A stretch of DNA of 64,000 nucleotides from Bacteroidia bacterium (GTDB lineage Bacteria > Bacteroidota > Bacteroidia > 2-12-FULL-35-15), in contig JAGVJJ010000040.1 of NCBI GenBank assembly GCA_020051175.1, positions 22,175-86,174 on the forward strand, in the 5' to 3' direction. Positions 1 through 64,000 of the stretch are shown one piece after another. The notes beneath the pieces are model-generated. The model made no database searches, was not told the origin of the DNA, and saw only the letters and a program-made list of their open reading frames with translations. Both the position numbers and the translations under genes were made by a program. The stretch's first letter is position 1. Every line of letters starts with the position of its first letter.

Positions 1-464
1 TCAATGGTTGGTATATTGGCTGCAACATCAGTTGTAAAGTCTTCCATGGAATTTCCAAGTCCAAGAATAAACTGGTTTCCAAGGTAAGAGGCATGGCAGG
101 TAAGGCAGTTAGGTGCAACTACTTTAACACCATTAAATGCATCTACTTCTGTATAGTTATATGGAATGGTGGCATTTACTCCTGTTCTTCCCAATTCATT
201 GGTGTTGGACGAATACGGAAACTGTGGGGTAGGGATACCTGCGTAAGCAAAGTTCCCGTTCTTTATGAAGTCTTCTCCCAAGGCAGCGTTCCCGTTACTG
301 CGTTGTGTGCTCGGCTCCACATAGCTGGTTCCTGCAGGAAGGGTATTGGACGGGGTTGATGGAGCGGGTGTTTCAGGGGCAGCTTCCTCCTTTTTGCAGG
401 AATGAATAACAATGATTGCAATTGCAATAAAAAGAAAACTGTATACTGTTTTGTTGCGTTTCAT
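1..464 (-). CDS. c-type cytochrome family lipoprotein; 5' portion only, gene runs off the window edge
   Basis: Minus-strand ATG at 462-464, open to the window start. Translation MKRNKTVYSFLFIAIAIIVIHSCKKEE has a lipoprotein-type signal ending in Cys. A single CxxCH heme-binding motif (NCLTCHASY) follows. Absent from the ORF track because no stop codon lies in the window. Confidence 0.5.
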   Translation of the reverse strand, partial: MKRNKTVYSFLFIAIAIIVIHSCKKEEAAPETPAPSTPSNTLPAGTSYVEPSTQRSNGNAALGEDFIKNGNFAYAGIPTPQFPYSSNTNELGRTGVNATIPYNYTEVDAFNGVKVVAPNCLTCHASYLGNQFILGLGNSMEDFTTDVAANIPTI

Positions 465-555
465 GAGTTTAAAAAATTTAATGGAAGGTAAAAATACAAC
501 TAATACATACTCAAGTCAAGTCCCAGGGTAAGGCAGAAATAAAAGAATACAAAAG

Positions 556-912
556 TTATTCCGGTTGTTCTGGCCTTACCTTGGCTGACAGGTGTTTGGG
601 AGCAACCTGGCAGTATGCTGTTTTTAATGCGTCTGTTAATATGTCTTTGCGTACCTTTTTAAGCTCAATGTAAGTCCATCCCTGCTTGCCCCATTTGTTG
701 GGAACAGCATAGATGGTGGCACTGTCGAATGCAGTAAAAACGCTTTGGTCAATTTCCGATAATTTAATACAAGCCATGTTTGATTTTATATCCAGTGTTG
801 CAAATATTTTTTTCGCTACTCTGAACGATGTCTTTTCAAAGTGTGGAAGCTCTGTGGCTTCGGGTAATGATAATGCGAGTTTTCTGAACGTGTTTATACT
901 AATCATGCACAA
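556..912 (-). CDS. MmcQ/YjbR family DNA-binding protein
   Basis: 118 aa. The LPEATELPHFEKTSFRVAKKIFATL pattern and the length are typical of YjbR/MmcQ proteins. Confidence 0.65.
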   Translation of the reverse strand: MCMISINTFRKLALSLPEATELPHFEKTSFRVAKKIFATLDIKSNMACIKLSEIDQSVFTAFDSATIYAVPNKWGKQGWTYIELKKVRKDILTDALKTAYCQVAPKHLSAKVRPEQPE

Positions 913-1065
913 GAGGTATTTAATCTTGTAAAGTTAAACAAACTCTGCATACACCTATAAGTGCCGATATTCAAATCTTATGTTACAGATGGGTTGTTTT
1001 TGTGTTTCAATATTTTTTTCAAATAAAAAAATAATATATATTCGTATAACCCAAAACTTAACACC

Positions 1066-1530
1066 ATGCAATTAAAAGAAATAAGTCAATTAGTTGAAAC
1101 AAGTATAGCTGGTTTAAAATTAGACGTTTCTACCAGTCGCGGAGCCAAAGACGGTCAATGGTCGCTCAAAATAAAGGATGCATCTGTATGGATAGATGCA
1201 TTTGATTTTCCCAATAATCCAGGCAGGTTTTACCTTCAGGTGATGAGTCCGTTATGTGCAGTTCCGGATAAAAAGGCAGATGAATTTGCATGGGATTTGC
1301 TAGAGATCAACTACAACCTGTATGGCTGTGCGATGTGTAAAAAAGAAGGATGGCTATATGTTTTGAGCCTGCGTGAAGCCGCGGGTCTTGACCAATCAGA
1401 AGTGGATGCTATTATTGACAGGGTTTCGTTTTATAGCACAGACTATTACAGCAAACTGAGCTTTAAATACCAGGGGTGCTGGCTTCCCAAACCTCCTGCT
1501 TCGGGAAAGGCCCCTGGGTCGCCACAATAA
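1066..1530 (+). CDS. hypothetical protein, possibly YbjN-like
   Basis: 154-aa ORF with its own AT-rich upstream region. No motif I can assign with certainty. Confidence 0.4.
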   Translation: MQLKEISQLVETSIAGLKLDVSTSRGAKDGQWSLKIKDASVWIDAFDFPNNPGRFYLQVMSPLCAVPDKKADEFAWDLLEINYNLYGCAMCKKEGWLYVLSLREAAGLDQSEVDAIIDRVSFYSTDYYSKLSFKYQGCWLPKPPASGKAPGSPQ

Positions 1531-1629
1531 TTAAGAAGTAAAAAAATTTAAAGGTAAAAGTCAAAAATCAGTGATACAAAACAGCTGATTTTTGACTTTT
1601 GCATTTTACCGTTGCGTAAAAAATCACAG

Positions 1630-2499
1630 CTACAGCTGCTCCTTTTTGCTCATTGAGTTTACTAAAAACCCAAATGCTGCAGCAGTAAAGAACATGATAA
1701 GGCTGTATATTGCAGGCGGTATGCTCATGGTGCTGTTCCCCAAAAGTGTAAGCGCAATATAAATGGCAAGTGTTCCATTGTGGATTCCTATTTCCATTCC
1801 AATAGCAATCGCCTGCTTTTTATTGATCCGGAAAAGCAACGGTACAAAATAACCTACAGCCATGCTCAAAACATTAAAAGCAAGGGCCGCAAGTCCAACC
1901 TCTTTAAAATAGGTTACAATGTTGTGTTTTTCTTTTAGAACGGCAAGAACAATTATAAGTACAAGAAATAATGCCGATAATATTTTAACCGGCTTGTCGA
2001 GCTTTAAAGAAAGAGACGGGGATTTTGAGCGTATCAGCATTCCGATAGAAACCGGTATAATAACAATGACACATACTTCCAGGATCTTGCCGAACTGCAT
2101 GGTAACGGCCTGATCCGATTGCATAAAATGGGCGATGGCAAAATTTACAATTAGTGGAAGAGTGAATAATGACAATACACTGTTTACTGCGGTAAGCGTA
2201 ACATTGAGCGCTACATCACCCTTTGCAAGGTGACTGTAAAGATTGGCTGTAGCTCCGCCCGGTGCTGCCGCAAGAAGCATAAGTCCTACAGAAAGTTCTG
2301 GTGTAAGGCCAAATCCTGTGGCAATAAGAAAACAAACAACAGGTAGAATAAGCATCTGGCAAACTAACCCGATAATAACCGCTTTGGGGTAAACAACAAT
2401 GCGCCTGAAATCATCGATGGTAAGCGTAAGTCCAAGACCCATCATTATAATGCCAATAGCAAGTGGCAACATCACTACTGTAAGAACATTTGTTTCCAT
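1630..2499 (-). CDS. bile acid:sodium symporter (BASS) family transporter
   Basis: 289 aa, polytopic. The N-terminal segment LPLAIGIIMMGLGLTLTIDDF and the PGGATANLYS motif are typical of the SBF/BASS family. Confidence 0.75.
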   Translation of the reverse strand: METNVLTVVMLPLAIGIIMMGLGLTLTIDDFRRIVVYPKAVIIGLVCQMLILPVVCFLIATGFGLTPELSVGLMLLAAAPGGATANLYSHLAKGDVALNVTLTAVNSVLSLFTLPLIVNFAIAHFMQSDQAVTMQFGKILEVCVIVIIPVSIGMLIRSKSPSLSLKLDKPVKILSALFLVLIIVLAVLKEKHNIVTYFKEVGLAALAFNVLSMAVGYFVPLLFRINKKQAIAIGMEIGIHNGTLAIYIALTLLGNSTMSIPPAIYSLIMFFTAAAFGFLVNSMSKKEQL

Positions 2500-2702
2500 A
2501 ATTTTGAGGGTAAAGTTTTTTAAAAATTAAAACATAACAGAGTCACAATTAGGTACTTATAAGCTGCAAAATACAAATTAATCAGACGTGAAACTAAAAT
2601 TAACATATTTTCTAAAGACCCCGGTCTAAACCTCCTGATTAATCAAATTAAATTCTGTAACTTTGTATGAACAACTCTATTAAAATAAAGGAAAACAGGG
2701 AC

Positions 2703-3053
2703 ATGCAAATAGAAGTTTTAAAATCTAAAATTCATCGTGTAAGGGTTACTCAGGCTGATTTGGATTACATCGGCAGTGTAACTATTGATGAAAACCTGAT
2801 GGATGCAGCCAACCTGATTGAAAACGAAAAAGTAGACATTTTCAATTACAACAATGGCGAACGTTTTACGACATACGTGATAAAAGGTGAGAGGGGATCC
2901 GGTGTAATTTGTCTCAATGGTCCCGCATCTCTTAAAGTGAAAGAGGGACATGAAATTATTATTGTGTCGTACGCTTCCATGGATTTTGAACTGGCTAAAA
3001 CATTCAAACCATCAGTAGTTTTTCCGGATAGCAAAACCAATCAATTACGATAA
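2703..3053 (+). CDS. panD: aspartate 1-decarboxylase
   Basis: [32 protein letters not shown] matches the PanD N-terminus, including the GS processing site. The track ORF starts at 2667; the internal Met at 2703 aligns with PanD orthologs. Confidence 0.9.
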
Positions 3054-3055
3054 CC

Positions 3056-4075
3056 TTGAAAAGCTGGCTAAAAAGTACGTTACAATTCTTATTCTTTTTA
3101 GGAATTGGGATTTTATTGGTTTGGCTTGCTTTGCGTGGTCTTACGGAAGATGAGAAGGAAAAGATTTCAAAAGCTTTTGATGAAGCCGATTATTTTTGGA
3201 TCATTTTTCCAACCCTATTGAGTGGATTAAGTCATTTTCTCAGAGCTGCCCGCTGGAAGCTTCTTATCCAGCCACTTGGCTATAATCCGAAACTGTATAA
3301 TACATTTTTTGCTTTAATGGTGGGATATATGGCAAATCTGGCTATTCCACGCTTAGGAGAAGTTTCCCGGTGCGGAATCCTTACCAAATACGAAAAAATA
3401 CCTTTTGCCGAATCATTTGGAACTGTAATAGCGGAACGTGCTATTGATTTGCTTTGTCTGATACTTATTTTTTTAGGTACACTTGTGTTTGAATTTGAAA
3501 AACTATGGGGGCTTACCAATGAGCGGATATTAAATCCTTTGAACGAAAAGCTGACAGCATTGAGCCAAAACAGTGCGTTTCTGTGGATCGCCTTGATTGT
3601 TCTGTTGTTGATCGCAGGAGGTTTGATTTTTATTTTTAGAAAAGGCAAGGGCACATTTCTAAAAAAAATAAAAGAGCTTGCATTAGGTTTTTGGGGTGGG
3701 TTGAAATCGGTAAAAAACATTAAACGCCCCTATTTATTTGTGCTTCATACAGTGCTTATCTGGTTTTTATATATCTATGTATTATACCTCTCATTCAGCT
3801 GTTTTGAGGAACTGTCTGTATTAGGCTTTGGTGCAGCACTTGCAGCCATGTTATTCGGAAGTCTTGGAATTATCTTTGTACCCGGTGGTACCGGTGCTTA
3901 TCAGGTTTTGGTAACTCAAACACTTAATGTTGGCTATAAAGCATCATTCCCTTTTGCTGTTGCCTTTTCCTGGCTTATCTGGTCGGCACAGTTCATCTTT
4001 TTATTATTGGTTGGTTTAATTTCACTGATTTTGTTGCCTATCCTCAACAAAGAAGCTGTAGCCAAACAGGAATAG
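3056..4075 (+). CDS. lysylphosphatidylglycerol-synthase-TM-domain (UPF0104, flippase-like) membrane protein
   Basis: 339 aa, polytopic. The LRAARWKLL...LGEVSRCGILTKY pattern matches LPG_synthase_TM. Bacteroidota commonly pair this gene with panD. TTG start taken from the track, so the exact start is uncertain. Confidence 0.65.
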   Translation: MKSWLKSTLQFLFFLGIGILLVWLALRGLTEDEKEKISKAFDEADYFWIIFPTLLSGLSHFLRAARWKLLIQPLGYNPKLYNTFFALMVGYMANLAIPRLGEVSRCGILTKYEKIPFAESFGTVIAERAIDLLCLILIFLGTLVFEFEKLWGLTNERILNPLNEKLTALSQNSAFLWIALIVLLLIAGGLIFIFRKGKGTFLKKIKELALGFWGGLKSVKNIKRPYLFVLHTVLIWFLYIYVLYLSFSCFEELSVLGFGAALAAMLFGSLGIIFVPGGTGAYQVLVTQTLNVGYKASFPFAVAFSWLIWSAQFIFLLLVGLISLILLPILNKEAVAKQE

Positions 4076-4116
4076 CTGAATCATTTTAATAGATTTCAAA
4101 AAACAAAAATTTATAT

Positions 4117-4662
4117 ATGGTACCATATGTACATAAATTACCGGCTCTAGAAGTAGTTAAATCAAAAATATACGATAGGGAGCCATTGTCAAAGCTGCTT
4201 GCAACCTGGCGCTTTAAAGATCAGAAAATTGTATTTACGAATGGTTGCTTTGATATCCTGCACCGCGGACATATTGATTATCTTGCAAAAGCGGCAGATG
4301 CAGGCGGAAAACTTGTGGTTGGGGTTAATACAGATGCTTCTGTAAAACAACAAAATAAAGGTGCTTCACGTCCGTTACAGGATGAACAGACCCGGGCACT
4401 GATGCTAGCGTCATTGCATTTTGTGGATGCCGTTATTTTATTTGATGATAAAACTCCTGAAAATCTGATTTCTTTTATCCAGCCGGATGTACTGGTAAAA
4501 GGTGCAGACTATGATGCCAATGAAACCGATCCTGCCGGCAAAAAATACATTGTAGGGTCAGATAAAGTAAGAGCGCGTGGTGGTGAGGTCAGAACAATAG
4601 AATTCCTCGAAGGTTTTTCTACAACAGCAATCGAGAACAAAATTAAGAGCCCTTCGTTTTAA
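4117..4662 (+). CDS. rfaE2: D-glycero-beta-D-manno-heptose 1-phosphate adenylyltransferase (RfaE domain II-like cytidylyltransferase)
   Basis: FTNGCFDILHRGHIDYL contains the HxGH nucleotidyltransferase motif. VVGVNTDASV follows. The C-terminal half matches RfaE/HldE. Confidence 0.8.
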   Translation: MVPYVHKLPALEVVKSKIYDREPLSKLLATWRFKDQKIVFTNGCFDILHRGHIDYLAKAADAGGKLVVGVNTDASVKQQNKGASRPLQDEQTRALMLASLHFVDAVILFDDKTPENLISFIQPDVLVKGADYDANETDPAGKKYIVGSDKVRARGGEVRTIEFLEGFSTTAIENKIKSPSF

Positions 4663-4677
4663 GCAGGCAACTGTGTT

Positions 4678-6051
4678 ATGGCCAAAACAAAAACAACCTA
4701 TTTCTGTCAGAGTTGCGGAGCACAGTCTGCCAAATGGATTGGCCGTTGCCCTTCCTGCAATGAGTGGAACACCTATGTTGAAGAAGTTGTGTCGCGTGGC
4801 GATGATGCGAAAACCCCGGGTATTTTAAGCGCGAGCACACAGCGTGCACCAAAGCCTCAATTGGTAAATGAAATAAGCCTGTCCGAGCAGCACCGGATCA
4901 AAGTGTATGATACGGAACTTGCAAGGGTGCTGGGTGGCGGACTGGTTCCGGGTTCTTTAATATTGTTTGGAGGAGAGCCCGGTATTGGTAAATCTACTCT
5001 CATGCTCCAGGTGGCGCTGAACATGAAAAACCTGAAAGTGCTTTATATTTCAGGTGAAGAGAGTGAGCAGCAGATACGTATGCGCGCAGAGCGCATTGGT
5101 ATAAATAATCCGAGCTGCTATATACTTACTGAAACAGGTACACAGAATATTTTTAAGCAGATAGAGCAGTTGGAGCCCAACCTGCTGATTGTTGATTCCA
5201 TTCAAACACTTCATTCTGCTCATATAGAATCATCGCCTGGCAGTGTTTCACAAATCCGCGAATGTACACTGGAGCTGATGCGTTATGCGAAAGAGAGCGG
5301 TACAGCAGTTTTTTTAATAGGCCATATTACAAAGGATGGAAGCCTGGCTGGCCCGAAGGTGCTTGAGCACATGGTAGATACGGTGCTGCAGTTCGAGGGC
5401 GACAGAAACCATGTTTATCGCCTGTTGCGTACAACAAAAAACCGCTTTGGTTCTACAAATGAATTGGGCATTTATGAAATGCAGGGCAGCGGACTGCGTG
5501 AAGTAACAAACCCTTCTGAGATATTGATAACGGCACGCGAAGAGCTGGTAAGCGGTGTAGCAATTGCCGCAACAATGGAGGGTTTGCGTCCTATGCTTAT
5601 TGAAACACAGGCGCTGGTGAGCAGTGCTGCATACGGCACACCACAGCGCTCCTCTACTGGTTTTGATTTACGAAGGCTTGCAATGCTTCTTGCAGTACTT
5701 GAGAAACGCTGCGGATTCCGCTTAGGTGTAAAAGATGTGTTTTTAAATATTGCCGGAGGTATTAAAGTGGAAGATCCGGGAATTGATCTTGCGCTTGTAT
5801 GTGCCGTGCTTTCAAGCAATGAAGATATGCCAATATCTCCTAAAGTGTGTTTTGCAGGTGAGGTTGGCCTTAGCGGTGAAATACGCCCCGTAAACCGTAT
5901 TGATCAACGCATATCCGAAGCACAAAAACTGGGCTTTGAGCATATTTTTATTTCCAAGTACAACAAAAAAGGTTTGGATGTAAAGGCCTACGATATTAAA
6001 ATAACCATGGTGGGTAAAATTGAAGAGGTATTCAGGCTGCTGTTCGGCTAA
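4678..6051 (+). CDS. radA: DNA repair protein RadA
   Basis: N-terminal C4 zinc ribbon (CQSCGAQSAKWIGRCPSCNEW). Walker A motif GEPGIGKST. KNRFG motif. C-terminal Lon-like domain. Confidence 0.95.
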   Translation: MAKTKTTYFCQSCGAQSAKWIGRCPSCNEWNTYVEEVVSRGDDAKTPGILSASTQRAPKPQLVNEISLSEQHRIKVYDTELARVLGGGLVPGSLILFGGEPGIGKSTLMLQVALNMKNLKVLYISGEESEQQIRMRAERIGINNPSCYILTETGTQNIFKQIEQLEPNLLIVDSIQTLHSAHIESSPGSVSQIRECTLELMRYAKESGTAVFLIGHITKDGSLAGPKVLEHMVDTVLQFEGDRNHVYRLLRTTKNRFGSTNELGIYEMQGSGLREVTNPSEILITAREELVSGVAIAATMEGLRPMLIETQALVSSAAYGTPQRSSTGFDLRRLAMLLAVLEKRCGFRLGVKDVFLNIAGGIKVEDPGIDLALVCAVLSSNEDMPISPKVCFAGEVGLSGEIRPVNRIDQRISEAQKLGFEHIFISKYNKKGLDVKAYDIKITMVGKIEEVFRLLFG

Positions 6052-6254
6052 AATTTCACTCATTAACATCTCGCTTAAACCCGAATGTTCTCTTGTTAAT
6101 CCTGGGAAAACCGTGGTTCGTCTCCAAAAATGTTTCGGTTGATTCATTAGCAGAAACAATTCGCTGCTCCACAACTTTTATTCATCGGGCTTTTAGTAAA
6201 TAGTTTTTACCTTTGCACCACTTTTAAACCTATTCAATAATCTTATTTTATAAT

Positions 6255-7115
6255 ATGAAAACAACACAATTAACAACACTTGCTGGAGCTGCTCTGTTCG
6301 GGCTACTTACTTTAACTGCGAATGCACAACAGCTGAAAGTTCCTGCACCAAGCCCAACTCAAACACTGGAGCAGAATTTCGCATTATCCAGTATTAAAAT
6401 TGAATACTCACGTCCGAGCGCTAAAGGCCGCGTAATCTTTGGCGATTTGGTGCCATTTGGAAAAATATGGCGTACAGGGGCAAATTCGTCAACTAAAATA
6501 ACATTTGGAGAAGATGTTAAAGTTGAGGGCAATGCACTTGCTGCCGGAACCTATGCGTTATACACCATTCCCAATAAAGATAGCTGGGAAATACTGTTTT
6601 ATAAGGACTTGAAGCTGGGTGGCAATGTTGCGGAATATAAAGCCGAAAATGAAGTGTTACGTGTAAAAGTGAAACCTTCAGCTTATGGCGCCAAGGTGGA
6701 AACCTTTACCATTAATGTTGCAGATATTGCTGCAAGTGCTGCAAACGTTGAATTGATTTGGGAAAATACACGTGTGGTATTTAATGTAGTTGCTGACATT
6801 GACAGCAAAATCATGAAGAACATAGAAAGCAGCCTGGCTGCGGACAGCAGGCCGTATTTCCAGGCGGCAGGTTATTATTATGATAATGATAAAGACCTGA
6901 ATAAGGCGCTGGAGTGGGCAAACAAAGCAATTGAACAAAACCCGAAAGCGTTCTACATGGTTCACCTGAAGGCGAAGATACAATTGAAGTTAAAAGACTA
7001 CAAAGGTGCAATTGCTACTGCCGAGCAGTCTATAGCGCTTGCTAGGGAAGCTAAGAACGATGATTACGTTGCGATGAATCAGAAACTAATAGCGGAAGCT
7101 CAGAAAGGTAAATAG
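6255..7115 (+). CDS. DUF2911 domain-containing secreted protein
   Basis: Signal peptide present. VIFGDLVPFGKIWRTGANSSTKITF matches the DUF2911 signature. C-terminal TPR-like helical region. Confidence 0.65.
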   Translation: MKTTQLTTLAGAALFGLLTLTANAQQLKVPAPSPTQTLEQNFALSSIKIEYSRPSAKGRVIFGDLVPFGKIWRTGANSSTKITFGEDVKVEGNALAAGTYALYTIPNKDSWEILFYKDLKLGGNVAEYKAENEVLRVKVKPSAYGAKVETFTINVADIAASAANVELIWENTRVVFNVVADIDSKIMKNIESSLAADSRPYFQAAGYYYDNDKDLNKALEWANKAIEQNPKAFYMVHLKAKIQLKLKDYKGAIATAEQSIALAREAKNDDYVAMNQKLIAEAQKGK

Positions 7116-7130
7116 AGAAGTGTTTCTAAA

Positions 7131-7166
7131 AGAAAAGCCCGGCAGTTGTATAACTACCGGGCTTTT
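7131..7166. terminator. bidirectional rho-independent terminator hairpin (GCCCGG-cagttgtataacta-CCGGGC plus T-run)
   Basis: Perfect 6-bp GC stem with a 14-nt loop. T-run on the plus strand and A-run upstream serve the convergent DUF2911 and response-regulator genes. Nearly identical to the hairpin at 36046-36085. Confidence 0.6.
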
Positions 7167-7179
7167 CTTATTTAGAATT

Positions 7180-7590
7180 TTAGTTGTCGGAGAAATGCTT
7201 TTCAAGGATTTCTTTGAGCATTTCTTCCGTAAGCGGCTTTACCTGGTAACCATTTACTTCCGCAGTATGCCTGGCTTTTTCCAGGTCGCTAGGGTGTGCA
7301 GAAGTGGTAAGCATTACAATTACTGTTTTTGATTTTTGCTTGGGATCAAGGTGCTTGTATTTTTCAAGGAATTCCCATCCGTTCATCCGTGGCATGTTTA
7401 TGTCCAGGAAAATCAGGTCCGGGGCCGGTTGGTTTTCTTTTGTGAGATAATCCAGCGCTTCAACTCCATCGGTGGCGACATGGATATGCTCGGTTATATT
7501 CATTTGCTTTATCACTATCTGGTGAAAATAATTGTCAGCATTATTATCATCAATAAGCAGGATGCAATTCAATTTTTTTTTCATAAACAT
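7180..7590 (-). CDS. response regulator, stand-alone CheY-like receiver
   Basis: ILLIDDN...DLIFLDINMP...VIVMLTTS contains the conserved receiver residues D/D/T/K. Confidence 0.85.
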   Translation of the reverse strand: MFMKKKLNCILLIDDNNADNYFHQIVIKQMNITEHIHVATDGVEALDYLTKENQPAPDLIFLDINMPRMNGWEFLEKYKHLDPKQKSKTVIVMLTTSAHPSDLEKARHTAEVNGYQVKPLTEEMLKEILEKHFSDN

Positions 7591-7592
7591 AG

Positions 7593-9170
7593 TTATTGAG
7601 GTATTGTAAAATAAAATGTGGTTCCTTCACCAGGTGTGGAATCAATCCATATTTTTCCACCGTGCAGCTCTACAATTTTTTTGCATTGCACCAAGCCTAT
7701 TCCTGTTCCGGGATAAGCCTCTTTGCTGTGCAGGCGCTGAAACAGAACGAAAAGTTTTTTGTAATATTTTTCTTCAATTCCAATCCCATTGTCCTTCACT
7801 GAAAAGAGCCACTCTCTGTTGTTCTTCTTAGCTGTAATATGTATTATTGGATGTGCATGTTTTTTCTGAAATTTTATAGCGTTGCTGATAAGGTTTTGAA
7901 AAAGAGATTTTATTTCAGACGGATACCCTTTAATGGTTGGCAATTTTTCAGAATGTATCTCAGCTCCGCTTTCGGTGATTGTATTAGACAAATCATTTAA
8001 TACCTCTGTTACGGTTTCATTACAATCGACTGAAACTTTATCAAGATCCGTCCTTCCAATTCTTGAATAATCCAGCAAATCACGGATGAGTGCTTCCATA
8101 CGCTTTGTAGATGCCAGGATAAAATTAAGATATTCATTGGCACGCTGATCAAGTCTGCCCTCGTATTGACTCTGGAACAAGCTGGCAAAGTTGGAAATTG
8201 TTCTCAACGGTTCGCGCAAATCGTGAGAGGCTACATAAGCAAACTGTTCAAGCTCGTTGTTTGTTTTTCTCAACTCTTCCGTTCTTTCCACAACCTTTGT
8301 TTCCAATAAAGCATTCACATCTTTTATCTCCTGTTCCGCCTGCTTTTTATCGGTTATATCACGAGAAATGAAAATAACGTTGTCTACTTCCCCATCGCTG
8401 CCAAATATGGGGCTGATTGAACTTGAGAAGTACATCCTTTTGCCATCCAGCATATATTCGGTTTCGTACATGTGAGGCACCTTGTTTTTGAAAACAATGT
8501 CCAGCGCATTCTTTAAAACATCTACATTTTCTGGTGGCTGGAAGTCAAAGAGCGATTTGCCGATAACCTCATTTTCTTTATATCCGCCAGTTAAACGATT
8601 GATCATGATGATGGAAAATTTTTTGTCCACCAGCATTATGTGATCTGCAGAGTTTTCAAAAATAGCACGGAAGCGCTCTTCCTTGGCCTTTATAATGTTG
8701 TTTTTCTCTGTGAAATATGCTTCAGCAATGCCATACATTGCGAAATCTATAAATTTATTGAGACCATCCAGGAACGTGATTACCCTTTCCGATTCAGGAA
8801 AATCTTTCTTAATATGAGGGATTAGATGATCTTTGTATATTTTGATTACGCTATACCAGTCCACATAAGTGATGTTCATCCTCGCATACATAATGCCCTG
8901 CGTCAAAAGATCATTGGCATATTCTTCCCATTTTCCTTCAAAAATAGCCTGTCTCTGAAGTTCCTGTGAACGGTCGTTTTGCTCTTTTTGCTGTTCTTCG
9001 GTCTGCATTTTTAAAATTGGTCCGAAAACAGGGTGTTCCAAAAGCTCATCCCTTAGCTCCTCATTTATTCTGTCAAAATAACGTTTGTTAAATTCAAAAT
9101 AATATTTCAGTGTTTCAATGTCTTTTTCACTGAAATTAGGTAATGTAAGTGGTCTGTTTATAGTATGCAT
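7593..9170 (-). CDS. PAS domain-containing sensor histidine kinase
   Basis: HisKA H-box VASHDLREPLRTI. HATPase N/G boxes NLISNAIKF and GTGIGL. PAS region upstream. 3 bp upstream of the receiver gene, so likely co-transcribed. Confidence 0.85.
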   Translation of the reverse strand: MHTINRPLTLPNFSEKDIETLKYYFEFNKRYFDRINEELRDELLEHPVFGPILKMQTEEQQKEQNDRSQELQRQAIFEGKWEEYANDLLTQGIMYARMNITYVDWYSVIKIYKDHLIPHIKKDFPESERVITFLDGLNKFIDFAMYGIAEAYFTEKNNIIKAKEERFRAIFENSADHIMLVDKKFSIIMINRLTGGYKENEVIGKSLFDFQPPENVDVLKNALDIVFKNKVPHMYETEYMLDGKRMYFSSSISPIFGSDGEVDNVIFISRDITDKKQAEQEIKDVNALLETKVVERTEELRKTNNELEQFAYVASHDLREPLRTISNFASLFQSQYEGRLDQRANEYLNFILASTKRMEALIRDLLDYSRIGRTDLDKVSVDCNETVTEVLNDLSNTITESGAEIHSEKLPTIKGYPSEIKSLFQNLISNAIKFQKKHAHPIIHITAKKNNREWLFSVKDNGIGIEEKYYKKLFVLFQRLHSKEAYPGTGIGLVQCKKIVELHGGKIWIDSTPGEGTTFYFTIPQ

Positions 9171-9548
9171 ATTTTTTTTTCGTATTTATGAATCATCCTA
9201 TTTTCTGCTGTAAATAGTATGTGCATAGTTGGACCTTGATTGACTGGCTCTAAAAGACAGTTGGTTTAACCAATAATAAAGATAGCGTTTTAAATCAAGT
9301 TTTTAAAATCACGGTTAAAAAATAAAAAGCTGGTTATGCGCTTATGCTGCACAGTTGATTTGCAATCTGCGGATACAGGGGTTACCACTCAAAGATCAAG
9401 AGATGTACCTGGACAATTTTATAAAAAACAGGATGGGTAAAATGGAGCGGATAAACGATGTATTGATAATCGGTATAAGGTAGTGATAATTATTGCAGGT
9501 CCTGAATGCCTGTGTTCATTTAAGACCTGCAATAATTTATATTATCCT

Positions 9549-11456
9549 TTACATTGTTTCTTTCAGCCACTTATAAAACTCATGCTGCCACACCAGGCTA
9601 TTGTGTGTTTTAGTCACCCAGTGGTTTTCATCTGGGAAATACAATAGTTTGCTTTTTATACCCTGTAGCTGTGCTGCCTGGAAAGCCGATAAACCCTGCT
9701 CAATCGGCACACGGTAGTCTTTTCCGCCCTGGATAATAAGAATAGGCTTGTTCCATTTTTTTACAAAGTTAATGGGGTTAAACTCGTTGCAGCTTTTTTG
9801 CGCTGCTACATTTTCTTTGTCCCAGTAAGCACCTCCCAAATCATTATTTACAAAAAATACCTCTTCAGTAGTCCCGTACATACTCTTCCAGTCAAAAATG
9901 CCATCGTGGGCAATAAATGTCTTAAAGCGGTTTTCATGAATACCCGCCAGATAATACACGGAATATCCGCCATAGCTGGCTCCAACACAGCCAATACGGC
10001 CTTTGTCTATAAACGGCTCTTTTGATACTGCGTCAATTGCAGATAAATAATCTTTCATGGCCTGCCCGCCAAAATCTTTGCTTATTTCTTCATTCCATTT
10101 TACTCCAAAGCCTGGCATCCCTCTTCTGTTGGGCGCCACAACCACATAACCATTTGCAGCCATCAGCTGAAAGTTCCATCGGAAGGAGTAGAATTGCGTC
10201 AATGGTGACTGTGGCCCGCCCTGACAATACAAAAGGGCCGGATATTTTTTGCTGGCATCGAAGCCCGGAGGATATGCAACCCACACGAGCATTTGTTTTC
10301 CATCTGTAGTAGTAACATAACGCTTTTCAATCTTGCCCATGGAAATGGTATTGTATACAGCATCGTTCACATGAGTAAGCTGTTGCATTGTGCCGTTTGT
10401 GACATCAACAGAATATATTTCAGCGGCATGGTTCATGTCTGTACGTTCAACAATGAGGGTGTTTCCTGACTGTCCCACAATTGCGCGAACATCGAAATCC
10501 CCTTTGGTTATTTGTTTAACCTCAGGTAATTTTCTTGTTGCTCCCGGGTAATCAACTTTGAAAAGCTGAAGGGTTCCATCAATGGGGGCAACAAAGAAAA
10601 TTATATTCCCGTCCGCACTCCATTTAAAGTCTTCAACGGTGCCATCCCATTCTCCTGTCAGGTTTTGCTTTCCTGCACCATTATCAACAACAATATCGTT
10701 TTTATCCGATTCGAAGCCATCTGTTTTCATGCTCAGGAATGCAAGTATGCCTTTGGAGGAGAAGGCCGGTTTTATATCGTAGCCCATCATACCGGCTGTA
10801 AGGTTGGTGGTTTTACGGCTTTCAATATCATAGGCATAAATGTCAGTATTGGTGCTCAGAGCATACTCTTTGCCATACTTCTTTTTTGTAACGTACAAAA
10901 CCTGCTTCCCGTTTGGGTTCCATATGTAATCTTCATCACCTCCAAACGGTTTCTGCGGACAGTCAAACGGTTCATCTTTCATAAGGTCAATACTGTCAAC
11001 TACTTTTTTCTCATTCAGCGTATTCAGGAATACGTGTCCGAATAGCCCGTCCTCCCACGTGTCCCAGTGACGGTAATTCAGATCATCGTAAATCATGACA
11101 TTCGATTGGCTCAGCTGAGGGTACACATCTGTTCCCATTACATTTTTTATTTTTACTTCGCAGCTGCTGATGCTGTGTTTGCCATCCGGTGAAATGCGGT
11201 CGTTCACAAGCAGGTGGTCTACACCTCTCATCTCTGTAGCTGTTCCACCTGCAACAGGAATTGTATAGTTTTTTGTAGTTGTTTTATTGTCTTTCAGGTT
11301 GTACTGGGTAACGGAATAAACGATGCTTTTGCCATCCTTCGAAATGCCTTTTCCGCTAACTTTTCCAAGTTGAACGAGCGTTTCAGGAGTCATGTTTTGT
11401 TGTGCTGTTACCGATAAAACAATTATGCTTATCGACAATGTTGTAATAAACTTCAT
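9549..11456 (-). CDS. S9 family serine peptidase with an N-terminal beta-propeller
   Basis: Signal peptide. TolB-like propeller repeats. C-terminal alpha/beta hydrolase carrying the GASYGGY nucleophile elbow, and the Asp and His (DENHW) of the catalytic triad. Confidence 0.85.
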   Translation of the reverse strand: MKFITTLSISIIVLSVTAQQNMTPETLVQLGKVSGKGISKDGKSIVYSVTQYNLKDNKTTTKNYTIPVAGGTATEMRGVDHLLVNDRISPDGKHSISSCEVKIKNVMGTDVYPQLSQSNVMIYDDLNYRHWDTWEDGLFGHVFLNTLNEKKVVDSIDLMKDEPFDCPQKPFGGDEDYIWNPNGKQVLYVTKKKYGKEYALSTNTDIYAYDIESRKTTNLTAGMMGYDIKPAFSSKGILAFLSMKTDGFESDKNDIVVDNGAGKQNLTGEWDGTVEDFKWSADGNIIFFVAPIDGTLQLFKVDYPGATRKLPEVKQITKGDFDVRAIVGQSGNTLIVERTDMNHAAEIYSVDVTNGTMQQLTHVNDAVYNTISMGKIEKRYVTTTDGKQMLVWVAYPPGFDASKKYPALLYCQGGPQSPLTQFYSFRWNFQLMAANGYVVVAPNRRGMPGFGVKWNEEISKDFGGQAMKDYLSAIDAVSKEPFIDKGRIGCVGASYGGYSVYYLAGIHENRFKTFIAHDGIFDWKSMYGTTEEVFFVNNDLGGAYWDKENVAAQKSCNEFNPINFVKKWNKPILIIQGGKDYRVPIEQGLSAFQAAQLQGIKSKLLYFPDENHWVTKTHNSLVWQHEFYKWLKETM

Positions 11457-11581
11457 CTGGTAAAAGAGGTTAAATGAATTATTTTAAACTAAATGCAAAG
11501 ATAATTACTATTTATTATTTAAATTTATATAAGATTTATACTTACCAATTGGAATAAATACACAACTATTAATTTTAGAAA

Positions 11582-14500
11582 ATGAAAAAAAACTTACTTC
11601 GTTCCATTTTGCTCATAATTTGTTTCAGCTACACAGCTTTAGCTCAGCAATGGATAAAGAATCTGCCTGCGGGCAAAGCAAAAGAGGATTTAACGTTTTA
11701 TGATTATCAGAATGCGTTTTACTCCTATTGGGCTCCCTATAATGTTGAAAATGGATGGTATTATGTGAATGGTGTAAAGAAAAAGGCATTTGGATGGAAA
11801 CATTTTAAACGCTGGGAATATGCCATGCTTGGCGAAATAGACCCGGCAACAGGAATGTTTCCAAATAAAACGGCTCAGAAAGCCTATGAAGAATACCTTT
11901 CTTCCAATCCTGCACCACCCACTGTACAGTCGGCCAACTGGAGCTGTTTGGGCACCAACAGCTCTGATGGTGGATATTCCGGTATTGGCCGTGTAAGCTG
12001 TATCGCTTTTCACCCTTCAAATCCGAGCATTTATTGGGTAGGAGTGAATGCTGGCGGATTATGGCAAACAACAGACAATGGTGCCAGCTGGACCTGTTTA
12101 ACAGACAATAACGCGGTTTTGGCCGTAAGCGACATTATTATCCCCTCCGACTTTTCTGTGTCAAACACTATTTATATTGCCACTGGTGACAGGGATGCAT
12201 CTGATAACAACAGTATTGGTGTTTTGAAATCAACCGATGGTGGTGCAACCTGGAACACAACAGGCCTTACATTCCCCATTTCAGCAGGAGATCTTATCAG
12301 CAGAATGCTGGTAGATCCAAACAACAACCAGGTGATTATTGCTTCTACTACAAACGGTGTTTACAAAACCACAAATGGTGGCACTACCTGGAACACACAG
12401 CTTACATCAACCTATTTCATTGACATTGAGTATATGCCAGGCAATTTTAATACGTTGTATGGTTCCACTCAATACGGTGAAATATATGTATCTACAAATG
12501 GCGGATCTTCATGGACACAGGCATTCACCGATGGCAGCGCTTACAGGATAGAGCTGGCAGTATCCCCAAACCAGCCTTCGTGGGTATATGCTGTAGCAGC
12601 GGGTTCTGATGATGGTCTTTATGGTGTTTATAAATCCACCGACAACGGTGCATCATATAGCCAGGTATTCAGCGGAACAACCACAAACATGCTTGGTTAT
12701 GAGGAAGACGGAAGCGGTAGTGGAGGGCAGGGTTGGTACGACCTTACGATTGCAGCTTCTCCATCCGATGCAAACAATGTATTTATAGGTGGTGTAAACA
12801 CATGGGCAACGACAGATGGTGGAAACAGCTGGACAATTAAAAACCATTGGACCGGAAGCCAGACAACACCAGCTGTTCATGCAGACAAGCATTTTCTCAA
12901 ATTCCATAGCAATGGAACCCTGTTTGAGTGCAATGATGGAGGTGTTTATTTAACAACTGATAATGGCACCACCTGGACAGATAAAACCAATGGTATGGTC
13001 ATAAGCCAGATGTACAAGCTGGGTGTTTCTGCAACAGTGGCCAATGAAACTATAACCGGCTTGCAGGACAATGGTTCCAAGCTTTTGAGTGGAGGAACAT
13101 GGTATGATGTAAAAGGTGGTGACGGTATGGAGTGCCTCATTGATTATACGGATGTGAACGTTCAGTATGCAACCTATGTTAACGGTCAGATTACGCGTAC
13201 TTTGGACCGCTGGCAGAGCGATTACACGGATATTGAGCCGTCAGGCGCGGGATCGGGTGCATGGGTAACGCCTTACATTATTGACCCGGTAAACAATCAA
13301 ACACTGTATGCAGGATATGCTGAGGTGTGGAAAACTACCGACAGGGGAAACAATTGGACAAGTATTTCCTCTATCAATTCTTCCGATAAAATTCGTTCAA
13401 TGGCTATTTCCGCTTCCAACAACCAGGTGTTGTACGTGGCAGATCTTTCCATTATCTGGAAAACGACTGATGGTGGCACCAACTGGACAGACATAACAGG
13501 AACGTTGCCTGTAAGCAATGGAAATATTACTGCAATAGCAGTTAAACACAATGATGAAAATACAGTATGGGTAACCCTCGGGGGATATAATGCAAACCGG
13601 GTGTTTGAAACAATTGACGGAGGGACTACCTGGACCAATATCTCAACCGGGTTGCCGAATATACCAACTTATTCTATTGTTCAGAATAAGCAATCTACCG
13701 GCAATGTACATCTTTATGTGGGCACTGAGGTTGGTGTTTATTTAAAAGATGGTTCCAACAACTGGGTGGCATACAACACCAATTTGCCAAATGTCAGAAT
13801 TGGGGAACTTGAAATCTATTATGCTGCAAACCCCGAAGATTCGAAATTAAGGGCCGCTACATATGGAAGAGGATTGTGGGAATCTCCAACATACAATGAT
13901 GCTGCTCCTATGACTTATGTATCCAGTACAACAACACAAAGCAATACAAACACAGTTGCTCCGGGTACAACCAACCAACAGATTATTGGGGTTGAAATTG
14001 TTAATACGGGAAATATAAGCCCGCTCACGGTTACTGCCTTCACATTCAACACCACCGGCTCAACAAGTCCGGTTACGGATATTACTAATGCCAAGCTGTT
14101 TTATACGGGCTCCAGCAGCACATTTGCAACTGGTACACAATATGGTGCCACAAGCCTTGCTCCAAGCGGTTCGTTTATCATTTCCGGTTCTCAGGCGCTC
14201 AATGGTGGTACAAACTATTTCTGGCTTACATATGATGTACCTGCCTCTGCAACGATGGACAATTTCCTGGATGCAGAATGTACTTCATTTACAATGAGTG
14301 GAATTAAAACCCCTACAATAACAAGCCCATCTGGCAACCGCCAGATTGCGATTTCTTATTGTGGTGGCACTGCCTCACAATGTGATGAATTTGTTGCCAA
14401 TGTAACTTTTGGTACCGTAAACAATACTACTACCTGCACGGCCGGTGGTTATGCGGATTATACATCTATGAGCACAACGATTGCACCAGGGGGTACGGAG

Positions 14501-15517
14501 AACATTACTGTCACAAACGGTAATACAACTTATCCTCAGGATCAATGTGGCATTTGGGTGGACTGGAATGGTAATGGTGATTTTACAGACGATGCTGCCA
14601 TAACGGTTGCAGGCAGCCCCGGTGTTGGTCCTTATACCGCAACACTTAATTGCCCTATAGGAACAACGCCTGGTTCTAAACGGGTACGTGTGAGGATTCA
14701 TTATAATGACGAAACTACCGCACCTTGCGGAGCTGCCGCGTATGGCGAAGTGGAAGATTATAAAATAGAAGTACTGGGTACTCCGGTGCCTCCTGTTGCA
14801 GGGGTTGCGGACTCCAGTGATATTTTGTGTGCGGGCGACAGCCTCACCTTAACCGTGTCGGGCTATACCGGTACTCTCCAGTGGCAGCAGTCGGCTAATG
14901 GAACCAGTGGCTGGGCCAATGTTACTGGTGGTTCAGGTTCTACAACGTCCAGTTATACTACAGCAAATCTCACCACTACAACCTATTACCGTGTTGAAGT
15001 TTCTCAATCAGGATTTTCACCTGTTTACACAAACGTAATTACAATTACAGTAAACCCGATACCAACAGCTACTGCCAGCGCTAGTGGTGCTGTTCTTACT
15101 GCTGGTCCTTCCGGGGCCAGTTACCAGTGGGTAGATTGTGATAATGGCAATATAAACATCAATGGTGCTACCAATCAGGCGTACACAGCAACCGCCAACG
15201 GGAGCTATGCGGTGGCTGTTACTCAGAGCGGATGTATGGATTTGAGTAGTTGTGTTTCGGTTACTACAATTGGCATTGATGAGCTTCAGAATACGGCTGC
15301 ATTCAGCGTTTACCCTTCACCTGCGTCCGATCATATAACAATCAATACTGGTGCAAACCTTTTGGGTAAAATGTACTATATCACAGATGAATCAGGTAGA
15401 ATAGTACTTTCAGGAAGGGTGTCATCAGCAAATGTTGGTGTTCGCATACACGAACTTGCCGCGGGTATTTATCTTGTTAAGATAGAAGGACAGGTTAAAA
15501 AGGTGGTGAAAAAATAA
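11582..15517 (+). CDS. T9SS-secreted BNR/Asp-box repeat beta-propeller protein (sortilin/GH74-like) with GEVED and T9SS C-terminal sorting domains
   Basis: Signal peptide. At least 10 Asp-box repeats (STDGGATW, TTNGGTTW, STNGGSSW, TTDGGNSW and others). The GEVEDYKIEV motif marks a GEVED domain. C-terminal Por-secretion-tail type A domain (VYPSPASDHITIN...GIYLVKIEG). Confidence 0.8.
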   Translation: MKKNLLRSILLIICFSYTALAQQWIKNLPAGKAKEDLTFYDYQNAFYSYWAPYNVENGWYYVNGVKKKAFGWKHFKRWEYAMLGEIDPATGMFPNKTAQKAYEEYLSSNPAPPTVQSANWSCLGTNSSDGGYSGIGRVSCIAFHPSNPSIYWVGVNAGGLWQTTDNGASWTCLTDNNAVLAVSDIIIPSDFSVSNTIYIATGDRDASDNNSIGVLKSTDGGATWNTTGLTFPISAGDLISRMLVDPNNNQVIIASTTNGVYKTTNGGTTWNTQLTSTYFIDIEYMPGNFNTLYGSTQYGEIYVSTNGGSSWTQAFTDGSAYRIELAVSPNQPSWVYAVAAGSDDGLYGVYKSTDNGASYSQVFSGTTTNMLGYEEDGSGSGGQGWYDLTIAASPSDANNVFIGGVNTWATTDGGNSWTIKNHWTGSQTTPAVHADKHFLKFHSNGTLFECNDGGVYLTTDNGTTWTDKTNGMVISQMYKLGVSATVANETITGLQDNGSKLLSGGTWYDVKGGDGMECLIDYTDVNVQYATYVNGQITRTLDRWQSDYTDIEPSGAGSGAWVTPYIIDPVNNQTLYAGYAEVWKTTDRGNNWTSISSINSSDKIRSMAISASNNQVLYVADLSIIWKTTDGGTNWTDITGTLPVSNGNITAIAVKHNDENTVWVTLGGYNANRVFETIDGGTTWTNISTGLPNIPTYSIVQNKQSTGNVHLYVGTEVGVYLKDGSNNWVAYNTNLPNVRIGELEIYYAANPEDSKLRAATYGRGLWESPTYNDAAPMTYVSSTTTQSNTNTVAPGTTNQQIIGVEIVNTGNISPLTVTAFTFNTTGSTSPVTDITNAKLFYTGSSSTFATGTQYGATSLAPSGSFIISGSQALNGGTNYFWLTYDVPASATMDNFLDAECTSFTMSGIKTPTITSPSGNRQIAISYCGGTASQCDEFVANVTFGTVNNTTTCTAGGYADYTSMSTTIAPGGTENITVTNGNTTYPQDQCGIWVDWNGNGDFTDDAAITVAGSPGVGPYTATLNCPIGTTPGSKRVRVRIHYNDETTAPCGAAAYGEVEDYKIEVLGTPVPPVAGVADSSDILCAGDSLTLTVSGYTGTLQWQQSANGTSGWANVTGGSGSTTSSYTTANLTTTTYYRVEVSQSGFSPVYTNVITITVNPIPTATASASGAVLTAGPSGASYQWVDCDNGNININGATNQAYTATANGSYAVAVTQSGCMDLSSCVSVTTIGIDELQNTAAFSVYPSPASDHITINTGANLLGKMYYITDESGRIVLSGRVSSANVGVRIHELAAGIYLVKIEGQVKKVVKK

Positions 15518-15533
15518 AGATAAGTTTTATAAA

Positions 15534-15569
15534 AGGGCCGTAAACACTATATGTTTACGGCCCTTTTTT
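15534..15569. terminator. bidirectional terminator hairpin (GGGCCGTAAAC...GTTTACGGCCC) between convergent T9SS genes
   Basis: 11-bp stem followed by a T-run. Lies between the stop at 15517 (+) and the stop at 15585 (-). Confidence 0.55.
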
Positions 15570-15584
15570 TATGGATGTTACTGT

Positions 15585-17483
15585 TTAATTAATTACTATT
15601 TTATTCAGTTTGAGAAGCGAATTTTTATCCTTTACTGATAGTATGTAAACTCCTGCAGCGAGATTGTATGTTGGTACCTGGTATTCCTGTGACTCAATTT
15701 TTTGTTCCGACCACACGCGCGCTCCGGTAATGGAAATCAGCTCAGCCGAATAAGGAAATTGTGTTGCTTTTATAATAATGGGGTTGCCTGATTTAACAGG
15801 GTTAGGATAAACGGAAATGCTGTTTCCCCCGGTTGCTGCCGCAATACCTGTGCTAAGTGTAGCATCGTGTGCACCAATATCAGCGATGCTTCCGTCATAG
15901 ATTGCATTGCTGAAAAAATCACGTGATCCTCTGCTGATACCGAACAGGCTTGCAATATCAAGTCCTGCGTCTGTTGCCGGTGAGCCTGTTGAGAGTTTAT
16001 ATGCGTTCAGCTGCTCTGTTGGATTCGGGAAAATAATAATTCCGTTTCCTGCACCGTTGAATGCTGGATTTGCTGCAATACCTGTGGCTGTTGAGCCAAC
16101 CTGTTCGTTACCCGTTGCTGTTCGCCAGTCAGCTAAATTGGTGTATGTTGGCCCCTGATAATATATTTTAAAATCGGTTCCTGAGCTCCAGTAAAGGTTT
16201 CCGGCAAAGTAAGCATCGTAGCCGGCAGGAACATCAACAAGCGCAACTCCTCCGGTAGTTTGAAAAATATTGTTGTAAACTTCTGTCCCGGCAATACCTT
16301 TGTGCCAGTCTGTTATTGTGAAGGCCCCAATGGCATTGTTAAGTGATGATGGGGTAATGTAAACCGTATTGTTATAAATTTTTGCTCCGTTCATTACCGT
16401 ATTTATTCCCTTAAACAGTGTGATGCCGCCTCCATTCGTACGGCCATCGTTTTCACTTATATTAAAACGGATAATGTTGTTTGACCAGGGGCGCGCGTTA
16501 TCATATTGCCCAAGCAGGTAACCCGCCCCGTCATTGTCATGAGAATAGTTGTACTGCATTGTTGAATTGGTCATTCCGCCATCAAAATCAAAACCAAGGC
16601 CATCACAGCCCGTACCGCTTTTATTCAGATAACTTTCACAATGCTGTATAGTTAGATCATTGCAATCCCATGCCCAGATACCCCCCGGACCTCCGCAGTG
16701 CGTATTGTCAGCGCCTGTGTGATGTGCAACACATCTTTCAATAAGGCCGTTGTTTACTTGTCCCATAATAATTCCGCTGCCCTTGTGTGTATCGGGGTCA
16801 GAAAAGCCCGGTATGTTGTCGGCTTCTGTATTTTTTATTGTTATGTTTTCATGTGCCCATCCAACATGTGTTTGAGATGTATAACCACTTGTGGTAATCC
16901 CGTTGGTTCGTATATGATGAACATGAGTGCTGTCAATCACAACATTTTTAAATCCTGTGTTTCCATTGTTGGAGCTGATAACAATCCCGTTTTTTCCATA
17001 CCCATAAACTTCAACATTGCGGATATTTACGTTGTTGAACTTCTTATCTCCAGGCGCATCGGCATAGAACAGAATTCCGTTACCGGTATTGCTGTTCATT
17101 CCCGAGCCGGAGAACACCAGGTTGGAAATAACAATGCCTTGTGTATTGTACGCGTATAAACCATAAGCAGCACCGGAGTTAATAATTGCTCTGCCTGTTC
17201 CATAGGATGAAATGGTTGTTGTATTTAGCGGATCGTTTGCATCCGAAGGGCTTAAATAAACACTTCCGTTAAATATTTGTCCGCCCTCAAATAAAATGAT
17301 TGTTCCTGGTGACAAATCGAGGCTATTTAATTTAGAAATTGTTTGCCATGCTTCACTCGCGGACGTGCCAGAAGCATTGTCGTTGCCATTCGGACTTAAA
17401 TAATACGTTTCGGCATAAATAGAGCCCGAAACTAAAAGTATTAGGCAGAATACGACTTTTTTATATATCGATTGAAATAACAT
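15585..17483 (-). CDS. right-handed parallel beta-helix (pectate-lyase-fold) protein with a T9SS C-terminal sorting domain
   Basis: Signal peptide. Repetitive NxxG/ISxN beta-helix rungs. C-terminal ISVYPNPVKSGNPIII...GVYILSVKD matches the T9SS type A domain. Confidence 0.75.
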   Translation of the reverse strand: MLFQSIYKKVVFCLILLVSGSIYAETYYLSPNGNDNASGTSASEAWQTISKLNSLDLSPGTIILFEGGQIFNGSVYLSPSDANDPLNTTTISSYGTGRAIINSGAAYGLYAYNTQGIVISNLVFSGSGMNSNTGNGILFYADAPGDKKFNNVNIRNVEVYGYGKNGIVISSNNGNTGFKNVVIDSTHVHHIRTNGITTSGYTSQTHVGWAHENITIKNTEADNIPGFSDPDTHKGSGIIMGQVNNGLIERCVAHHTGADNTHCGGPGGIWAWDCNDLTIQHCESYLNKSGTGCDGLGFDFDGGMTNSTMQYNYSHDNDGAGYLLGQYDNARPWSNNIIRFNISENDGRTNGGGITLFKGINTVMNGAKIYNNTVYITPSSLNNAIGAFTITDWHKGIAGTEVYNNIFQTTGGVALVDVPAGYDAYFAGNLYWSSGTDFKIYYQGPTYTNLADWRTATGNEQVGSTATGIAANPAFNGAGNGIIIFPNPTEQLNAYKLSTGSPATDAGLDIASLFGISRGSRDFFSNAIYDGSIADIGAHDATLSTGIAAATGGNSISVYPNPVKSGNPIIIKATQFPYSAELISITGARVWSEQKIESQEYQVPTYNLAAGVYILSVKDKNSLLKLNKIVIN

Positions 17484-17801
17484 TCGGGAATGCGTTAAGG
17501 ATGAATACTAAAGATCGTGAAAATAGTCTGGCTATACAAATTACACAACCGGCTATTTATTCTTACTTATCAACGAATTAATGAACGTTTTTTATTTGGG
17601 AAGGTTAGGTTTTTAACAGAATTTGGCACAGTGTTGTTATCGTGTATATGAGAAAGTCGAGGGAGTTTAAGGGAAGAAAAAGCGAATACGTTAATCTGGG
17701 GGCGGTTTGCGCTTGCCAGCTTTAGAACAATCGATCGAAATAATAAAAAAAATATTTTTTCAATCAGTTTAATTAATACTTTTGTAACCGTTAAAATTAA
17801 T

Positions 17802-17875
17802 GGGGAATTAGCTCATTTGGCTAGAGCGCTTGCCTGGCAGGCAAGAGGTGACCGGTTCGAATCCGGTATTCTCCA
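17802..17875 (+). tRNA. tRNA-Ala (anticodon GGC)
   Basis: Manual fold. Acceptor GGGGAAT/ATTCTCC with the G3:U70 alanine identity pair. D-arm GCTC/GAGC. Anticodon stem CTTGC/GCAAG with loop CTGGCAG. T-arm ACCGG-TTCGAAT-CCGGT. Discriminator A. CCA is not encoded. Confidence 0.85.
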
Positions 17876-17908
17876 CAAATTAATTTCGTTGTTAATCTAA
17901 TCAGATTA

Positions 17909-18154
17909 ATGAGTTTCTGTGTATACATACTTTATTCTGTTTCAAAAGATAAATATTATATTGGGCATACTGAAAATTTGGACCGAAGGCTTGAAGAGCA
18001 TTGCTCAAGAAAAAATTTAGGATCAACTGACTGGCAGGTTCAGTATAAGGAAAACTATGATACCCGGGCTAAAGCAATGAAACGGGAGCGGGAAATTAAG
18101 AGAAAAAAAAGTCGTTCATATATAAAATGGTTATTAGAGCGTCCCGCTGTCTAG
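17909..18154 (+). CDS. GIY-YIG nuclease family protein (small, tRNA-associated)
   Basis: 81 aa. VYILYSVSKDKYYIGHTENLDRRLEEH contains the GIY...YIG...R...E core. Lys/Arg-rich C-terminus. The stop codon lies inside the duplicated tRNA segment. Confidence 0.8.
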   Translation: MSFCVYILYSVSKDKYYIGHTENLDRRLEEHCSRKNLGSTDWQVQYKENYDTRAKAMKREREIKRKKSRSYIKWLLERPAV

Positions 18155-18190
18155 CGGGAAGGTGACCGGTTCGAATCCGGTATTCTCCAC
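18136..18190 (+). other. partial duplicate of the tRNA-Ala 3' two-thirds (D-stem 3' strand through acceptor end) with a divergent anticodon arm
   Basis: AGAGCG...AGGTGACCGGTTCGAATCCGGTATTCTCCAC is identical to the tRNA at 17802-17875 except for the anticodon arm. That arm reads TCCCG-CTGTCTAG-CGGGA, an 8-nt loop. There is no 5' half. Confidence 0.6.
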
Positions 18191-18317
18191 TCCTCCTTTA
18201 GTTTTAGTGTAATTTACGGCAATTGCCGGCATAATTTATCCATATTTGATTGCAATTAGATAGTTCGCTATATACCTTGCTTCCATTCATATTTGTTGTT
18301 TAGAATTAAAACATATT

Positions 18318-18325
18318 TATATTTG
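18318..18325 (+). promoter_or_regulatory. candidate Bacteroidota -7 promoter element (TAtaTTTG)
   Basis: TATATTTG fits the TAnnTTTG consensus. It lies 15 nt upstream of the kinase start codon at 18340. Confidence 0.35.
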
Positions 18326-18339
18326 GTATAAAGTATCCC

Positions 18340-20148
18340 ATGAAAAAAGTAATTGCTTTATCATTTCTAATTTTTGTACTTCTTTGTTCTGCATGGGCAC
18401 AAAAGCCTGAAATTGACTCGCTTATAAGGATTATAAACAGCGGTGTGACAGATAGTGCAAAAACCAAGCTGCTCACAGATTTAAGCTGGGAATACATTAC
18501 TATTGGTGATTATAAAAACGCTGCAGAGAAAACAAACGAAGCCATTGCACTGGCAGACAGGATTGGGTATAAGAAAGGACTGGCGCAGTCTTTCAACATG
18601 AAAGGCATCCTCTACTGGTTTCAGGGCGACTATCCCAATGCCCTTGATTATCAGTATAAAGCATTAAAAATAAGCGAAGAAATCGGAGATAAACCTCGTA
18701 TTGCCGGCTCTCTTAACAATATCGGAAACATTTTTCATGAACAGGGCGACCTTCAAAAAGCACTGGAAGATCAGCTGAAGGCATTAAAAATATACGAGGA
18801 AATTGATGCTAAGTACGAAATAGCCAATTTATACAACAACATTGGTGTTATATACCGTAAGCAGAACAATTACCCCACCGCGCTTGAATATCATACCAAG
18901 GCTTTAACAATAAGGGAGGATTTGAAGGATATGCCAGCTGTTGCAGGATCATTAAACAATGTGGGGGTGCTGCACTACGAGCAGGGAAATTATGCCGAAG
19001 CTGCCGTTCACTTTGGCAAAGCCCTGCTTATTTTCCAGGACCTGGGAGATAAAAAAAACATAACCAACCTTTTTATTAATATCGGCAATAACCTCTTTAA
19101 GCAGAAGAAATACCAGGAAGCCCTTGTAAATCTTGAGAAGAGCCTGGTACAGGCACAGGAAATCGCTTACCTCGAAGGAATAAAAGAAGCCGAAAAATCA
19201 TTGAGCGATGCCTATCTTGCAATGAATGACAATGGAAAAGCCCTGGTGCATTATAAAAACTTCGTAGCTACCCGCGATTCAATATTCAATGAAACAAAGA
19301 GCAGGCAGATTGCTGAAATGCGAACAAAATATGAAGTAAACCAGAAGGAAAAAGAAATTGCCCTCCTTACAAACGAAAAAAAGCTGAAAGAAATCCAGTT
19401 ATATGCAATTGTAATTGGGCTTTTGTTAATCGCCATTATCGTTTTTGTGCTGTATAACCGTTATCATTTAAAACAAAGGCTTGTTGCCGAAAAGCAAAAG
19501 ATAATCATTGAAAAGCAATTGATTGAAATAGAACAAAGAGCATTGCTTTTGCAAATGAATCCGCATTTTATTTTCAACTCCCTGTCATCTATTGGTGGTC
19601 TTATATATGAAAACAAGCCTCCTGTTGCGGTAAAGTATTTAACCATGTTTTCCAGGCTTATGCGGCTTATTTTGGAATATTCCCTGGAACCGGTCATTCC
19701 GCTGTCTAAAGAAATAGAGTTGTTGAAGTGTTATGTGGAGCTGGAACAATTCAGGTTTGAAGACAAGTTCGATTTTAAGTTAACAGTTGACCCTAAAACA
19801 CCGCTGGAAACTGCCATACCTCCTATGCTTATTCAGCCCCACCTCGAGAATGCAGTTTTGCACGGACTTACAAACAAGGAGGGGAAAGGCACTCTGGAGC
19901 TGAAAATATCCTGCACCGATAAGTCGCTCATTATTGAGGTGAAAGATGATGGCATTGGCAGGGGAAAAGCAAAAGAGTTTTCTAAAAGCAGCACCACCCA
20001 TAAGTCAATGGCAACCAGTATAACGCAGAAAAGGCTTGAGCTTATCAATCAAAGCAATAAGCATTCGATACAGCTGGAGGTAGAAGATTTAAAAAAAGCT
20101 GACGGTGAGGCTGCCGGAACACTGGTTAGGATAATTATTTCGATCTAA
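18340..20148 (+). CDS. TPR-repeat sensor histidine kinase, LytS/YehU-type
   Basis: Signal peptide. About 7 TPR repeats. One TM segment. The NPHFIFNSLSSI His_kinase (PF06580) signature. HATPase domain. Confidence 0.85.
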   Translation: MKKVIALSFLIFVLLCSAWAQKPEIDSLIRIINSGVTDSAKTKLLTDLSWEYITIGDYKNAAEKTNEAIALADRIGYKKGLAQSFNMKGILYWFQGDYPNALDYQYKALKISEEIGDKPRIAGSLNNIGNIFHEQGDLQKALEDQLKALKIYEEIDAKYEIANLYNNIGVIYRKQNNYPTALEYHTKALTIREDLKDMPAVAGSLNNVGVLHYEQGNYAEAAVHFGKALLIFQDLGDKKNITNLFINIGNNLFKQKKYQEALVNLEKSLVQAQEIAYLEGIKEAEKSLSDAYLAMNDNGKALVHYKNFVATRDSIFNETKSRQIAEMRTKYEVNQKEKEIALLTNEKKLKEIQLYAIVIGLLLIAIIVFVLYNRYHLKQRLVAEKQKIIIEKQLIEIEQRALLLQMNPHFIFNSLSSIGGLIYENKPPVAVKYLTMFSRLMRLILEYSLEPVIPLSKEIELLKCYVELEQFRFEDKFDFKLTVDPKTPLETAIPPMLIQPHLENAVLHGLTNKEGKGTLELKISCTDKSLIIEVKDDGIGRGKAKEFSKSSTTHKSMATSITQKRLELINQSNKHSIQLEVEDLKKADGEAAGTLVRIIISI

Positions 20149-20161
20149 AAATAAAGGTAAA

Positions 20162-20929
20162 ATGACAACAGCTGTAATTGTGGACGATGAAAAAAGGGCG
20201 CGTACGTTTTTACGCGGGCATTTAAATACCTATTGTGAGGACGTAGAAATACTTGCAGAAGCTGAAAATGTAGCATCAGCTGTGAAGGTAATAAAAGAAC
20301 ACAACCCTCAGCTGGTTTTCCTGGATATTAAGATGCCTGATGGTACAGGCTTTGACGTGATAGAAAAACTCAGGAGCATGGACGGAGGGGATGATTTACA
20401 GTTCAAAATTATTTTTACTACTGCCTTTGACCAGTATGCTATTAAAGCTATCAAATACAGCGCACTGGACTATCTCCTGAAGCCAATTGACCCGGAGGAG
20501 CTGGTTGTAGCCCTGAAAAGGAATAAAACGTTGTTGCCAGCCAAAAACATCAATGACAATATTGATGTATTGATTGAAAACCTAAAACAGTTGAGCGAAT
20601 CGAATAAAAAAATAGTGCTGAATACCAGCAACAAAGCCTATATTTTTCCGGTAAACGACATTATAAGGTGTGAATCCAGCGGAAGCTATACTATTTTTCA
20701 CATCAAAGGGTCTGAGCCGTTACTCATCTCTAAAAGCCTTGGCGAATCCGAAGAATTACTTCAGGGAAACAAATTTGAGCGGATACACAAGTCCCACCTT
20801 GTAAACCTTAGCTATATGAGGGCTTTTATTAAAACGGATGGTGGTTTTGTGGAAATGCAAAACGGTGATAAAATACCGGTTTCCAACAGGAAAAGAGAGT
20901 ATTTGATGCAGCTATTAAGGACTCTTTGA
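20162..20929 (+). CDS. LytTR family DNA-binding response regulator
   Basis: Receiver domain (VDDE...FLDIKMPDGTG...FTTA) plus a C-terminal LytTR domain. Starts 14 bp after the kinase. Confidence 0.9.
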   Translation: MTTAVIVDDEKRARTFLRGHLNTYCEDVEILAEAENVASAVKVIKEHNPQLVFLDIKMPDGTGFDVIEKLRSMDGGDDLQFKIIFTTAFDQYAIKAIKYSALDYLLKPIDPEELVVALKRNKTLLPAKNINDNIDVLIENLKQLSESNKKIVLNTSNKAYIFPVNDIIRCESSGSYTIFHIKGSEPLLISKSLGESEELLQGNKFERIHKSHLVNLSYMRAFIKTDGGFVEMQNGDKIPVSNRKREYLMQLLRTL

Positions 20930-21082
20930 CCCTTAAAGTGACAAAATTCCTCCTGCCATAATAAACGTTAAATGATTTATTTTGATCGTTGGTTAACAAT
21001 TTACCCCCTTTCATTAGATTTGCATTTTTAAGAAAGAAAACAAATATAAATTTGCTTCAGAGATTAAAAACAATTATAAACA

Positions 21083-24070
21083 GTGCTAAACTTAATCATC
21101 ATGAAAACATCTGCTACTTATCAAGAGTGCTATAAGCCAAAACAAGGTTTTGGCGCAAGGCTCCTATTTTGTGCATTGCTTTTGAGCTTTATTGGCTTAT
21201 CAAAAGCATTTGCCCAGGCACCTCCGGCTCCGGTTGCCACAGCTGCTACCAATATTACCTGTACAAGCTTTGAAGCGAACTGGAGTGCAGTTTCCGGTTC
21301 AATCGCTTATTTTTTGGATGTCAGTACAGACACAACGTTTTCTACGTTTGTTGGCAGTTTTAATAATCTGAATGTTGGAAATGTGACCACTTTTCTGGTT
21401 ACCGGCATGTCTTCTACATCAGCTTATTATTATAGGGTAAGGGTACAGGATAACAATGGTACAAGCTTAAACTCAAACACCATGACAGTTTATCCAACCG
21501 TAATGGCAACCATTTCACCCATAACTCAGACAATTTGTTCTGGCGATCAGGCTATTTTTGCTATATCGAGTTCTGACCCAAATGCCACCTATAGCTGGAC
21601 AGTTACCCAGGGCAATGTTTCTGGAGCTACGGCTGGCAGTGGAAATGTTATTAATCAAACTTTGGCCGTTACGGGACCAAATTCCGGATACGTTTATTAT
21701 ATGGTAACACCTGTTGGCAATGGATGCACTGGCGGTACTGTAACAGCTTACGTTTCTGTATTGGATTGTCAGGGTAATAGCGGTATATCGTTTGTGGCTC
21801 CACAAAATGGCGCAACCATAAATAACAGGTGTGAGCTTCAGTTTTGTGCTGATTCTGTAGGAATTAATCAGGCGCTGGAAATCAGGGATGCAGCACTGGA
21901 TGTTGTTGCTTACATATACTCTGGTCAGGGCGGAACACATTGTACTGCAATGAATCAATATTATACCGGGACGATACCTTCCGGTTCCAATACTTTCTAT
22001 CTGACTGCAGGTGGTATTTTCTATGATACTGTTACTGTAAATGTTACCGCACCAATTGTTTCGCTTCAAAATGAACTTACATATACACAAACAGCAACAA
22101 CCAATGGTGGTTATGATTTTACAATAAGTGGATTTTCTGCCACCGAAACCTATACTATGGTTTTGAACAATTATTATAACAATCAATACGATACCGTTTT
22201 CGTAAGCAATACTACCACAGCAACCATCTCTCATCAATTTCCATACGATGGCGATTTCTTCGGTGATATTTATGTAACAGCCGACTGTGATGGCTCCATG
22301 TCTCATGACTCGATGTATGTTTCGGTTAATAACAGCTCCTGCTCTAATTTTATAGCTTTGAATTACAGCTCCATCTATGTAAACTCAAACTGTGGATCAA
22401 ATACTGTTGATTTGCAGGGCGGTATTAACTACGGTGGTCTGGGGGCGAATGACTCAAGCCAGGTTACAATAAACTGGGGGGATGGAAATATCCAGACCAT
22501 ACAAATGGCGCACGGTGGCAACACCTCCGGGTATCTTTCATTCCCGTCCATTTCACATACATACAATGCTCCTGGAACATATACCGGCTTTGTTACTGTA
22601 TTCAACGCTAACGCATGTTATGTGGATACCTTAATCCAATCGGTTACAATTGGAAGCACTACCTGCGGAAGCTTAACTGGTAATGTTTTCAGCGATGTTA
22701 ATTCAAACTGTGCTTTGGATAACGGAAGCGATATCGGATTGTCTTACATCTGGATTACTGCCACTGATAACAGCAGTAACGTTTTTTATGCCTGGACCGA
22801 CTACAATGGAAACTATGCATTCAATACCCTTCCAAACGGGGTGTATACTGTTGATTTAGCTTACCTGAACTCCGGCTACTCAATTACTTGCCCTGGTTCA
22901 TTCCCGCAAACAGTAACAATTAATAACAATTCAATTGTAAAAAACTGTGCTGTTACTTGTAGCGGTTCTTTTGATGCTGCCATTACCGGCATCTCTTTAT
23001 GGAGTGGTTTCTTCCCTGGACAGTCGGATGCCATCCTGCCTCATGTTGGTTTATTAAACGCGGCTTGTAATGCTGGTGTATCCGGACAGGTGAAAATTGT
23101 TTTGGATGCCTGCATACAATACACTTCTCCATCTACATACAGTGGTGCTGGTGCTCCTGATGCAGTCATCACTGCTTCAACCGGTGATACACTTGTATGG
23201 AATGTAAGTGATATTACCAACATTGGTACATTCGGATACTACGATTATGCGATTAATACTTTAACCTGTACATCAGCTCAGGTTGGGGATTCAGCGTGCA
23301 TCACAATGATAATCACACCTACAAACGGTGACGCAGATCCAAGCAACAACACATTTACACGTTGCTTTGAAATTGGTGTTAGCTATGATCCTAACAACAA
23401 GGAAGTGATGCCTGCTGGCGAAGGTGCAGAAGGGTTTATACCAGCTGATCAGCCTTCGTTGACTTACACGCTGAACTTCCAGAACACAGGTACTGCAAAA
23501 GCGTGGAACATATATGTGATGGATACTATCGATACTGATTTGGACATCAACAGCATCGAAATATTGAGCGCCAGCCACAAAATGCAGGTGTATACTTTAC
23601 CAAACCGTGCAATTAAGTTTATGTTTGCCGACATCATGTTGCCTGACAGCACAAACGATGAGCCAAACAGCCATGGTTATGTTACTTTCAAAATCAAATT
23701 AAACCCAGGCCTGGCTCCGGGAACTGAAATCGAAAATACAGGTCATATCTATTTCGATTACAATGAACCGGTTGTGACCAACACTACTCTTAATACTATT
23801 GAGTTGCCTTCATCTGTGCAGTCCATCAGTAAGTCATCAGTAGTAAGAGTTTACCCAAATCCTGCAAAAGAAAGTGTAACTGTTTTATCTAACAGCAGCA
23901 GCGCAGGTGTAATAACTGTTACTGATATCTTAGGAAAAACAGTAAAAGAAGTAAAAACCACTTCAGAGAAAACAGTTGTAAATACAACAGATTTGGAAAG
24001 CGGGGTTTACTTCATTAAACTTGCTCAGGACAATGTAATCAGAACAGAAAAAATAATGATTACAAAATAA
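21083..24070 (+). CDS. large T9SS-secreted surface protein (FN3-like, TIGR01451-type conserved repeat domain, T9SS C-terminal sorting domain)
   Basis: Signal peptide. The FN3-like segment TNITCTSFEANWSAV...AYYYRVRV. The conserved-repeat-domain pattern LTYTLNFQNTGTAKAWNIYVMDTID. C-terminal VRVYPNPAKESVTV...GVYFIKL matches the T9SS type A domain. Confidence 0.75.
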   Translation: MLNLIIMKTSATYQECYKPKQGFGARLLFCALLLSFIGLSKAFAQAPPAPVATAATNITCTSFEANWSAVSGSIAYFLDVSTDTTFSTFVGSFNNLNVGNVTTFLVTGMSSTSAYYYRVRVQDNNGTSLNSNTMTVYPTVMATISPITQTICSGDQAIFAISSSDPNATYSWTVTQGNVSGATAGSGNVINQTLAVTGPNSGYVYYMVTPVGNGCTGGTVTAYVSVLDCQGNSGISFVAPQNGATINNRCELQFCADSVGINQALEIRDAALDVVAYIYSGQGGTHCTAMNQYYTGTIPSGSNTFYLTAGGIFYDTVTVNVTAPIVSLQNELTYTQTATTNGGYDFTISGFSATETYTMVLNNYYNNQYDTVFVSNTTTATISHQFPYDGDFFGDIYVTADCDGSMSHDSMYVSVNNSSCSNFIALNYSSIYVNSNCGSNTVDLQGGINYGGLGANDSSQVTINWGDGNIQTIQMAHGGNTSGYLSFPSISHTYNAPGTYTGFVTVFNANACYVDTLIQSVTIGSTTCGSLTGNVFSDVNSNCALDNGSDIGLSYIWITATDNSSNVFYAWTDYNGNYAFNTLPNGVYTVDLAYLNSGYSITCPGSFPQTVTINNNSIVKNCAVTCSGSFDAAITGISLWSGFFPGQSDAILPHVGLLNAACNAGVSGQVKIVLDACIQYTSPSTYSGAGAPDAVITASTGDTLVWNVSDITNIGTFGYYDYAINTLTCTSAQVGDSACITMIITPTNGDADPSNNTFTRCFEIGVSYDPNNKEVMPAGEGAEGFIPADQPSLTYTLNFQNTGTAKAWNIYVMDTIDTDLDINSIEILSASHKMQVYTLPNRAIKFMFADIMLPDSTNDEPNSHGYVTFKIKLNPGLAPGTEIENTGHIYFDYNEPVVTNTTLNTIELPSSVQSISKSSVVRVYPNPAKESVTVLSNSSSAGVITVTDILGKTVKEVKTTSEKTVVNTTDLESGVYFIKLAQDNVIRTEKIMITK

Positions 24071-24091
24071 GGTTTATTCAGGCTTCAATTC

Positions 24092-24207
24092 AAACGGCTC
24101 AGCCCCGGTTTGTCAAGTAAACGTTTCGCAGCGTTAAAGTTTATAAGGTTTAGCACTTCTCTGATACTTTATAGCGAAACACTTGACAAACCGGGGCTGA
24201 GCCGTTT
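24092..24207. repeat. long inverted repeat: 27-bp perfect arms with a 62-nt spacer, extended imperfectly, followed by a T-run
   Basis: AAACGGCTCAGCCCCGGTTTGTCAAGT at 24092-24118 pairs perfectly with ACTTGACAAACCGGGGCTGAGCCGTTT at 24181-24207. An inner CGTTTCGC/GCGAAAC repeat extends the stem. TTTTTT follows. Confidence 0.5.
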
Positions 24208-24582
24208 TTTGTTATGTCCATGAGGAAGTTTTCGCATGAGAACGAAAAAACTTACCATAACCTTATGGAAACTCCTGCAAAGTAAAAAAATTTTTTAACT
24301 TTGGAAATTTGTATAAAATACGAGATAACTAATTATAGTTCAGGCAGGAATTATTTTGGAATAGATAAGGAGCAAATAAACAGGCGAAACAACTAAATAA
24401 CGGAATTTTACATTTGTTGCACTGCTTGGAATTTTGGGGTAATGCCAGGTTTGGAAAAACAATATCTCAAAATTAAGTATTAAGTGTAAAAAAATGCCAA
24501 ATAGAAGAGCAGATAACTGGTGGGCATTAATAAGATATTTTGAAAACCAATTACAAAACCTTTAAATAAGTCCGGAAGATAT

Positions 24583-25500
24583 ATGAAATGGGAGAAAAAG
24601 GGCAGAATATTTGAACCGAAAGGTCAGTTTGAATGGATGCGTAAATATGGTATTGTGCCAACTCCTGTATACTTAAGAGAAACAAATAGTATTCGTATTT
24701 TCTTTGCAACCGCAACATCAGATAATATTGGTCGAATTACCTATATGGATGTTGAAGCGAATAATCCATCTAATATCATAAAACAACCAGATAAAATTTT
24801 ATTATACGAAGGGGAACCAGGAACATTTGATGATTGTGGGGTTAATCCAACCAGTTTTGTTGTTCATGAGGGAAAAGAATATCTTTATTACGTGGGTTAT
24901 GAACGTTCTTTCAAAGTACCGTTTACTTTGTTTCCGGGAATATCCGTTGGGAATGTTAAAGATGGATTTAAACGTGTGAAGCATGTTCCTTTTATTGACC
25001 GGTCCGAAAAATATCCATATTCGCTTGCAGCCCCATTTGTTTTAATAGATAAAAATAAATTCAAATTGTGGCTATGGTTGGGGGTGAAGTGGGTAAAAGT
25101 GAACGGAAAAGATTATCTAAGCGCTAAAATCGGGTATGCGGAATCTGAAAATGGTTTGGATTTTAAAATACTACACGACAACTGTATTGTACCCAATCAG
25201 GATAATGAATTCTCCGTTGGCCGGCCTTGGGTTATAAAAGACGGAAGTATTTATAAAATGTTTTATTCTGTCAGATATGTTGATAAACTTTACCGCTTAG
25301 GGTATGCCGAATCTGATGATGGTATCAATTGGATACGAAAGGACGAACAAATAGGAATAGATGTTTCTTCTGTTGGATGGGATAGTGAAATGATTTGCTA
25401 TCCGGCTGTTGTAAAAACCGACAATAAAACATTCTTATTTTATAATGGCAATAACAATGGCATATCTGGTTTTGGATATGCGGAACTTGTTAATGAGTAA
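24583..25500 (+). CDS. putative 5-bladed beta-propeller glycoside hydrolase/phosphorylase-like protein (GH43/GH130-like fold), cytoplasmic
   Basis: 305 aa, no signal peptide. Repeated hydrophobic-Gly-acidic blades (GRPWVIKDGSIYKMFYS, TSFVVHEGKEYLYYVGY). First gene of a 5-gene operon. Confidence 0.45.
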   Translation: MKWEKKGRIFEPKGQFEWMRKYGIVPTPVYLRETNSIRIFFATATSDNIGRITYMDVEANNPSNIIKQPDKILLYEGEPGTFDDCGVNPTSFVVHEGKEYLYYVGYERSFKVPFTLFPGISVGNVKDGFKRVKHVPFIDRSEKYPYSLAAPFVLIDKNKFKLWLWLGVKWVKVNGKDYLSAKIGYAESENGLDFKILHDNCIVPNQDNEFSVGRPWVIKDGSIYKMFYSVRYVDKLYRLGYAESDDGINWIRKDEQIGIDVSSVGWDSEMICYPAVVKTDNKTFLFYNGNNNGISGFGYAELVNE

Positions 25501-25520
25501 AAAATTAACACATTAAATAT

Positions 25521-26273
25521 ATGGCAGAAATTGAATGGACAAGAGCTTCTCAAGAACAAAAAGAAGCACGTAAAGCGTTTAGGGAAATGTATATCAATAC
25601 CCCAATACCGATTGAAGATATTTTTGTAAACTTCGGGTTGTATATACGTAGTTCATACCTTGCCAACATACTTTGTATGAATGAAATTTACCAGATGATT
25701 TTGCCGATTCCAGGAGTAATAATAGAATTTGGTACCTGGTGGGGTAGTAACCTTACTTTGTTTCATAATCTCAGGGGGGTATATGAGCCTTATAATTACA
25801 GCCGTAAAGTAATTGGTTTTGATACCTTTACCGGATATCCTGATATCCTTAAGGAAGAAGATAAAAATTCACCGTGGCTAAAAACAGGTAATTATGCAGT
25901 ACCTGATGGATATAAAAGTTATCTGGAACAAGTATTAAGCTATCACGAAAAGGAAAATCCGCTTCCGCATAAAAAGAAATTTGATTTGGTGCAAGGTGAT
26001 GTTACAAAAACGTTACCCCAGTATCTAAAAGACCATCCTGAAACCATTGTTGCTATGGCTTTTATTGATTTGGGAATGTACGAAGCAACTAAAAAAGTGT
26101 TGCAGGAATTAAAGCCCCGCTTAGTAAAGGGCAGTATTATAGTGTTTGATGAAATCAATTGCCCGGAAATGCCCGGAGAAACCATCGCATTAATGGAGGT
26201 CTTTGGGTTAGATAAATACCGGATTGTGCGTTCAAAGTATACGCCTGACAGAAATTTTCTGATTATTGAATAA
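25521..26273 (+). CDS. class I SAM-dependent methyltransferase, TylF/MycF (Methyltransf_24)-like
   Basis: GVIIEFGTWWGSN (glycine-rich SAM loop) and IDLGMYEATKKVLQELKPRLVKGSIIVFDE parallel the TylF macrocin O-methyltransferase motifs. Confidence 0.55.
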   Translation: MAEIEWTRASQEQKEARKAFREMYINTPIPIEDIFVNFGLYIRSSYLANILCMNEIYQMILPIPGVIIEFGTWWGSNLTLFHNLRGVYEPYNYSRKVIGFDTFTGYPDILKEEDKNSPWLKTGNYAVPDGYKSYLEQVLSYHEKENPLPHKKKFDLVQGDVTKTLPQYLKDHPETIVAMAFIDLGMYEATKKVLQELKPRLVKGSIIVFDEINCPEMPGETIALMEVFGLDKYRIVRSKYTPDRNFLIIE

Positions 26274-26317
26274 ATACGGATGACCTTCCCCCTTTAATGG
26301 GTAAATTTATTTGAATA

Positions 26318-27289
26318 ATGGCAATTACAATCCAGGCATACAATAGTAAAGACCGTGATCAATGGGATGCTTTTACCAGACGAGCCGATAATGCATATTT
26401 CCTGTTCGAAAGGGGGTTTATGGAATATCACAGTCATCGTTATGTCGACAATTCTGTATTGCTTTTTGATGAGAACGTTTTAGTTGGTGTATTTCCTGCC
26501 AACCGGAAAGAAGATACTGTATATACACATCAGGGACTAACGCATGGAGGCTTGGTATTAACGGAAAGGAAGAATATTAAAAAGCTATTTACCTATTTTT
26601 ATGCTTTGTTTACGTATTACAAAACTCAGGGGATAAAGCATATTGTTTATAAACCATTACCGGGGTACCTCAGCAAAAGTATTAATGATATAGAGCACTT
26701 TATACTTAATATGTGTAATGCAATTACGGTTAAAGTAGATACTTCGTTTGTAATAGACTATAATAATGAAATCAGGATTCAGGAACGTAGAAGGCGCAGT
26801 GTTAAAAAAGGTGTAACGTCTTCTGCTGAAATACGGATAGATAATAATTTCGATGCTTTCTGGAACAGTATATTAATACCCAATTTAATGGATAAGTATG
26901 GAGTGGCACCTATCCATTCTTTAGAAGAAATTCACCTCTTGCATCAACGTTTTCCAGATAAAATAACACAGGCAAATGCGTATATAAATAACGAAATTGT
27001 AGCAGGAATAACGCTTTTTGATTTTGAAACCTGTATTCACACGCAATACATATCTTCTAATAATTACGGACGTGATTCAGGAGCTATTGACACTTTATGT
27101 AATTATTTAATACATTTATTCCAGCCTGTTAAAAAACATTTCAGCTTGGGTACAACCAACAATAATGGAAAGGATATTAATATCGGCTTGTATGAATGGA
27201 AAGAAGGGTGGGGAGCTAAAACTCATGCCCATTTTCATTATCGCTTAAATACCGAAGAAATAAATACATTAGAAAGGTTTCTTGATTAA
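26318..27289 (+). CDS. putative FemAB-like / GNAT-fold acyl(aminoacyl)transferase
   Basis: 323 aa. Two-lobed GNAT-like architecture inferred from composition and genomic context only. Confidence 0.35.
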   Translation: MAITIQAYNSKDRDQWDAFTRRADNAYFLFERGFMEYHSHRYVDNSVLLFDENVLVGVFPANRKEDTVYTHQGLTHGGLVLTERKNIKKLFTYFYALFTYYKTQGIKHIVYKPLPGYLSKSINDIEHFILNMCNAITVKVDTSFVIDYNNEIRIQERRRRSVKKGVTSSAEIRIDNNFDAFWNSILIPNLMDKYGVAPIHSLEEIHLLHQRFPDKITQANAYINNEIVAGITLFDFETCIHTQYISSNNYGRDSGAIDTLCNYLIHLFQPVKKHFSLGTTNNNGKDINIGLYEWKEGWGAKTHAHFHYRLNTEEINTLERFLD

Positions 27290-27295
27290 AACAAA

Positions 27296-28237
27296 ATGTC
27301 TAAAATCACCATTATTACTCCGTGTTATTATAACGAGAAAAATATCCCTGTTACTTTTCCCGTGCTTTTGGAGAATGAAAGAAATTTCCCCGCGGGTACT
27401 GAGTTTGAATATATTTTTATTGATGATGGCTCTAAAGATGGAACATTTGACCAGCTGAGAATAATTCAAGCTGCCCACCCTTCAAAAGTAAAAGTATTAA
27501 AGTTATCTAGAAATTTTGGCTCGAACAATGCAAGTTTTGCGGGCATGTGTCATGCAACAGGTGATTGCTGTGTAATTTTAGCTGCCGATTTACAGGATCC
27601 TCCGGAATTGATCCCTGAATTGTTCAAACATTGGAAGAATGGATATAAGCTGGTGCTTGCGCAAAAAGCAAGCCGGGAAGATACTTTGCTTACGAAACTG
27701 TTTTCTGGTACTTATCACACCTTAATTCGTAAAACCGCTTTGAAAAATTCACCTAAAGGGGGGTTTGACTTATGGCTCTTTGATAAAACATTAAAGGAAG
27801 AGGTTATCAGGATGAACGAAAAGAATTTTTTTCTTCCTTATATGTTTATTTGGATGGGATTCGAATACGTGAGTATTCCATATACAAGGCGCAAACGCGA
27901 AATCGGAAAGTCGGGCTGGACAATGTCGAAGAAAATTAAATCGTTCATTGATACTTTTGTCGCTTTTACATATTTACCTCTGCGTATTATAAGTGTTGCA
28001 GGAATTATTCTCGGGCTACTCTCAATAGTATACGCCATAATAATTATTATAGATAAATTTATTCGTGGAATAAACGTTGAAGGCTGGACATCTTTAATGA
28101 TAGTTTTACTGTTTGTATCGTCCTTCATTATGACTTCGTTGGGAATTATTGGGGAATATTTATACCGCACATTAGATGCATCAAGGAATCGCCCTAACTT
28201 TATTATAGACAAAAAAATTGATGAAACGAACAATTGA
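27296..28237 (+). CDS. GT2 polyprenyl-phosphate glycosyltransferase (ArnC/GtrB/DPM1-like)
   Basis: IITPCYNE...IFIDDGSKDGT...ADLQDPPE are GT-A DXD-type motifs. Two C-terminal TM helices, as in ArnC/GtrB. Confidence 0.85.
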   Translation: MSKITIITPCYYNEKNIPVTFPVLLENERNFPAGTEFEYIFIDDGSKDGTFDQLRIIQAAHPSKVKVLKLSRNFGSNNASFAGMCHATGDCCVILAADLQDPPELIPELFKHWKNGYKLVLAQKASREDTLLTKLFSGTYHTLIRKTALKNSPKGGFDLWLFDKTLKEEVIRMNEKNFFLPYMFIWMGFEYVSIPYTRRKREIGKSGWTMSKKIKSFIDTFVAFTYLPLRIISVAGIILGLLSIVYAIIIIIDKFIRGINVEGWTSLMIVLLFVSSFIMTSLGIIGEYLYRTLDASRNRPNFIIDKKIDETNN

Positions 28238-29747
28238 GCGTTCGGAAAAATATATCAGCCCCATTTCCTTTATGCTTATACATAAACAAAAAATTGAAAA
28301 AATTGAAAACCGGATTTTAAGTGTTTTATTATACGGAGTTTTACTGGTTTATTTATATCAATTTATGTTGGTTGCCGGCAAGTATAAAACATTCACGACC
28401 GATGAAAAGTTTTATTACATTGAAGCCAAGGCAATTTCAGCGAATAACATATACCAGACACCTGCCAGTCTGGATGGTAATACATCGTTCATAGGCGGCT
28501 TTGGTTTTCATGGGCTGAGTTATGCGTTGAAAGACGGCTGGCTGGCTAAGCTTTTTTTTTGTTCAGATGATCCTCCTCTTTTGTGGAACAATGTTTTGAC
28601 CTGCCTGCTAACATTGGCAATAGTTTTTTTATTCAAATCTTTTAGTTTGAATACTCGAATAAAAATTGCATTGCTAATTGCAACCCATTATGTATTGTTT
28701 TACTATACACTTTCGTACATGCAGGAAACGATTCACTACCTTTTTGCAGTAATAGCATTGTGGAATTTATACCTGCTTTATACAAATCAGAACGGAGATA
28801 ACAGGAAATATTTATACTCCTACCTGTTACTGGTTATAATTGCCATAACATTTCGATATGGTTGGTTTATTTGGGGCTTGGGGCTACTGCCATTGGCGAA
28901 GAATTATATCAGCTTTTTTAAATGGTGCGGTTTAGCTATTGCTTTAGCACTATTTGGTATTTTTGTCAATCGCTACATTGCATCACCTTATCCTTACGGT
29001 CACGTTGCCGATAAGATAACGGATATGGAAAATTTTTCATTGCTGAGGGCAGTAGAAATTGCCGTTGATAATTTTTGCAACACTATACACATGTTTATTG
29101 TGCCTGGCAAAAAAATTGACACAACTGTTATGCGTTACCTGTTTTTGGTTTTATTATTTATTAATACATGGTATGCAATAATAAAACGCAACCGTTTTAT
29201 TATTGCATGTGCATTAGTTGCCTGGGGCTATTTTTTAGCAACAATGACTTTTTATGTGGCGTTCTGGGGATACGATGAGAGATCAATGGCTGTACTTAAC
29301 CCTTTGCTGGCTTTTTCATTGGTCGGAACTAGCAACAAGTGGATATTTTATCCGGTTGTTTTAGTTCAATTGTTGCTTTTTCCTGGAATTGTAAAGGAAA
29401 CAGAAGAACGTAATCTGGTATCGATAAATGCAAATGCGCCAAACCCAGTATACCTTGCTGTACAAAATGCCCATTCAAAAATCAGCAACTTAATTACCGA
29501 TGATACTGCAGTTGTGGTTCAAATCAATATTAATTTGGTAAAGCATGGGTCCCTCGATTACTTTAATGAATTTCCACTTGTAAATATCAAAGGACACCCC
29601 ATACATTACAGGGTTTACAGGAACGGAAACGATTTAAGAAAAATCCATTTTCCAACGTATTTTTTGAACCCGCCACCCGAAAGGTTGCCACCCAACTGTA
29701 GATTAATTTATTCCGACTCTTGGATGAATCTATATCGTACCTTTTAA
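28218..29747 (+). CDS. polytopic membrane protein, putative GT-C fold glycosyltransferase (ArnT/PMT-like)
   Basis: 509 aa, more than 10 predicted TM segments. FTTDEKFYYIEAKAIS in the first extracytoplasmic loop resembles the ArnT/PMT DE-x-RY-x-EIA motif. Overlaps the GT2 gene by 20 nt, suggesting translational coupling. Confidence 0.4.
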   Translation: MMKRTIERSEKYISPISFMLIHKQKIEKIENRILSVLLYGVLLVYLYQFMLVAGKYKTFTTDEKFYYIEAKAISANNIYQTPASLDGNTSFIGGFGFHGLSYALKDGWLAKLFFCSDDPPLLWNNVLTCLLTLAIVFLFKSFSLNTRIKIALLIATHYVLFYYTLSYMQETIHYLFAVIALWNLYLLYTNQNGDNRKYLYSYLLLVIIAITFRYGWFIWGLGLLPLAKNYISFFKWCGLAIALALFGIFVNRYIASPYPYGHVADKITDMENFSLLRAVEIAVDNFCNTIHMFIVPGKKIDTTVMRYLFLVLLFINTWYAIIKRNRFIIACALVAWGYFLATMTFYVAFWGYDERSMAVLNPLLAFSLVGTSNKWIFYPVVLVQLLLFPGIVKETEERNLVSINANAPNPVYLAVQNAHSKISNLITDDTAVVVQININLVKHGSLDYFNEFPLVNIKGHPIHYRVYRNGNDLRKIHFPTYFLNPPPERLPPNCRLIYSDSWMNLYRTF

Positions 29748-29942
29748 AGCAAATAAAAATAGCTTTTCATATAGGTGATTCTACATTTTGCAGCCTTTAA
29801 ATTATATTGAAGTAGATTTCACGGTTATGTTGTTTAAACCAAAGTCAAAAGTACTCTATCTAATCTGTTTTATATATTAAAACGGTTTCTCATCCGCATC
29901 ATCCCTCTTCAAACATTCACAAATCGCGCCCTGATTATTCTG

Positions 29943-29960
29943 TCCCGATAGCTATCGGGA
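29943..29960. promoter_or_regulatory. 18-bp perfect palindrome TCCCGATAGCTATCGGGA upstream of the RidA gene (candidate operator)
   Basis: Perfect dyad symmetry, about 150 nt upstream of the start at 30112. No T-run follows, so it is unlikely to be a terminator. Confidence 0.3.
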
Positions 29961-30111
29961 TTATTTCAGAATCTGTGCGTTGAATCGCGGTTGTTTTTAA
30001 GTTGTTGTTGGTCAGCGACTTAGTTTGTTGTTAGATATTAATGCTACAATCCCCAAATTGCTTTTCTCCCCCATTTTCGCTATCTTTGCGCTCCTTTTAA
30101 AACCATAGAAA

Positions 30112-30528
30112 ATGGCAGAAGACAGAATAAATTCAAGCAAAGCACCGGAACCTGTAGGATTATACCCCCATGCCCGTAAAGTAGGCAATTTGCTGTTCCT
30201 TTCAGGAGTGGGTCCGCGTGAGCGGGGAACCAAGAAGATTCCAGGCGTAGACTTGGATGAAAAAGGGAATATTGTGTCTTACGATATTGAAACACAGTGC
30301 AAAAGCGTGTTCCAGAACGTGAAATACATCCTGGAAGATGCCGGCAGCAGCTGGGATAAAATTGTGGATGTGCAGGTATTCCTCACCAATATGAAAGACG
30401 ATTTTGCCACCTATAACCGCGTGTATGCAGAGTGGTTCAAAGATAACCAGCCTTGCCGCACTACCATTGAAATCAATTGTTTACCAACTCCTATTGCGAT
30501 TGAGTTGAAAGTAATTGCAACGATATAA
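30112..30528 (+). CDS. ridA: RidA/YjgF family reactive-intermediate deaminase
   Basis: 138 aa. The APEPVGLYPHARKVGNLLFLSGVGP pattern and the C-terminal TTIEINCLPTPIAIELKVIA are typical of RidA. Confidence 0.85.
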   Translation: MAEDRINSSKAPEPVGLYPHARKVGNLLFLSGVGPRERGTKKIPGVDLDEKGNIVSYDIETQCKSVFQNVKYILEDAGSSWDKIVDVQVFLTNMKDDFATYNRVYAEWFKDNQPCRTTIEINCLPTPIAIELKVIATI

Positions 30529-30532
30529 TAAC

Positions 30533-30940
30533 ATGAGAATTATTGTTTTTTTCATTCTCATACTGATCTCTAAGCTGGTATTTGCCCAGGATGAAGATAA
30601 AAGAGGAACAATAAAACTTAAAAAACCATCTGACTCATGTGTTGCAATGGTGTTGGGGTATAGCGGAGAAAATTTTGTAGACAAAGAGAAGATTGCAAAC
30701 ATCAAAAAGGTAGAGTTAAATGAAGGTTGCGACTATAAAATAATTTCATTCTCGGTAATGTATACGGATAGTGAGGACTGGACAAGAATAATACCTTCTG
30801 TTGGCGACAAAGTTGGACACAATGTTGGCGATCAGATAAAAGGAGCATCCGGTGTAACGTTTGGCAACATTATAGCAAAAAGCAATACTACGGGGGAAGA
30901 AATAAAATTGCCTCCCATTATTTTAATAATAACTGATTAA
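30533..30940 (+). CDS. hypothetical small secreted protein
   Basis: MRIIVFFILILISKLVFAQ is a signal peptide. The track ORF starts at 30515; the later Met at 30533 avoids overlap with ridA. Ends ATGA, overlapping the ileS start. Confidence 0.4.
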   Translation: MRIIVFFILILISKLVFAQDEDKRGTIKLKKPSDSCVAMVLGYSGENFVDKEKIANIKKVELNEGCDYKIISFSVMYTDSEDWTRIIPSVGDKVGHNVGDQIKGASGVTFGNIIAKSNTTGEEIKLPPIILIITD

Positions 30941-33900
30941 TGAAAAAATACACCGAATACAAAGGCCTTGACCTTTCCCAAACAGCGAAGGATGTTCAGA
31001 AGAGCTGGGATGAGAATAATATATTTGAAAAATCCATCACTTCACGTGAAGGCAAAGCACCTTTTGTATTTTACGAAGGGCCACCAAGCGCGAACGGCTT
31101 GCCGGGGATTCACCACGTAATGGCCCGTTCCATTAAAGATATATTCTGCCGTTATAAAACCCAAAAAGGGTTCCAGGTGAAACGTAAGGCGGGCTGGGAT
31201 ACGCACGGTTTGCCGATAGAGTTAAGCGTTGAAAAGGCTTTGGGCATTACCAAAGAGGACATCGGTAAAAAAATTACTGTGGAGCAGTACAACATCGAGT
31301 GCCGCAAGGATGTAATGAAATACACCGATAAGTGGGAGGACTTAACAAAGAAAATGGGCTATTGGGTGGACATGCAGCACCCCTACATTACTTACGATAA
31401 CAAATACATTGAGTCCGTTTGGTGGTTGCTGAATAACCTGTACAGCAAAGGAATGCTGTACAAAGGGTTTACTATACAACCGTATTCTCCCGCAGCAGGA
31501 ACAGGGCTTTCATCGCATGAGCTGAACCAGCCGGGTTGTTACAGGGATGTGAAGGACAGGACTGCAGTTGCGATGTTCCGCCTCTCCCCAACCCTCTCCC
31601 AAGGAGAGTGGGCTTTTACCGAATTAAAGAAAGGATTATCGGAAGAAGAGCTTAACAATACTTACTTTTTAGCATGGACTACTACACCTTGGACATTGTC
31701 TTCAAATACTGCGCTTGCGGTTGGAAAAAATATTGAATATGTTTTGATAAAAACCCAGAATCAATTTACTGGAAAAGAAATTAATGTAATTGTTGCTAGT
31801 GATTTAGCAGCAAAGTATATTAAAGGCTACGGTTCCAAATTTGAAGAAAATGTAATTACTGGATGGGGGTTAGACGCATCAGGTAATCTACAAGCATTTA
31901 ATCCTAAGGAACCATATAATAATTGGAAGCAACTTGCCAAATTCATTGGTTCTGATATAGCAGGTTTAAAATATGAGCAACTACTACCATTTGAAGCCAA
32001 CAAATTCGTTGAGCTAAATGGTAAGAACCTCCCCTTTGGGGAGGCGGGAGGGGCTGTAATCATTGGCGATTTCGTTACAACCGAAGACGGTACTGGCATC
32101 GTACACATCGCGCCAAGCTTTGGTGCGGACGACTTTAGAGTGGCCAAACAAAACGGCATTGGCTCATTAACATTGGTTGACAGACGCGGTAAGTTTTTAC
32201 CGGAAGTAAAAGACGGCATCTTCCTATACGGTGAAGAGTACGTAAAAGAAGCCTATTTGACAGATGCTGAAAAAGAAGCCGAATTCCAAAACCAAAAGAA
32301 AGTTCTTGAAGCAAACGGCAAGATAAAAGAGCTGAAAGCATACTTAAGCGTGGATGATCGAATCATCTTAAAACTGCAGGAGGAAGGCAAACTCTTCAAA
32401 AAAGAAACCTACGAGCACAGTTACCCGCATTGCTGGAGAACAGATAAACCGGTTTTGTACTATCCACTGGACAGCTGGTTCATCAAAACTACGGACTACA
32501 AAGACCGTATGATTGAGCTGAACAAAACCATCAATTGGAAGCCGGAATCTACCGGTACAGGGCGTTTTGGTAACTGGCTGGAGAATCTGAACGACTGGAA
32601 TTTATCGCGTTCCCGCTTCTGGGGCATTCCAATTCCTATCTGGACAAGCGAAGACAAAACAGAGCAAATCTGCATTTCTTCTGTGGAGGAATTGCAGAAG
32701 GAAATCACCAATGCTGTTGCAAAAGGAGTGATGAAAGACAGTCCACTTGCGGCTTTCAGAGCGGGTGATATGAGCGAGGCCAATTACAACACCTTTGACT
32801 TGCACAAACCTTATGCAGATAATATTGTGCTGGAGCGCAATGGTAAAAAGCTTTTCCGTGAGCCGGATTTGATTGACGTTTGGTTTGATTCGGGCGCAAT
32901 GCCTTATGCACAGCTGCATTACCCCTTTGAGAACAAAGAATTGATTGACGGCCCATCCCCAACCCTTCCCCAAGGGAAGGGAGTAAGCCCTAAGTATCAG
33001 ACAGCAAGAAATTCATCCTATAATTTGCTGAAAGAATTAGCTATAGAAAGAAAAAAACAACAAACAGAGAGTGAAACAATTCTTTGGAATTTGCTTAAGG
33101 GAAAACAATTAGGAAATTATAAATTCAGACGCCAGCATATAATTGATGAGTTTATTGTGGATTTTGTTTGCCTTCAGAAAACTTTGGTTGTTGAAGTAGA
33201 TGGTGGTTATCATTCCAAACCGGAAATACTTGAAGCCGATACTCTAAGAACAAATATTCTGAACGAATTGGGTTTTAAAGTTTTAAGATTTAAAAATGAA
33301 GAAGTGATAAACAATACTGAACAAGTATTAAAAATAATTGAAACGGCACTTAACACACAGAAAACCCTCCCCTTGGGGGAGGGCAAGGGAGGGGCTTTCC
33401 CTGCCGATTTCATCGCAGAAGGGGTGGATCAAACACGCGGATGGTTCTTTACTTTACATGCGATAGCTACCATGTGCTTTGACTCTGTGGCTTACAAAAA
33501 CGTAGTCAGCAATGGCCTGGTATTGGATAAAAACGGACAAAAAATGAGCAAACGCTTAGGCAATGCGATTGATCCGTTTGTGACCATTGAAAAATACGGC
33601 CCGGATGCTACACGCTGGTACATGATTACCAATGCGGCACCCTGGGACAACCTTAAATTTGATATTGAAGGCATAGGGGAGGTGCAGCGCAGTTTCTTCG
33701 GTACGCTTCACAATACATACTCATTCTTTGCATTGTATGCCAATGTGGATGGTTTTGTATACAAAGAAGCCGAAATTCCGGTAATTGATCGCCCGGAAAT
33801 TGACCGCTGGATTTTATCCGAGCTGAATACCTTGATAAAAAAGGTGGATGAGGCTTATTCTGAATACGAGCCTCACCGTGCCGGTCGTTACATCGAAACC

Positions 33901-34914
33901 TTTGTGGATGAGCACCTTAGCAACTGGTATGTACGTCTGTGCCGCAGACGTTTCTGGAAAGGCGAATACTCACACGATAAAATAGCTGCTTACCAGACAC
34001 TTTACCGTTGTATGGAAGTAATTGCCCAGCTTTCGGCTCCAATAGCTCCCTATTTTATGGACAGGCTGTATTCCGATTTAAACAGTATCACAGGTCGTGA
34101 TAAGGCAAGTTCCATCCATTTAAGCAATTTTCCGGAATCAGATACTTTCCTGATTGACAAGGATTTGGAAGAACGTATGGAGCTGGCTCAGAAAGTATCT
34201 TCCATGATATTGTCGATACGCAAAAAGGAGAATATCCGTGTGCGTCAGCCTTTGAATAAAATCCGTATTCCGGTTTTAGACGAATCGTATAAGACTAAAA
34301 TTGAGGCGGTTAAGGATTTGATTTTGTCGGAAGTAAATGTGAAGGAAATTGAGTTTGTGAGCGAGGCGGATACCCAAATTGTGAAGAATATGAAGCTGAA
34401 TTTCAAGACTTTAGGCAAAAAATGCGGCAAACATATGAAGGCGGTTCAGGCCTTTGCAAATGAAAATGCACAGGCTGTAATTTCCGGTATCGAAAAAACA
34501 GGAAAATTCGATATAAAGATTGATAATGAGGTAATTGTATTGGATACGGAAGATGTGGAAATTATTCCGGTAGACATCCCGGGATGGAAAGTGGCCAATT
34601 CGGGACAAATAACTGTGGCCCTGGATGTTACATTAACTGCAGAACTGCGGGAAGAAGGCCTGGCGCGTGAGTTGGTAAACCGTATCCAGAACCTCAGAAA
34701 GGAAAGTAACCTGGATGTAACAGACAAGATTGACGTGAAAATTCAGAGAAATTCGGCTATAAATGAAGCGATTAACAATAATTTAAACTATATTTGCACC
34801 GAAATTTTGGCGTCTTCATTGGAACTTGTCGACACTTTGGAGGCAAAAATAGGTGCTGAGATTGAACTAGACGAACAAATAAAGACCTTAATCACCATTA
34901 CTAAATTAAATTAA
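30940..34914 (+). CDS. ileS: isoleucine--tRNA ligase (type 2), carrying three in-frame insertions
   Basis: P-x-ANG/HH region (PPSANGLPGIHHVMAR). TTTPWTL editing-domain motif. KMSKRLGN (KMSKS motif). At 1324 aa it is about 170 aa longer than typical Bacteroidota IleS; the extra length comes from insertions at about residues 215-225, 362-372 and 672-818. Confidence 0.95.
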   Translation: MKKYTEYKGLDLSQTAKDVQKSWDENNIFEKSITSREGKAPFVFYEGPPSANGLPGIHHVMARSIKDIFCRYKTQKGFQVKRKAGWDTHGLPIELSVEKALGITKEDIGKKITVEQYNIECRKDVMKYTDKWEDLTKKMGYWVDMQHPYITYDNKYIESVWWLLNNLYSKGMLYKGFTIQPYSPAAGTGLSSHELNQPGCYRDVKDRTAVAMFRLSPTLSQGEWAFTELKKGLSEEELNNTYFLAWTTTPWTLSSNTALAVGKNIEYVLIKTQNQFTGKEINVIVASDLAAKYIKGYGSKFEENVITGWGLDASGNLQAFNPKEPYNNWKQLAKFIGSDIAGLKYEQLLPFEANKFVELNGKNLPFGEAGGAVIIGDFVTTEDGTGIVHIAPSFGADDFRVAKQNGIGSLTLVDRRGKFLPEVKDGIFLYGEEYVKEAYLTDAEKEAEFQNQKKVLEANGKIKELKAYLSVDDRIILKLQEEGKLFKKETYEHSYPHCWRTDKPVLYYPLDSWFIKTTDYKDRMIELNKTINWKPESTGTGRFGNWLENLNDWNLSRSRFWGIPIPIWTSEDKTEQICISSVEELQKEITNAVAKGVMKDSPLAAFRAGDMSEANYNTFDLHKPYADNIVLERNGKKLFREPDLIDVWFDSGAMPYAQLHYPFENKELIDGPSPTLPQGKGVSPKYQTARNSSYNLLKELAIERKKQQTESETILWNLLKGKQLGNYKFRRQHIIDEFIVDFVCLQKTLVVEVDGGYHSKPEILEADTLRTNILNELGFKVLRFKNEEVINNTEQVLKIIETALNTQKTLPLGEGKGGAFPADFIAEGVDQTRGWFFTLHAIATMCFDSVAYKNVVSNGLVLDKNGQKMSKRLGNAIDPFVTIEKYGPDATRWYMITNAAPWDNLKFDIEGIGEVQRSFFGTLHNTYSFFALYANVDGFVYKEAEIPVIDRPEIDRWILSELNTLIKKVDEAYSEYEPHRAGRYIETFVDEHLSNWYVRLCRRRFWKGEYSHDKIAAYQTLYRCMEVIAQLSAPIAPYFMDRLYSDLNSITGRDKASSIHLSNFPESDTFLIDKDLEERMELAQKVSSMILSIRKKENIRVRQPLNKIRIPVLDESYKTKIEAVKDLILSEVNVKEIEFVSEADTQIVKNMKLNFKTLGKKCGKHMKAVQAFANENAQAVISGIEKTGKFDIKIDNEVIVLDTEDVEIIPVDIPGWKVANSGQITVALDVTLTAELREEGLARELVNRIQNLRKESNLDVTDKIDVKIQRNSAINEAINNNLNYICTEILASSLELVDTLEAKIGAEIELDEQIKTLITITKLN
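31584..31613 (+). repeat. solo copy of the palindromic left-end repeat (CCCCAACCCTCTCCCAAGGAGAGTGGG), in-frame inside ileS
   Basis: About 80% identical to the left terminus of the element at 32953-32990. Encodes LSPTLSQGEW, compared with PSPTLPQGKG in the full element. Core palindrome CTCTCCCAAGGAGAG. Confidence 0.5.
32026..32055 (+). repeat. solo copy of the palindromic right-end repeat (AACCTCCCCTTTGGGGAGGCGGGAGGGGCT), in-frame inside ileS
   Basis: Nearly identical to the right terminus at 33363-33396. Encodes NLPFGEAGGA, compared with TLPLGEGKGGA. Core palindrome CCTCCCCTTTGGGGAGG. Confidence 0.5.
32953..33393 (+). mobile_element. 441-bp miniature element with palindromic terminal inverted repeats and a DUF559 (Vsr-like endonuclease fold) domain, inserted in-frame in ileS
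   Basis: Left end CCCTTCCCCAAGGGAAGGG (32963-32981). Right end CCCTCCCCTTGGGGGAGGG (33365-33383). Each end is itself a palindrome and the two are inverse-related. The cargo peptide RRQHIIDEFIVDFVC...LVVEVDGGYH...LGFKVLRFKNEEV matches DUF559. It lies between conserved IleS residues ELIDG and AFPADFIAEG, which are contiguous in orthologs. Confidence 0.6.
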
Positions 34915-34925
34915 CAAAATACACA

Positions 34926-36035
34926 ATGGCAAAAAAAGCGCAAAAAGGCAAACCGGTAAAAAAAGCCGCGAAACCTGCTAAGCCTGCTAAAAAAGCAGCT
35001 GCGAAACCAGCAAAACCAGCAAAAAAAGCAGCACCTAAAAAGGCCGCTAAGCCTGCTAAGAAAGCGGTTGCAAAGCCAGCTAAAAAAGCAGCTAAGCCTG
35101 CACCTAAAAAAGCCGCAAAACCAGCTAAAAAAGTAACTGCAAAGCCAGCAAAAAAATCGATTTCAAAACCGGTTAAAAAAGCTGCTAAGCCAGTTAAAGC
35201 TGCAGGCAAAGCAAAACCTGTTGCAAAGAAATCTGCAAAACCTGCAAAAGTAAGCAAGCCGGTTGCTAAAAAAGTAAGCAAGCCGGTTGCTAAAAAAGTA
35301 AGCAAACCTGTTGCAAAAGCAGTAAAAAAGGTAAGCAAACCTGTTGCTAAACCAATAGCGAAAAAAGCAGAAAAACCAGTAGCGAAAAAGCCGCTTGTTA
35401 AGGAAGCTGTAAAAAGCCCCGTTAAACCAATTGAAAAAGCAACTGCTAAAACAGATGCTAAAAAAACGACTGAGAAACCCGTTGTTGCTGTTAAACCAGT
35501 AGCTCCTGTTGTTAAAAAAGCTGAGCCAAAGAAAAAGTACGAAGCTGATCTTGATGATGATGGTAGCTCCAGGGATGATGAGCCAATGGTTGTAGAATAC
35601 AAAACTCCAAGCATTCAACGCCCTATGGGACCAATACCAAAACCACATATCAATACCGATAACAGAACACGTTATACCGATTCAGAATTAAAAGAATTTA
35701 AAGAGTTGATCCTTAAAAAGCTTGAAGAAGCGCAAAAGGATTATGAATTGTTAAAGAGCACACTTTCTCACAAAGATGATCATGGTACTGATGATACCTC
35801 TCCAACATTCAAATTGCTGGAAGATGGTTCTGATGTATTGTCAAAAGAAGAAACAGCTCATTTGGCAAGCCGCCAGGAGAAATTCATCCAGAACCTGCAA
35901 AATGCGCTTATCCGTATTGAAAACAAAACATACGGTATCTGCCGCGCTACAGGCAAGTTGATCTCTAAAGAGCGTTTAAGAAGCGTGCCTCATGCTACTT
36001 TAGCGATTGAAGCTAAATTGGAGCAGCATAACTAA
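34926..36035 (+). CDS. DksA/TraR family protein fused to an N-terminal histone-H1-like Lys/Ala/Pro repeat region
   Basis: Residues 1-190 are KAAKPAKK-type repeats. The C-terminal 130 aa (DSELKEFKELILKKLEEAQ...YGICRATGKLISKERLRSVPHATLAIEAK) resembles the DksA/TraR coiled coil plus a C-terminal finger, with only one Cys retained. Confidence 0.65.
   Translation: MAKKAQKGKPVKKAAKPAKPAKKAAAKPAKPAKKAAPKKAAKPAKKAVAKPAKKAAKPAPKKAAKPAKKVTAKPAKKSISKPVKKAAKPVKAAGKAKPVAKKSAKPAKVSKPVAKKVSKPVAKKVSKPVAKAVKKVSKPVAKPIAKKAEKPVAKKPLVKEAVKSPVKPIEKATAKTDAKKTTEKPVVAVKPVAPVVKKAEPKKKYEADLDDDGSSRDDEPMVVEYKTPSIQRPMGPIPKPHINTDNRTRYTDSELKEFKELILKKLEEAQKDYELLKSTLSHKDDHGTDDTSPTFKLLEDGSDVLSKEETAHLASRQEKFIQNLQNALIRIENKTYGICRATGKLISKERLRSVPHATLAIEAKLEQHN
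34944..35400 (+). repeat. tandem/cryptic coding repeats (AAG-CCN-GCN-AAA units), including an exact 24-nt tandem duplication at 35250-35297
   Basis: GTAAGCAAGCCGGTTGCTAAAAAA occurs twice in tandem, followed by a degenerate third unit. Low-complexity DNA encoding KPAKKAA. Confidence 0.6.
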
Positions 36036-36045
36036 TAAGTAGTTT

Positions 36046-36085
36046 TTAAATAAAGAAAAGCCCGGCAGTTGTATAACTACGGGGC
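36046..36085. terminator. terminator hairpin, second copy of the 7131-7166 element (identical 14-nt loop cagttgtataacta)
   Basis: GAAAAGCCCGGCAGTTGTATAACTACGGGGCTTTTTTT. 35 of 36 nt identical to the 7-kb copy. Lies between convergent genes (DksA-like + and apbC -). Confidence 0.6.
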
Positions 36086-36155
36086 TTTTTTTATTACAAC
36101 ATCATTGCAGCCTCTTCTTAGAAAGGATGAGGAAGTCCCACACCTATCACTATTT

Positions 36156-37253
36156 CTACACTTTCACCTGTGCCACCTGCGGCACCGGATTTTTTGCATT
36201 TTGTATGGACAGCTGCTGTGCTACTTTTGCAGCCATATCCATAAATGCCAATGCCTGTGGAGTGTTTTCCTGAAGCACTGCAGGTCTTCCTGCGTCACCC
36301 GCTTCACAAATGCTTTGAACAAGTGGTATCTCGCCAAGGATCGGTACATCCAACTCTTCAGCTAATTTTTTAGCGCCCTCCTTACCAAAAATATAGTATT
36401 TATTATTTGGCAATTCAGCTGGTGTAAAGTAAGCCATGTTCTCCACTATGCCTAAAACAGGCACATTGATGGATGGCAGACGGAACATGCTCACACCTTT
36501 TTGTGCATCGGCTAGGGCCACCTGCTGAGGTGTGCTTACAATCACAACGCCATTCAAAGGCACAGAACCTACTAAGGACAAGTGAATATCGCCTGTACCC
36601 GGAGGCAGGTCAATAATAAGATAGTCCAGTTCGCCCCAGTCCGCATCGGAAAACATCTGCATCAATGCTTTTGAAGCCATAGGCCCCCGCCATACAATGG
36701 CTTGTGATGTATCTGCGAAAAAGCCGATGGACAATAGTTTTACGCCATAGCTTTCTACTGGGATAATTTTATTTTTACCATCAACAGTTTTAATCATGGG
36801 TTTTTCATGAACCACGTCAAACATAATGGTTTGTGAAGGACCATAAATATCGGCATCTATTAACCCTACGGAAGCGCCCATTTGTGCTAGTCCCAGCGCC
36901 AGGTTGGAAGCAATGGTTGATTTCCCCACTCCGCCTTTTCCGGATGCAACACCTATAATGTTTTTAACACCTGGCAGCAAAGGCTCGCTGCTGCTGCGTG
37001 ACGATACATTGGACGACATCTTCACGTTCACATTTGCTTCTTTATCTACAAAATGCAAAACAGCATTTACACACGCCTTGTGGATCATATCTTTCATTGG
37101 GCAGGCAGGGGTGGTAAGCACCACGGTAAAGCTTACATCCTTACCATTCACTTCCAGGTCCTTAATCATTCCCAGCGTTACCAAATCTTTTTTCAAATCC
37201 GGATCATCCACATTTTTTAATGCTTCCAAAACGGCTTCTCTTGTAATACTCAT
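36156..37253 (-). CDS. apbC: Mrp/NBP35 family Fe-S cluster carrier ATPase
   Basis: N-terminal DUF59/MIP18-like domain. Walker A GKGGVGKST. CPxC-like motif region. Confidence 0.9.
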   Translation of the reverse strand: MSITREAVLEALKNVDDPDLKKDLVTLGMIKDLEVNGKDVSFTVVLTTPACPMKDMIHKACVNAVLHFVDKEANVNVKMSSNVSSRSSSEPLLPGVKNIIGVASGKGGVGKSTIASNLALGLAQMGASVGLIDADIYGPSQTIMFDVVHEKPMIKTVDGKNKIIPVESYGVKLLSIGFFADTSQAIVWRGPMASKALMQMFSDADWGELDYLIIDLPPGTGDIHLSLVGSVPLNGVVIVSTPQQVALADAQKGVSMFRLPSINVPVLGIVENMAYFTPAELPNNKYYIFGKEGAKKLAEELDVPILGEIPLVQSICEAGDAGRPAVLQENTPQALAFMDMAAKVAQQLSIQNAKNPVPQVAQVKV

Positions 37254-37466
37254 TTTTTTTAGCTTAAATTTTTTATAGTATGTAAAGATACAAAAAAAGA
37301 AGCTACCTCCTGTGGAATGGTTTTGTGCCTTGAACTTTGGCCGGATTGTATTACTGTACCGGCAAATGCCTGTGATACCCGATTTATGGTATTTAATTCT
37401 GCCGACATACTTTTTTTAACAATGTGCCGTTATGTTAAAAATTCAAAACAAAAGATATACTGAGTC

Positions 37467-38378
37467 ATGAAAAAAATGAAAAACTGCTTCGTAATAGTTA
37501 TGTGTATGGGCATAACCACAGTATTTGGTCAAAATAATACAGGTGCCCAGCAGCCTCCTGCAAAGGAGAAAAAGATCAAAGTTACGGATGCATCCATCAT
37601 GGGTGGTTTTATGAACATGGAAGCGAGTGTTTATGGTTCATTAACAGACTTTCAGCTTCTGAACCCACAATCGTTAATATTGAATGAGAATATGGATGGT
37701 TATTCCTCGGGTTATGGCTATGGGGGATATACTTATGATTTTAGGTTAGGTGCTCTCAATAGTGGTCTGTTTGGTGCTAATTTGGGCTTAAGCTTTAAAG
37801 AAAAACCAAAGTCGCTTACGCAGATAAGGGTTGGAGTTGCTGTATCTGGTACATCGGTCAGCAATTTTATTTCAAGGACCGATCGTAGTCCGTATGACAC
37901 ACTTACTTCCTCACAGACTGGTCAGACCATTTACCAGGATTCTATTACTTATCATTCCTACAGTATGGAATACCGTGCAAGGCAGCTGAAACTGGACGTT
38001 TCCCTTATTTACCGCATGTATCCTTCGGCAAGGTGGTCAATGTATGGTGGGATAGGATTACAGGCCGGAACATCTTTATCTGCATATTCAGATATCAATT
38101 ATAATGAATATGTTGTTATTGAAGGCCAGGAATCCAACGGAAGCTATGATGCCAGCGTTAGACGTTCTGAAAGGTTCAAAAATAAAAATGTTCAGGAGTT
38201 TGTGGCTTATATACCGGTAGGCGTAGACTTCAGGCTTGGGAAAAGAAAAGAGTTTCTAAAACAAATACACCTTTTTACAGAGATCCGTCCTTATGTAAGT
38301 GTACTGAATATTCCTGAATTGGGCTCTTTTTCAGGTTTGGGCATGCAACAGGTATTGGGATTGAGGGTTACGATATAA
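37467..38378 (+). CDS. hypothetical outer-membrane (beta-barrel-like) protein
   Basis: Signal peptide MKKMKNCFVIVMCMGITTVFGQ. Alternating Gly/aromatic-rich strands. C-terminal aromatic residue region. Confidence 0.45.
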   Translation: MKKMKNCFVIVMCMGITTVFGQNNTGAQQPPAKEKKIKVTDASIMGGFMNMEASVYGSLTDFQLLNPQSLILNENMDGYSSGYGYGGYTYDFRLGALNSGLFGANLGLSFKEKPKSLTQIRVGVAVSGTSVSNFISRTDRSPYDTLTSSQTGQTIYQDSITYHSYSMEYRARQLKLDVSLIYRMYPSARWSMYGGIGLQAGTSLSAYSDINYNEYVVIEGQESNGSYDASVRRSERFKNKNVQEFVAYIPVGVDFRLGKRKEFLKQIHLFTEIRPYVSVLNIPELGSFSGLGMQQVLGLRVTI

Positions 38379-38819
38379 GAAGTCGTTGCCTTTGACTAGC
38401 GACTGTTTTGTAAAAGCGGATTTTTATGCGGAAAAGTTAATCAAGTTAACCGCAAAACAAATAAAGACAATTCTAAATCATCACGAATCTTACAAATCTT
38501 CTAAATATCCCGACACCGGAGAATCTGGTATGGGTCACTTTAGTAGTTATTAGACTTATTTCATAATTTAGAAATACAAAAATTGAACGCTGATTTTTTA
38601 TGATTCCTATGATGAACGCTGATAAAAATATTAACAAATCATAATAATCTGCGTCATCAGCGTTCCACAATAATCAATTATGAAATAGGTTTATTATGAA
38701 ATTACTCCCGGGTACCTAATTATAAAGGCTTTCTGGGACAATCTGCAAAACCCAAAAATTCTTTTTGACTTGCTAAAAATATAGAGTGTTGTTTGTTAAG
38801 AGGTTTGAGTTTGTAGCTC

Positions 38820-41393
38820 TTACTTCTTAACAACCTTCAATGAGCTTGCAGCTGTATTGCTGATGGCCCTGAATGTATATACTCCTTTGGCCATTCTCAA
38901 CTCCCCGGTATTTATTAAAACAGTATGTGTTCCTGCGGCATAATCAGCAGTATTCTCCCAAACCGTTTTACCCAGCATATCGGTTAATACCAATGTCAAT
39001 GCCTGTTCGGTTTTTTGTGAAAAGCAAAGCGTGAGCATTTCCCCTGCAGGGTTGGGGTATGCAGATATGCTGATGCTGTTCCCGTTCTCATCAATACTTG
39101 CATTCACATCGGCCAATATCCCGTCAGAAGTGCAGATGCTGCTCAATCCCGCACCATTCTCTGTTTTTATGCTGATGTAATACATCTGGCCCGTGGTAAG
39201 TGTCAGCCCCGATGCGGTTGCAGAGGTGTTTAAATTATTGTCTGTCCAGGTCACAACATCCGTTGCTCCGGCACTGGTTCCTATAGCGTACCAATACTTT
39301 GTTACCCCCGAATGTGTATCAGTAGAGGTTGTCCAGCTTGCAGAAAGGGAGGACAGAACGCCTGTGGTATCAATATCAATAGACGATCCATCGTTAACGG
39401 TCATACAATTTGGTGCAGTCCAGTCCACATTCACATTTTCAAAAGCAATGGTAGAAAGGTTACCAACGGCATCACTCACAATGGATTTGATTTTTCCGGA
39501 ATACATGGATGGGTTTGGGTTCTGGTAGCGTATATCATTTGTGGGTGCCGGACCAACACTTACTGTTACAGATGCCGGCCTTGAGCGGTATACCTTCAGC
39601 TCCGTAATATGCGCCTTGCAATTGCCTGTACGGAAAGAGATATAATTCCCTTGTGTTGTTAGCACACTTGAATCTGTCCAGCTGCCGATAAGGTTATTAT
39701 CCCTGTATATAACCACTTTTCCGCTGATGCGATCGAAAGTAATCTTATAATCGTACCATTGATCCAGGTTGGTGGTAATGTTGTTGATGGTTTTAACAAC
39801 GGTGAAAACATCGTTCACCACTTTGTACAGCTCAATGGTGCTTGTTTCCTGCCTTACAAACATAAAATAAGAGTTGCCTCGGTTTGGCAAAGCAGCATTG
39901 TCACTGAAAAAGTGAAGCCCGAACCGGTGCTGGTTGCTGCCATCAGTAGCAGCCGACATCTTTGCATTGAACTGATACAAATAACGGTTGGATAAATTCT
40001 GGTTCAGCGAAGCGTAAACATTGCTGTTGTTAACCGATGTATCACTTTGTATCATTTCACCTGCCGTTACCTGCCACGTCCCGCTTGCCGAAGGCACTGT
40101 CCATACAGGGGTATTGTATGAATCAAAATTGTCTGCAAAAAAACCATTGGCAGCATTGGCATGCCATTCAGCGCCATCATAATCAATTACCTGGTAAAAG
40201 CTTTTTTCAAGACCGCTTCCGCCACCATTATCTGCATCGGTGAATGTGGTAGTAAAATTACTTCCAATCCAGCTGCCTGCAGAAGAAATAGCTGTTGTCG
40301 GTGCTACATTGTCGGTCGGCCCAGCATAATGGAACTTTACGGCATCAAACGCAATGTTCTGTGACGAAGAGCCGGTAGCATCGCCCAGGTAAACGTAGCT
40401 GGTTTGGCCGGCCGCCAGACTGTGTATCCCAAGAGATACCCATTGCCCGGCATTCTGACTCTGGTTAATAATAACTGTACTCACTCCGCTTGTATGGTGT
40501 ACCTTGTATTTGGCGTTGGTTGCTGTACAACCCGCGCCACCCGGTATGTAGGCAAAAATTTCATAGTTGCCTGCGGTGGAAAGTGTCGGTGTCCAGGTAA
40601 CAAAAGCAATATCATTGGTTGTTTCCGTACCGGTATACCAGTGGTGGTTATTGTATCCGGTGTTCGCATCGCGGTAGTATCCCTGTACGGCAGAATTCTG
40701 ACTGTTGTTGATGTGAAAACCGTGATTGTAAAATACATCATCAATAATAGTGTCATTGTAGTTCACTTCAGAACCAACAGCAGTAACTGTCCAGGCAACG
40801 GTATTTAAATTCTGGTTCCCATTGTTGTATCCCGGCCAGTCGTAGTGAGCGTTTTGCCCATTCTGGTTTGGCCAGGAGCCATTGTTCTTATTGCCGTAAG
40901 GATCATGGAAAATAATGGTATGCTGATTATTGATATACCCTATTGCAACAGTAAGGTGGCCGGCAGAGGTAAGCAGGTTGCAGATAGGGAAAGGGTTGCC
41001 ATTGTTTACCTGCGTAAGCACTTTGGTATAATTATCAGCAAATTCCTGAACGGAGGTCATGTAATGCTTTGTAATGTACGATTGCATTTTTGAGGAAGGC
41101 GAGTAAGAGCCCGTCCACATGAAGCCATAACCGCCCCAGGCGTTGTCGCCACCGCTGGTAGGAGATAAATCATCAAAATAATACTGGTTCAGGCGGTATT
41201 TATCTGCCACATAAGCCCCGTAATTGCTGGTGTGGTTACCGGCACCATTGCTTGTGATAATTGGCCATTTAGGTATCTTGTTGTAATATGCTGCCACCAT
41301 AATGGAAGAAGTTGGAGCGCAGGACCCATAGCCATAGTGCCATTCCGGGGTATCGTACACCTGGTTGATATAAGGTACTGTTCCGGGAACCAT
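38820..41393 (-). CDS. C39-like (papain-fold) cysteine peptidase domain protein with a T9SS C-terminal sorting domain; apparent 3' part of a frameshifted gene
   Basis: VPYINQ...YGSCAPTSSIMVAAYY is the catalytic Cys context and SAGHLTVAIGY the His. C-terminal ISAYPNPAGEMLTL...GVYTFRAIS is a T9SS domain. No signal peptide, and the reading frame stays open upstream to a stop at 41472-41474 with no start codon. Confidence 0.6.
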   Translation of the reverse strand: MVPGTVPYINQVYDTPEWHYGYGSCAPTSSIMVAAYYNKIPKWPIITSNGAGNHTSNYGAYVADKYRLNQYYFDDLSPTSGGDNAWGGYGFMWTGSYSPSSKMQSYITKHYMTSVQEFADNYTKVLTQVNNGNPFPICNLLTSAGHLTVAIGYINNQHTIIFHDPYGNKNNGSWPNQNGQNAHYDWPGYNNGNQNLNTVAWTVTAVGSEVNYNDTIIDDVFYNHGFHINNSQNSAVQGYYRDANTGYNNHHWYTGTETTNDIAFVTWTPTLSTAGNYEIFAYIPGGAGCTATNAKYKVHHTSGVSTVIINQSQNAGQWVSLGIHSLAAGQTSYVYLGDATGSSSQNIAFDAVKFHYAGPTDNVAPTTAISSAGSWIGSNFTTTFTDADNGGGSGLEKSFYQVIDYDGAEWHANAANGFFADNFDSYNTPVWTVPSASGTWQVTAGEMIQSDTSVNNSNVYASLNQNLSNRYLYQFNAKMSAATDGSNQHRFGLHFFSDNAALPNRGNSYFMFVRQETSTIELYKVVNDVFTVVKTINNITTNLDQWYDYKITFDRISGKVVIYRDNNLIGSWTDSSVLTTQGNYISFRTGNCKAHITELKVYRSRPASVTVSVGPAPTNDIRYQNPNPSMYSGKIKSIVSDAVGNLSTIAFENVNVDWTAPNCMTVNDGSSIDIDTTGVLSSLSASWTTSTDTHSGVTKYWYAIGTSAGATDVVTWTDNNLNTSATASGLTLTTGQMYYISIKTENGAGLSSICTSDGILADVNASIDENGNSISISAYPNPAGEMLTLCFSQKTEQALTLVLTDMLGKTVWENTADYAAGTHTVLINTGELRMAKGVYTFRAISNTAASSLKVVKK

Positions 41394-42429
41394 GGTTTGG
41401 GATTGTGCTGCTTGCTGTGGTGATGGAGCAAGGCTTATAATTAAGACTGCCTGGGATCTGGTAAATGTTTCCTATTGCGGGTGCACCGTTTGATGTAAGG
41501 TGCAATGTATTTACAGATTTATAATTCAGGCTTTGGAAGATGATTCCATCGCCATAAGGTGCACAGGCTATTTCATAATTACCAGGCGAATTGGTAAGGT
41601 TGGTAATTCCTGTTCCATCGTAAAGCGCCTTGTAAATATCAGAACCTTCAAGTTTTAAATTACTGTTTTCCAGGCTGGTATAAATGAGGTGCCGGGAATC
41701 CTGCATCCAGGATGCGTAATATCCTGTTGCAATGGTATGTGTGGTTTGGTGTTCTATGTCGTACACACGTAGCAAGCCCGAAAGTGAAGAATAGAGTAGT
41801 TTGTTTCCGTCAGGTGACCATTGAGGATAGATATTTCCGTGCTCACCCGATGTAATTTTAAGTGTTTGGTTCGTAGCCAGGTTTAGCAAAAAAAGCTGGT
41901 CATAATTATCATTATAGCAAACAAAATTACCATCCGGTGAAATGGGGGCTATATTCACATAAGTGCCTAAAGGATAACGCTGCTCCGTTCCCGAATGTTT
42001 AATAATTAGATCATTACCAATAGTATAGGCAATTTTTCCGTTGTTTGAAAAACTGACTTGCCCGCATACATCTACCGGACTATTTAAAAACGTAACTTGT
42101 TGATTATGAATATTTAGTAGCGCTGGTGCCTGTTTTCCATCGGTCTGAATGTATTTAAACCCGATACTCTTTTTATCAGGGGATAAATGCATGTACCTGC
42201 CACAACCCGGGGAGCTGAACAATGGTTTATAGCTGCCTTCATCAAAAAGATAAATGCGCGAAGCAAAATTGTCGGTTGAAACTATACCGTCCGGTGTTGG
42301 CAGGAACGTGGTAAAATATCCATCGGCTTCGGCTGCATATGCATCAAATGCGCTTGTGTTTTCCTGTGAATTGGCTGTATTCAGCCCGATAAAAAATGAA
42401 AGAGCAAGGAAAGGTAATTGTATTCTCAT
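41269..42429 (-). CDS. signal peptide plus TolB-like beta-propeller; apparent 5' part of the same frameshifted T9SS gene
   Basis: MRIQLPFLALSFFIGLNTANSQE is a signal peptide. WD40-like propeller repeats (PQWSPDGNKLLY). The last 50 codons or so read as nonsense and overlap the downstream ORF in another frame. Confidence 0.6.
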   Translation of the reverse strand: MRIQLPFLALSFFIGLNTANSQENTSAFDAYAAEADGYFTTFLPTPDGIVSTDNFASRIYLFDEGSYKPLFSSPGCGRYMHLSPDKKSIGFKYIQTDGKQAPALLNIHNQQVTFLNSPVDVCGQVSFSNNGKIAYTIGNDLIIKHSGTEQRYPLGTYVNIAPISPDGNFVCYNDNYDQLFLLNLATNQTLKITSGEHGNIYPQWSPDGNKLLYSSLSGLLRVYDIEHQTTHTIATGYYASWMQDSRHLIYTSLENSNLKLEGSDIYKALYDGTGITNLTNSPGNYEIACAPYGDGIIFQSLNYKSVNTLHLTSNGAPAIGNIYQIPGSLNYKPCSITTASSTIPNHGSRNSTLYQPGVRYPGMALWLWVLRSNFFHYGGSILQQDT

Positions 42430-42789
42430 CCGTAAAAAATTAAGTTTTTACTAGTACCTGTAAGGTAAATATAAAACATTAAAATCCAAAAGTCAATAAA
42501 AGGGGAAGGAAGTTGTGGACCAGAGGGTTTGTTTGGATGTAATTGATTGATATACAGTATTTTGCTGGATTTTTCGATTGAGCCTAGAGTACTTCGAACG
42601 AAAATAAGTCTACCTACGTTTCTCGACCAGCTCGCGCATGACATTAAAACGTTATAGATTTGTTAGGTGCAACCCAATGACGACCGATAGAGCAACTTTT
42701 AACCGTTAGAAAAATGACCCGAAATGTCCACCGTTCAAAAAGTCATTTTTTTGCTAACGTACTTGACAGCGTTTCGACATTAAAACATA

Positions 42790-43025
42790 TCTTAACCGAC
42801 TGAAAAAAGAGCCTAGAATTGTAAACAACGACTTTGAATTGCCTATAAAAATTACTTCACAAGACCAAGAAAAAGAAACGGAGATTTTAGTAAACCAAAT
42901 CTTAGTTATTAAAAAACAAAACCCATCTGCCCGACACAATAGGTTTAGAAAAAACAATAGACCAATTGGTTTATCAACTTTACGAATTGACAGAAGAAGA
43001 AATTAAAATTATTAAAAACACATAA
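42790..43025 (+). pseudogene. 3'-terminal fragment of a restriction-modification N6-adenine DNA methyltransferase (type IIG/IIS-like), frameshifted
   Basis: Two frames together read FELPIKITSQDQEKETEILVNQILVIKKQNPSA and DTIGLEKTIDQLVYQLYELTEEEIKIIKNT*. This is the characteristic C-terminal tail of Eco57I/MmeI-family and PglX-like methyltransferases. No upstream body of the gene is present. Confidence 0.5.
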
Positions 43026-43034
43026 TGAAAGACA

Positions 43035-43478
43035 ATGACCAAAGAAACCGCCATCAAACTGTTTGAAGAAAAGCAGGTTCGTTCTGTATGGGATGTTGAG
43101 CAGGAGAAATGGTATATATCTATTGTAGATGTAATTGCCGTGTTAACCGAAAGCATTGACCCTAATGCATATTGGAGAAAGTTAAAACAAAGACTTAAAG
43201 AAGAGGGAAACGAAACCGTGACGAATTGTCACGGTTTGAAAATGCAAGCTGCAGATGGCAAGATGCGAATGACCGATGTAGCCAACACCGAACAACTTTT
43301 CCGCCTGATTCAATCTGTCCCATCATCTAAAGCTGAACCTTTTAAACTGTGGTTAGCACAAGTGGCATCTGAACGATTAGACGAAATGCAAGACCCGGAA
43401 TTGAGCATAGATAGAGCGTTGGAACAATATCTGAAATTGGGCTATTCAGATTGCACAGATGTATTTTTATGTAATTAA
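43035..43478 (+). CDS. Bro-N domain protein (DinD/antirepressor-like)
   Basis: LFEEKQVRSVWDVEQEKWYISIVDVIAVL...EPFKLWLAQV fits the Bro-N pattern. Confidence 0.55.
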   Translation: MTKETAIKLFEEKQVRSVWDVEQEKWYISIVDVIAVLTESIDPNAYWRKLKQRLKEEGNETVTNCHGLKMQAADGKMRMTDVANTEQLFRLIQSVPSSKAEPFKLWLAQVASERLDEMQDPELSIDRALEQYLKLGYSDCTDVFLCN

Positions 43479-44148
43479 AAATCTGTACGAAAAAAATTCA
43501 CAACTTTTAGTTAGCAACCAGGAAGTTTTAAAGGTTACAAGAAATGCAGAAGATTTCAGAGCAGCAAAAGAAGTCGTTAATGGTTGGTTTATAGAATCAA
43601 ACACAGACAGCAATTCAAAATTCATTGTTTTAAAACGACTACTTACATTGTTTGAAATGGAAGATGAGCTTTTAATTAAGTATTCATCAAATGGAGAAAG
43701 CAAAACAGAACCAAACCGTTTTAGCATAAGAAAAAAATATTGGCACCAGTTATTACCGCTTTTAGATGGCACTAATTTGTTTGACAATGTTAGTCCATCA
43801 AAAGACCATTGGTTGAGCACAGGTGCTGGCATTGGCGGCTTGGCTTATACTTTAATCATTACTAAATCACACGTTAGAATTGAATTAGGTATCTCTACAT
43901 CGAGTAAAGAGAAAAATAAAGCCTATTTCAAAAAACTATTAAAAAACAAAGAAGCAGTTGATCAATCATTTGGCAAACCATTAGACTGGGAAGAATTGGC
44001 TGACAACAAAATGAGCCGAGTAAAATTTGAGTTGCAAGACGTAAGCCTGTTTAACGACAACCATTGGGAAAGAATGAATCAGTTTTTCGTTGAGTATTTA
44101 CCAAAGTTTGAAAATGCTTTCAGACCATTTGTTAAAAACTTAAAATAA
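43459..44148 (+). CDS. DUF4268 domain-containing protein
   Basis: HWLSTGAGIGGLAYTLIITKSHVRIELGISTSSKEKNKAYFKKLL...FGKPLDWEEL matches DUF4268. Overlaps the Bro-N ORF by 20 nt in another frame, so either coupled translation or a frameshifted fusion. Confidence 0.55.
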   Translation: MYFYVIKNLYEKNSQLLVSNQEVLKVTRNAEDFRAAKEVVNGWFIESNTDSNSKFIVLKRLLTLFEMEDELLIKYSSNGESKTEPNRFSIRKKYWHQLLPLLDGTNLFDNVSPSKDHWLSTGAGIGGLAYTLIITKSHVRIELGISTSSKEKNKAYFKKLLKNKEAVDQSFGKPLDWEELADNKMSRVKFELQDVSLFNDNHWERMNQFFVEYLPKFENAFRPFVKNLK

Positions 44149-44316
44149 AACAGACACTTATGCCAACGCTTCACCGCCACACACATTGCCAATTCGCACA
44201 AGTGCTCACCCAACGCGCATACCAAAACTTGGCAAAGAGTGAGTCTGTCCAGCCGCACAATCAGCAGACAATCACAACAAAATCGGTTTAAATTAAGTTC
44301 CGGGAGGAGGCGCCTA

Positions 44317-46800
44317 TTACTCCTGGTAATAAACCCTTTTCACCCTCCTTGATACATTGGTAAGTATCTCATACGGAATAGTCCCCACATCTTTGGCGAT
44401 TTCTGTAATAGGGGAATTCTCACCGAACACAATCACTTCATCGTTTTCAGTGGCGTTAATGTCGGTAATATCAATCATGCACATATCCATGCACACGTTG
44501 CCAATTATGGGGGCTGGTTTTCCCTTTACCATCATTTTTCCTTTACCATTGCTTAGTTTGCGGCTCAGGCCGTCAGCATAACCTATTGGAACGGTAGCAA
44601 TCTGTATATCACGGGTGGCGACACCTTTGCGGCTATAACCGATTGTTTCGTTGGCGGGGATATTTTTGATCTGTGAAATGCTTGTTTTGAGAGTGCTTAC
44701 ATTTTGCAGCTGATTTTGTTCGCCAGCACTACTGCCAATACCATACAGCCCGATTCCCAATCGGACCATATCAAACTGCGCATCCGGAAAACGGCTGATA
44801 CCGGCAGAATTCAGGATGTGTTTCATTATAGGGTAACTGAAATGCTGCTTAATGGCTTCGCTCATCTCATTAAAACGCTTGATTTGCTGCCAGGTAAAAT
44901 CATCGTGTTCGGCCTCATCGCTTGCTGCAAGGTGAGAAAATACGGACTTTATAACTATGTACTTGTTGTTTTTTATCCTTACAATGAGCTCATTTATTTC
45001 AGAAGCTTCAAAGCCAAGACGGTGCATGCCCGTATCCAGCTTGATGTGTATGGCAATGCTTTTTTCCTGCAGGTGGCCGCTGCGCTTTAATGTTTCTTCA
45101 AAAAGGTTTAACACACGAAAGCTGTATATTTCCGGCTCCAGGTGGTATTGTATCATGGCCTCATAACTTTGCTCTTCCGGGTTCATTACCATGATGGGCA
45201 TGGTGATACCGGCTTTTCGGAGCTCTATGCCCTCATCGGCATAAGCCACTGCAAGGTAATCCACCCGGTGAAACTGAAGTACATTGGCTATTTCAAAGCT
45301 TCCGCTGCCATAAGAGAAAGCTTTTACCATGGCCATGATTTTTGTATCGGCCTTTATCTTCGAACGAAAATAGTTAAGGTTGTGGACAATGGCGTTGAGG
45401 TTTATTTCCAGCACTGTTTCATGTGCTTTCTGCTGTATAATTTTGCTTATGGCCTCAAAACCGAATGCCCTTGCACCTTTTAACAGTATGGTTTCATCAC
45501 GGAACATGGAAGTGTTGTACTGCTTTAAAAACTCCTCAGTAGACTGGTAAAAACTTTTTTCGATATGAAACAGGTGTTGCTGGCGGGATATATTTTCTCC
45601 TATACCAATGAGCCTCGAAACCCCTTTTTTATGAAGTAGTTCCGCCACTTCCCTATAAAGGGTTTCTTCGTTTCTTCCACTTTGCAGTATATCGGAAAGT
45701 ACCAGCGTTTTTTTTATGTGCTGCTTTTGCTGGTTGAGAAAATCAAGCGCAATAGCCAGCGATCCCAAGTCGGAATTATAGCTGTCGTTAATGATGGAGC
45801 AGTTATTGATCCCCTCGTTGAGTTCAAGCCGCATGGCAATGGGGCTAAGGAAAGGCATTCGCTCTGCAATTACCTGGTTGTCATATCCCAGGTAAAGCAG
45901 CGTAGCCCAGCAATGAATGGCATTTTCAATACTGGCTTCATCTGTAAATGGGATATGGATGCGTATAAAGTCATTTTTGTATACACCCTGTATTTCTGTG
46001 TCTCCGGTACCTTTCGTAATGCGCCCTATCAATAAATCAGCACGGGTTTTACGCGACCAGGAAAATACTTTTAATTCTGAAAATGCAGGATTGGTGCTTA
46101 TTTCATTGTGAACAGACAGATAGTCTTTACAATAAACCAGGGTTTCCGAGTGTTTGAAGAGCTTGAGCTTTTCATCTACTTTTTGTTTTTGATTTTCAAA
46201 ATTTTCATCGTGAGCATGGCCTATGTTGGTAATTAGTCCTAATGTAGGCTGTATAATAGCCCGGAGATGGCTCATTTCATTGGGTTGTGAAATGCCGGCC
46301 TCAAAAATTCCCAGGTTGTTTTCTTCCGACATCTGCCATACAGAAAGAGGGACACCCACCTGTGAATTATAGCTTTTAGGGCTCCGTACAATGTTCTTGT
46401 CCTCACGCATCAGCTGGTAAAGCCATTCTTTTACAATGGTTTTACCGTTGCTGCCCGTTATTCCTATTACAGGTATTTTAAACTGCTGCCTGTGAAATGC
46501 CGCCAGCTCCTGAAGCGCCACCAGTGTGTCTTTTACAAGGCAAAAGCAGCAATTGGCGAATGAATCAATGTTTGCCGGAAGTGTAGAAACAACAAAAGCA
46601 CGCACACCTTTATCGTATAGCTCTTTCAGATAGGTATGTCCATTATGCCTCTCCCCTTTAATAGCAAAAAACAAGGATGTTTCGGCATTGCTGAGCTTGC
46701 GGCTATCGATAAGTAAACTGCGGATAATGGCTTTGGTATTGCCATTTCCGGTAACACTGCTGTTTATAATGGAAGCAATCTTTTCGAGCGTGTAATTCAT
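44317..46800 (-). CDS. murF: bifunctional UDP-N-acetylmuramoyl-tripeptide--D-alanyl-D-alanine ligase / alanine racemase (MurF-Alr fusion)
   Basis: N-terminal Mur ligase region (GITGSNGKT). C-terminal alanine racemase region (VKAFSYGSG PLP-lysine context, ...YGIGS). The track start at 46875 overlaps tdk; the Met at 46800 (MNYTLEK) is the likely start. Confidence 0.85.
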   Translation of the reverse strand: MNYTLEKIASIINSSVTGNGNTKAIIRSLLIDSRKLSNAETSLFFAIKGERHNGHTYLKELYDKGVRAFVVSTLPANIDSFANCCFCLVKDTLVALQELAAFHRQQFKIPVIGITGSNGKTIVKEWLYQLMREDKNIVRSPKSYNSQVGVPLSVWQMSEENNLGIFEAGISQPNEMSHLRAIIQPTLGLITNIGHAHDENFENQKQKVDEKLKLFKHSETLVYCKDYLSVHNEISTNPAFSELKVFSWSRKTRADLLIGRITKGTGDTEIQGVYKNDFIRIHIPFTDEASIENAIHCWATLLYLGYDNQVIAERMPFLSPIAMRLELNEGINNCSIINDSYNSDLGSLAIALDFLNQQKQHIKKTLVLSDILQSGRNEETLYREVAELLHKKGVSRLIGIGENISRQQHLFHIEKSFYQSTEEFLKQYNTSMFRDETILLKGARAFGFEAISKIIQQKAHETVLEINLNAIVHNLNYFRSKIKADTKIMAMVKAFSYGSGSFEIANVLQFHRVDYLAVAYADEGIELRKAGITMPIMVMNPEEQSYEAMIQYHLEPEIYSFRVLNLFEETLKRSGHLQEKSIAIHIKLDTGMHRLGFEASEINELIVRIKNNKYIVIKSVFSHLAASDEAEHDDFTWQQIKRFNEMSEAIKQHFSYPIMKHILNSAGISRFPDAQFDMVRLGIGLYGIGSSAGEQNQLQNVSTLKTSISQIKNIPANETIGYSRKGVATRDIQIATVPIGYADGLSRKLSNGKGKMMVKGKPAPIIGNVCMDMCMIDITDINATENDEVIVFGENSPITEIAKDVGTIPYEILTNVSRRVKRVYYQE

Positions 46801-46804
46801 AAGC

Positions 46805-47380
46805 TTAGTTTTGTACGCTACAGAAGCAATCCCTGCAAAGCGGCTCATAATTATTGGTTTCACCAAGCAATACAAGAGAAGATTCGGATGTCATCCGGTG
46901 AGAATAATTGGCAATACTGCCACAGCGCATACAAATGGCATGTACTTTTGTTACATGCTCTGCAATGGCCAGCAGTGCCGGGATTGGGCCAAATGGTTTA
47001 CCAAGATAATCCATGTCAAGTCCGGCAACAATCACCCTGATTCCGCTGTTCGCAAGCTTGTTGCACACATCGGCAAGGCCATCATCAAAAAATTGTGCTT
47101 CATCAATACCTACCACCTGAACATCGTTGGCAAGCAAAAGGATGTTTCCTGAAGCAGGAACAGGTGTGGAATGAATGGATGTGCTGTTGTGCGAAACCAC
47201 TTTCACATCATCGTACCGGGTATCAATGGCAGGTTTGAAAATTTCAACTTTCTGTTTTGCAAACTGAGCCCTTTTCAACCTGCGGATAAGTTCTTCGGTT
47301 TTGCCGGAAAACATGGAGCCGCAAATCACTTCAATGGAGCCTTTCGGATGTTGAGGGTGTATGTAGTTTTCTAAAAACAT
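46805..47380 (-). CDS. tdk: thymidine kinase
   Basis: [11 protein letters not shown] (P-loop). [11 protein letters not shown]-terminal zinc ribbon (CMRCGS...CRDC). Confidence 0.95.
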
Positions 47381-47536
47381 TGTTGAATTTGCAATTGAAA
47401 TTGGCGGCTCGTACTTTTCTGAAAAGTCCTGTCACCAATTTGGCATTTTTAATGTATTTTTAGTGGTTGTTAGTATACAACAAAGCTAATCAAAAAAGCG
47501 TTTTGAATAGCCCCTAATTATTAACATAAAATCGCA

Positions 47537-48232
47537 ATGAATAATCCTGATATACGAAATGAAATTTCCGGCCTAATCCGGAGTATCAAAGCTCAATCCG
47601 CCCGCTTTGAAAACCCTGTAGAAATAAATGCTGGTGATGCTGAATTGCTGCTGGTTGAGGTGGAGGCCTTGTATAAAAAACTTATTGTATTCAATCATAC
47701 AGCTAACACCAGTACGGATATTGTTGAGCAGAAGGAAACACAGGATTTAACAAGTCCTGAACCTGAACCTGAACCTTTTGAAAAACAGTTGAATACGACT
47801 GTTGTGGAGGTGCCGGTTGTGGAAGAAGTGCAGCTTGAAGTTACTACGCCTGTTGAAGAAGCACATTTGCCGGTTGAGGAAGCCACAGTGGTGGCCGATT
47901 TAAAAGAAGAGACAATTATTGGTCCTTCTGCGGAGATTAAGATAGACGACCAGCCGGTGGTCCAGGTAAACGAAGAAGCTAAAGTTGCTCCGAAAGTACC
48001 GCGGGCAGATTTAAAGGCAGGCATTGGTATAAATGATAAGTTCCAGTTTATTGCAGAATTGTTTGCAGGAAGCGGTGATAAATATGAAGAGGCTATCAGG
48101 CAGCTGAATTCGTTTGAAACAGCGGATGCTTCAATGCTTTACCTGGATGAAATCCGCAGCAGGTTTCAATGGAAAGAAGAGTCAGACTCCGCCCAACGTT
48201 TGACAGAGCTGGTGAAACGCAGGTTTGTGTAA
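47537..48232 (+). CDS. hypothetical acidic protein
   Basis: 231 aa. PEPEPEP and Val/Glu-rich low-complexity centre. Conserved-looking N- and C-terminal segments. No recognisable domain. Confidence 0.4.
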   Translation: MNNPDIRNEISGLIRSIKAQSARFENPVEINAGDAELLLVEVEALYKKLIVFNHTANTSTDIVEQKETQDLTSPEPEPEPFEKQLNTTVVEVPVVEEVQLEVTTPVEEAHLPVEEATVVADLKEETIIGPSAEIKIDDQPVVQVNEEAKVAPKVPRADLKAGIGINDKFQFIAELFAGSGDKYEEAIRQLNSFETADASMLYLDEIRSRFQWKEESDSAQRLTELVKRRFV

Positions 48233-48243
48233 ATTTAAATTGT

Positions 48244-49563
48244 ATGAAGCTATCACTTAGAATAATTTGTTTGCTATGTTACTGCGCCTGCTTCAAAGGC
48301 TATTCGCAGGACATTGTAAAACCGGTATACAGTCTGGCCAAAAGGATTGTAGATACACTTGCTGCTCCCGGAATGCATGGCAGGGGATATGTAAACGATG
48401 GTGATAAAATAGCCGCAAATTATATCAAGCAGCAATTCGCGGAACTGGGACTAAAGAGCTTCAGGGATGACTATTTCCAGCCTTTTACTTTTTCTGTCAA
48501 TACTTTTCCTGGAAAAATGGAGTTTGGCTACATTTTTCAGAATAAAAAAGAACTGGAAACATTTGAGGGAGTTGCAGGACGTAATTTTATTGTAGCTCCC
48601 GATGCACCTTCTATTAATGGATTGTATCCGACTATAGTTTTTGATTCATCTTATACAACATCACCGTCTAAGTTCGAAAAATTCAGAAAAAAAATTAAGT
48701 CCGATGGTGTGTTTGTAATTATTGATGATCGGGGTGTTACAAACAAGCAGAAGCTGGAGTATTTTAAAAAAGTAAAAAATGGTTATTTCGGAACCCATAT
48801 TATTGAGCCAGTTTCAAAGCTTACCTGGAGCGTGTCGCAGGAGGTTGCTAAATATGTAAAAATTCAGGTACTGGCGGATAGCTTTAGTTTTAGAGCAAAG
48901 GGGAATGTCGCTATCAATATTGAAAATAAATTTGTTGAATCACACGCTACGCAAAATGTTATCGGATATATAGAAGGCTCTGAACGACCCGATTCTTTCA
49001 TTGTTTTCTCTGCACACTACGACCACCTGGGGCAAATGGGAAGTAACGTTTATTTTCCGGGCGCTAACGACAATGCGAGTGGCTGTGCCATGTTGCTGAA
49101 CCTTGTGAATCATTATTCAAAACCACGCTCCAGGCCGCGCTACTCAGTTGTTTTTATAGCGTTTGCCGGAGAGGAAGCAGGTTTGCTGGGGTCTAAGCAT
49201 TATACGGAAAACCCCTTGTTCCCAATGCGAAAAATACGGTTCCTTATAAATACAGATATTATGGGAACAGGCGATGAGGGCATTACTGTGGTGAACGGCT
49301 CTGTGTTTAAAAAGGAGTTTGATGCACTTGTGGAAATAAACAAACAAAAGGAATATTTAAAAGAGGTTAAAATCCGCGGAAAAGCAGCTAACAGCGATCA
49401 TTACCATTTCTCGGAAAAAGGTGTAAATGCTATTTTTATTTATACCATGGGAGGTATAAAGGCGTATCATGATATATATGACAAAGCGGAAACGCTTCCT
49501 TTGAACAAGTTTGAAGATGTTTTTTATCTCATTTTGAAGTTTATGGATTATTTGCAGCATTGA
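48244..49563 (+). CDS. M28 family metallopeptidase
   Basis: Signal peptide MKLSLRIICLLCYCACFKGYSQ. Metal-binding motifs SAHYDHLG, GANDNASG and FAGEEAGLLGS. Confidence 0.8.
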   Translation: MKLSLRIICLLCYCACFKGYSQDIVKPVYSLAKRIVDTLAAPGMHGRGYVNDGDKIAANYIKQQFAELGLKSFRDDYFQPFTFSVNTFPGKMEFGYIFQNKKELETFEGVAGRNFIVAPDAPSINGLYPTIVFDSSYTTSPSKFEKFRKKIKSDGVFVIIDDRGVTNKQKLEYFKKVKNGYFGTHIIEPVSKLTWSVSQEVAKYVKIQVLADSFSFRAKGNVAINIENKFVESHATQNVIGYIEGSERPDSFIVFSAHYDHLGQMGSNVYFPGANDNASGCAMLLNLVNHYSKPRSRPRYSVVFIAFAGEEAGLLGSKHYTENPLFPMRKIRFLINTDIMGTGDEGITVVNGSVFKKEFDALVEINKQKEYLKEVKIRGKAANSDHYHFSEKGVNAIFIYTMGGIKAYHDIYDKAETLPLNKFEDVFYLILKFMDYLQH

Positions 49564-49635
49564 AGAAGTTTTGATATACACGCAATTAATTCCCCCTTTT
49601 TTAAAGGGAAAGGTTAACAAACATTTTTATCTGAA

Positions 49636-50328
49636 ATGAAACTATACATAGTACCAACACCCATAGGTAACCTCGAAGATATAACGCTTCGGGCGATAAG
49701 AATATTGAAGGAGGTGGACCTCATTTTAGCAGAGGATACCCGTAAATCGGGTATCCTCTTAAAGCACCTGGGTATCAACAAAAAAATGTTTTCACACCAT
49801 CAGCACAATGAGCATAAAACGGCCACCATGATTGCTGAGCGTATTGCTGTTGGTGAGAGTATAGCGTTGATAACGGATGCAGGTACACCCGCAATTTCCG
49901 ATCCCGGTTTTTTTCTCGTGCGGGAATGTATCAAATTAGGTGTTGAGGTGGAGTGCTTGCCCGGGCCGACCGCATTTGTGCCGGCACTGGTCAATTCCGG
50001 TCTGCCGAATGATACCTTTTGTTTTGAAGGTTTTTTGCCACAGAAAAAAGGCCGGCAGACAAAAATAAAATCATTGGTATCAGAAGAAAGAACAATGATT
50101 TTTTATGAATCGCCCTACAGGCTTGTTAAGGCGCTGGAAGAGTTTGCTGAACATTTTGGGGCCGACAGGAAAGTTTCTGTTTCCAGGGAGTTGAGCAAAA
50201 TGTTCGAAGAAACCAAGAGAGGCACTTTGATGGGGGTGCTGAATTATTTTAAGGAAAAAACCGTAAAGGGGGAGATTGTAATTGTGCTTGAGGGAAATAA
50301 AACAGAGAGAAATGTAACAAATGACTAA
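49636..50328 (+). CDS. rsmI: 16S rRNA (cytidine1402-2'-O)-methyltransferase
   Basis: MKLYIVPTPIGNLEDITLRAIRILKEVDLILAEDTR is the canonical RsmI N-terminus. Confidence 0.9.
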   Translation: MKLYIVPTPIGNLEDITLRAIRILKEVDLILAEDTRKSGILLKHLGINKKMFSHHQHNEHKTATMIAERIAVGESIALITDAGTPAISDPGFFLVRECIKLGVEVECLPGPTAFVPALVNSGLPNDTFCFEGFLPQKKGRQTKIKSLVSEERTMIFYESPYRLVKALEEFAEHFGADRKVSVSRELSKMFEETKRGTLMGVLNYFKEKTVKGEIVIVLEGNKTERNVTND

Positions 50329-50341
50329 GGCATTTTAATTT

Positions 50342-51385
50342 ATGGAAATACAGAATAAAACGGGTGCTCCACCGGGAACCATTGTTTACCATGGAAAAGA
50401 AACAGAAGAGAAGGTAAAGCTTACGCTTATCCAGTACAATGAGACCGTGTTTGTAGAAAAAGATTTTTATAGTCTTACGGATTGTCTGGACTGCGTGATG
50501 CCCAATACCATCAAATGGATCAACGTGGATGGTATTCATAAAGTAGAGCTGATCGAGGAAATAGGAAAGCGCTTTAATATTCACCCCCTGACACTGGAGG
50601 ATATTGTAAACACCACTCAGAGAGCCAAATTTGAGGATTACGACAGCTATGTGGTGGCCATTATGAAAATGATTTATTACGACAATGAAATACATTCCGA
50701 GCAGCTTACTGTTGTGCTGATGGATGGAATGGTTATTTCTTTCCAGGAAATACATGGCGGGGATGCATTTGATATGATTAGAACCCGGTTACGGCAAGGG
50801 AAAGGACGTGTGCGTAAAATGGGTGCTGATTATCTTGCTTATGCTTTGCTGGATGCTGTAGTGGACTGCTATTTTTCCATATTGGAAAAGGTGGGGGATA
50901 GGATTGAAATCCTGGAGGAAGAAGTGATGGACGAGCCTTCCAAAGATATTTTACGGCAAATCCATCACATGAAACGTGAAATGATTTTTTTACGCAAAGC
51001 GGTATGGCCCATGCGTGAATTGATTAATAACCTGGAGCGTAGTGAAACGGAGCTGGTGAAGCCTACAACAGATATCTACCTGCGCGACTTACACGATCAC
51101 TCTGTACGGGTTATTGATACGGTAGAAACTTTTCGCGATTTGCTTTCGGGGATGATGGATATTTATTTGTCGAGCGTAAGCAATCGTATGAATGAAGTAA
51201 TGAAAGTCCTTACCATTATCACTACCATATTTGTACCCATTACATTTATTGTGGGTGTTTATGGAATGAACTTTGACGACATGCCGGAATTGCACTCCAA
51301 ATGGGGTTACCCAATTACCTGGGGCTCAATAATAATTACCGTAAGCCTCTTGCTGTATTATTTCCGAAGGAAAAAGTGGTTGTAG
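50342..51385 (+). CDS. corA: magnesium/cobalt transporter CorA
   Basis: YGMNFDDMPEL (GMN motif) followed by two C-terminal TM helices. Confidence 0.9.
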   Translation: MEIQNKTGAPPGTIVYHGKETEEKVKLTLIQYNETVFVEKDFYSLTDCLDCVMPNTIKWINVDGIHKVELIEEIGKRFNIHPLTLEDIVNTTQRAKFEDYDSYVVAIMKMIYYDNEIHSEQLTVVLMDGMVISFQEIHGGDAFDMIRTRLRQGKGRVRKMGADYLAYALLDAVVDCYFSILEKVGDRIEILEEEVMDEPSKDILRQIHHMKREMIFLRKAVWPMRELINNLERSETELVKPTTDIYLRDLHDHSVRVIDTVETFRDLLSGMMDIYLSSVSNRMNEVMKVLTIITTIFVPITFIVGVYGMNFDDMPELHSKWGYPITWGSIIITVSLLLYYFRRKKWL

Positions 51386-51390
51386 CAACC

Positions 51391-51810
51391 TTACTTGTTT
51401 TTCAACAAATCCCGTATTTCTGCCAATAGTCGCTGCTCTTCTGAGGGCGCAGGGGCTGGTTGTGGTGCCGCGGCCTCTTTCTTTTTAGCTTTGTTTATCG
51501 CTTTTACAACAAGAAACATTACAAAAGCAACCAGTACAAAATCAATAAATACGGTAATAAACTCACCATATTTTATAGCCGCTTCTGTAGCTATTATTTT
51601 TCCGGAAGCGTCCTTTTGTTCTTCACTCAATATATATTTAAGCGATTTAAAATCGACATCGGCCGTTATTTTACCCACAATGGGCATTACCATGCCATCA
51701 ATGAAGCTGCTTACCAGTTTTGTGAATGCCGCACCCATAACAAAGGCAACTGCCATGTCAATTAGGTTGCCTTTCATGGCAAACTCTTTAAATTCCTTAA
51801 TTACGCCCAT
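51391..51810 (-). CDS. mscL: large-conductance mechanosensitive channel
   Basis: MGVIKEFKEFAMKGNLIDMAVAFVMGAAF is near-identical in pattern to the E. coli MscL N-terminus. Confidence 0.9.
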   Translation of the reverse strand: MGVIKEFKEFAMKGNLIDMAVAFVMGAAFTKLVSSFIDGMVMPIVGKITADVDFKSLKYILSEEQKDASGKIIATEAAIKYGEFITVFIDFVLVAFVMFLVVKAINKAKKKEAAAPQPAPAPSEEQRLLAEIRDLLKNK

Positions 51811-51813
51811 GCT

Positions 51814-52389
51814 TTAATTTATTTCTGTTTTGTTGTTGTCTGGATTTTCTTTTTTCTCCCTGCTTTTTCTATACAATTTCACCGCCAGCATTAATGTTGC
51901 TGCCAGTATTATAAGTCCAAGCATTCCCCATATAAGACCGGAATTGCTTTTTAATACAATTAAAAAAACAATTGCAACTAAAAAAATAGTTGCCAGCTCA
52001 TTCCACAAACGCAATTTGAAGGATGTGTGCTTAACAACATCGTTCTGAAGCTGTTTGAATATAACATGGCACTGAAAATGATAAATGATGAGTCCGCCCA
52101 CAAAACACAACTTCAAAATAAAATAAGCCTGTTGAAGAAATCCGGGTGTTTCCCAAAGCATCCAGCCACCAAGAATTATTGTAATAATCATGGAGGGCCA
52201 GGTAATGCCATACCATAGGCGTTTCGACATGAGCTTGTATTGTGTTTGTAATATACTCTTATCCGGCTCAGATTTTTGTTCTGCCTCCGTATGGTATATG
52301 AATAAGCGCACTATATAGAACAGGCCGGCAAACCAGGTAACAATAAATACGATGTGGCTGGCTTTGAGGTATTGATGAAGGTTGTCCAT
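51814..52389 (-). CDS. hemJ: protoporphyrinogen IX oxidase HemJ (CopD/UPF0093 family)
   Basis: HIVFIVTWFAGLFYIVRLFIYHTEA matches the HemJ N-terminal signature. Four TM helices. Confidence 0.75.
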   Translation of the reverse strand: MDNLHQYLKASHIVFIVTWFAGLFYIVRLFIYHTEAEQKSEPDKSILQTQYKLMSKRLWYGITWPSMIITIILGGWMLWETPGFLQQAYFILKLCFVGGLIIYHFQCHVIFKQLQNDVVKHTSFKLRLWNELATIFLVAIVFLIVLKSNSGLIWGMLGLIILAATLMLAVKLYRKSREKKENPDNNKTEIN

Positions 52390-52465
52390 GGCAGTGAATT
52401 TTTAAGCGAAGTTACAAATCAAAACAGTACAATATCCATAAAATGATGCCTTCAATTCTGTATCT

Positions 52466-53002
52466 TTGAAAAAAAATAATTTTATGAAAGCTAAAACAGC
52501 AAAGGAGTCATTAGCTGTGCAAACTCAGGTAGTACTGCCCAATGATACAAACGTAATGGGTAATTTGTTTGGCGGTATGCTGCTGCAGTGGATGGACATT
52601 GTTGCATCCATTTCTGCGCACAGGCATTGCAAGCGCGTGGTTGTAACGGCTGCTGTTAACAACGTGTCCTTTAACAATCCAATAGCCCACGCGAGTATTG
52701 TTACGCTGCAGGCAAAAGTTTCGCGCGCGTTTACATCCTCTATGGAGGTATTTATTGATGTTTGGGTAGAGGATAGGGTAAGCGGGGAAAAAATAAAATG
52801 CAACGAAGCCATTTATACATTTGTGGCCATTGACCAGAATGGCTCTCCTTTACCGGTGCCAGAGCTTATTCCTGAAACGGAAGAAGAAAAGCAGCGTTTT
52901 GAAAGCGCCTTGCGCAGACGACAGCTAAGCCTTATTCTTGCCGGAAAGCTGAAGCCGGAAAATGCTACAGAGTTAAGGGCTTTGTTTATACCTACGAAAT
53001 AA
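52466..53002 (+). CDS. acyl-CoA thioesterase (hotdog fold, YciA-like)
   Basis: VLPNDTNVMGNLFGGMLLQWMDIVASISA is the hotdog thioesterase motif. Confidence 0.75.
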   Translation: MKKNNFMKAKTAKESLAVQTQVVLPNDTNVMGNLFGGMLLQWMDIVASISAHRHCKRVVVTAAVNNVSFNNPIAHASIVTLQAKVSRAFTSSMEVFIDVWVEDRVSGEKIKCNEAIYTFVAIDQNGSPLPVPELIPETEEEKQRFESALRRRQLSLILAGKLKPENATELRALFIPTK

Positions 53003-53008
53003 AACGCA

Positions 53009-54280
53009 TTAATCATTTTGTACAACCAGTTGTACGGTGTACCTGCTCTTAACTTCCAGTAAAATTTTTTTATTTATGGTTACACGGTCAATTGTGGCTT
53101 GGTCATAATAGCGAATAGTAATGAGTTCCAGTTGTTCATTGTATAGCACCCTGTAGTGGTTCTGAAGGGTTTTAATAAGTTCCGGAAGCTTATAACGATC
53201 GTTGTCAATGCAAAGCGAAAAGCTGATAGCAGAGTTTTGCATCATGTTTATTTTTATGTGTGAGTCCGCAAACAACTTAAAAATATCACTGAAGTTTTCT
53301 TCTACGATGAATGAAAAATCTTTTGGCGAAATGGAGATCAGCACCTGGTTCATTTTAAATATAAAGCAGGGAATTGGAAGTGGCGACTGCCCTTCATTAA
53401 TAACCGTTCCGGCATCAGCAGGATGAACGAATGATTTTACAAACAGTGGAATTTTTTTGTTCTGCAGGGGTTTTATAGTCTTGGGGTGTATTACCGTTGC
53501 CCCGTAATACGCCAGCTCAATGGCATCCTGGTAGGAAATCTGCTCCAGCTTTTGTGTCTTTTCAAACCACTTGGGATCCGCATTCAGTACGCCAGGTACA
53601 TCTTTCCAGATGGTTACACTTTCTGCATTCATCGTATATGCTATTATTGCAGCTGTGTAGTCTGAGCCTTCGCGCCCCAGCGTTGTTGTAAAGTTCTCGG
53701 AAGTGCCTCCGATAAAGCCTTGAGTAACCACCACTGCGCCTTTTGTTTTAGAAAGTGCCGGAAGGAGATGTTTGTCGGCCAATTGTTGAGTAAGCTCCCA
53801 ATCCACTTTGCCCTCCCGGTAGGTGTTATCTGTTTGTATAAAATCGCGGGCATCCTGCCATTTGTTGGATATTCCTTCTTCATTTAGATAGGCTGACACA
53901 ATTTTTGTAGAGATAATTTCGCCAATGCTTACAATTTGATCGTATTCGTGGTCATAGCCGTGTGTGGGATCATCCTCTATTGCCCAGTCCAGTTCTACAA
54001 ACGTGTTGTTAATATCATTGTAAATGGAGTGGCTCCTATCGGGGAACAATTGTTCAATAATGTCAAAATGATATTTTTTTATTCCTTCAAGTATTGTTTC
54101 TGCATTTTCACTTGAATAAAAGAATGCATTTGTAAGCTGTTCGAGCGCGTTGGTGGTTTTTCCCATTGCAGATACAACAACCACAATGCTTTCGCCAGGA
54201 TAACGTTTTAAGATAGTAGCTACATTTTTTACAGCTTTGGCATCTTTTACCGATGCCCCTCCGAATTTAAATATCTTCAT
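53009..54280 (-). CDS. aspartate kinase
   Basis: MKIFKFGGASVKDA. Amino-acid kinase domain plus C-terminal ACT region. Start moved to the internal Met (track start 54316). Confidence 0.9.
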   Translation of the reverse strand: MKIFKFGGASVKDAKAVKNVATILKRYPGESIVVVVSAMGKTTNALEQLTNAFFYSSENAETILEGIKKYHFDIIEQLFPDRSHSIYNDINNTFVELDWAIEDDPTHGYDHEYDQIVSIGEIISTKIVSAYLNEEGISNKWQDARDFIQTDNTYREGKVDWELTQQLADKHLLPALSKTKGAVVVTQGFIGGTSENFTTTLGREGSDYTAAIIAYTMNAESVTIWKDVPGVLNADPKWFEKTQKLEQISYQDAIELAYYGATVIHPKTIKPLQNKKIPLFVKSFVHPADAGTVINEGQSPLPIPCFIFKMNQVLISISPKDFSFIVEENFSDIFKLFADSHIKINMMQNSAISFSLCIDNDRYKLPELIKTLQNHYRVLYNEQLELITIRYYDQATIDRVTINKKILLEVKSRYTVQLVVQND

Positions 54281-54322
54281 AAAACAGTAAGCAATTTTAC
54301 AATAGGCAGTAGGCAAATCTGT

Positions 54323-54796
54323 CTAATACATATCTAATTGTTGTTTGGTTAATTTACAGTTAATCCACTCATTGTCGAAATTGGAACCCAGTTTTTTATA
54401 AAATTGAATAGCAGGGTCATTCCATTCCAAAACCTGCCATTCCAGCCGCTCTGAATTTAAGGCTTTTGCAACATTAGCAACGGCATTAAACAGCTGGTTT
54501 CCAATGCCCTTTTTACGGAATTTTTCGGTAATAATAATATCTTCGAGGAAAATGCATTTTCCTTTCCATGTAGAGTATTTTGTATAATAAAGTGCAATAC
54601 CACTAATATTGCCTTGAATTTCAGCTACAAAAAAGTCAAATGCGGGCTGCGCTCCAAAGCCATCCTTTTCAAGGATTTCAACAGTCACTGTTACTTCATC
54701 CGGTGCATTTTCATACCTGGCAAGTTCTTTTATCAGCTCAAGAGCCGCTGGTAAATCTTCTTTTGTGCCTTTTCGAATTAAAGAGATCATTTCCAA
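54323..54796 (-). CDS. GNAT family N-acetyltransferase
   Basis: 157 aa. The RKKGIGNQL acetyl-CoA binding motif (Q/RxxGxG/A). Confidence 0.75.
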   Translation of the reverse strand: MEMISLIRKGTKEDLPAALELIKELARYENAPDEVTVTVEILEKDGFGAQPAFDFFVAEIQGNISGIALYYTKYSTWKGKCIFLEDIIITEKFRKKGIGNQLFNAVANVAKALNSERLEWQVLEWNDPAIQFYKKLGSNFDNEWINCKLTKQQLDMY

Positions 54797-54979
54797 GCCT
54801 TTATTACCGGTGAGTTGTGCCTGGGGGGCATCATAGCAATTTTAACTGCCTCCAAACGTTCATAAAAATGAATTTCAGCGACAAAGATACCCAATTACCG
54901 ATTAATGGCATTGAAAATATAGCTATTCCGTTAATCCAAAAAATTTACGATATTTGTATAAACTCAAACCAATAAAACA

Positions 54980-55996
54980 ATGAGCAGGGTAAAAACATTA
55001 GGACAATTTATTATTGAGAAGCAGGCGGATTTTCCATATTCAAAAGGGGAATTGTCACGTCTTTTACGTGATATCGGGATCGCAGCAAAGATTGTAAACC
55101 GCGAGGTAAATAAGGCCGGACTGGCTGATATATTGGGTGATGCTGGGGAGATGAACGTACAAGGCGAAAATGTTAAAAAGCTGGATGTGTTTGCAAATGA
55201 CCAGTTTATTGCTGCTCTTAGTGTGGGTGGGGAGTGCTGTGCCATTGCATCGGAAGAAAATGAGGACATTATTGTGGTAAATAATGAAATGTCTAAAAAT
55301 GCTAAATATGTTGTAGCCATTGATCCTTTGGACGGCTCATCCAATATTGATGTAAATGTTTCTATTGGAACGATATTTTCAATCTATCGCAGAACATCTC
55401 TTTCTGGCCCCGGACAAAAAGAAGATTTTTTTCAGCGCGGAACGGAACAAGTGGCTGCCGGTTATGTAATTTATGGTTCTTCCTGTATGATGGTATATAC
55501 CACTGGTAAAGGGGTGAATGGTTTTACATTAGACCCATCCATCGGAGAATTCTGCCTGTCGCACCCGAATATGCAAACACCAAAAGCAGCTAAAACATAT
55601 TCCATCAATGAAGGTAATTACGTACATTTTCCTGATGGGGTGAAAAAATACATTAAATACTGCCAGGAAGAGGACGATTCTACTAACCGTCCTTACTCTT
55701 CCCGTTACATAGGCTCTTTTGTTGCCGATTTTCACCGGAATCTGATTACTGGTGGAATTTATATTTATCCAACCACTTTTAAATCCCCGAAAGGGAAATT
55801 ACGTCTTCTGTATGAAGCGAATCCATTGGCCTTTCTTGTAGAACAGGCTGGAGGTAAAGCCACAGATGGTTACCACCGTATATTGGATATGGACATTGTG
55901 GAGCTGCACCAGCGGACCCCTTTGTTTATAGGCTCTGCCGATATGGTGGACACGGCATGTTCTTATATGCTGAAATATTCGACAGTAGATGCTTAA
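54980..55996 (+). CDS. fbp: class 1 fructose-1,6-bisphosphatase
   Basis: 338 aa. [10 protein letters not shown] metal-binding motif. [11 protein letters not shown]. Confidence 0.9.
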
Positions 55997-56000
55997 TTAG

Positions 56001-56092
56001 TTCAACGAATTGCGAATGGTCACGAATAACGAATGTGAATAACACTCGTTTCGTGGTTAGTTCGTTATTCGTATAAATTCGTTATTCGTAGT
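56001..56092. repeat. AT-rich intergenic block with repeated TTCGTTATTCGTA / ACGAATAACGAA units and a CGAATTGCGAA unit; related block at 62385-62428
   Basis: TTCGTTATTCGTA occurs twice (56060-56072 and 56078-56090), with an inverted copy CACGAATAACGAA at 56021-56033. The region 62391-62423 contains ATTCGCAAATTCG plus TTCGTTATCCGTA. Confidence 0.35.
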
Positions 56093-57283
56093 ATGAAGAC
56101 CGTAGACAATTACAATTTCAAAGGAAAAAAAGCACTTATCCGCGTTGATTTCAACGTACCATTAGATAAGGAATACAACATAACAGACGATACCCGCATC
56201 CGTGCGGCAATTCCAACCATCAATAAAGTTATTGCTGATGGCGGTGCCGTTGTATTGATGTCGCACCTTGGCAGGCCAAGGGACGTGCCGGAAGAAAAAT
56301 ATTCTTTAAAACACATCGTAAATCATTTAAGCAAATCTCTTGGAAGACCAGTAGCGTTTGCCGAAGATTGTATAGGTGAAAAGGCAAAGTCCTTGTCCAA
56401 AGCTTTAAAGCCAGGAGAAGTATTGCTCTTAGAGAACCTGCGCTTTTACAAGCAGGAAACAGCCGGTACTGAGTCTTTTGCGAAGGAGCTGGCTGCATTA
56501 GGTGATGTATACGTGAACGATGCATTTGGTACGGCACACCGTGCGCATGCGTCTACAGCAGTGATTGCGCAGTTTTTTCCGGGTGATAAAGTGTTTGGGT
56601 ATGTAATGGCCAATGAGCTTGCCAGCATCAACAAGGTGCTTACAAAAGCCGACAGGCCATTTACGGCAATATTGGGAGGGGCAAAGGTGTCGGGTAAAAT
56701 CCTTATCATTGATAAGCTGATGGACAAAATCGACAACCTGATTATTGGTGGCGGTATGGCTTATACATTTATTAAGGCCCAGGGCGGTAAAGTTGGAAGC
56801 TCCCTTGTGGAAGACGATAAGCTGGATGTGGCTTTGAAAGTACTAAGCGATGCAAAAGCAAAAGGGGTTAATATATATATTCCGGTTGATACTGTTGCTG
56901 CCAGCGCTTTTGCGAATGACGCAGATAAAACAACAGTAGATATAAAAAACATTCCCGATGGCTATATGGGCCTGGATATAGGGCCTTCCACAGAAGCGCA
57001 GTTTGCCAAAGTAATCGCGGATTCCAAAACAATATTATGGAATGGGCCTATGGGTGTGTTTGAGATGAGTAATTTTGAGCATGGTACCAAAGCGGCATCT
57101 GATGCGATTGTTGAGGCAACCAAAAAGGGCGCTTATTCCTTAATCGGAGGCGGAGATTCTGTTGCAGCTATCAATAAATACAATCTTGCAAATGAGGTAA
57201 GTTATGTTTCAACCGGTGGTGGAGCCCTGCTGGAGTATATCGAAAGCGGAAGCCTGCCTGGTGTTGAAGCTGTGGAGAAATAA
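56093..57283 (+). CDS. pgk: phosphoglycerate kinase
   Basis: RVDFNVP, MSHLGRP and GGGMAYTF motifs. Confidence 0.95.
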
Positions 57284-57308
57284 TTTTGAAGCTTTTTCAA
57301 GCCGCATA

Positions 57309-58901
57309 TTAATACACAACAATTTTTTTTGTAAGAACACCGTCTTCGGAAATGAGCTGTAAAAGGTATATCCCTTTTCCATACTTTTCGAGCTCAACTT
57401 GCATGTCAGTGCCAGCCATGATTTTAGTTGATTCACTGTATAGTGTTTGTCCGGAGCTATTTCTTACCTTTATATACAAAAGGGGTGATTTATTTTTTAC
57501 GTCTATTATAATTGTTCCCCGGGTCGGATTTGGGAATACCTGAACCACTTCGCTATCCTGACCTTTTGAGGTAATTGAAGTGCTTGCTTTGAATGCCAGC
57601 GTCCATTTGCATATTTTCCCTACATCACCTGTTTCATTATCCACTACCCTTAATTTCCAGGTTCCATTAGGGTTTTGCCCTGTATGGAATGCCGCCAATC
57701 CTGTTGGATTTTCAGTATGATAAAAACCATCGTGTATACCACCCGTATTAATGGTGGCAATATTGATGGAGGCGGAATCCGTAAATGTTGCATTTTCAAT
57801 ATTGCTGGTACCTCCGCCATTACTGGCAGATACAAGTATGCTGTCGTTGTTGGGGGATATTAAATAAATGCTCAGGTCGGAAATCCAGCTGTGACTGATG
57901 CTGTCAATCCTCAAATAATCCAGCGAAAGGCTTGTTCCGTCTAGGTTGGGCAGCCCGCAGAATACAAGCGGGGAGTAAACCCCGGCATTGGAGTTGTCGG
58001 GAATTGAAACTGTTTCAAGGGAAGACTTTACCATTGCACCGCTGGCAATATGCTCTGTATGCTGTGTTAGTGTATCATTGTAAGGGTCATCGTCATTTAG
58101 AAGGCTGGTGTAAGCTCTGATAGTGTAGTTCCCTGCGGATGATAAATTAGCAGCGTTTGTAAATGTGTAAAGCAATGTATTTCCCGGAGGGATAGCGGTT
58201 GCAATACTTTCCGCAACAGGTACCGAACCATTGATTAAATAGTTTACAGCAAAATTGCTGATAGTATCCACACCACTGTTTTTAATGACTACCGAAACAG
58301 GTTCAGCAGCTCCAAGGGCACATCCGGAAGCTGGAACGGACAATGTGAGCAGTTGTGCGTCATTAAGAACGGGTTTAGCAATACGAATATTATCAACGTA
58401 CAGCTTGTACCTGTCGGCAGGGGAGTAGCAGTTAAAAGCAAAGTAATACGTTGCTGTGCTGTCGGCAATAAAGGTTGCTGTGCGTTGGGTGTAAACAGTA
58501 TTGGTAAGGTTATTATTGTTATAAAGTACCATTGTTTGTGAGGCAACTAAAGGTGCTGTTCCCACTGTAACTTTTAGCGCTTCGGCAAGGTTGGCAAGGC
58601 CCACACGCTGCTGAAATGTGATGGTAACCGAATCTGCCGAATCAAGGGCTATGGCTGGGCTAAAGGCCCATGCTGCAGCCGCGGCAGAACTGGTAAAAGT
58701 ATAAACCATTGATTGCGTGCCGGAGGCCGCATAGGAAGCTGTAGTGTTTTGTGCCCAGATATTCCCTGCCCCATTGTTAAGCACCGTCCAGCCCACAGGA
58801 GGAAAAGTGCTCCCTTCAAAACCTTCATAAACCAGTACCTGCGACATAAGGCAGTGATTAAAGGTGGCAAAGAGCAATAATAGCAGCAGTTTTCTTTTCA
58901 T
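57309..58901 (-). CDS. T9SS-secreted protein with a proprotein-convertase P-domain and a T9SS C-terminal sorting domain
   Basis: Signal peptide. P-domain-like GTWKLRVVDNETGDVGKICKWTLAF. C-terminal VVQVFPNPTRGTIIID...GIYLLQLIS. Confidence 0.7.
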   Translation of the reverse strand: MKRKLLLLLLFATFNHCLMSQVLVYEGFEGSTFPPVGWTVLNNGAGNIWAQNTTASYAASGTQSMVYTFTSSAAAAAWAFSPAIALDSADSVTITFQQRVGLANLAEALKVTVGTAPLVASQTMVLYNNNNLTNTVYTQRTATFIADSTATYYFAFNCYSPADRYKLYVDNIRIAKPVLNDAQLLTLSVPASGCALGAAEPVSVVIKNSGVDTISNFAVNYLINGSVPVAESIATAIPPGNTLLYTFTNAANLSSAGNYTIRAYTSLLNDDDPYNDTLTQHTEHIASGAMVKSSLETVSIPDNSNAGVYSPLVFCGLPNLDGTSLSLDYLRIDSISHSWISDLSIYLISPNNDSILVSASNGGGTSNIENATFTDSASINIATINTGGIHDGFYHTENPTGLAAFHTGQNPNGTWKLRVVDNETGDVGKICKWTLAFKASTSITSKGQDSEVVQVFPNPTRGTIIIDVKNKSPLLYIKVRNSSGQTLYSESTKIMAGTDMQVELEKYGKGIYLLQLISEDGVLTKKIVVY

Positions 58902-58989
58902 GGTTAAAACATTGCGAAAGCATTACAAATGTAGCAGATTGTCGGGTTAAATTTAAAATCTAAATTGTAAAAATTCTATCTTTACAATC

Positions 58990-60138
58990 ATGATTAAACT
59001 ATTGACAATTATTGGTGCCCGTCCGCAGATTATTAAGGCGGCTGCATTGAGCAGGGCAATCAAAAATAAGTTTCAAAAGGCGATACAGGAGGTAATAGTT
59101 CATACAGGGCAGCATTACGATGAAAACATGTCGCAGGTGTTTTTCGATGAGCTGCAGATCCCATCTCCGGATTATAACCTGAATACAGGTTCCGGTAGTC
59201 ACGGGAAGCAAACAGCATCCATGATTACTGGCATTGAAGAAATATTGCTGAAGGAAAAACCCAATGCCATTGTGTTGTATGGCGATACTAACTCAACCCT
59301 GGCAGGGGCTATAGCGGCTTCCAAAATACAGGTTCCTGTAATACATATTGAGGCCGGGCTGCGTTCGTATAATAAATCCATGCCGGAGGAAATCAACCGT
59401 ATCATGTGTGATCACGTGTCGACACTGCTGTTTTCACCTACTAAAGCCGGGTATGAGAACCTGTTGAAAGAAGGGTTTAAAAGCAATAACCATGCCCCTT
59501 ATAGTTTCGATAACCCGAAGATATATCATTGCGGGGATGTTATGTACGACAATAGTCTCCACTTCTCTGAAGTTGCCGAAGAGAAGACAACTGTTTTAAA
59601 GCACAACAATTTGAAAGCTGGTGGATTTATTCTTGCCACCATTCACCGCAATAACAATACAGACGAACCTTTGCGCCTGAATGCTTTGTTCCGCGCACTG
59701 AATGCTATTGCAACGGAGAATAAAACAAAAATTGTGCTGCCGCTGCATCCGCGTACCGCAAAACTCTTACCTGTAAACCTGGACCCTGAGCTTTACACGC
59801 AGGTGCAGGCAAACGGATACATACAGATCATACCACCAGTTTCATTCCTGGAAATTATTGCATTGGAAAAAAATGCATCAATGGTAATCACCGATTCCGG
59901 TGGAGTTCAGAAGGAAGCGTTTTTCTTTCAAAAACCATGTATTATCCTGCGTTCTGAAACCGAGTGGGTTGAGCTGGTAGAATGCGGCTCAGCGCGCATA
60001 ACGGATGCGGATGAAATAAAAATAAAAGAAGCGTACAAACATTTTTCTTCTGCAAAAAGCCTTAATTTTCCCCGGTTATTTGGTGATGGTAGGGCCGCAG
60101 AATTTATATGCGGTGAAGTTCTGAAATACATAAACTAA
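58990..60138 (+). CDS. wecB: UDP-N-acetylglucosamine 2-epimerase (non-hydrolysing)
   Basis: MIKLLTIIGARPQIIKAA...HTGQHYD...MSQVFF is the canonical WecB N-terminus. Confidence 0.9.
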   Translation: MIKLLTIIGARPQIIKAAALSRAIKNKFQKAIQEVIVHTGQHYDENMSQVFFDELQIPSPDYNLNTGSGSHGKQTASMITGIEEILLKEKPNAIVLYGDTNSTLAGAIAASKIQVPVIHIEAGLRSYNKSMPEEINRIMCDHVSTLLFSPTKAGYENLLKEGFKSNNHAPYSFDNPKIYHCGDVMYDNSLHFSEVAEEKTTVLKHNNLKAGGFILATIHRNNNTDEPLRLNALFRALNAIATENKTKIVLPLHPRTAKLLPVNLDPELYTQVQANGYIQIIPPVSFLEIIALEKNASMVITDSGGVQKEAFFFQKPCIILRSETEWVELVECGSARITDADEIKIKEAYKHFSSAKSLNFPRLFGDGRAAEFICGEVLKYIN

Positions 60139-60151
60139 TTATCAATTATTT

Positions 60152-61456
60152 GTGCTGCTCATTTATACACATAAAATAACACACAGGGTAAAGTACATTC
60201 TGAATCTTGTATTCACGGATGTGTTAGGGGTGGCATTTGAGCTGACTACAGATACAGAAGTGTTTAAGCGTTACAATGGTCCTAAGCTAAGTTATACACT
60301 TAACCCGGTATGCGATGAGCTATTCTTCACCTCGCGCGGACTGTTGTTTGAACACGGAATAACCGAGCAGAATATTTCAGTGTTCGATTTTAAAAATGTG
60401 AAGGTTTTCTTTGCAACCGGCAAAGCGTCCGCTCTTCCGTTTGATGTATTTGCAGCAAGTTTTTATCTGGTTACGCGTTATGAAGAATATTTGCCGCATA
60501 TACGTGATGAACACGATCGTTTCATTGCAGAAGACAGCCTTGCGTTTACAAACGGGTTCCTGCATAAGCCCGTGGTGAATATCTGGATTATGTGGATCAA
60601 GGAACTGCTGCAAAATAAATATCCACAGCTCGTACTCCCGGAAAGGAAGTACGAATTTATTTCAACAATTGATATTGACAACGCATACGCATACCGTGAA
60701 AAAGGATTTACACGAAGTGTGGGTGGTTATTTAAAATCGTTATCGAAACTGAGCATGTCCGAAATGGCGGAGCGCACAAAGGTGTTGCTTGGCATAAAAA
60801 AGGATCCGTATGATACGTACGCCTTCCAGTTAGAAATGATTAAAAAGCACAAGCTGAAAGCGATTTATTTTTTTCTGCTTGGCGATTACGGTGTAAATGA
60901 TAAGAATTTACCAATTGAAAGTAAAAAGTTCCAGTCGCTGATAAAAATGCTTGGAGACTATGCACAGGTGGGAATCCACCCGTCCTACGGCTCCAATTCA
61001 AGCAAAGAGCAGCTGAAGAAAGAGGTAGAACGCCTTGCAAAGGTGCTTCACCGGGACGTTACAAAGAGTCGCCAGCATTTTTTAAAACTAACATTGCCTG
61101 AAACATACCGGAATCTGATCGATTTGGACATAACAGATGATTACACCATGGGGTTTGCCTCCCAGGTAGGCTTCCGGGCAAGTATCTGTTCCTCATTTAA
61201 TTTTTATGATTTGGATATGGAGCTGGAAACAAAACTGAAGGTACATCCTTTTGCAGTGATGGAAGGGACCTTGAAATATTATATGAATGTGTATCCTGAA
61301 GATGCGATGGAAAAAATAAAACCCCTGGTTGATGAAGTGAGGGCTGTAAGCGGTCAATTTATAAGCCTTTGGCACAATGATACGCTGAATGATCAGAAGC
61401 TATGGGCAGGATGGAAGGAAGTGTATGAAGAAATGGTAAATTATGCGAAAGAGTGA
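60152..61456 (+). CDS. putative polysaccharide deacetylase-like protein
   Basis: 434 aa. STIDIDNAYAY and HPSYGSN motifs resemble a NodB/deacetylase-like fold. Genomic context with wecB. Confidence 0.4.
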   Translation: MLLIYTHKITHRVKYILNLVFTDVLGVAFELTTDTEVFKRYNGPKLSYTLNPVCDELFFTSRGLLFEHGITEQNISVFDFKNVKVFFATGKASALPFDVFAASFYLVTRYEEYLPHIRDEHDRFIAEDSLAFTNGFLHKPVVNIWIMWIKELLQNKYPQLVLPERKYEFISTIDIDNAYAYREKGFTRSVGGYLKSLSKLSMSEMAERTKVLLGIKKDPYDTYAFQLEMIKKHKLKAIYFFLLGDYGVNDKNLPIESKKFQSLIKMLGDYAQVGIHPSYGSNSSKEQLKKEVERLAKVLHRDVTKSRQHFLKLTLPETYRNLIDLDITDDYTMGFASQVGFRASICSSFNFYDLDMELETKLKVHPFAVMEGTLKYYMNVYPEDAMEKIKPLVDEVRAVSGQFISLWHNDTLNDQKLWAGWKEVYEEMVNYAKE

Positions 61457-61469
61457 TTTTTTATAAGCG

Positions 61470-62363
61470 ATGATCAAACAGTTGATTTTAAAATATAGTC
61501 CGGAATTCCTTTTGGAGTGGGCAAAGGCGCTGAAGAAAAATCAGCGCAGAAAACAATTGCAGGAGCAGGAGAAGAGGAGAAGCGGTATTTCTAAAGAAAG
61601 ACTGGTTAGCGACCTGATGAAAATCGGGATAAAAAAAGACGATTCCGTTTTGATTCACAGCAGCCTTAGTAAAATAGGCTTTGTGGAAGGGGGAGCCAGA
61701 ACAGTTGTGGATGCCTTATTTGAAACCGTAGGGGCTGGTGGAACATTGCTTTTTCCAACTTTTCCAGCGGCAGGCAGAAACAAGACGCATCTGGAAGAAC
61801 ATCCTTATTTTGATATCAGGAATACGCCTTCTCAAATGGGTAGTATTACCGAGTATTTCAGGAAGCTGGACGGTGTATTCAGAAGTTTTCACCCGACAGA
61901 TTCGGTGTGTGCTAAAGGTCCGCTGGCGGAGTATTATACCAATACACACTATGGACAGTTAACGCCTTATAACGAATTTTCACCCTTTCGGAAATTATGT
62001 GAAAAGGGCGGAAAAATATTAATGCTTGGAACAACGCTGAATGGAGCTTGTGTAAACCTGCATACGCTTGAAGACGCTGTTGACTTTAAGCATCCGGTAT
62101 ATGATGAAAAAATATTTGATATAAAAATGATTGATGCAGAGGGTAGGGAAACGATGATGAGAACAAAGGTTCATAACCCCGAATGCTCTGCAAAGCGAAA
62201 CTGTGATGCGTTGAAGCCGGAATTTTTAAAACAGGGGGTGTTGGTGGATGGTATGATAGGTGAAGCAAAATCAATGCTCATAGATGCAGATAAAATGCTT
62301 AAGGTGATGATAAAAAATTACAATGAAAGAGGCATTTGCATGTATGCTCCTTATGGTGAGTGA
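61470..62363 (+). CDS. AAC(3) family N-acetyltransferase (Antibiotic_NAT fold)
   Basis: VLIHSSLSKIGFVEGGARTVVDALFETVGAGGTLLFPTF matches the AAC(3) signature. Confidence 0.7.
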   Translation: MIKQLILKYSPEFLLEWAKALKKNQRRKQLQEQEKRRSGISKERLVSDLMKIGIKKDDSVLIHSSLSKIGFVEGGARTVVDALFETVGAGGTLLFPTFPAAGRNKTHLEEHPYFDIRNTPSQMGSITEYFRKLDGVFRSFHPTDSVCAKGPLAEYYTNTHYGQLTPYNEFSPFRKLCEKGGKILMLGTTLNGACVNLHTLEDAVDFKHPVYDEKIFDIKMIDAEGRETMMRTKVHNPECSAKRNCDALKPEFLKQGVLVDGMIGEAKSMLIDADKMLKVMIKNYNERGICMYAPYGE

Positions 62364-62428
62364 TACATGAATTGTCAGTAAAAATACCCAGATTCGCAAA
62401 TTCGTAATCATTCGTTATCCGTAACCTT

Positions 62429-63421
62429 ATGAATATTTACATTACACTCGACTATGAGATATACTTTGGTGAAAACCACGGTACTGTGGAGAAGTGTATT
62501 ATCTATCCCACCGCAGAGCTCATAAGGATTGCAGAGGAGCACAATGTGAGGTTTTGTTTTTTTGTTGACTGTGGTTTTATCTTAAAGCTGAACGAATACC
62601 GGAAGAAATTCCCACAGCTTGAAAATGATTATGCGGCCATTACAGAGCAGGTAAAATACCTTTCGCAAACAGGACATGATATTCAGCTGCATATACATCC
62701 GCACTGGGAAGACAGCTACTATAACGGTGAACGATGGGTGATTGATGTAAACCGCTATAAGTTGTCCGATTTCAATGAAGCGGAAATAGATGATATTGTT
62801 TCGAGGTATAAGCATGTGCTTACTGAGCTGACAGGTAAGACTGTTTTTGCTTACCGTGCCGGTGGTTGGTGCATGCAGCCTTTTTCAAAGCTCAGGCGGG
62901 CTTTTATAAAGCATGGTGTTTGGCTGGATAGCAGTGTGTTCCGGAATGGTTTTTATGTTTCGAATAATTACGAATATGATTTTCGTGGCGCTCCTGACAA
63001 AGCCATTTATAGATTTGACTCCGATCCGGTAAAAGAGGATGCATCGGGTATGTTTACTGAATTACCTATCAGTCCGATCCGGAATTCTCCTTTATTTTTC
63101 TGGAAGCTGTTTTTGCTGGGCCGCAAAAATCCTTATTTACATAAGCCTTTGGGTGATGGAAGAGCAATGCCAGCGCCTGGATACCGCAAAAAGCTGTTAA
63201 CCAGGTTTACCAATAATCCTGTTTCTGTAGATGGTTACAATGCCAGCTTGCTGAATAAATCGTTAAGACAATTGCAGATAAAGGAATTTGAGCACATGGT
63301 TGTCATCGGTCATCCAAAGGCTTTGTCGAGATATTCCATCGAACAGCTGGAAGCATTTGTTGCACAAAACCGTGAAAAGCATAACTTTACTACGTATTCA
63401 AAGCAATTTTTAAAGTCGTAA
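62429..63421 (+). CDS. putative polysaccharide deacetylase family protein
   Basis: MNIYITLDYEIYFG...HIHPHWED. TIM-barrel deacetylase-like pattern. Low-specificity call. Confidence 0.4.
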   Translation: MNIYITLDYEIYFGENHGTVEKCIIYPTAELIRIAEEHNVRFCFFVDCGFILKLNEYRKKFPQLENDYAAITEQVKYLSQTGHDIQLHIHPHWEDSYYNGERWVIDVNRYKLSDFNEAEIDDIVSRYKHVLTELTGKTVFAYRAGGWCMQPFSKLRRAFIKHGVWLDSSVFRNGFYVSNNYEYDFRGAPDKAIYRFDSDPVKEDASGMFTELPISPIRNSPLFFWKLFLLGRKNPYLHKPLGDGRAMPAPGYRKKLLTRFTNNPVSVDGYNASLLNKSLRQLQIKEFEHMVVIGHPKALSRYSIEQLEAFVAQNREKHNFTTYSKQFLKS

Positions 63422-63422
63422 A

Positions 63423-64000
63423 ATGATAATAGTAACAGGTATTACAGGTGGTATCGGTAATTATTTGTATCGATCGTACTGCCAGACGAAGGAAAATGTA
63501 ATTGGTACTTACTACCTGAATAAACCTGAAGATGCCCTGGACAACATCTACCAACTGGATATTACCGATAATGCACAGGTAGAGCAGTTTGCAAAGGATG
63601 TGGTTGCAGAACACAAAAATATTACCCTTATCAATTGTGCAGGTATTACATACAATTCATTTGCGCATACTGCTGATGTAAATGAGTGGACACAGGTGAT
63701 CAATGTGAACCTTAACGGAACATATTATGTTATACGAGCCTTGTTGCCACTGATGCGGGCCCAGAATTTTGGAAGGATCATTAACCTGTCGTCAGTGGTA
63801 GCGCAAACAGGTGTTATGGGAACCAGCGCTTACGCTGCTTCAAAAGCAGGCATCAATGGTATGATTAAGAGTATTGCCGTTGAAAATGCACAAAAGGGGA
63901 TTACCATCAACAACATTAATCTGGGCTATTTCAAAGTGGGTATGATAAACACGATTCCCCAGGAGCTTCAGGAAAAAATTAAGGAAAAAATAGCTGTGAA
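63423..64000 (+). CDS. SDR family oxidoreductase; 3' end runs off the window
   Basis: TGITGGIGNYL (TGxxxGxG). NLSS...Y...K catalytic tetrad context (SAYAASKAG). Confidence 0.8.
   Translation, partial: MIIVTGITGGIGNYLYRSYCQTKENVIGTYYLNKPEDALDNIYQLDITDNAQVEQFAKDVVAEHKNITLINCAGITYNSFAHTADVNEWTQVINVNLNGTYYVIRALLPLMRAQNFGRIINLSSVVAQTGVMGTSAYAASKAGINGMIKSIAVENAQKGITINNINLGYFKVGMINTIPQELQEKIKEKIAV

What the first reader, a model, noticed from the sequence alone, without database searches (positions are those of the whole stretch)
17802..18190. GIY-YIG mini-ORF sandwiched between tRNA-Ala(GGC) and a partial tRNA 3' duplicate with an 8-nt anticodon loop
A complete canonical tRNA-Ala is followed 33 nt later by an 81-aa GIY-YIG nuclease ORF. 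The ORF's stop codon (TAG) falls inside a second copy of the tRNA's D-stem 3' strand, variable loop, T-arm and acceptor 3' strand. That copy is 100% identical over AGAGCG and over the 31-nt AGGTGACCGGTTCGAATCCGGTATTCTCCAC. Its anticodon arm is replaced by TCCCG-CTGTCTAG-CGGGA, an 8-nt loop of the kind seen in frameshift-suppressor tRNAs. The 5' acceptor and D-stem are missing. The layout looks like the footprint of a tiny homing or integrating GIY-YIG element that targets tRNA genes (attL/attR-like duplication). Small tRNA-adjacent GIY-YIG ORFs are abundant but mechanistically uncharacterised in Bacteroidota.
Basis: seen in the sequence. Interest (0 to 1): 0.6.

Follow-up and report, generated by a model that had tools for sequence, protein, structure and literature searches.

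The report
tRNA-linked mini GIY-YIG selfish element
A tiny nuclease gene sits just after a tRNA-Ala gene and ends in a crippled copy of that tRNA whose anticodon arm is replaced by a conserved hairpin; the same layout recurs beside many different tRNAs in several bacterial phyla, which points to a widespread family of tRNA-hitchhiking selfish DNA that I could not find described.

Summary
The sequence facts hold. tRNA-Ala(GGC) lies at 17802-17875. An 81-aa GIY-YIG ORF lies at 17909-18154, with its TAG inside a tRNA-like remnant. The tRNA's last 31 nt are repeated exactly at 18160-18190. The "8-nt anticodon loop" is really a 7-bp/4-nt hairpin, TCCCGCT-GTCT-AGCGGGA. This is not a one-off. Among 80 loci encoding relatives of the ORF, 58 of 81 (window included) have a same-strand tRNA just upstream, covering ten anticodons. 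61 of 81 end in the same TCCCG...CGGGA hairpin, which usually replaces exactly positions 27-43. The partial copy matches the local tRNA (92%) better than other tRNAs of the same isotype (73%). About a third of loci carry tandem ORF units, often truncated. About a third carry ORF-less 5'-half hairpin units upstream. A close relative has the identical tRNA with no ORF (an empty site), and another has a different layout. The protein is UPF0213/SLX1-like, a structure-specific nuclease type, not a phage SegB or I-TevI type. Best reading: a recombination-driven selfish mini-element that uses tRNA sequence as its homology. The cleavage site and the insertion mechanism are inferred, not shown.

The parts
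17738..17801 (+). Native leader/promoter region of the tRNA gene
   Evidence: It is 86% identical, together with the tRNA, to the leader of the ORF-less tRNA-Ala in relative L083, but in the opposite orientation relative to the flanking kinase gene.
17802..17875 (+). Intact tRNA-Ala(GGC) with the G3:U70 pair
   Evidence: ARAGORN and Rfam RF00005 at 64.3 bits. It is identical to the tRNA of the empty-site relative L083.
17877..17908 (+). AT-rich 32-nt spacer between the tRNA and the ORF, with no terminator
   Evidence: Sequence. The terminator scan found none in 17400-18500. In many relatives this spacer is the tRNA's intrinsic terminator.
17909..18154 (+). 81-aa GIY-YIG nuclease ORF of UPF0213/SLX1-like type
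   Evidence: Pfam PF01541 E 2.6e-13. Y6, Y17, G19, R27, H31 and E60 are invariant in 33 homologs. PDB profile hits are UPF0213 1zg2/1ywl and SLX1. The AlphaFold model has pLDDT 87 and its Foldseek top hits are the same proteins.
18128..18141 (+). D-loop/D-stem 3' remnant (TGGTTATT-AGAGCG), which encodes the ORF's C-terminal residues
   Evidence: AGAGCG matches tRNA positions 21-26. In relatives the whole D arm is kept and is translated as ...SSVG/SSAG, with the D-loop TAG as the stop codon.
18142..18159 (+). Element-borne hairpin TCCCGCT-GTCT-AGCGGGA, which replaces tRNA positions 27-43 and contains the ORF stop codon
   Evidence: Fold. The same TCCCG...CGGGA hairpin lies at the ORF end in 61 of 81 loci. 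Its flanks map to tRNA gene positions 27 and 45. Base pairs 6 and 7 of the stem covary.
18160..18190 (+). Exact copy of the tRNA's variable loop, T arm, 3' acceptor strand, discriminator base and one further nt
   Evidence: 31/31 identity, with 0 matches expected by chance. This is a family-wide feature: copies are 92% identical to their own tRNA.
29941..29961 (+). Solitary hairpin of the same type (GTCCCGATAGCTATCGGGA), terminator-like, possibly related
   Evidence: Pattern search gave 3 matches against 0.15 expected. It is intergenic, about 200 nt after ORF 28218-29747. The sequence is identical to the ORF-end hairpin of L040 and to hairpins in L031.

Best explanation
The window holds one unit of a widespread, chromosomal, tRNA-linked selfish mini-element of about 0.3 kb. 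A unit has three parts. The first is a gene for an 80-90-aa SLX1/UPF0213-type GIY-YIG nuclease. The second is a disabled copy of the neighbouring tRNA, which the ORF's 3' end runs into. The third is a conserved hairpin (TCCCG...CGGGA) that replaces a stem-loop of that copy, here the whole anticodon arm. Written circularly, a unit is hairpin - variable loop/T arm/3' acceptor - (terminator) - ORF - D arm. The hairpin is therefore flanked on both sides by tRNA homology.

Proposed mechanism (inferred): units enter and multiply by homologous recombination with the resident tRNA gene. The route is either single-crossover integration of an excised circle or unequal exchange. A crossover to the right of the hairpin puts ORF units downstream of the tRNA. 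A crossover to the left puts (mostly ORF-less) 5'-half units upstream. Only products that keep one intact tRNA survive. Recombination between the direct repeats can delete the unit and restore a clean tRNA, which gives an empty site. The nuclease probably stimulates these events by cutting structured DNA at or near the hairpin or the tRNA stem-loops. Phage SegB does this at tRNA genes.

Shown: the architecture, its recurrence, the local matching of copies, the copy-number dynamics, an empty site, and nuclease family membership. Inferred: mobility itself, the cleavage target, the role of the hairpin, and any circular intermediate.
For: Recurrence: 58 of 81 loci have a same-strand tRNA less than 400 nt upstream of the ORF, and 10 of the other 23 begin too close to a contig end to tell. 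The tRNAs are Ala(GGC) 28, Asp 8, Pro 5, Met 5, Val(TAC) 4, Asn 3, Val(GAC) 2, Arg(ACG) 1, Arg(TCT) 1 and Ala(CGC) 1. The hosts include Bacteroidota, Ignavibacteriota, Cloacimonadota, Nitrospirota, Marinimicrobia and CPR.

Hairpin: it is present at the ORF end in 61 of 81 loci and occurs 149 times in 415 kb, against about 1 expected by chance. In the dominant type it replaces exactly gene positions 28-44, across Ala, Met, Pro, Val, Arg and Asp. The inner stem pairs covary.

Local matching: partial copies are 92% identical to their own tRNA (17 of 28 identical) but 73% identical to same-isotype tRNAs of other loci. The repeat often extends through the terminator, 30-106 nt exact.

Amplification and decay: 27 of 81 loci have two or more ORF copies, many truncated. 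In L010 the second copy is identical for 49 codons and then stops at the native flank. 26 of 81 loci have ORF-less 5' units, up to 7 copies at 99% identity.

Turnover between close relatives: L001 and L005 differ in unit number and in a T-loop hairpin. For the window locus, L083 has the identical tRNA alone, and L084 has a 5' unit + tRNA + ORF with a decayed 3' copy.

Protein phylogeny: ORF clades track tRNA isotype and hairpin position, with a few switches.

Protein: the catalytic residues are invariant. The closest solved relatives are UPF0213 proteins and SLX1, a structure-specific nuclease.

Precedent: SegB, a GIY-YIG nuclease, recognises a tRNA T-arm motif, cuts inside tRNA genes, and drives recombination-dependent tandem amplification of segB plus tRNA, including truncated segB copies (PMC2330249; PMC13096335).
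Against: No transposition or homing event is seen directly. The only empty site (L083) could reflect loss rather than absence of gain. The window and L084 ORFs differ about as much as their flanks do (73% vs 68-73% nt), which fits long vertical residence at this locus. ORF clades correlate with host taxonomy as well as with isotype, so much of the distribution may be vertical. An 81-aa protein has no DNA-binding domain to give site specificity. The occupied allele contains every short window of the empty allele, so classical homing with self-immunity cannot operate as such. The intact tRNA in the window is identical to that of the empty site, so it carries no immunity mutation. The origin of the conserved hairpin and of the 5'-unit spacer is unexplained. 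The 80-aa neighbour-joining tree is weakly resolved. Exact-junction scans for an empty allele in metagenomes found nothing, including the control.
Confidence: 0.55

Rival explanations
1. Resident (non-mobile) gene plus local instability. The GIY-YIG protein is a host structure-specific repair nuclease that happens to be encoded next to highly transcribed tRNA genes. The partial tRNA copies and arrays are passive by-products of tandem duplication, gene conversion and decay at a recombination-prone site.
For: The protein belongs to the UPF0213/SLX1 cluster, whose characterised members are cellular nucleases. ORF divergence between the window and L084 equals flank divergence. Clades follow host taxonomy. 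Relatives are almost absent from viral contigs.
Against: This does not explain why the same hairpin sequence replaces precisely one tRNA stem-loop in unrelated isotypes and phyla. It does not explain why the ORF always reads into the next tRNA-like copy. It does not explain why truncated and decayed ORF copies are common, or why a close relative lacks the gene at the identical tRNA. A housekeeping gene would not be expected in 2-3 tandem copies with pseudogenes.
Confidence: 0.2
2. RNA-level device. The tRNA, the ORF and the tRNA-like 3' module are one transcript. The hairpin plus T arm acts as a processing, stability or autoregulatory element for the nuclease mRNA (a tRNA-like 3' UTR), and the DNA repeats are maintained for that reason.
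For: The ORF lies on the tRNA strand, directly after the tRNA or its terminator, and has no promoter of its own. Hairpin pairing is conserved through covariation. The stop codon lies in or next to the hairpin.
Against: No unit forms a complete cloverleaf. The 3' units lack the 5' acceptor strand and the 5' units lack the T arm and 3' acceptor strand, so RNase P, RNase Z and the CCA-adding enzyme have no acceptor helix. The fold of the window segment is not better than shuffled sequence (z = -1.17). The ORF-less 5' arrays have no mRNA to regulate. The hairpin position varies among lineages. No Rfam family matches.
Confidence: 0.12
3. Classical integrase-type island footprint. The 31-nt repeat is an attL/attR pair left by a tyrosine-recombinase element that integrated into the 3' end of tRNA-Ala and later decayed to about 300 bp.
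For: tRNA 3' ends are the standard integration sites, and such integration duplicates the 3' part of the tRNA (established knowledge). L086 shows such an island next to a GIY-YIG unit.
Against: There is no integrase in the window unit or in the 80 loci. The repeat is interrupted by a conserved hairpin and extends leftward into D-arm homology. The unit is the same size, about 0.3 kb, everywhere and is often tandem. The true att copy in L086 is a contiguous 3' piece without a hairpin.
Confidence: 0.04
4. Functional unusual tRNA. The second copy is an expressed tRNA-like molecule with an expanded anticodon loop, for example a frameshift suppressor.
For: The T arm and 3' acceptor strand are intact, and a 5-bp stem sits at the anticodon-arm position. 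ARAGORN calls two analogous copies 'tRNA-???' with 4-base anticodons (L020, L055).
Against: The 5' acceptor strand and 5' D-stem strand are missing. ARAGORN does not call the window copy, and Rfam gives 15.7 bits against 29. The stem extends to 7 bp with a 4-nt loop. Loop length and sequence vary freely among relatives, from 0 to 26 nt.
Confidence: 0.02

Closest known systems
Phage T4/T6 SegB, a free-standing GIY-YIG homing endonuclease in the tRNA gene cluster (PMC2330249; PMC13096335)
   Same: It is a GIY-YIG nuclease gene embedded among tRNA genes. Its cleavage sites lie inside tRNA genes (T-arm motif). It drives nuclease- and recombination-dependent tandem amplification of a segment holding the nuclease gene plus a tRNA, with truncated nuclease copies in the repeats. 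It is associated with many tRNA isotypes.
   Different: SegB is a phage protein that recognises a 27-bp site. I recall it as about 220 aa with a C-terminal DNA-binding region, but I did not check that here. The window ORF is 81 aa, chromosomal and of the UPF0213/SLX1 cluster. Pfam SegE_GIY-YIG gives only E 0.069, below its cut-off, and there are almost no relatives in 2.9 million viral contigs. Hairpin-swapped partial tRNA copies and ORF-less 5' arrays are not mentioned in the parts of the SegB papers I read.
UPF0213 proteins (BH0048, EF2693) and the eukaryotic SLX1 nuclease domain
   Same: These are the best sequence and fold matches: 1zg2 at E 5.5e-13 and SLX1 at TMq about 0.6 with rmsd about 2 A. 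They share the catalytic Tyr/Tyr/Arg/His/Glu set. SLX1 cuts branched and stem-loop DNA (entry titles). A nuclease of that kind could act on a hairpin.
   Different: To my knowledge (not tested here), UPF0213 genes studied so far are single-copy cellular genes without tRNA linkage. SLX1 needs its partner SLX4 and has a RING domain. No partner or extra domain is present here.
Integrase-mediated genomic islands at tRNA genes (attL/attR duplication of the tRNA 3' part)
   Same: There is a direct repeat of the tRNA 3' portion, the tRNA stays intact, and the insert lies immediately 3' of it.
   Different: There is no integrase. The insert is about 0.3 kb. The repeat is interrupted by a conserved hairpin and continues into the D arm. 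Units are tandem and 5'-half arrays occur. L086 gives a side-by-side contrast.
Hairpin-dependent repeat systems (REP/RAYT, IS200/IS605 ends, integron attC) and small palindromic invaders of RNA genes (mitochondrial repetitive hairpin elements, PMC2800124)
   Same: A short hairpin has a conserved stem base and a free loop. It is repeated many times, is linked to one small enzyme gene, and sometimes lies in terminator-like positions.
   Different: Those systems use HUH/Y1 or tyrosine recombinases, not GIY-YIG. Here the hairpin is concentrated in tRNA-derived units rather than dispersed; away from the arrays it occurs only about once per 60-100 kb. The resemblance to REP/RAYT and IS200/IS605 is recalled from memory and was not tested.

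Membership tests
GIY-YIG nuclease superfamily | Match to the GIY-YIG catalytic domain profile above the curated threshold | tested here: met
   PF01541 scores 50.5 bits against a cut-off of 22.6, E 2.6e-13, covering residues 3-69.
GIY-YIG nuclease superfamily | Conserved catalytic residues: the Tyr of 'GIY', the Tyr-x-Gly of 'YIG', Arg, His/Tyr and Glu | tested here: met
   Y6, Y17, G19, R27, H31 and E60 are invariant in the 33-sequence alignment.
GIY-YIG nuclease superfamily | Three-stranded beta-sheet flanked by helices (the GIY-YIG fold) | tested here: met
   The AlphaFold model has pLDDT 87, with elements E3-10, E15-21, H24-33, E42-50, H53-65 and H69-77. Foldseek hits are 1zg2, SLX1 and I-TevI.
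GIY-YIG nuclease superfamily | Nuclease activity | not testable with these tools
   This needs purified protein and DNA or RNA substrates.
UPF0213 / SLX1-like cluster | Closest sequence and structure relatives are UPF0213 and SLX1 rather than homing-endonuclease or UvrC branches | tested here: met
   Profile against the PDB: 1zg2 at 5.5e-13, 1ywl at 1.4e-10, SLX1 at 1e-4 to 4e-6. Foldseek ranks 1-10 are the same proteins, and I-TevI scores only E 0.6.
Phage Seg-type free-standing homing endonucleases (SegB/SegE) | Sequence membership (Seg GIY-YIG profile) and a C-terminal DNA-binding region | tested here: not met
   PF19835 SegE_GIY-YIG scores 13.8 bits against a cut-off of 25. TIGR01453 scores 23.7 against 56. 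The protein is 81 aa and consists of the catalytic domain only.
Homing endonuclease gene (functional class) | Presence/absence polymorphism at the same site in related genomes | tested here: met
   L083 has the identical tRNA-Ala without the ORF or the copy. L084 has the ORF.
Homing endonuclease gene (functional class) | The enzyme cleaves the empty allele, and the occupied allele is immune because the site is disrupted | tested here: inconclusive
   Cleavage is not testable here. By sequence, every short window of the empty allele (tRNA, and tRNA 3' end plus trailer) is still present in occupied loci, and the intact tRNA carries no immunity change. Only the partial copies have a stem-loop replaced.
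Functional tRNA (for the second copy, 18128-18190) | Complete cloverleaf with a paired acceptor stem, detected by tRNA finders | tested here: not met
   ARAGORN does not call it. Rfam tRNA gives 15.7 bits against 29, with non-canonical acceptor pairs. The 5' acceptor strand is replaced by coding sequence.
Integrase-type integrative element at a tRNA | A tyrosine or serine recombinase gene and a contiguous att repeat of the tRNA 3' end | tested here: not met
   There is no recombinase ORF between the repeats. The repeat is split by the hairpin. L086 provides the contrast.
Known anti-phage defence systems or known RNA families | Match to PADLOC or Rfam models | tested here: not met
   PADLOC gave only weak partial hits to PDC-S14, E about 1e-4 over roughly 35 residues. 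Rfam matches only the intact tRNAs in six array loci.

The most novel reading that the evidence does not exclude
The most novel reading is a previously unrecognised class of bacterial mobile DNA. Its units are about 0.3 kb and encode only an SLX1-like GIY-YIG nuclease. They carry a tRNA mimic in which one stem-loop is swapped for a conserved hairpin that the nuclease recognises. They spread and amplify by nuclease-stimulated homologous recombination, using the universally conserved tRNA sequence itself as portable homology arms. Non-autonomous derivatives without the ORF (5'-half units) are mobilised in trans. This would also give the enigmatic UPF0213 expansions in Bacteroidota a function.
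Probability: 0.35. Interest if true: 0.8.

Novelty: new variant of a known kind. Interest (0 to 1): 0.64.

Why it matters
If the reading is right, a very common and so far uncharacterised set of small 'GIY-YIG nuclease family protein' genes becomes interpretable. The family has 4,873 cluster representatives at 50% identity with E <= 1e-10. These genes would be selfish elements that live on tRNA genes without destroying them.

The reading would extend the SegB principle, in which a GIY-YIG nuclease cuts tRNA genes and causes tandem amplification, from T-even phages to bacterial chromosomes of several phyla. The catalytic scaffold would be different and minimal.

It would explain many odd 'tRNA-???' or pseudo-tRNA calls and contig breaks next to tRNA genes in metagenome-assembled genomes.

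It would also supply a compact natural system for studying how structure-specific nucleases and very short homologies reshape loci: one 80-aa protein, one 18-nt hairpin and one tRNA.

Tried and rejected
1. Frameshift-suppressor or 8-nt-loop tRNA. Rejected: the acceptor stem is missing, the segment folds as a 7-bp/4-nt hairpin, and the loop varies among relatives.

2. Integrase att footprint. Rejected.

3. Defence-system or phage-protein membership. PADLOC and PHROGs gave only weak partial GIY-YIG hits.

4. Known RNA family for the hairpin units. Rfam finds none.

5. A decayed tRNA-Ala 5' fragment upstream (17709-17717) or downstream (18254-18270) of the window unit. The local alignments are no better than shuffles: 53 of 500 and 207 of 500 shuffles scored at least as well.

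6. Polarising gain versus loss with more distant orthologs of the flanking kinase gene (P0113, P0118, P0120, L085). Synteny is lost there and no tRNA lies beside the gene, so this was uninformative.

7. An exact-junction scan of metagenomes for an empty allele. It gave 0 hits, but the control junction shared by both alleles also gave 0, so the lineage is simply absent from that collection.

8. Multi-copy test with P0043. The protein is on 23 contigs, but all are one locus in one species.

9. The first attempt at search for related loci, with the 33-sequence alignment, failed for lack of a conserved stretch. An 11-sequence alignment worked.

10. Literature. Six full-text searches and one targeted paper search found no description of this bacterial architecture. 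Absence from the held library is not proof of novelty.
Full report
OBSERVATION. The window has a single tRNA gene, tRNA-Ala(GGC), at 17802-17875/6 (ARAGORN; Rfam 64.3 bits). An 81-aa ORF starts 32-33 nt later (17909-18154). It is a bona fide GIY-YIG domain (Pfam 50.5 bits against a cut-off of 22.6). The last 31 nt of the tRNA region (17846-17876) recur exactly at 18160-18190, with none expected by chance. AGAGCG, the D-stem 3' strand plus G26, recurs at 18136-18141. Between these two pieces lies TCCCGCTGTCTAGCGGGA (18142-18159), which holds the ORF's TAG (18152-18154). The copy lacks the 5' acceptor strand and the 5' D-stem strand and is not called as a tRNA. The one correction is that the stem-loop pairs as 7 bp plus a 4-nt loop, not as 5 bp plus an 8-nt loop.

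THE LAYOUT IS A FAMILY TRAIT. Homologs of the ORF often end in ...SSVG or ...SSAG, which is what a tRNA D arm (AGC TCA GTT GGT TAG) translates to. I fetched 80 genomic loci that encode relatives at 44-63% identity. Most are Bacteroidota. Others are Ignavibacteriota, Cloacimonadota, Nitrospirota, Marinimicrobia and CPR bacteria. With the window added, 58 of 81 loci have a same-strand tRNA ending less than 400 nt upstream of the ORF. Ten of the remaining 23 begin too close to a contig end to tell. The tRNAs are Ala(GGC) 28, Asp 8, Pro 5, Met 5, Val(TAC) 4, Asn 3, Val(GAC) 2, Arg(ACG) 1, Arg(TCT) 1 and Ala(CGC) 1. In most loci the 3' part of the local tRNA is repeated just after the ORF stop. The repeat often includes the tRNA's intrinsic terminator, giving 30-106 nt of exact identity. 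Side-by-side inspection shows one architecture: ORF 3' end, then D-arm-like sequence, then a TCCCG...CGGGA hairpin, then variable loop, T arm, 3' acceptor strand and (often) the terminator.

THE HAIRPIN. The motif TCCCG-N4-14-CGGGA occurs 149 times in 415 kb of these loci. Chance gives about 0.15 per 64 kb. It lies at the ORF end in 61 of 81 loci, and several further loci carry close variants such as CTCCG/CGGAG and TTCCG/CGGAA. I mapped its flanks onto the local intact tRNA. In the dominant type it replaces exactly gene positions 28-44, the whole anticodon arm. This holds for Ala(GGC), Ala(CGC), Met, Pro, Val, Arg(TCT) and one Asp locus. Other lineages place it in the anticodon loop (35/36-41), the T loop (58-62), the T stem and loop (51-58, the Asp clade), or on the 5' side of the anticodon arm (25-34, the Asn clade). 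The 129 distinct hairpins have a modal 7-bp stem and 4-nt loop. Pairs 6 and 7 covary (A-T, C-G, T-A, G-C), while loop length ranges from 0 to 26 nt. The conserved feature is therefore a stem base on a hairpin of free length. That argues for recognition of a folded hairpin (ssDNA, cruciform or RNA) rather than a fixed-spacing duplex site; this is inference. It is not an anticodon loop.

MORE THAN A 3' DUPLICATE. Many loci have ORF-less tandem units upstream of the intact tRNA. L001 has five 79-nt units, each made of the 5' acceptor strand, the D arm, the hairpin, AGGTGAC and a 27-nt spacer. L018 has 5.2 units of 88 nt. L049 has 7.3 units of 84 nt at 99% identity. L010 has three units of 92 nt. 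In all, 26 of 81 loci have at least one such unit. 27 of 81 loci have two or more ORF copies in tandem, and many copies are truncated. In L010 the second ORF copy is identical to the first for 49 codons and then breaks off at the native flank. In L068 an ORF also sits inside an upstream unit. In two CPR loci the ORF's 3' end overlaps an intact tRNA-Met, with the stop codon in the anticodon loop. The general picture is a tandem series of tRNA copies of which exactly one is intact. The others are truncated and have a stem-loop swapped for the hairpin. GIY-YIG ORFs occupy the spacers and read into the next copy.

DYNAMICS AND THE EMPTY SITE. Partial copies are 92% identical to their own tRNA over 29 nt (17 of 28 are identical). 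They are only 73% identical to same-isotype tRNAs of other loci. This indicates recent duplication or continuing gene conversion. L001 and L005 are close relatives, with identical tRNA and terminator and about 90% identical ORFs. They differ in the number of 5' units (5 vs 1), in a hairpin that replaces GACTC in the T loop of L005's partial copy, and in an extra decayed ORF unit.

For the window locus I traced orthologs through the flanking TPR/His_kinase gene. L083 (86% aa identity) has the identical tRNA-Ala(GGC) with its own terminator and no ORF or copy, which is an empty site. L084 (85%) has one 5' hairpin unit, the tRNA and an ORF that is 73% nt-identical to the window's ORF, with only a decayed trace of the 3' copy. 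L081 (87%) ends its contig exactly at the tRNA 3' end. In all three relatives the tRNA is divergent from the kinase gene. In the window, the block of leader + tRNA + ORF + copy is inverted.

THE PROTEIN. Y6, Y17, G19, R27, H31 and E60 are invariant. The nearest solved proteins are the UPF0213 proteins BH0048 and EF2693, followed by SLX1 nuclease domains. An AlphaFold model (pLDDT 87) matches the same set, while I-TevI is much weaker. The protein is not a Seg-type or group-I-intron-type endonuclease by profile. It matches no defence family, and its phage-family hits are only weak and partial. It has essentially no relatives in 2.9 million viral contigs. The family is large: 4,873 cluster representatives at 50% identity with E <= 1e-10. 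In a neighbour-joining tree, ORF clades follow tRNA isotype and hairpin position. There are a few switches, such as a Pro-linked ORF among Ala-linked ones and an Asp clade among Ala clades. The tree rests on about 80 residues and is weakly resolved.

MECHANISM (INFERRED). Written circularly, both unit types share one plan: hairpin, variable loop and T arm (partial or full), [terminator and ORF, or a short spacer], (5' acceptor strand), D arm. The hairpin is thus flanked on both sides by tRNA homology. Suppose a single crossover with the resident tRNA gene, or equivalently an unequal exchange. If it falls to the right of the hairpin, it yields tRNA - ORF - D-like - hairpin - 3' copy, which is the window's structure. 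If it falls to the left, it yields 5' half - hairpin - ... - intact tRNA, which is the upstream arrays. The reciprocal placements would destroy the only intact tRNA, and they are not seen. Recombination between the direct repeats removes a unit and restores a clean tRNA, as in L083.

A structure-specific SLX1-like nuclease that cuts at the hairpin or at tRNA stem-loops would stimulate all of these events. The experimental precedent is phage SegB. SegB recognises a 27-bp site centred on the tRNA T-arm motif (PMC2330249). It cuts inside tRNA genes and drives tandem amplification of segB plus tRNA. That amplification depends on nuclease activity and on UvsX/UvsY, it includes C-terminally truncated segB copies, and it collapses without selection (PMC13096335).

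Several points remain unexplained. These are the origin of the invariant hairpin sequence, why it substitutes precisely for a stem-loop, the conserved GTTCTT(T)AAA motif in 5'-unit spacers, and how a protein with no DNA-binding domain achieves any specificity. Classical homing is unlikely, because the occupied allele retains every short window of the empty allele and the intact tRNA carries no immunity change.

RIVALS. (a) A resident host nuclease gene at a recombination-prone locus. This fits the SLX1-like family, the vertical signal at the window locus and the taxonomic structure. It does not explain the conserved hairpin swap, the pseudogenised tandem copies or the empty site. (b) An RNA-level tRNA-like 3' module. 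This fits co-orientation and covariation. However, no unit can form an acceptor helix, the ORF-less arrays have nothing to regulate, and the fold is not better than shuffles. (c) An integrase footprint. This is rejected; L086 gives a direct contrast. (d) A functional odd tRNA. This is rejected.

NOVELTY. Six full-text searches and one targeted paper search found the phage SegB-tRNA link, but nothing on this bacterial architecture of an 80-aa ORF with a hairpin swap. I rate it a new variant of a known kind. The known kind is selfish GIY-YIG genes that exploit tRNA genes, together with tRNA-linked insertions that carry partial tRNA repeats. Mobility, the cleavage target and the role of the hairpin all remain to be shown.

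Noticed in passing
window 29941-29961: A solitary hairpin GTCCCGATAGCTATCGGGA followed by TTATTT lies in an intergenic region about 200 nt after ORF 28218-29747. Its sequence is identical to the ORF-end hairpin of L040 and to hairpins in L031. The hairpin type therefore also occurs away from tRNA units, in a terminator-like position.
   Followed up: partly
window ~17738-18295 vs L081, L083, L084: The whole block of tRNA leader + tRNA-Ala + ORF + partial copy is inverted in the window relative to three relatives, where the tRNA is transcribed divergently from the TPR/His_kinase gene. The breakpoints were not resolved.
   Followed up: partly
L001 2497-2891; L018 2451-2904; L049 2313-2928; L010 2621-2894: These are ORF-less tandem arrays of 79-92-nt units, with 3-7 copies at 95-99% identity, directly upstream of the intact tRNA. 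Each unit consists of the tRNA 5' acceptor strand, the D arm, the hairpin, a little of the variable loop and T arm, and a spacer.
   Followed up: partly
L001, L010, L018, L084 spacers of the 5' units: The spacers that precede each tRNA 5' end share a motif GTTCTT(T)A(A)A...TAA in unrelated loci and isotypes. They are not copies of the native tRNA leader, and their origin is unknown.
   Followed up: no
L005 ~3270-3300 vs L001 ~3270-3285: In L005, GACTC in the T loop of the partial tRNA copy is replaced by a second hairpin, CCCCGAGGCCGCGGGG. The closely related L001 keeps the normal T loop. This is a recent hairpin gain or loss.
   Followed up: yes
L066 3231-3302; L074 3233-3305 (CPR bacteria): The GIY-YIG ORF overlaps the 5' two-thirds of an intact tRNA-Met gene, and its TAA stop lies in the anticodon loop (CTCATAA). 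A hairpin-bearing 5' unit lies upstream of the ORF.
   Followed up: partly
L086 68-1800: A tyrosine-integrase gene is followed by a contiguous 3' fragment of tRNA-Asp, starting in the anticodon loop and lacking a hairpin. A terminator and a GIY-YIG unit with the hairpin-marked Asp copy come next. An integrase island seems to have inserted into the tRNA that carried a GIY-YIG unit.
   Followed up: partly
L009 2975 and 3307; L010 3313; L016 154; L035 1001 and 2873; L055 2975 and 3312: The intrinsic terminators after these tRNAs use the same TCCCG...CGGGA core followed by a T-run. In L009 the terminator is nearly identical to the hairpin that replaces the anticodon arm. The swap hairpin may derive from, or be exchanged with, terminator hairpins.
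   Followed up: no
L079 2143-3273: This tRNA cluster holds two GIY-YIG ORFs: one after tRNA-Gly(GCC), 35% identical to the query, and one after tRNA-Val(GAC). tRNA-Cys and tRNA-Leu lie between them.
   Followed up: no
L081 position 1; many of L016-L078: Contigs often end at or within a few hundred nt of the tRNA/GIY-YIG unit. L081 ends exactly at the tRNA 3' end. This suggests that these repeats break short-read assemblies.
   Followed up: no
P0222, P0223, P0224, P0232: Some database proteins of 166-214 aa contain two GIY-YIG stretches. These may be tandem units read through or mis-called as one gene.
   Followed up: no
window 49902-49925: A third loose match to the hairpin pattern, TCCCGGTTTTTTTCTCGTGCGGGA, has a poor stem and is probably a chance match.
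   Followed up: no

Follow-up and report, generated by a model that had tools for sequence, protein, structure and literature searches.

A five-gene operon of an uncultured Bacteroidia bacterium predicted to tailor a lipid-linked sugar and transfer it to the cell envelope

Organization of the operon

Five open reading frames on the forward strand, g1 to g5, fill positions 24583-29747 of the window, the whole 64,000-nucleotide (64-kb) stretch of DNA from an uncultured Bacteroidia bacterium analysed in this study (Table 1). The original prediction described five tightly spaced genes on the same strand, and the coordinates and intergenic gaps of 20, 44 and 6 nt (g1-g2, g2-g3 and g3-g4) match this description exactly. 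The 20-nt overlap claimed for the last pair applies to the TTG start of g5 at 28218, but the ATG at 28221 gives an overlap of 17 nt and the ATG at 28272 (M19) gives no overlap and a gap of 34 nt after g4. The true start is probably 28272, which yields a protein of 491 amino acids, because most homologues begin at the position of M19.

Table 1. Features of the operon and its leader region
Feature	Position	Strand	Length	Description
Inverted repeat	24092..24207	.		Perfect 27-nt inverted repeat, 62-nt spacer, then T-run; terminator-like
Candidate -7 boxes	24296..24416	+		Two Bacteroidetes-type boxes in the 512-nt leader: TAACTTTG at 24296, TACATTTG at 24409
g1	24583..25500	+	305 aa	Cytoplasmic five-bladed beta-propeller, GH130/GH43/DUF377 kind
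g2	25521..26273	+	250 aa	CalS11-like SAM-dependent O-methyltransferase of NDP-6-deoxyhexose
g3	26318..27289	+	323 aa	Fem-type tandem-GNAT transferase
g4	27296..28237	+	313 aa	GT2 polyprenyl-phosphate glycosyltransferase, GtrB/ArnC/DPMS type
g5	28218..29747	+	509 aa	GT-C-fold membrane glycosyltransferase, uncatalogued family

The unit is flanked by intergenic regions of 512 nt upstream and 364 nt downstream. The terminator-like repeat ends the upstream gene, which encodes T9SS cargo, and marks the 5' boundary of the unit. An Rfam search of this repeat returned no credible family; one chance-level miRNA match (E 0.028) reached 28.9 bits, below the gathering score of 211. The Bacteroidetes-type -7 consensus is TAnnTTTG; besides the two candidates in the leader, a third such box was found at 30081, upstream of the gene that follows the operon, and a scan between g1 and g5 detected none inside the operon. 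These boxes are weak evidence for promoters, because the consensus was taken from general knowledge.

Sugar-tailoring enzymes

The g2 product matched Pfam TylF and Methyltransf_24, each above its own cut-off, and the TylF-like methyltransferase that had been predicted could be specified further as a CalS11-like enzyme acting on a nucleotide sugar. Residues 9-232 align with CalS11, the TDP-rhamnose 3'-O-methyltransferase of calicheamicin biosynthesis (PDB 4gf5, E 4e-64; also 3tos), with about 44% identity over 224 residues. By this homology, g2 would methylate the sugar before its release from the nucleotide; CalS11 serves a natural product, whereas g2 would serve a cell-envelope glycan.

The FemAB-like character proposed for g3 was borne out at the fold level. 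The best folds for its AF2 model (pLDDT 92.3) were Sbb17/Sba18, FemA and FemX (TM 0.65-0.75), the aminoacyl-tRNA-dependent A-PGS/MprF were intermediate (TM 0.55-0.58), and acetyl-CoA tandem GNATs gave TM 0.34-0.51. The sole sequence match of the g3 profile in the PDB was 9wqw, an aminoacyl-tRNA-dependent synthase (E 5e-6). Modelled in this way, g3 is a candidate N-aminoacyl transferase that would modify an amino sugar with aminoacyl-tRNA as donor, and there is precedent for an aminoacyl-tRNA-dependent enzyme that aminoacylates an amino-sugar amine. Relatives of g3, also outside the Bacteroidota, are associated with the 6-deoxyhexose route of FdtA/DegT and with O-antigen clusters of the Wzx or Wzm/Wzt kind, and not with the Wbp uronic-acid route; a DegT aminotransferase adjoins them in 31 of 35 loci and FdtA is near in 27 of 35.

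It is possible, if somewhat unlikely, that g3 is an ordinary acyl-CoA-dependent N-acyltransferase which replaces FdtC/QdtC, the sugar being simply N-acylated. NCBI labels the relatives 'GNAT family N-acetyltransferase', and DegT stands beside g3 without a hexapeptide acetyltransferase in 26 of 35 metagenomic loci, as expected if g3 were the sole N-acylating enzyme. However, both the fold comparison and the single PDB profile match place g3 nearer to aminoacyl-tRNA-dependent enzymes than to acetyl-CoA tandem GNATs, and a NeuD/VioB acetyltransferase accompanies g3 in the closest cassettes.

For g1, the predicted GH-like propeller was recovered as a weak match, below the Pfam GH130 cut-off (24.4 bits against 26). 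Its family profile matched the 1,2-beta-oligomannan phosphorylase 9fj8 (E 1e-16) in a circularly permuted register, but the Asp of the GH130 EDPR motif lines up with R214 and the catalytic Asp is not kept. No TM segment was predicted in g1. Its homologues number more than 5797 and are spread over several phyla. No other gene of the unit varies as much, and g1 co-occurs with g3 in many genomes. We assume that g1 works on the same sugar, for example by non-Leloir glycosyl transfer or trimming.

Membrane-associated glycosyltransferases

The assignment of g4 as a polyprenyl-phosphate GT2 was upheld by full-length matches to GtrB (5eke, E 2.5e-52) and ArnC (9hwj, E 2.8e-37), by two predicted C-terminal TM helices, and by the motifs DDGS, ADLQDPPE and C-terminal GEYLYR...RP in its translation.

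The g5 product had no match in Pfam, NCBIfam or the PDB sequences and no sequence-level link to curated GT-C families including PMT_2. Its AF2 model is confident (pLDDT 87.7, pTM 0.85), and the ten best PDB folds are all GT-C (AglB, AftA, PglB, ArnT, STT3 and ALG3), eight of them with E <= 1e-3, in agreement with the GT-C-like protein originally proposed. The TM values of the fold matches are moderate, at 0.44-0.51. The ArnT structures 5ezm and 5f15 are among the best folds, and PMT and oligosaccharyltransferases are also present; the entries next after the top ten are low-probability matches to transporters and GPCRs (prob 0.44 or less).

The DE-x-x-YY-x-E-A motif noted earlier is located in the first periplasmic loop (D62, E63, Y66, Y67, E69 and A70) and is kept down to 17% identity. 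All of 83 relatives of g5 with 17-33% identity keep D62, and at least 90% of them keep E63, Y66, E170 and R213. The protein appears to have about 11 TM helices and a cytoplasmic N-terminus, and residues 410-509 form a periplasmic alpha/beta domain; the positive-inside rule places both the DE loop and this C-terminal domain on the periplasmic side. The family is small, with 296 representatives and 9 loci in the representative genomes of 185,579 species.

The original prediction would have been contradicted by a g5 that resembled an O-antigen polymerase or flippase. That g5 is an O-antigen polymerase, ligase or flippase and no glycosyltransferase is very improbable: it is polytopic and lacks any family match, but no Wzy, WaaL or Wzx appears among the 50 folds listed and the top ten are GT-C, the acidic motif of the first loop is conserved, the C-terminal domain is periplasmic, and g5 is consistently accompanied by polyprenyl-phosphate GT2 genes.

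Gene neighborhoods

All five genes recur in a sister species (L023), in unchanged order and with the same flanking genes, at 74-94% amino acid identity, so chance juxtaposition does not account for the arrangement. The expected conservation as a unit was found in this nearest species, but the intact unit is confined to it and the organization further away is modular: a sugar-tailoring cassette of g1-g3, usually accompanied by FdtA, DegT and an acetyltransferase, is separate from interchangeable GT2/GT-C pairs. A g4-like GT2 lies within 10 kb of g5 relatives in most loci, and in L003 the closest g4 relative adjoins a PMT_2-like protein, not the g5 relative. Since GT2/GT-C pairings vary between genomes, adjacency is no proof of partnership.

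In L024, a g5 paralogue ends a GT2-formyltransferase-DegT-GT-C cassette of Arn-like content, directly followed by a g1-g3-g4-g5 block. In L105 and L011, FdtA, a methyltransferase and a NeuD/VioB-type acetyltransferase precede a g1-g3-g4 cassette, which in L011 extends an 11-gene same-strand run that opens with the lipid A deacylase PagL, with PAP2 and PMT_2 just upstream. A search of the 64-kb window for FdtA, DegT and Rml genes found none, and the identity of the sugar is therefore indirect. No flippase candidate was found in or beside the operon.

These neighborhoods bear on whether the unit combines two pathways, in which g1-g3 prepare a nucleotide sugar for conventional cytoplasmic O-antigen assembly encoded elsewhere and g4/g5 add a different, simple sugar. 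Relatives of g1-g3 do occur in Wzm/Wzt and Wzx clusters without a GT-C, and GT2/GT-C pairs are found without g1-g3. Nevertheless, this arrangement is considered unlikely, as a close g4 orthologue lies directly after g3, overlapping it or separated by a few nt at most, in L011, L023, L024 and L105 (76-90% identity in the first three), and the unit in the window has no internal promoter box.

There is also little likelihood that g4 and g5 work together in protein O-glycosylation, in the manner of PgfS/PgfM or Ppm1/PMT, and decorate secreted or membrane proteins and not LPS. Among NCBIfam models, g4 fits PgfS of streptococcal protein glycosylation best (192 bits), and PMT and oligosaccharyltransferases are among the g5 folds, but the PgfS score is far under the equivalog cut-off of 500, the lipid- or glycan-directed ArnT and AftA are also among the strongest g5 folds, and related loci link the cassette to O-antigen clusters and lipid A genes.

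Possible relation to T9SS

The description of the neighborhood as dense in T9SS cargo was correct: five Por_Secre_tail proteins are encoded in the 64-kb window, a cargo gene is directly upstream of the operon both here and in L023, and T9SS genes or cargo are near the relatives in L003, L007, L009 and L011. In Porphyromonas and Tannerella, the T9SS linking sugar comes from the Wbp/Vim pathway (VimA, VimE), and VimA, which is FemAB-like and matches TIGR03019, determines whether that sugar carries Ser or Gly (PMC7468200). The putative link to T9SS anchoring gains precedent from this FemAB-like enzyme. We nevertheless regard it as improbable that the operon makes a T9SS anchor sugar, a scheme in which g3 would act like VimA and supply an amino sugar with an amino acid whose alpha-amine stays free, g4/g5 would install this sugar on a periplasmic A-LPS-like glycan, and the T9SS sortase would join cargo C-termini to the free amine.

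Like VimA, an enzyme of the same phylum that attaches Ser or Gly to the amine of an amino sugar, g3 matches TIGR03019, and the cassette in the window has no NeuD/VioB-type acetyltransferase of the kind that precedes g1-g3 elsewhere, so the added amino acid would keep its free amine. However, the g3 score on TIGR03019 is weak (33 bits); the substrate of VimA is a 2,3-diamino uronic acid from the Wbp route, whereas g3 relatives follow the FdtA/DegT 3-amino-6-deoxyhexose route and O-antigen clusters; the window contains a separate VimE-like deacetylase cluster of its own, 30 kb from the operon; and the g5 family is tiny, whereas T9SS is phylum-wide. Since T9SS cargo is frequent in such genomes, its proximity to the operon is of little weight.

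Comparison with known systems

Gtr O-antigen glycosylation uses the flippase GtrA, the Und-P-glucose synthase GtrB and a serotype-specific GT-C, GtrC (PMC11127046). The operon similarly places a GT-C-fold protein behind a full-length GtrB homologue, and in both systems the GT2/sugar module is conserved while the GT-C is interchangeable and fast-diverging. It differs in having no GtrA-like flippase, in a donor tailored by three extra enzymes instead of plain glucose, and in a g5 that is unrelated in sequence to curated GT-C families.

In the Arn pathway, lipid A is modified with L-Ara4N through ArnB, ArnA, ArnC, ArnD, ArnE/F and ArnT. The similarities are the match of g4 to ArnC, the ArnT structures among the g5 folds, an N-acylated amino sugar that would be put on Und-P, the Arn-like cassette of the g5 paralogue in L024, and the PagL, PAP2 and PMT_2 that accompany the L011 cassette. 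In contrast, g4 reaches 148 bits on the ArnC model, whose equivalog cut-off is 529, g5 has no PMT_2 match, ArnA, ArnB, ArnD and ArnE/F are absent from the operon, and the Arn sugar is a pentose whereas a 6-deoxyhexose from dTDP-glucose is probable here.

According to reports, region 3 of the Xanthomonas campestris wxc cluster (wxcK/L/M/N/O; Vorholter et al. 2001) adds a Fuc3NAc side branch to the O-antigen; it is said to combine FdtA/FdtB/FdtC-type genes, a GtrB-like GT2 and a variable membrane protein, and to add the 3-amino-3,6-dideoxyhexose after polymerisation. By description, this combination of amino-deoxyhexose genes, GT2 and membrane protein resembles the present one, but the wxc region includes the GtrA-like WxcN and is not known to carry Fem-like, CalS11-like or GH130-like genes. 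Within it, wxcO is hypervariable and wxcK/L/M are conserved (PMC13133917).

A GT-C known from its predicted fold alone has founded a family before, namely the orphan of Citrobacter youngae ORF12-15 that established GT136, in a recently described three-component system for pentofuranose addition (PMC11127046). By description, that system shares the overall logic and an extra periplasmic domain behind the TM bundle, but its donor is formed from PRPP via a phosphoribose synthase with no GT2, and a MATE flippase is present.

Proposed pathway

The family and fold results for g2, g3, g4 and g5 support the modified lipid-linked sugar proposed originally, and the operon probably combines its own sugar-tailoring enzymes with two of the three components that make up an extracytoplasmic glycosylation system of the Gtr/Arn type. 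A dTDP-6-deoxyhexose, most likely a 3-amino-3,6-dideoxyhexose of the FdtA/DegT route, would be made by genes outside the window. It would be O-methylated by g2 in the nucleotide-bound form and acylated at its amino group by g3, most likely with an amino acid from aminoacyl-tRNA. The finished sugar, on the best reading a methylated, probably aminoacylated 6-deoxy(amino)hexose, would be loaded on undecaprenyl phosphate at the inner membrane face by g4, for which the family assignment is strong, and carried across the membrane by a flippase. The g5 product, with its GT-C fold and DE motif, would then transfer the sugar to an envelope glycan. The acceptor would most likely be LPS (lipid A-core or O-chain), the lipid A/LPS basis being one related locus.

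Pathways of this general type are well established (PMC11127046) and the overall logic is already well known, but the final membrane transferase, g5, represents a small family that is undescribed in databases.

Organization and boundaries of the operon

Genes g1 to g5 were originally predicted to form a five-gene operon for a modified lipid-linked sugar, and the ORF listing reproduced both their coordinates and the gaps of 20, 44 and 6 nt that separate the first four genes. The 20-nt overlap described for the last pair holds for the most upstream TTG start of g5, but if g5 starts at the equivalent of M19 (ATG 28272), as most of its homologues do, it is separated from g4 by a 34-nt gap.

Genes of the operon and features of their products
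Gene	Position in the window	Strand	Product
g1	24583-25500	+	305 aa, GH130-like in fold, soluble
g2	25521-26273	+	CalS11-like methyltransferase
g3	26318-27289	+	Fem-type tandem GNAT
g4	27296-28237	+	GtrB/ArnC/DPMS-type GT2
g5	28218-29747	+	GT-C-fold membrane protein

Intergenic regions of 512 nt and 364 nt flank the operon upstream and downstream, respectively. [quoted passage not shown] Two boxes matching TAnnTTTG, which we take to be the Bacteroidetes-type -7 consensus, were located upstream of g1 and one upstream of the next gene, and the scan found none inside the five-gene unit. Generic sigma-70 promoter sites were discarded, as fewer were found (20) than in shuffled controls (25.9). Terminator-like sites from the promoter/terminator scan were not above expectation, and an Rfam scan of the operon and leaders returned only a chance-level miRNA match.

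The operon is AT-richer than its surroundings, with a GC content of approximately 0.35-0.36 (window 24001-30000) against 0.40-0.44 in the flanks, as would be expected if the cassette had been acquired here before the window organism, which is uncultured, and its sister species, L023, diverged. Comparison with L001, a near-identical strain, gave 310 mismatches, of which about 200 are concentrated in the leader of the operon, in g1 and at the 5' end of g2 (window 24000-25750), and another 65 or so in the upstream T9SS cargo gene (window 22250-23250). The g3-g5 proteins are 100% identical between the two strains, with four nucleotide differences in 25750-30500. This clustering looks like a recombination tract that swapped the g1 allele (92% amino acid identity).

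The two strains also differ in the IleRS gene (30940-34914), which in the window encodes 1324 aa through an in-frame insertion of about 454 nt (32946-33399). The insertion encodes a DUF559/Vsr-like endonuclease domain (PF04480, 114 bits, aa 699-804) and is flanked by GC-rich palindromes (CCCTTCCCCAAGGGAAGGG at 32963 and CCCTCCCCTTGGGGGAGGG at 33365). Because L001 is near-identical and yet lacks the insertion, its site reading ...ELIDNKKYYPADF..., the insertion represents a strain-level polymorphism in an essential gene. The protein encoded at 34926-36035 (369 aa) joins a long, histone H1-like repeat of lysine, alanine and proline (KAAKPAKK type) to a C-terminal DksA/TraR zinc finger, and a long spurious antisense ORF covers its gene.

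The predicted glycosyltransferases g4 and g5

The firmest assignment among the five proteins is that of g4 as a GT2 of the polyprenyl-phosphate type, as originally predicted. Its Pfam GT2 score is 73 bits, and residues 2-308 align over the full length with residues 27-327 of GtrB (5eke, E 2.5e-52) and residues 8-314 of ArnC (9hwj, E 2.8e-37), while DPMS aligns with the N-terminal domain. Like the GtrB/ArnC/DPMS branch of GT2, g4 combines a GT-A domain and a DxD-type motif with C-terminal TM helices, of which there are two (234-252 and 261-285), and its translation carries the family motifs DDGS, ADLQDPPE and a C-terminal GEYLYR...RP. Orthology with ArnC or PgfS was ruled out by the NCBIfam equivalog models, on which g4 scored 147.7 against a cut-off of 529 and 192 against a cut-off of 500, respectively.

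For g5, searches of Pfam, NCBIfam and PDB sequences gave no match, and neither did the ArnT/PMT_2 profile (GT83, PF13231). A word-indexed search recovered 55 relatives, all from Bacteroidia or Bacteroidota metagenome bins and none with a Pfam domain, and an exhaustive profile search of 1.84 billion cluster representatives recovered 296 matches at E <= 1e-3. A Pfam scan of 83 of these 296 (17-33% identity) detected no GT-C family, and hhalign indicated no relation between g5 and the PMT_2-like proteins encoded beside its relatives (probability 1.8%).

Structure comparison gave a different picture. The AF2 model of g5 (pLDDT 87.7, pTM 0.85) was compared with the PDB by Foldseek, and the first ten matches were exclusively GT-C enzymes, including AglB, AftA, PglB, ArnT, STT3 and ALG3, all at probability 1.00. 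E values ranged from 1.5e-5 to 7.6e-4 for ranks 1-8 and were 7.7e-3 and 1.8e-2 for ranks 9-10, and TM scores were 0.39-0.51 (0.44-0.51 for the nine best); below rank 10, further GT-C enzymes were mixed with low-probability transporter and GPCR matches. The DE-x-x-YY-x-E-A motif noticed earlier in the first loop is conserved: D62, Y66, Y67, E69 and A70 are invariant in close relatives, D62 is invariant in the 83 distant relatives, and E63, Y66, G99, Y102, G107, E170, R213 and N289 are at least 90% conserved in the latter. Together, the fold matches and the acidic motif bear out the GT-C call.

From the helices of the model, hydrophobicity and the positive-inside rule, g5 is predicted to have a cytoplasmic N-terminus and about 11 TM helices. 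The many K and R residues of the N-terminus place loop 1 on the extracytoplasmic side, and in this topology the periplasm would hold the DE helix, the YMQE loop and a C-terminal alpha/beta domain of 100 residues. As in GT-C enzymes, the polytopic domain falls in the range of 7-13 TM helices and the acidic motif lies in the first extracytoplasmic loop after TM1. From its association with GtrB/ArnC-type GT2 genes, g5 may use a polyprenyl-phosphate-linked sugar as donor. Because the fold matches GT-C enzymes while the profile, Pfam, NCBIfam and hhalign comparisons find no family, we conclude that g5 has a GT-C fold and belongs to no curated sequence family searched (Pfam, NCBIfam).

Putative sugar-tailoring enzymes

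The proposal of a TylF-like methyltransferase for g2 was confirmed by Pfam, as both TylF (33.6 bits, cut-off 23) and Methyltransf_24 (31.8 bits, cut-off 26.3) passed their cut-offs. In addition, g2 is about 44% identical over 224 residues (E 4e-64) to CalS11, whose PDB deposit is titled TDP-rhamnose 3'-O-methyltransferase, and this similarity suggests that the sugar is methylated in its nucleotide-bound form.

The FemAB-like character proposed for g3 emerged at the level of structure. A Pfam scan of g3 gave no match, whether to PF02388, to PF13480 or to any other family; PF13480 is present in a few homologues. TIGR03019 (FemAB family, PEP-CTERM associated) was the only NCBIfam model found at E <= 10, with 33 bits against a cut-off of 260. 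A plain sequence search against PDB chains found nothing useful, and the g3 family profile matched one PDB protein, the aminoacyl-tRNA-dependent peptide synthase 9wqw (E 5e-6). The AlphaFold model (pLDDT 92.3) has a tandem GNAT fold whose matches include Sbb17 (E 5.8e-14), FemA (1.8e-12) and FemX (1.9e-12), with TM scores of 0.65-0.75 to Sbb17/Sba18, FemA and FemX compared with 0.34-0.51 to tandem GNATs that use acetyl-CoA. From this ranking, the donor of g3 would be aminoacyl-tRNA. One Fem-like enzyme of this type, Orf11, uses Gly-tRNA to glycylate the amine of the amino sugar in streptothrisamine (PMC12945691). The ORF at 62429-63421 was rejected as a second Fem-like gene since BLASTP showed no similarity to g3.

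The GH-like propeller proposed for g1 was borne out weakly. This protein belongs to a very large family (more than 5797 homologues in Bacteroidota, Actinobacteria and Proteobacteria) whose members are labelled 'GH43/DUF377' and many of which carry PF04041. The g1 family profile matches the beta-1,2-mannan phosphorylases (9fj8, E 1e-16) with the blades in permuted register, and the GH130 Pfam score of g1 (24.4 bits) is under the gathering cut-off of 26. The HMM alignment pairs LEDPRI of 9fj8 with SVGRPW of g1, so that the Asp of EDPR, which we take to be the GH130 motif with the catalytic Asp, falls on the nearly invariant R214; D83, D84, D267 and E269 of g1 are conserved as well. Given this substitution, the score and the permuted register, g1 appears to be GH130-like in fold only. 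The literature searched contained no specific account of DUF377 in polysaccharide synthesis or of FemAB enzymes in O-antigen clusters.

Conservation and modularity of the cassette

The same five genes in the same order were found in L023 (GCA_049276555.1), flanked as in the window by histidine kinase, LytTR regulator and T9SS cargo genes on one side and a RidA gene on the other, with amino acid identities of 84, 94, 77, 90 and 74% for g1 to g5. Beyond L023, the unit is modular. The related locus L024 has the order hexapeptide acetyltransferase-g1-g3-g4-g5, without g2, directly downstream of a GT2-formyltransferase-DegT-g5 paralogue cassette with Arn-like gene content. Loci L011 and L105 have FdtA(-FdtA)-methyltransferase-NeuD/VioB-type acetyltransferase-g1-g3-g4 and no g5, and L011 additionally has g2 (91% identical) and a second g1 copy. 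Eleven genes run on the same strand in L011 (2843-11930), in the order PagL-DUF2807-FdtA-methyltransferase-acetyltransferase-PhyH-like hydroxylase-g1-TylF-g1-g3-GT2, with PAP2 and PMT_2 genes upstream on the other strand; this run ties the cassette to lipid A remodelling genes.

Relatives of g1 and g3 also occur in Wzm/Wzt O-antigen clusters of another complete genome and a Sphingomonadales bin. Both clusters contain FdtA and hexapeptide acetyltransferase genes and one of them a g2 relative, and DegT is present only in the Sphingomonadales cluster. Among 35 metagenomic loci of at least 12 kb with distant g3 relatives (33-41% identity; drawn from L025-L104), DegT adjoins g3 in 31, while FdtA is present in 27 and a Wzx-type flippase gene in 26. 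In these 35 loci, the g3-DegT-Wzx trio is highly conserved with FdtA near and the hexapeptide acetyltransferase usually absent; in such clusters the Fem-like protein may be the sole N-acylating enzyme of the 3-amino-6-deoxyhexose route.

Relatives of g5 were found at 9 loci among representative genomes of 185,579 species, and most of them adjoin TatC within membrane-protein arrays. TatC-adjacent arrays at L006 (35-19160), L007 (8139-20105), L009 (8438-18593) and L024 (657-16844) contain 1-3 g5-family copies. Each TatC-side array in the Bacteroidia bins has between seven and ten genes for membrane proteins, at most nine of which are polytopic, and these represent at least four families: GT87-like, g5-like, PMT_2-like, and unannotated proteins of 495-515 aa with 12-14 TM segments. 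A gene for a protein of 149-170 aa that has no more than one TM segment precedes each PMT_2-like gene, and genes for GT2 (g4-like), DegT/aminotransferase, epimerase and formyltransferase are interleaved in the g5-family arrays. The pairings of GT2 with GT-C vary between genomes, and the picture is one of a conserved sugar-synthesis and loading module (g1-g3-g4) with an interchangeable GT-C, the same pattern as in Gtr systems.

Proposed pathway and acceptor

The best-supported reading of the operon is a Gtr/Arn-type extracytoplasmic glycosylation system, an established pathway type (PMC11127046). It builds on protein families and folds, motif conservation, inferred topology and gene associations, from which we infer which sugar and donors are used, in what order the steps occur and what the acceptor is. 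A dTDP-6-deoxyhexose, most likely a 3-amino-3,6-dideoxyhexose because of the g3 neighbourhoods, would be tailored in the cytoplasm, where g2 would O-methylate the dTDP-sugar and g3 would N-acylate it, probably with a tRNA-derived amino acid. The tailored sugar would be loaded onto undecaprenyl phosphate by g4, flipped across the membrane, and transferred by g5 to an envelope glycan. Since the cassette lies with PagL, PAP2 and PMT_2 genes in L011 and is also found in O-antigen clusters, LPS or lipid A is the favoured acceptor.

No homologues of FdtA, DegT, hexapeptide acetyltransferase, PagL or PAP2 were found by tblastn in the 64-kb window, and no Rml genes were found in it. Of the components of a three-component extracytoplasmic glycosylation system, the operon has the predicted lipid-phosphate sugar synthase (g4) and the GT-C (g5), and no small multi-TM or MATE/Wzx-type flippase gene lies in or beside it. 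With no more than one TM segment each, the 149-170-aa proteins of the related arrays were rejected as GtrA-like flippases. At 3056-4662, a gene for a stand-alone LPG_synthase_TM protein, related to the MprF flippase domain, precedes a cytidylyltransferase-like gene; no other candidate flippase was noticed in the window, and this one is 20 kb from the operon.

Possible relation to T9SS cargo

The original prediction described the neighbourhood as dense in T9SS cargo, and as a description this is accurate: five Por_Secre_tail proteins are encoded in the window. It is unlikely, though, that the operon makes a T9SS anchor sugar. A precedent is VimA, which decides between Ser and Gly on the T9SS linking sugar and matches TIGR03019 (PMC7468200), the model on which g3 has its weak score; the window cassette also lacks the acetyltransferase that precedes g1-g3 elsewhere, so the added amino acid could keep a free amine. 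However, g3 is tied to the FdtA/DegT route and has relatives outside Bacteroidota as well, the g5 family is very small, and a separate VimE-like cluster is located 30 kb away in the window.

The latter cluster (58990-63421) directly follows a T9SS cargo gene (57309-58901, - strand) and includes WecB, a VimE-like deacetylase (DUF7033; NF053580 164 bits, under the cut-off of 440), an N-acetyltransferase resembling AAC(3) and an ORF with weak similarity to polysaccharide deacetylases. This cluster is possibly a local counterpart of the Vim branch that makes the linking sugar. Two overlapping - strand ORFs (38820-41393, 857 aa; 41269-42429, 386 aa) jointly resemble a single 1202-aa T9SS cargo gene of L023 with Tricorn/PD40, Peptidase_C39_2, Golvesin_C and Por_Secre_tail domains; possible explanations for the split in the window are a pseudogene, a frameshift and a sequencing error.

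A further, improbable extension is that the periplasmic route, with its Und-P carrier and new GT-C family, puts a sugar with a free aminoacyl amine on an outer-membrane glycolipid as the T9SS attachment point, or that the amine is a cationic LPS decoration like L-Ara4N; the arrays in related genomes, of up to nine polytopic transferases from at least four families, would then be a periplasmic glycan assembly line. If true, T9SS anchoring would have a second solution besides the Wbp/Vim one, and the assembly line would be of a kind not previously recognised in Bacteroidota.

Conclusions

The logic of the Gtr/Arn-type pathway is already known. What is new or undescribed is the GT-C family of g5, its pairing with CalS11-like, Fem-like and GH130-like tailoring genes, and the multi-GT-C arrays of its relatives' genomes. 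The founding of GT-C families continues, as with GT136 in 2024 (PMC11127046), and this locus is a compact example of one without a Pfam model, with 296 representatives in 1.84 billion clusters. The GH130-like propeller and the Fem-like tandem GNAT constitute a widespread, putative sugar-tailoring cassette tied to the FdtA/DegT route in several phyla. The locus may also provide an instance of an envelope sugar that is aminoacylated in a tRNA-dependent manner. More generally, surface antigens owe their diversification to extracytoplasmic glycosylation from polyprenyl-phosphate donors. If the amino acid keeps its free amine, the system would also bear on how T9SS cargo is anchored in Bacteroidota other than Porphyromonas, Tannerella and Prevotella, and on how those Bacteroidota change the charge of their LPS.

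Follow-up and report, generated by a model that had tools for sequence, protein, structure and literature searches.

The isoleucyl-tRNA synthetase gene (ileS) in the 64-kb stretch of DNA analysed here (the window) is interrupted in frame by an element that encodes a nuclease fold, and we favour, with modest confidence, its interpretation as a selfish, non-splicing element that is translated within IleS, a homing-like mode of spread being an inference. Its anatomy, its polymorphism, the selection acting on it, its fold and its recurrence across host genes were all observed. On the usual view, a selfish element can enter an essential gene only when it is able to remove itself, as introns do at the RNA level and inteins at the protein level. 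The element in ileS, which encodes a nuclease, seems instead to be kept in the protein, and this has apparently happened repeatedly, in aminoacyl-tRNA synthetases, RecG, PriA, MetH and many further enzymes, across Bacteroidota.

The host gene (30940..34914, plus strand) is an uninterrupted open reading frame of 1324 aa that encodes a type-2 isoleucyl-tRNA synthetase (profile TIGR00392, 961 bits against a cutoff of 621) and hosts all three inserts, as a preliminary description of this DNA had claimed; the closest solved structure is the IleRS 8c8w. The largest insert is a complete element of 450 nt (32950..33399, plus strand), delimited by comparison with the empty allele of a near-identical strain, L001. 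It opens with a T-type left terminal hairpin unit (32950..32983, plus strand; GGCCCATCCCCAA-CCCTTCCC-CAA-GGGAAGGG-AG), one arm of an inverted repeat, which encodes the linker GPSPTLPQGKG. The DUF559 or Vsr-like PD-(D/E)xK nuclease core follows (32983..33357, plus strand; aa 682-806 of the fusion protein), and the other arm, an inverted C-type unit (33361..33396, minus strand), closes the element, reading GCCCCTCCCTTG-CCCTCCCC-CAA-GGGGAGGG on the minus strand and translating on the plus strand to the linker TLPLGEGKGGA. The position is a length-variable loop of IleS, with ...HYPFENKELID on the left and PADFIAEGVDQTRGWF on the right, so that ...ELID is followed by GPSP... at one junction and ...GKGGA by FPADF at the other. 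The predicted junction peptides of the fusion are ELIDGPSPTLPQGK on one side and, on the other, element residues followed by GGAFPADFIAEGVDQTR or FPADFIAEGVDQTR. The full-length AF2 model of IleS was unusable for judging surface placement of the inserts (mean pLDDT 50, pTM 0.32), and a confident model was obtained for the isolated insert only. Outside ileS, the 64-kb window contained no second strong GC hairpin, DUF559 or unit, extragenic units included, in agreement with the earlier report of no further copy of the motif.

Pfam detected only DUF559 and MTES_1575 in the 150-aa insert, and no NUMOD, HTH or other domain. The match to DUF559 (PF04480; aa 699-804, profile positions 5-108 of 109) reached 114.5 bits against a cutoff of 20.6 (E 3e-33), so that the domain had rightly been called complete, and PDB entry 3hrl matches the core in sequence (E 4e-20). 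The AF2 model of the core (pLDDT about 90), to which some 35 extra helical residues are predicted on the N-terminal side, retrieved 3hrl (TM 0.87), 3r3p (I-Bth0305I; TM 0.80) and 1cw0 (TM 0.51) in Foldseek, the match to 3r3p having a Foldseek probability of 1.0 and a phmmer E of 0.03. Judged by this predicted model, the homing endonuclease I-Bth0305I provides, with its catalytic domain, the closest characterised structure to the core. The dN/dS of the core is 0.02-0.19, with synonymous sites near saturation, and on this sequence evidence the nuclease is under purifying selection. Residues D59, E70, D72, H76 and D85 (core numbering) are invariant in the core alignment. Among metagenome relatives, part of the conservation of the catalytic positions follows from the patterns used to search for them; the catalytic D/E/D/H are also invariant in 11 IleS copies found via host homology and not via the nuclease. 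Nuclease activity of the embedded DUF559 nonetheless remains inferred, as there are no biochemical data. The GC content of the core is 30.9%, compared with 42.9% for ileS, and lies below that of all 105 host windows. The insert is devoid of Met, and a Met was present near the core in only 9 of 51 embedded relatives versus 13 of 21 stand-alone ones. PADLOC returned a weak match to its HEase model; membership of a defence system was rejected, since its only matches were weak and to nuclease modules.

The element is a presence/absence polymorphism. In L001, which is 99% identical, the site is empty and consists of the 15 nt AAT AAA AAA TAC TAT (NKKYY), L001 positions 12007-12025 corresponding to window positions 32946-33399. 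The flanks of the two alleles are 100% identical over 1.7 kb upstream and about 3 kb downstream, and two synonymous changes directly abut the insert, just upstream. The net gain of the window is 435 nt, or 145 codons; whether the element was gained or lost between these two strains is unknown. The replaced stretch of ileS is AATAAAAAA-rich, and the duplex of the empty site reads ...GAATTGATCGATAATAAAAAATACTATCCTGCCGATTTC... Comparison of filled and empty alleles revealed no target-site duplication, only a 15-nt replacement without duplicated flank. The large in-frame insert announced in the preliminary description was thus real, but neither its size nor its cleanness was right, since what had been taken as a clean insertion of 441 bp is a replacement of 15 nt by 450 nt.

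All three segments are absent from many orthologs (75-91% identity) and from 8c8w, and the view of them as lineage-specific, in-frame segments is upheld by these empty sites. The main site is filled in IleS proteins that show 69-94% identity, and a DUF559 insert was found there, at the same codon position and in diverged sequence, in six independent assemblies from different samples. Its distribution on the IleS tree is patchy, with sister pairs that differ (filled in the window and empty in P0002; filled in P0003 and empty in P0010), a pattern that could result from a single ancient insertion followed by repeated loss. Divergence of the insert and of the host is discordant in magnitude and not in tree topology. 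Among diverged filled alleles there was no peak of synonymous identity beside the insert, and therefore no visible co-conversion tract. The preliminary description would have been refuted by segments shared across the family, by the lack of further palindrome copies or by mis-assembly; instead, orthologs with empty sites exist, other genomes contain the unit in abundance and independent assemblies concur.

The same architecture occurs in at least 18 host gene families other than ileS. Among the 80 closest metagenome relatives of the element, 51 are nested in frame at recurrent sites, with IleS, RecG, LeuS, ValS, MetG, MetH, PriA, Acs, BirA and others as hosts; these 80 were picked by their similarity to an embedded copy, so the embedded fraction of 64% is not unbiased. 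Relatives in stand-alone ORFs also occur. The DUF559 family at large comprises 21,910 cluster representatives at E <= 0.001, and 63 of the best 150 cluster representatives are at least 300 aa long. The nearest relative of an embedded core lies in the same host gene for 39 of 65 cores and in another host gene or a stand-alone copy for 26, indicating that site switching happens, although no near-identical copies were found at different loci and cross-gene neighbours are at most 69% identical. The occurrence of the motif in a single gene had been read as a hint of targeting or selection: the copies in the window are indeed confined to ileS, but given the other host families this gene is not special.

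The two termini of the element are inverted palindromes, as had been noticed, with arms of 31 nt each (32951-32981 and 33365-33395) that are 81% complementary, and the terminal motif had no match in 100 shuffles of the window. The left unit forms a predicted DNA hairpin of -8.4 kcal/mol. In six diverged alleles the hairpin stems are invariant and the loops variable, and pS in the left unit is 0-0.1 compared with 0.5-0.8 in the neighbouring sequence. With selection at the nucleotide level, the termini would also act as DNA or RNA, in addition to encoding peptides that are predicted to be disordered (pLDDT below 50 in AF2). In 77 relatives, the left flank of an element matched the reverse complement of its own right flank far better than it did the reverse-complemented right flanks of other elements (Mann-Whitney p = 5e-17) or its own right flank in direct orientation (Wilcoxon p = 1e-10). 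As far as such flank comparisons can tell, each relative carries element-specific inverted hairpins. The units, which follow A-tracts, start AAAA-GCCC[C/A]TCCC and were found in at least 119 unit-bearing 8-kb blocks. No stop codon occurs in any of the six frames in 103 of 129 units, compared with 9% of random 31-mers, and only 26 of the 129 lie deep in open frames, compared with 60% of random positions. They appear to be a REP-like, mostly extragenic repeat family of Bacteroidota, whose members occasionally sit in permissive loops of proteins.

Two such units, recognised by their similarity to the termini, stand alone in ileS. S1 (31580..31612, plus strand) belongs to the CTCTCC subfamily, lies in left orientation at the start of the CP1 region, encodes LSPTLSQGE and is slightly decayed in the window; it is 84% identical to the left terminus of the element over 25 nt (31580-31604). 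S2 (32025..32057, minus strand; CCTCCCC-TTT-GGGGAGG-CGGGAGGGGC) is of C-type in right orientation, encodes NLPFGEAGGA and is 86% identical to the right terminus over 22 nt (32023-32044). The notion that these are solo copies of the left and right termini was correct in that each is a single unit in the matching orientation, but the stem of S1 is of a different subfamily from the termini of the element. Their designation as miniature elements bounded by terminal inverted repeats has to be abandoned, each being one hairpin unit without a repeat pair. Intact copies occupy the S1 site in L124, L123 and L206, and in another lineage (L138) a full DUF559 element is found there. S2 is present in P0001, P0002, P0006, P0007 and P0079 and missing from most orthologs. 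From one lineage to another, the same three ileS loops contain units that differ in subfamily and orientation, implying that they were inserted independently. Solo units at the main site in P0017 and P0009 likewise look like independent insertions, since they retain the AAT codon that filled alleles lack. Decay of full DUF559 elements into S1 and S2 was considered and rejected: no significant DNA or protein similarity to the element extends past the unit of about 30 nt, 808 and 1456 of 2000 shuffles being as good.

The element does not fit the self-removing categories. Like inteins, which often carry a homing endonuclease, it is a selfish in-frame insertion at conserved sites of essential genes, with sporadic distribution and empty alleles. 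Yet it has no Hint domain in Pfam and is too small, since 125 of its 150 aa are nuclease and leave no room for a splicing domain. The junctions lack an N-terminal Cys/Ser and a C-terminal His-Asn followed by Cys/Ser/Thr, the insert running from G...GGA to F/Y, and unlike an intein it is presumably retained in the mature protein; the absence of intein hallmarks stated in the preliminary description is thereby substantiated. Group I and group II introns and other known RNAs were also discarded, an Rfam search of 31300-33700 having yielded one spurious lncRNA match (E 0.19), and non-nuclease sequence beside the core amounts to only about 35 nt per side.

A close parallel is with EDxHD homing endonucleases. 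I-Bth0305I is a Vsr-like enzyme of this kind (PDB 3r3p; Taylor et al. 2011, PMC3239194), and I-Bth0305I, VSR and DUF559 have been placed in one PD-(D/E)xK clade (Steczkiewicz et al., PMC3424549). The element shares the catalytic fold and the conserved E...D...H...D set with I-Bth0305I, and it resembles this group in meeting the criteria of a fixed site, a conserved housekeeping host gene, empty alleles and sporadic distribution. It departs from it in two criteria, residence in an intron, an intein or a free-standing gene, and possession of a separate NUMOD/HTH module: I-Bth0305I resides inside a group I intron and its relatives in or beside inteins, whereas the element has no splicing, and I-Bth0305I has N-terminal NUMOD/HTH modules where the element has only the ~35 extra residues. 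Terminal inverted repeats made of hairpins also set it apart from homing endonuclease genes. Classical homing endonucleases do not need such repeats and usually have a larger DNA-binding domain, and these two features count against a homing interpretation.

Under the interpretation that we favour, the element, which brings along neither a start codon nor an intron or intein, would be transcribed with ileS and translated into a domain inside IleS. There, the hairpin-unit peptides, disordered and rich in Pro and Gly, may serve as linkers that allow the nuclease to fold independently. The essential gene would stay open because the units are free of stop codons in every frame and the length of the element is divisible by three. 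Movement between ileS alleles would proceed by homologous recombination, most likely stimulated when the embedded nuclease cuts or nicks the empty A-rich site, in a homing-like manner, with the hairpin termini probably serving as recognition or processing sites; S1 and S2 would be solo members of the same hairpin-unit superfamily as the termini. That the fusion is translated, that the nuclease is active and that the element spreads by homing are here inferred only, without biochemical or expression data.

The preliminary description had likened the inserts to the Rickettsia palindromic elements (RPEs), reportedly described by Ogata and colleagues in 2000, and the parallel is apt, ileS containing three in-frame units or elements whose retention in the protein is inferred. 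Both are in-frame palindromic repeats, with scattered copies, in coding genes including essential ones, are kept in the product and apparently lie at permissive surface positions. RPEs measure 100-150 bp and encode no enzyme, whereas the units described here are of ~31 nt, stand out by their high GC content against an AT-rich genome and lie mostly outside genes; some of them bracket a nuclease gene, and the host phylum differs. We know of no autonomous partner of RPEs, nor has one, to our knowledge, ever been identified for RPE-like, protein-invading palindromic repeats in general. It is conceivable, although we propose it only tentatively and with less conviction than the interpretation for ileS itself, that we are dealing with a distinct and hitherto unrecognised class of autonomous selfish in-frame nuclease elements, which would occupy conserved loops of essential enzymes without splicing machinery, exist as nucleases only in the form of an internal domain of a host protein, such as an IleRS-nuclease chimera, use their hairpin termini both as DNA ends and as linkers, home into empty A-rich sites or solo units, and have the solo units found across the phylum as non-autonomous derivatives. 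If true, this class would supply the missing autonomous partner. In the literature searched (DUF559, COG2852, in-frame homing endonucleases and Bacteroidetes palindromic elements), no published description of an in-frame, non-splicing nuclease arrangement was found.

If confirmed, the arrangement would constitute a third strategy for the invasion of essential genes, namely tolerance via flexible linkers at permissive loops. It would point to an enzyme that may mobilise protein-invading palindromic repeats, suggest a likely biological role for part of the large DUF559 family, and warn annotators that oversized housekeeping proteins may be chimeras. Protein and genome engineering could also profit, since elements of this kind would show where enzymes naturally tolerate insertions and might be a source of compact site-specific nucleases.

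A hairpin-directed transposon, of REP/RAYT-like or cut-and-paste type, is a less likely explanation. DUF559 would recognise its own hairpins as cruciform or single-stranded DNA, excise or copy the element and mobilise solo units in trans, in-frame occupancy reflecting the insertions that survived. The terminal inverted repeats are real and element-specific, their stems are constrained at the nucleotide level with compensatory differences between elements, A-tracts lie preferentially upstream of units, solo units are abundant, dispersed and mostly extragenic in the manner of REPs, and both the independent unit insertions at three ileS loops and the site switching seen for 26 of 65 embedded cores are what such a transposon would produce. 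REP elements and their RAYT transposases form REPtrons (PMC3733652), with which the element shares dispersed hairpins mainly outside genes and often right after stop codons, an enzyme gene between two inverted repeat copies, and repeat subfamilies that covary with the flanked gene. RAYTs, however, are HUH/Y1 (IS200/IS605-type) transposases and the enzyme here is a Vsr-like PD-(D/E)xK nuclease; the GTAG or CGTC head of REPs is absent from units that start AAAA-GCCC, and REPs and RAYTs are extragenic where the element is nested in frame. With MITEs and small IS it has in common the terminal inverted repeats, a small size and short non-autonomous relatives, but none of the known transposase classes (DDE, HUH, Ser or Tyr) was found, DUF559 being the sole domain, and the solo units are single termini and not pairs of inverted repeats. 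We know of no lone PD-(D/E)xK nuclease of about 125 aa that performs strand transfer, and the transposon reading is further weakened by the 15-nt replacement in place of a simple insertion with target-site duplication, by the presence of DUF559 nearby in only 4 of 119 unit-bearing blocks among the matches listed, by the low identity (at most 69%) of copies in different genes and by the lack of any extragenic unit in the 64-kb window.

It is improbable, though some of the data would suit it, that the nuclease is a passenger or fossil, the units having been moved by another enzyme or by recombination and DUF559 having been trapped or domesticated, perhaps with a nucleic-acid-related side function for its hosts and no part in mobility. 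A domain that benefits its host would also persist for long under purifying selection, as this one does in several ileS lineages; most units are solo, and a co-conversion signal is absent. Such a passenger would be hard to reconcile with a presence/absence polymorphism within one strain background, with a base composition foreign to the host gene, with the same module in at least 18 functionally unrelated enzymes and in stand-alone ORFs, invariably accompanied by matched inverted hairpins of its own, or with a homing endonuclease as closest characterised structural relative; no other type of cargo was noticed between unit pairs, in a search that was not systematic. The nuclease had been described as cargo, and the domain is indeed there, but purifying selection, intact catalytic residues and the systematic pairing with element-specific inverted hairpins in 77 relatives make DUF559 the likely engine and not a passive load.

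Very improbable, in our view, is removal of the insert before or during translation, by an as yet unrecognised RNA excision via the paired inverted termini or by ribosomal bypassing, to yield a mature IleS without it. Pairing between the two 31-nt termini is possible in the mRNA, and there are precedents elsewhere. In a yeast mitochondrion, ribosomes bypass GC-rich 'byp' elements. In animals, SOS splicing is triggered by pairing of terminal inverted repeats (PMC12779559). Against removal, the reading frame is open and stop-free through all 450 nt here and in 51 independent nested relatives, a strict continuity that would be lost in a segment destined for removal; in the host's reading frame the core evolves under purifying selection, and no Rfam family matches the region. 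Finally, an artefact or an ancient conserved extension of IleS need hardly be entertained, since mis-assembly and a chimeric contig are ruled out by six agreeing, independent and diverged assemblies, and a family-wide domain by the absence of the insert from most orthologs and from the 99%-identical strain.

We found a compact module, a nuclease bounded by inverted hairpins, lying in-frame and free of stops in the essential gene ileS. The gene (30940-34914, plus strand) encodes a 1324-aa product that matched the NCBIfam model TIGR00392 above its cutoff and contains, besides the Pfam domains tRNA-synt_1, Anticodon_1 and DUF5915, a full-length DUF559 domain (aa 699-804, E 3e-33). The DUF559 segment is flanked by an inverted repeat (32951-32981 and 33365-33395; 31 nt, 81% complementary), either arm of which holds an 8-bp GC hairpin (left, CCCTTCCC-CAA-GGGAAGGG; right, CCCTCCCC-TTG-GGGGAGGG), with predicted DNA folding energies of -8.4 and -9.2 kcal/mol, respectively. 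The two loops are mutually reverse-complementary, which makes the arms genuine inverted copies. Upstream of the element, ileS has two shorter solo copies of the unit, one left-oriented (S1, 31580-31612) and one right-oriented (S2, 32025-32057), neither of which resembles the full element significantly beyond the unit itself. Matches like the hairpin units were absent from shuffled sequence, and the preliminary description was correct that the motif has no other copies in the window: in the rest of the 64 kb (40.6% GC) there was neither another unit nor a second DUF559, nor any comparable GC hairpin. The core has a GC content of 30.9% (GC3 22.6%) against 42.9% (GC3 46.3%) for ileS, below every one of 105 host windows, an offset common to all alleles. 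Because the insert lacks methionine, we infer that it can be produced only as part of IleS.

The module is demonstrably polymorphic, present or absent within one strain background. The protein P0002 is 99% identical to that of the window and carries both solo units, but has no DUF559 segment. The contig that encodes it (L001) aligns with window positions 20939-43450 and has 15 nt (AAT AAA AAA TAC TAT) where the window has 450 nt (32950-33399), with no mismatches for 1.7 kb upstream of the insert and about 3 kb downstream, save two synonymous changes in the two codons immediately 5' of it; comparison of the filled and empty sites revealed no target-site duplication. Mis-assembly can be excluded, as the insert is present in six independent assemblies and is thus no artefact. 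Its proposed lineage specificity was also borne out: most orthologs of 75-91% identity lack the insert and read D[NSQ]KKYYPADF there, and DUF559 occupies the window's position in 11 of the 120 best IleS homologs (69% to 94% identity). In a neighbour-joining tree of insert-free columns, DUF559-bearing alleles formed at least four separate groups, with sister taxa unlike in state, and in the solved IleRS structure 8c8w the native loop at the main site is short and solo site 1 aligns with a gap. Upstream of ileS, three patches in a cluster of glycosyltransferase and unknown genes (22250-23250, 24000-25750 and 30500-31250) show mismatch rates against L001 of up to 19% (per 250 nt), whereas the 22 kb in which they lie is otherwise ~100% identical; they look like recombination tracts.

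Comparison of six filled ileS alleles showed that the nuclease is under purifying selection and that the hairpins are constrained at the nucleotide level. The dN/dS of the DUF559 core was 0.02-0.19 with pS of 0.28-0.72, indicating that a working protein has been preserved throughout the divergence of the host alleles. Core and host divergence agreed in topology but not in magnitude, pS being 0.72 in the core and about 0.49 in the host between the window and L124, and 0.33 and about 0.63 between L125 and L122. Left and right stems were identical in all six alleles while the loops varied (left CAA/AAA/GAA, right TTG/TTA/TTT), and synonymous change in the left unit was 0-0.1 versus 0.5-0.8 in flanking sequence.

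The fold of the nuclease proved closest to that of a homing endonuclease. A PDB sequence search with the insert returned the Neisseria DUF559 protein 3hrl (E 4e-20) and, weakly, the catalytic domain of I-Bth0305I (3r3p, E 0.03). An AF2 model of the isolated insert (70-sequence alignment) had pLDDT of about 90 for core residues 20-145 and below 50 for the unit-encoded ends; with it, Foldseek retrieved 3hrl (TM by target 0.87), 3r3p (0.80, E 5e-5), Vsr (1cw0 and 1vsr, 0.51 and 0.47, E ~0.08) and PvuRts1I/AbaSI (0.21-0.22, E 0.005-0.03). VSR, DUF559 and I-Bth0305I have been placed in one PD-(D/E)xK clade (PMC3424549); the last is a homing endonuclease of a group I intron and bears NUMOD/HTH modules at its N-terminus (PMC3239194). 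Residues D59, E70, D72, H76 and D85 (core numbering) were invariant in alignment A2. We infer that the nuclease is active and that translation yields the module as an internal domain of IleS, joined by disordered linkers. The AF2 model of full-length IleS was unusable (pLDDT 50), so surface exposure of the three insert sites rests solely on alignment length variability.

Many housekeeping genes harbour the module, recurrently at fixed positions. Scanning metagenomes with a DUF559 alignment, using patterns that included catalytic motifs, confirmed 588 relatives; among the best 80 (L126-L205), picked by similarity to an embedded copy, 51 were nested in-frame in long ORFs, six and two were fused at the N- and C-terminus of a host gene, respectively, and 21 stood alone. 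Pfam-confirmed hosts were RecG (between the DEAD and Helicase_C domains), ValS, MetG, PriA, acetyl-CoA synthetase, BirA, LeuS and MetH (two sites each), IcmF/MeaB, methylmalonyl-CoA mutase, a MiaB-like radical-SAM enzyme, adenine deaminase, GH31, DegT, an epimerase, IspF and Gmk (both at the N-terminus) and IleS, at the window's main site and, in L138, at its solo site 1; protein matches added Tgt and a CinA-like host. GTDB genomes provided further cases in RecG (Polaribacter), MetH (a Chitinophaga MAG) and, again in-frame, LeuS/LeuRS (L009, 294-318 and 1-1035, minus strand; left peptide NPSPALPKGKGE). The contig of the last (362 kb) is assigned to a MAG labelled Candidatus Paceibacterota; either the element has moved horizontally out of Bacteroidota or the contig is mis-binned. 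An independent library of gene calls contained 21,910 representatives matching DUF559 (E ≤ 0.001). Of the 150 best cluster representatives, 63 had an internal DUF559 and a length of 300 aa or more; the top-scoring one (P0241, 377 aa) has three DUF559 stretches in one protein. Insertion points were variable loops flanked by highly conserved motifs, often 3' of Lys/A-rich codons. The nearest relative of an embedded core lay in the same host gene in 39 of 65 cases, and cross-gene neighbours were at most 69% identical; lineages thus largely keep to their sites and switch only rarely. The P0003 genome has, 1.6 kb from its DUF559-bearing ileS, a gene for a LeuRS of 1029 aa (L121, 15588-18677, minus strand), whose extra length might conceivably stem from hairpin units.

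We favour a homing-like route of spread, in which the nuclease would cleave the empty A-rich site and the element would then be copied in by recombination, since elements are site-faithful, lack target-site duplications and have a junction that is a replacement rather than a simple insertion. That the nuclease promotes this spread is an inference, and no co-conversion signal was found next to the insert.

The main rival is a hairpin-directed, REP/RAYT-like mechanism, which stays alive because classical homing leaves both the inverted hairpins and the dispersed solo units unexplained. The hairpin termini are a property of the element: in the 77 elements for which sequence on both sides was available, left flanks scored on average 16.1 when aligned with the reverse complement of the same element's right flank, compared with 9.3 for the right flanks of other elements (Mann-Whitney p = 5e-17) and 9.2 for the same element's right flank in direct orientation (Wilcoxon p = 1e-10). 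Stem sequences vary among elements while pairing is kept, and loops are reverse-complementary within any one element. Units (consensus AAAA-GCCC[C/A]TCCC-N2-4-CCT[C/T]CCC-AAA-GGG[G/A]AGG-AG) occurred in at least 119 8-kb blocks of GTDB, almost all from Bacteroidota, in many families and including cultured strains, with DUF559 close by in 4 of 119. Stop codons were absent from all frames in 103 of 129 copies (9% of random 31-mers), 26 of 129 lay deep within open reading frames (60% of random positions), and 64% had a stop triplet at most 12 nt upstream (37% at random); solo units are thus REP-like, mainly extragenic with an intragenic minority. At each of the three ileS loops, unit subfamily or orientation varies by lineage, implying independent insertions into permissive A-rich sites. 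In C-type units, the type of the element's right unit (e.g. 33361-33396, minus strand; L002-L120), a homopyrimidine mirror repeat (CCCCTCC ... CCTCCCC) precedes GGGGAGG, and the upstream arm matches the purine arm exactly as a parallel Hoogsteen partner, making an intramolecular triplex conceivable on sequence grounds alone; T-type units, like the left one, have one position unfit for such pairing (CCCATCC versus GGGAAGG). In L140, at least four tandem units (encoding LSPLEGEARKG repeats) directly precede a DUF559 core nested in an epimerase/Polysacc_synt_C ORF, upstream of 2501-2860.

Vsr-like homing endonucleases, in-frame palindromic repeats (e.g. RPEs) and REP/RAYT architecture are each already known. 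For their combination, a nuclease-encoding element that stays in-frame in essential proteins, without intein or intron, and whose hairpin ends double as linkers, we found no description in the searchable literature, and there is a substantial chance that this element type merits treatment as its own class.

Directly 3' of ileS lies a gene for a 369-aa protein (34926-36035, plus strand), whose first ~200 residues are made up of Lys/Ala/Pro repeats of the KKAAKPAKK type, which cause long spurious ORFs on the opposite strand, and whose C-terminal region, in an ortholog, faintly matches a DksA/TraR zinc finger. Directly 5' of the DUF559-bearing ileS of L122 and L123 is a small gene of the PDDEXK_3 nuclease fold (PF13366; 9479-9868 and 9573-9962, respectively, plus strand), in the position held in the window by an unannotated 141-aa ORF (30515-30940).
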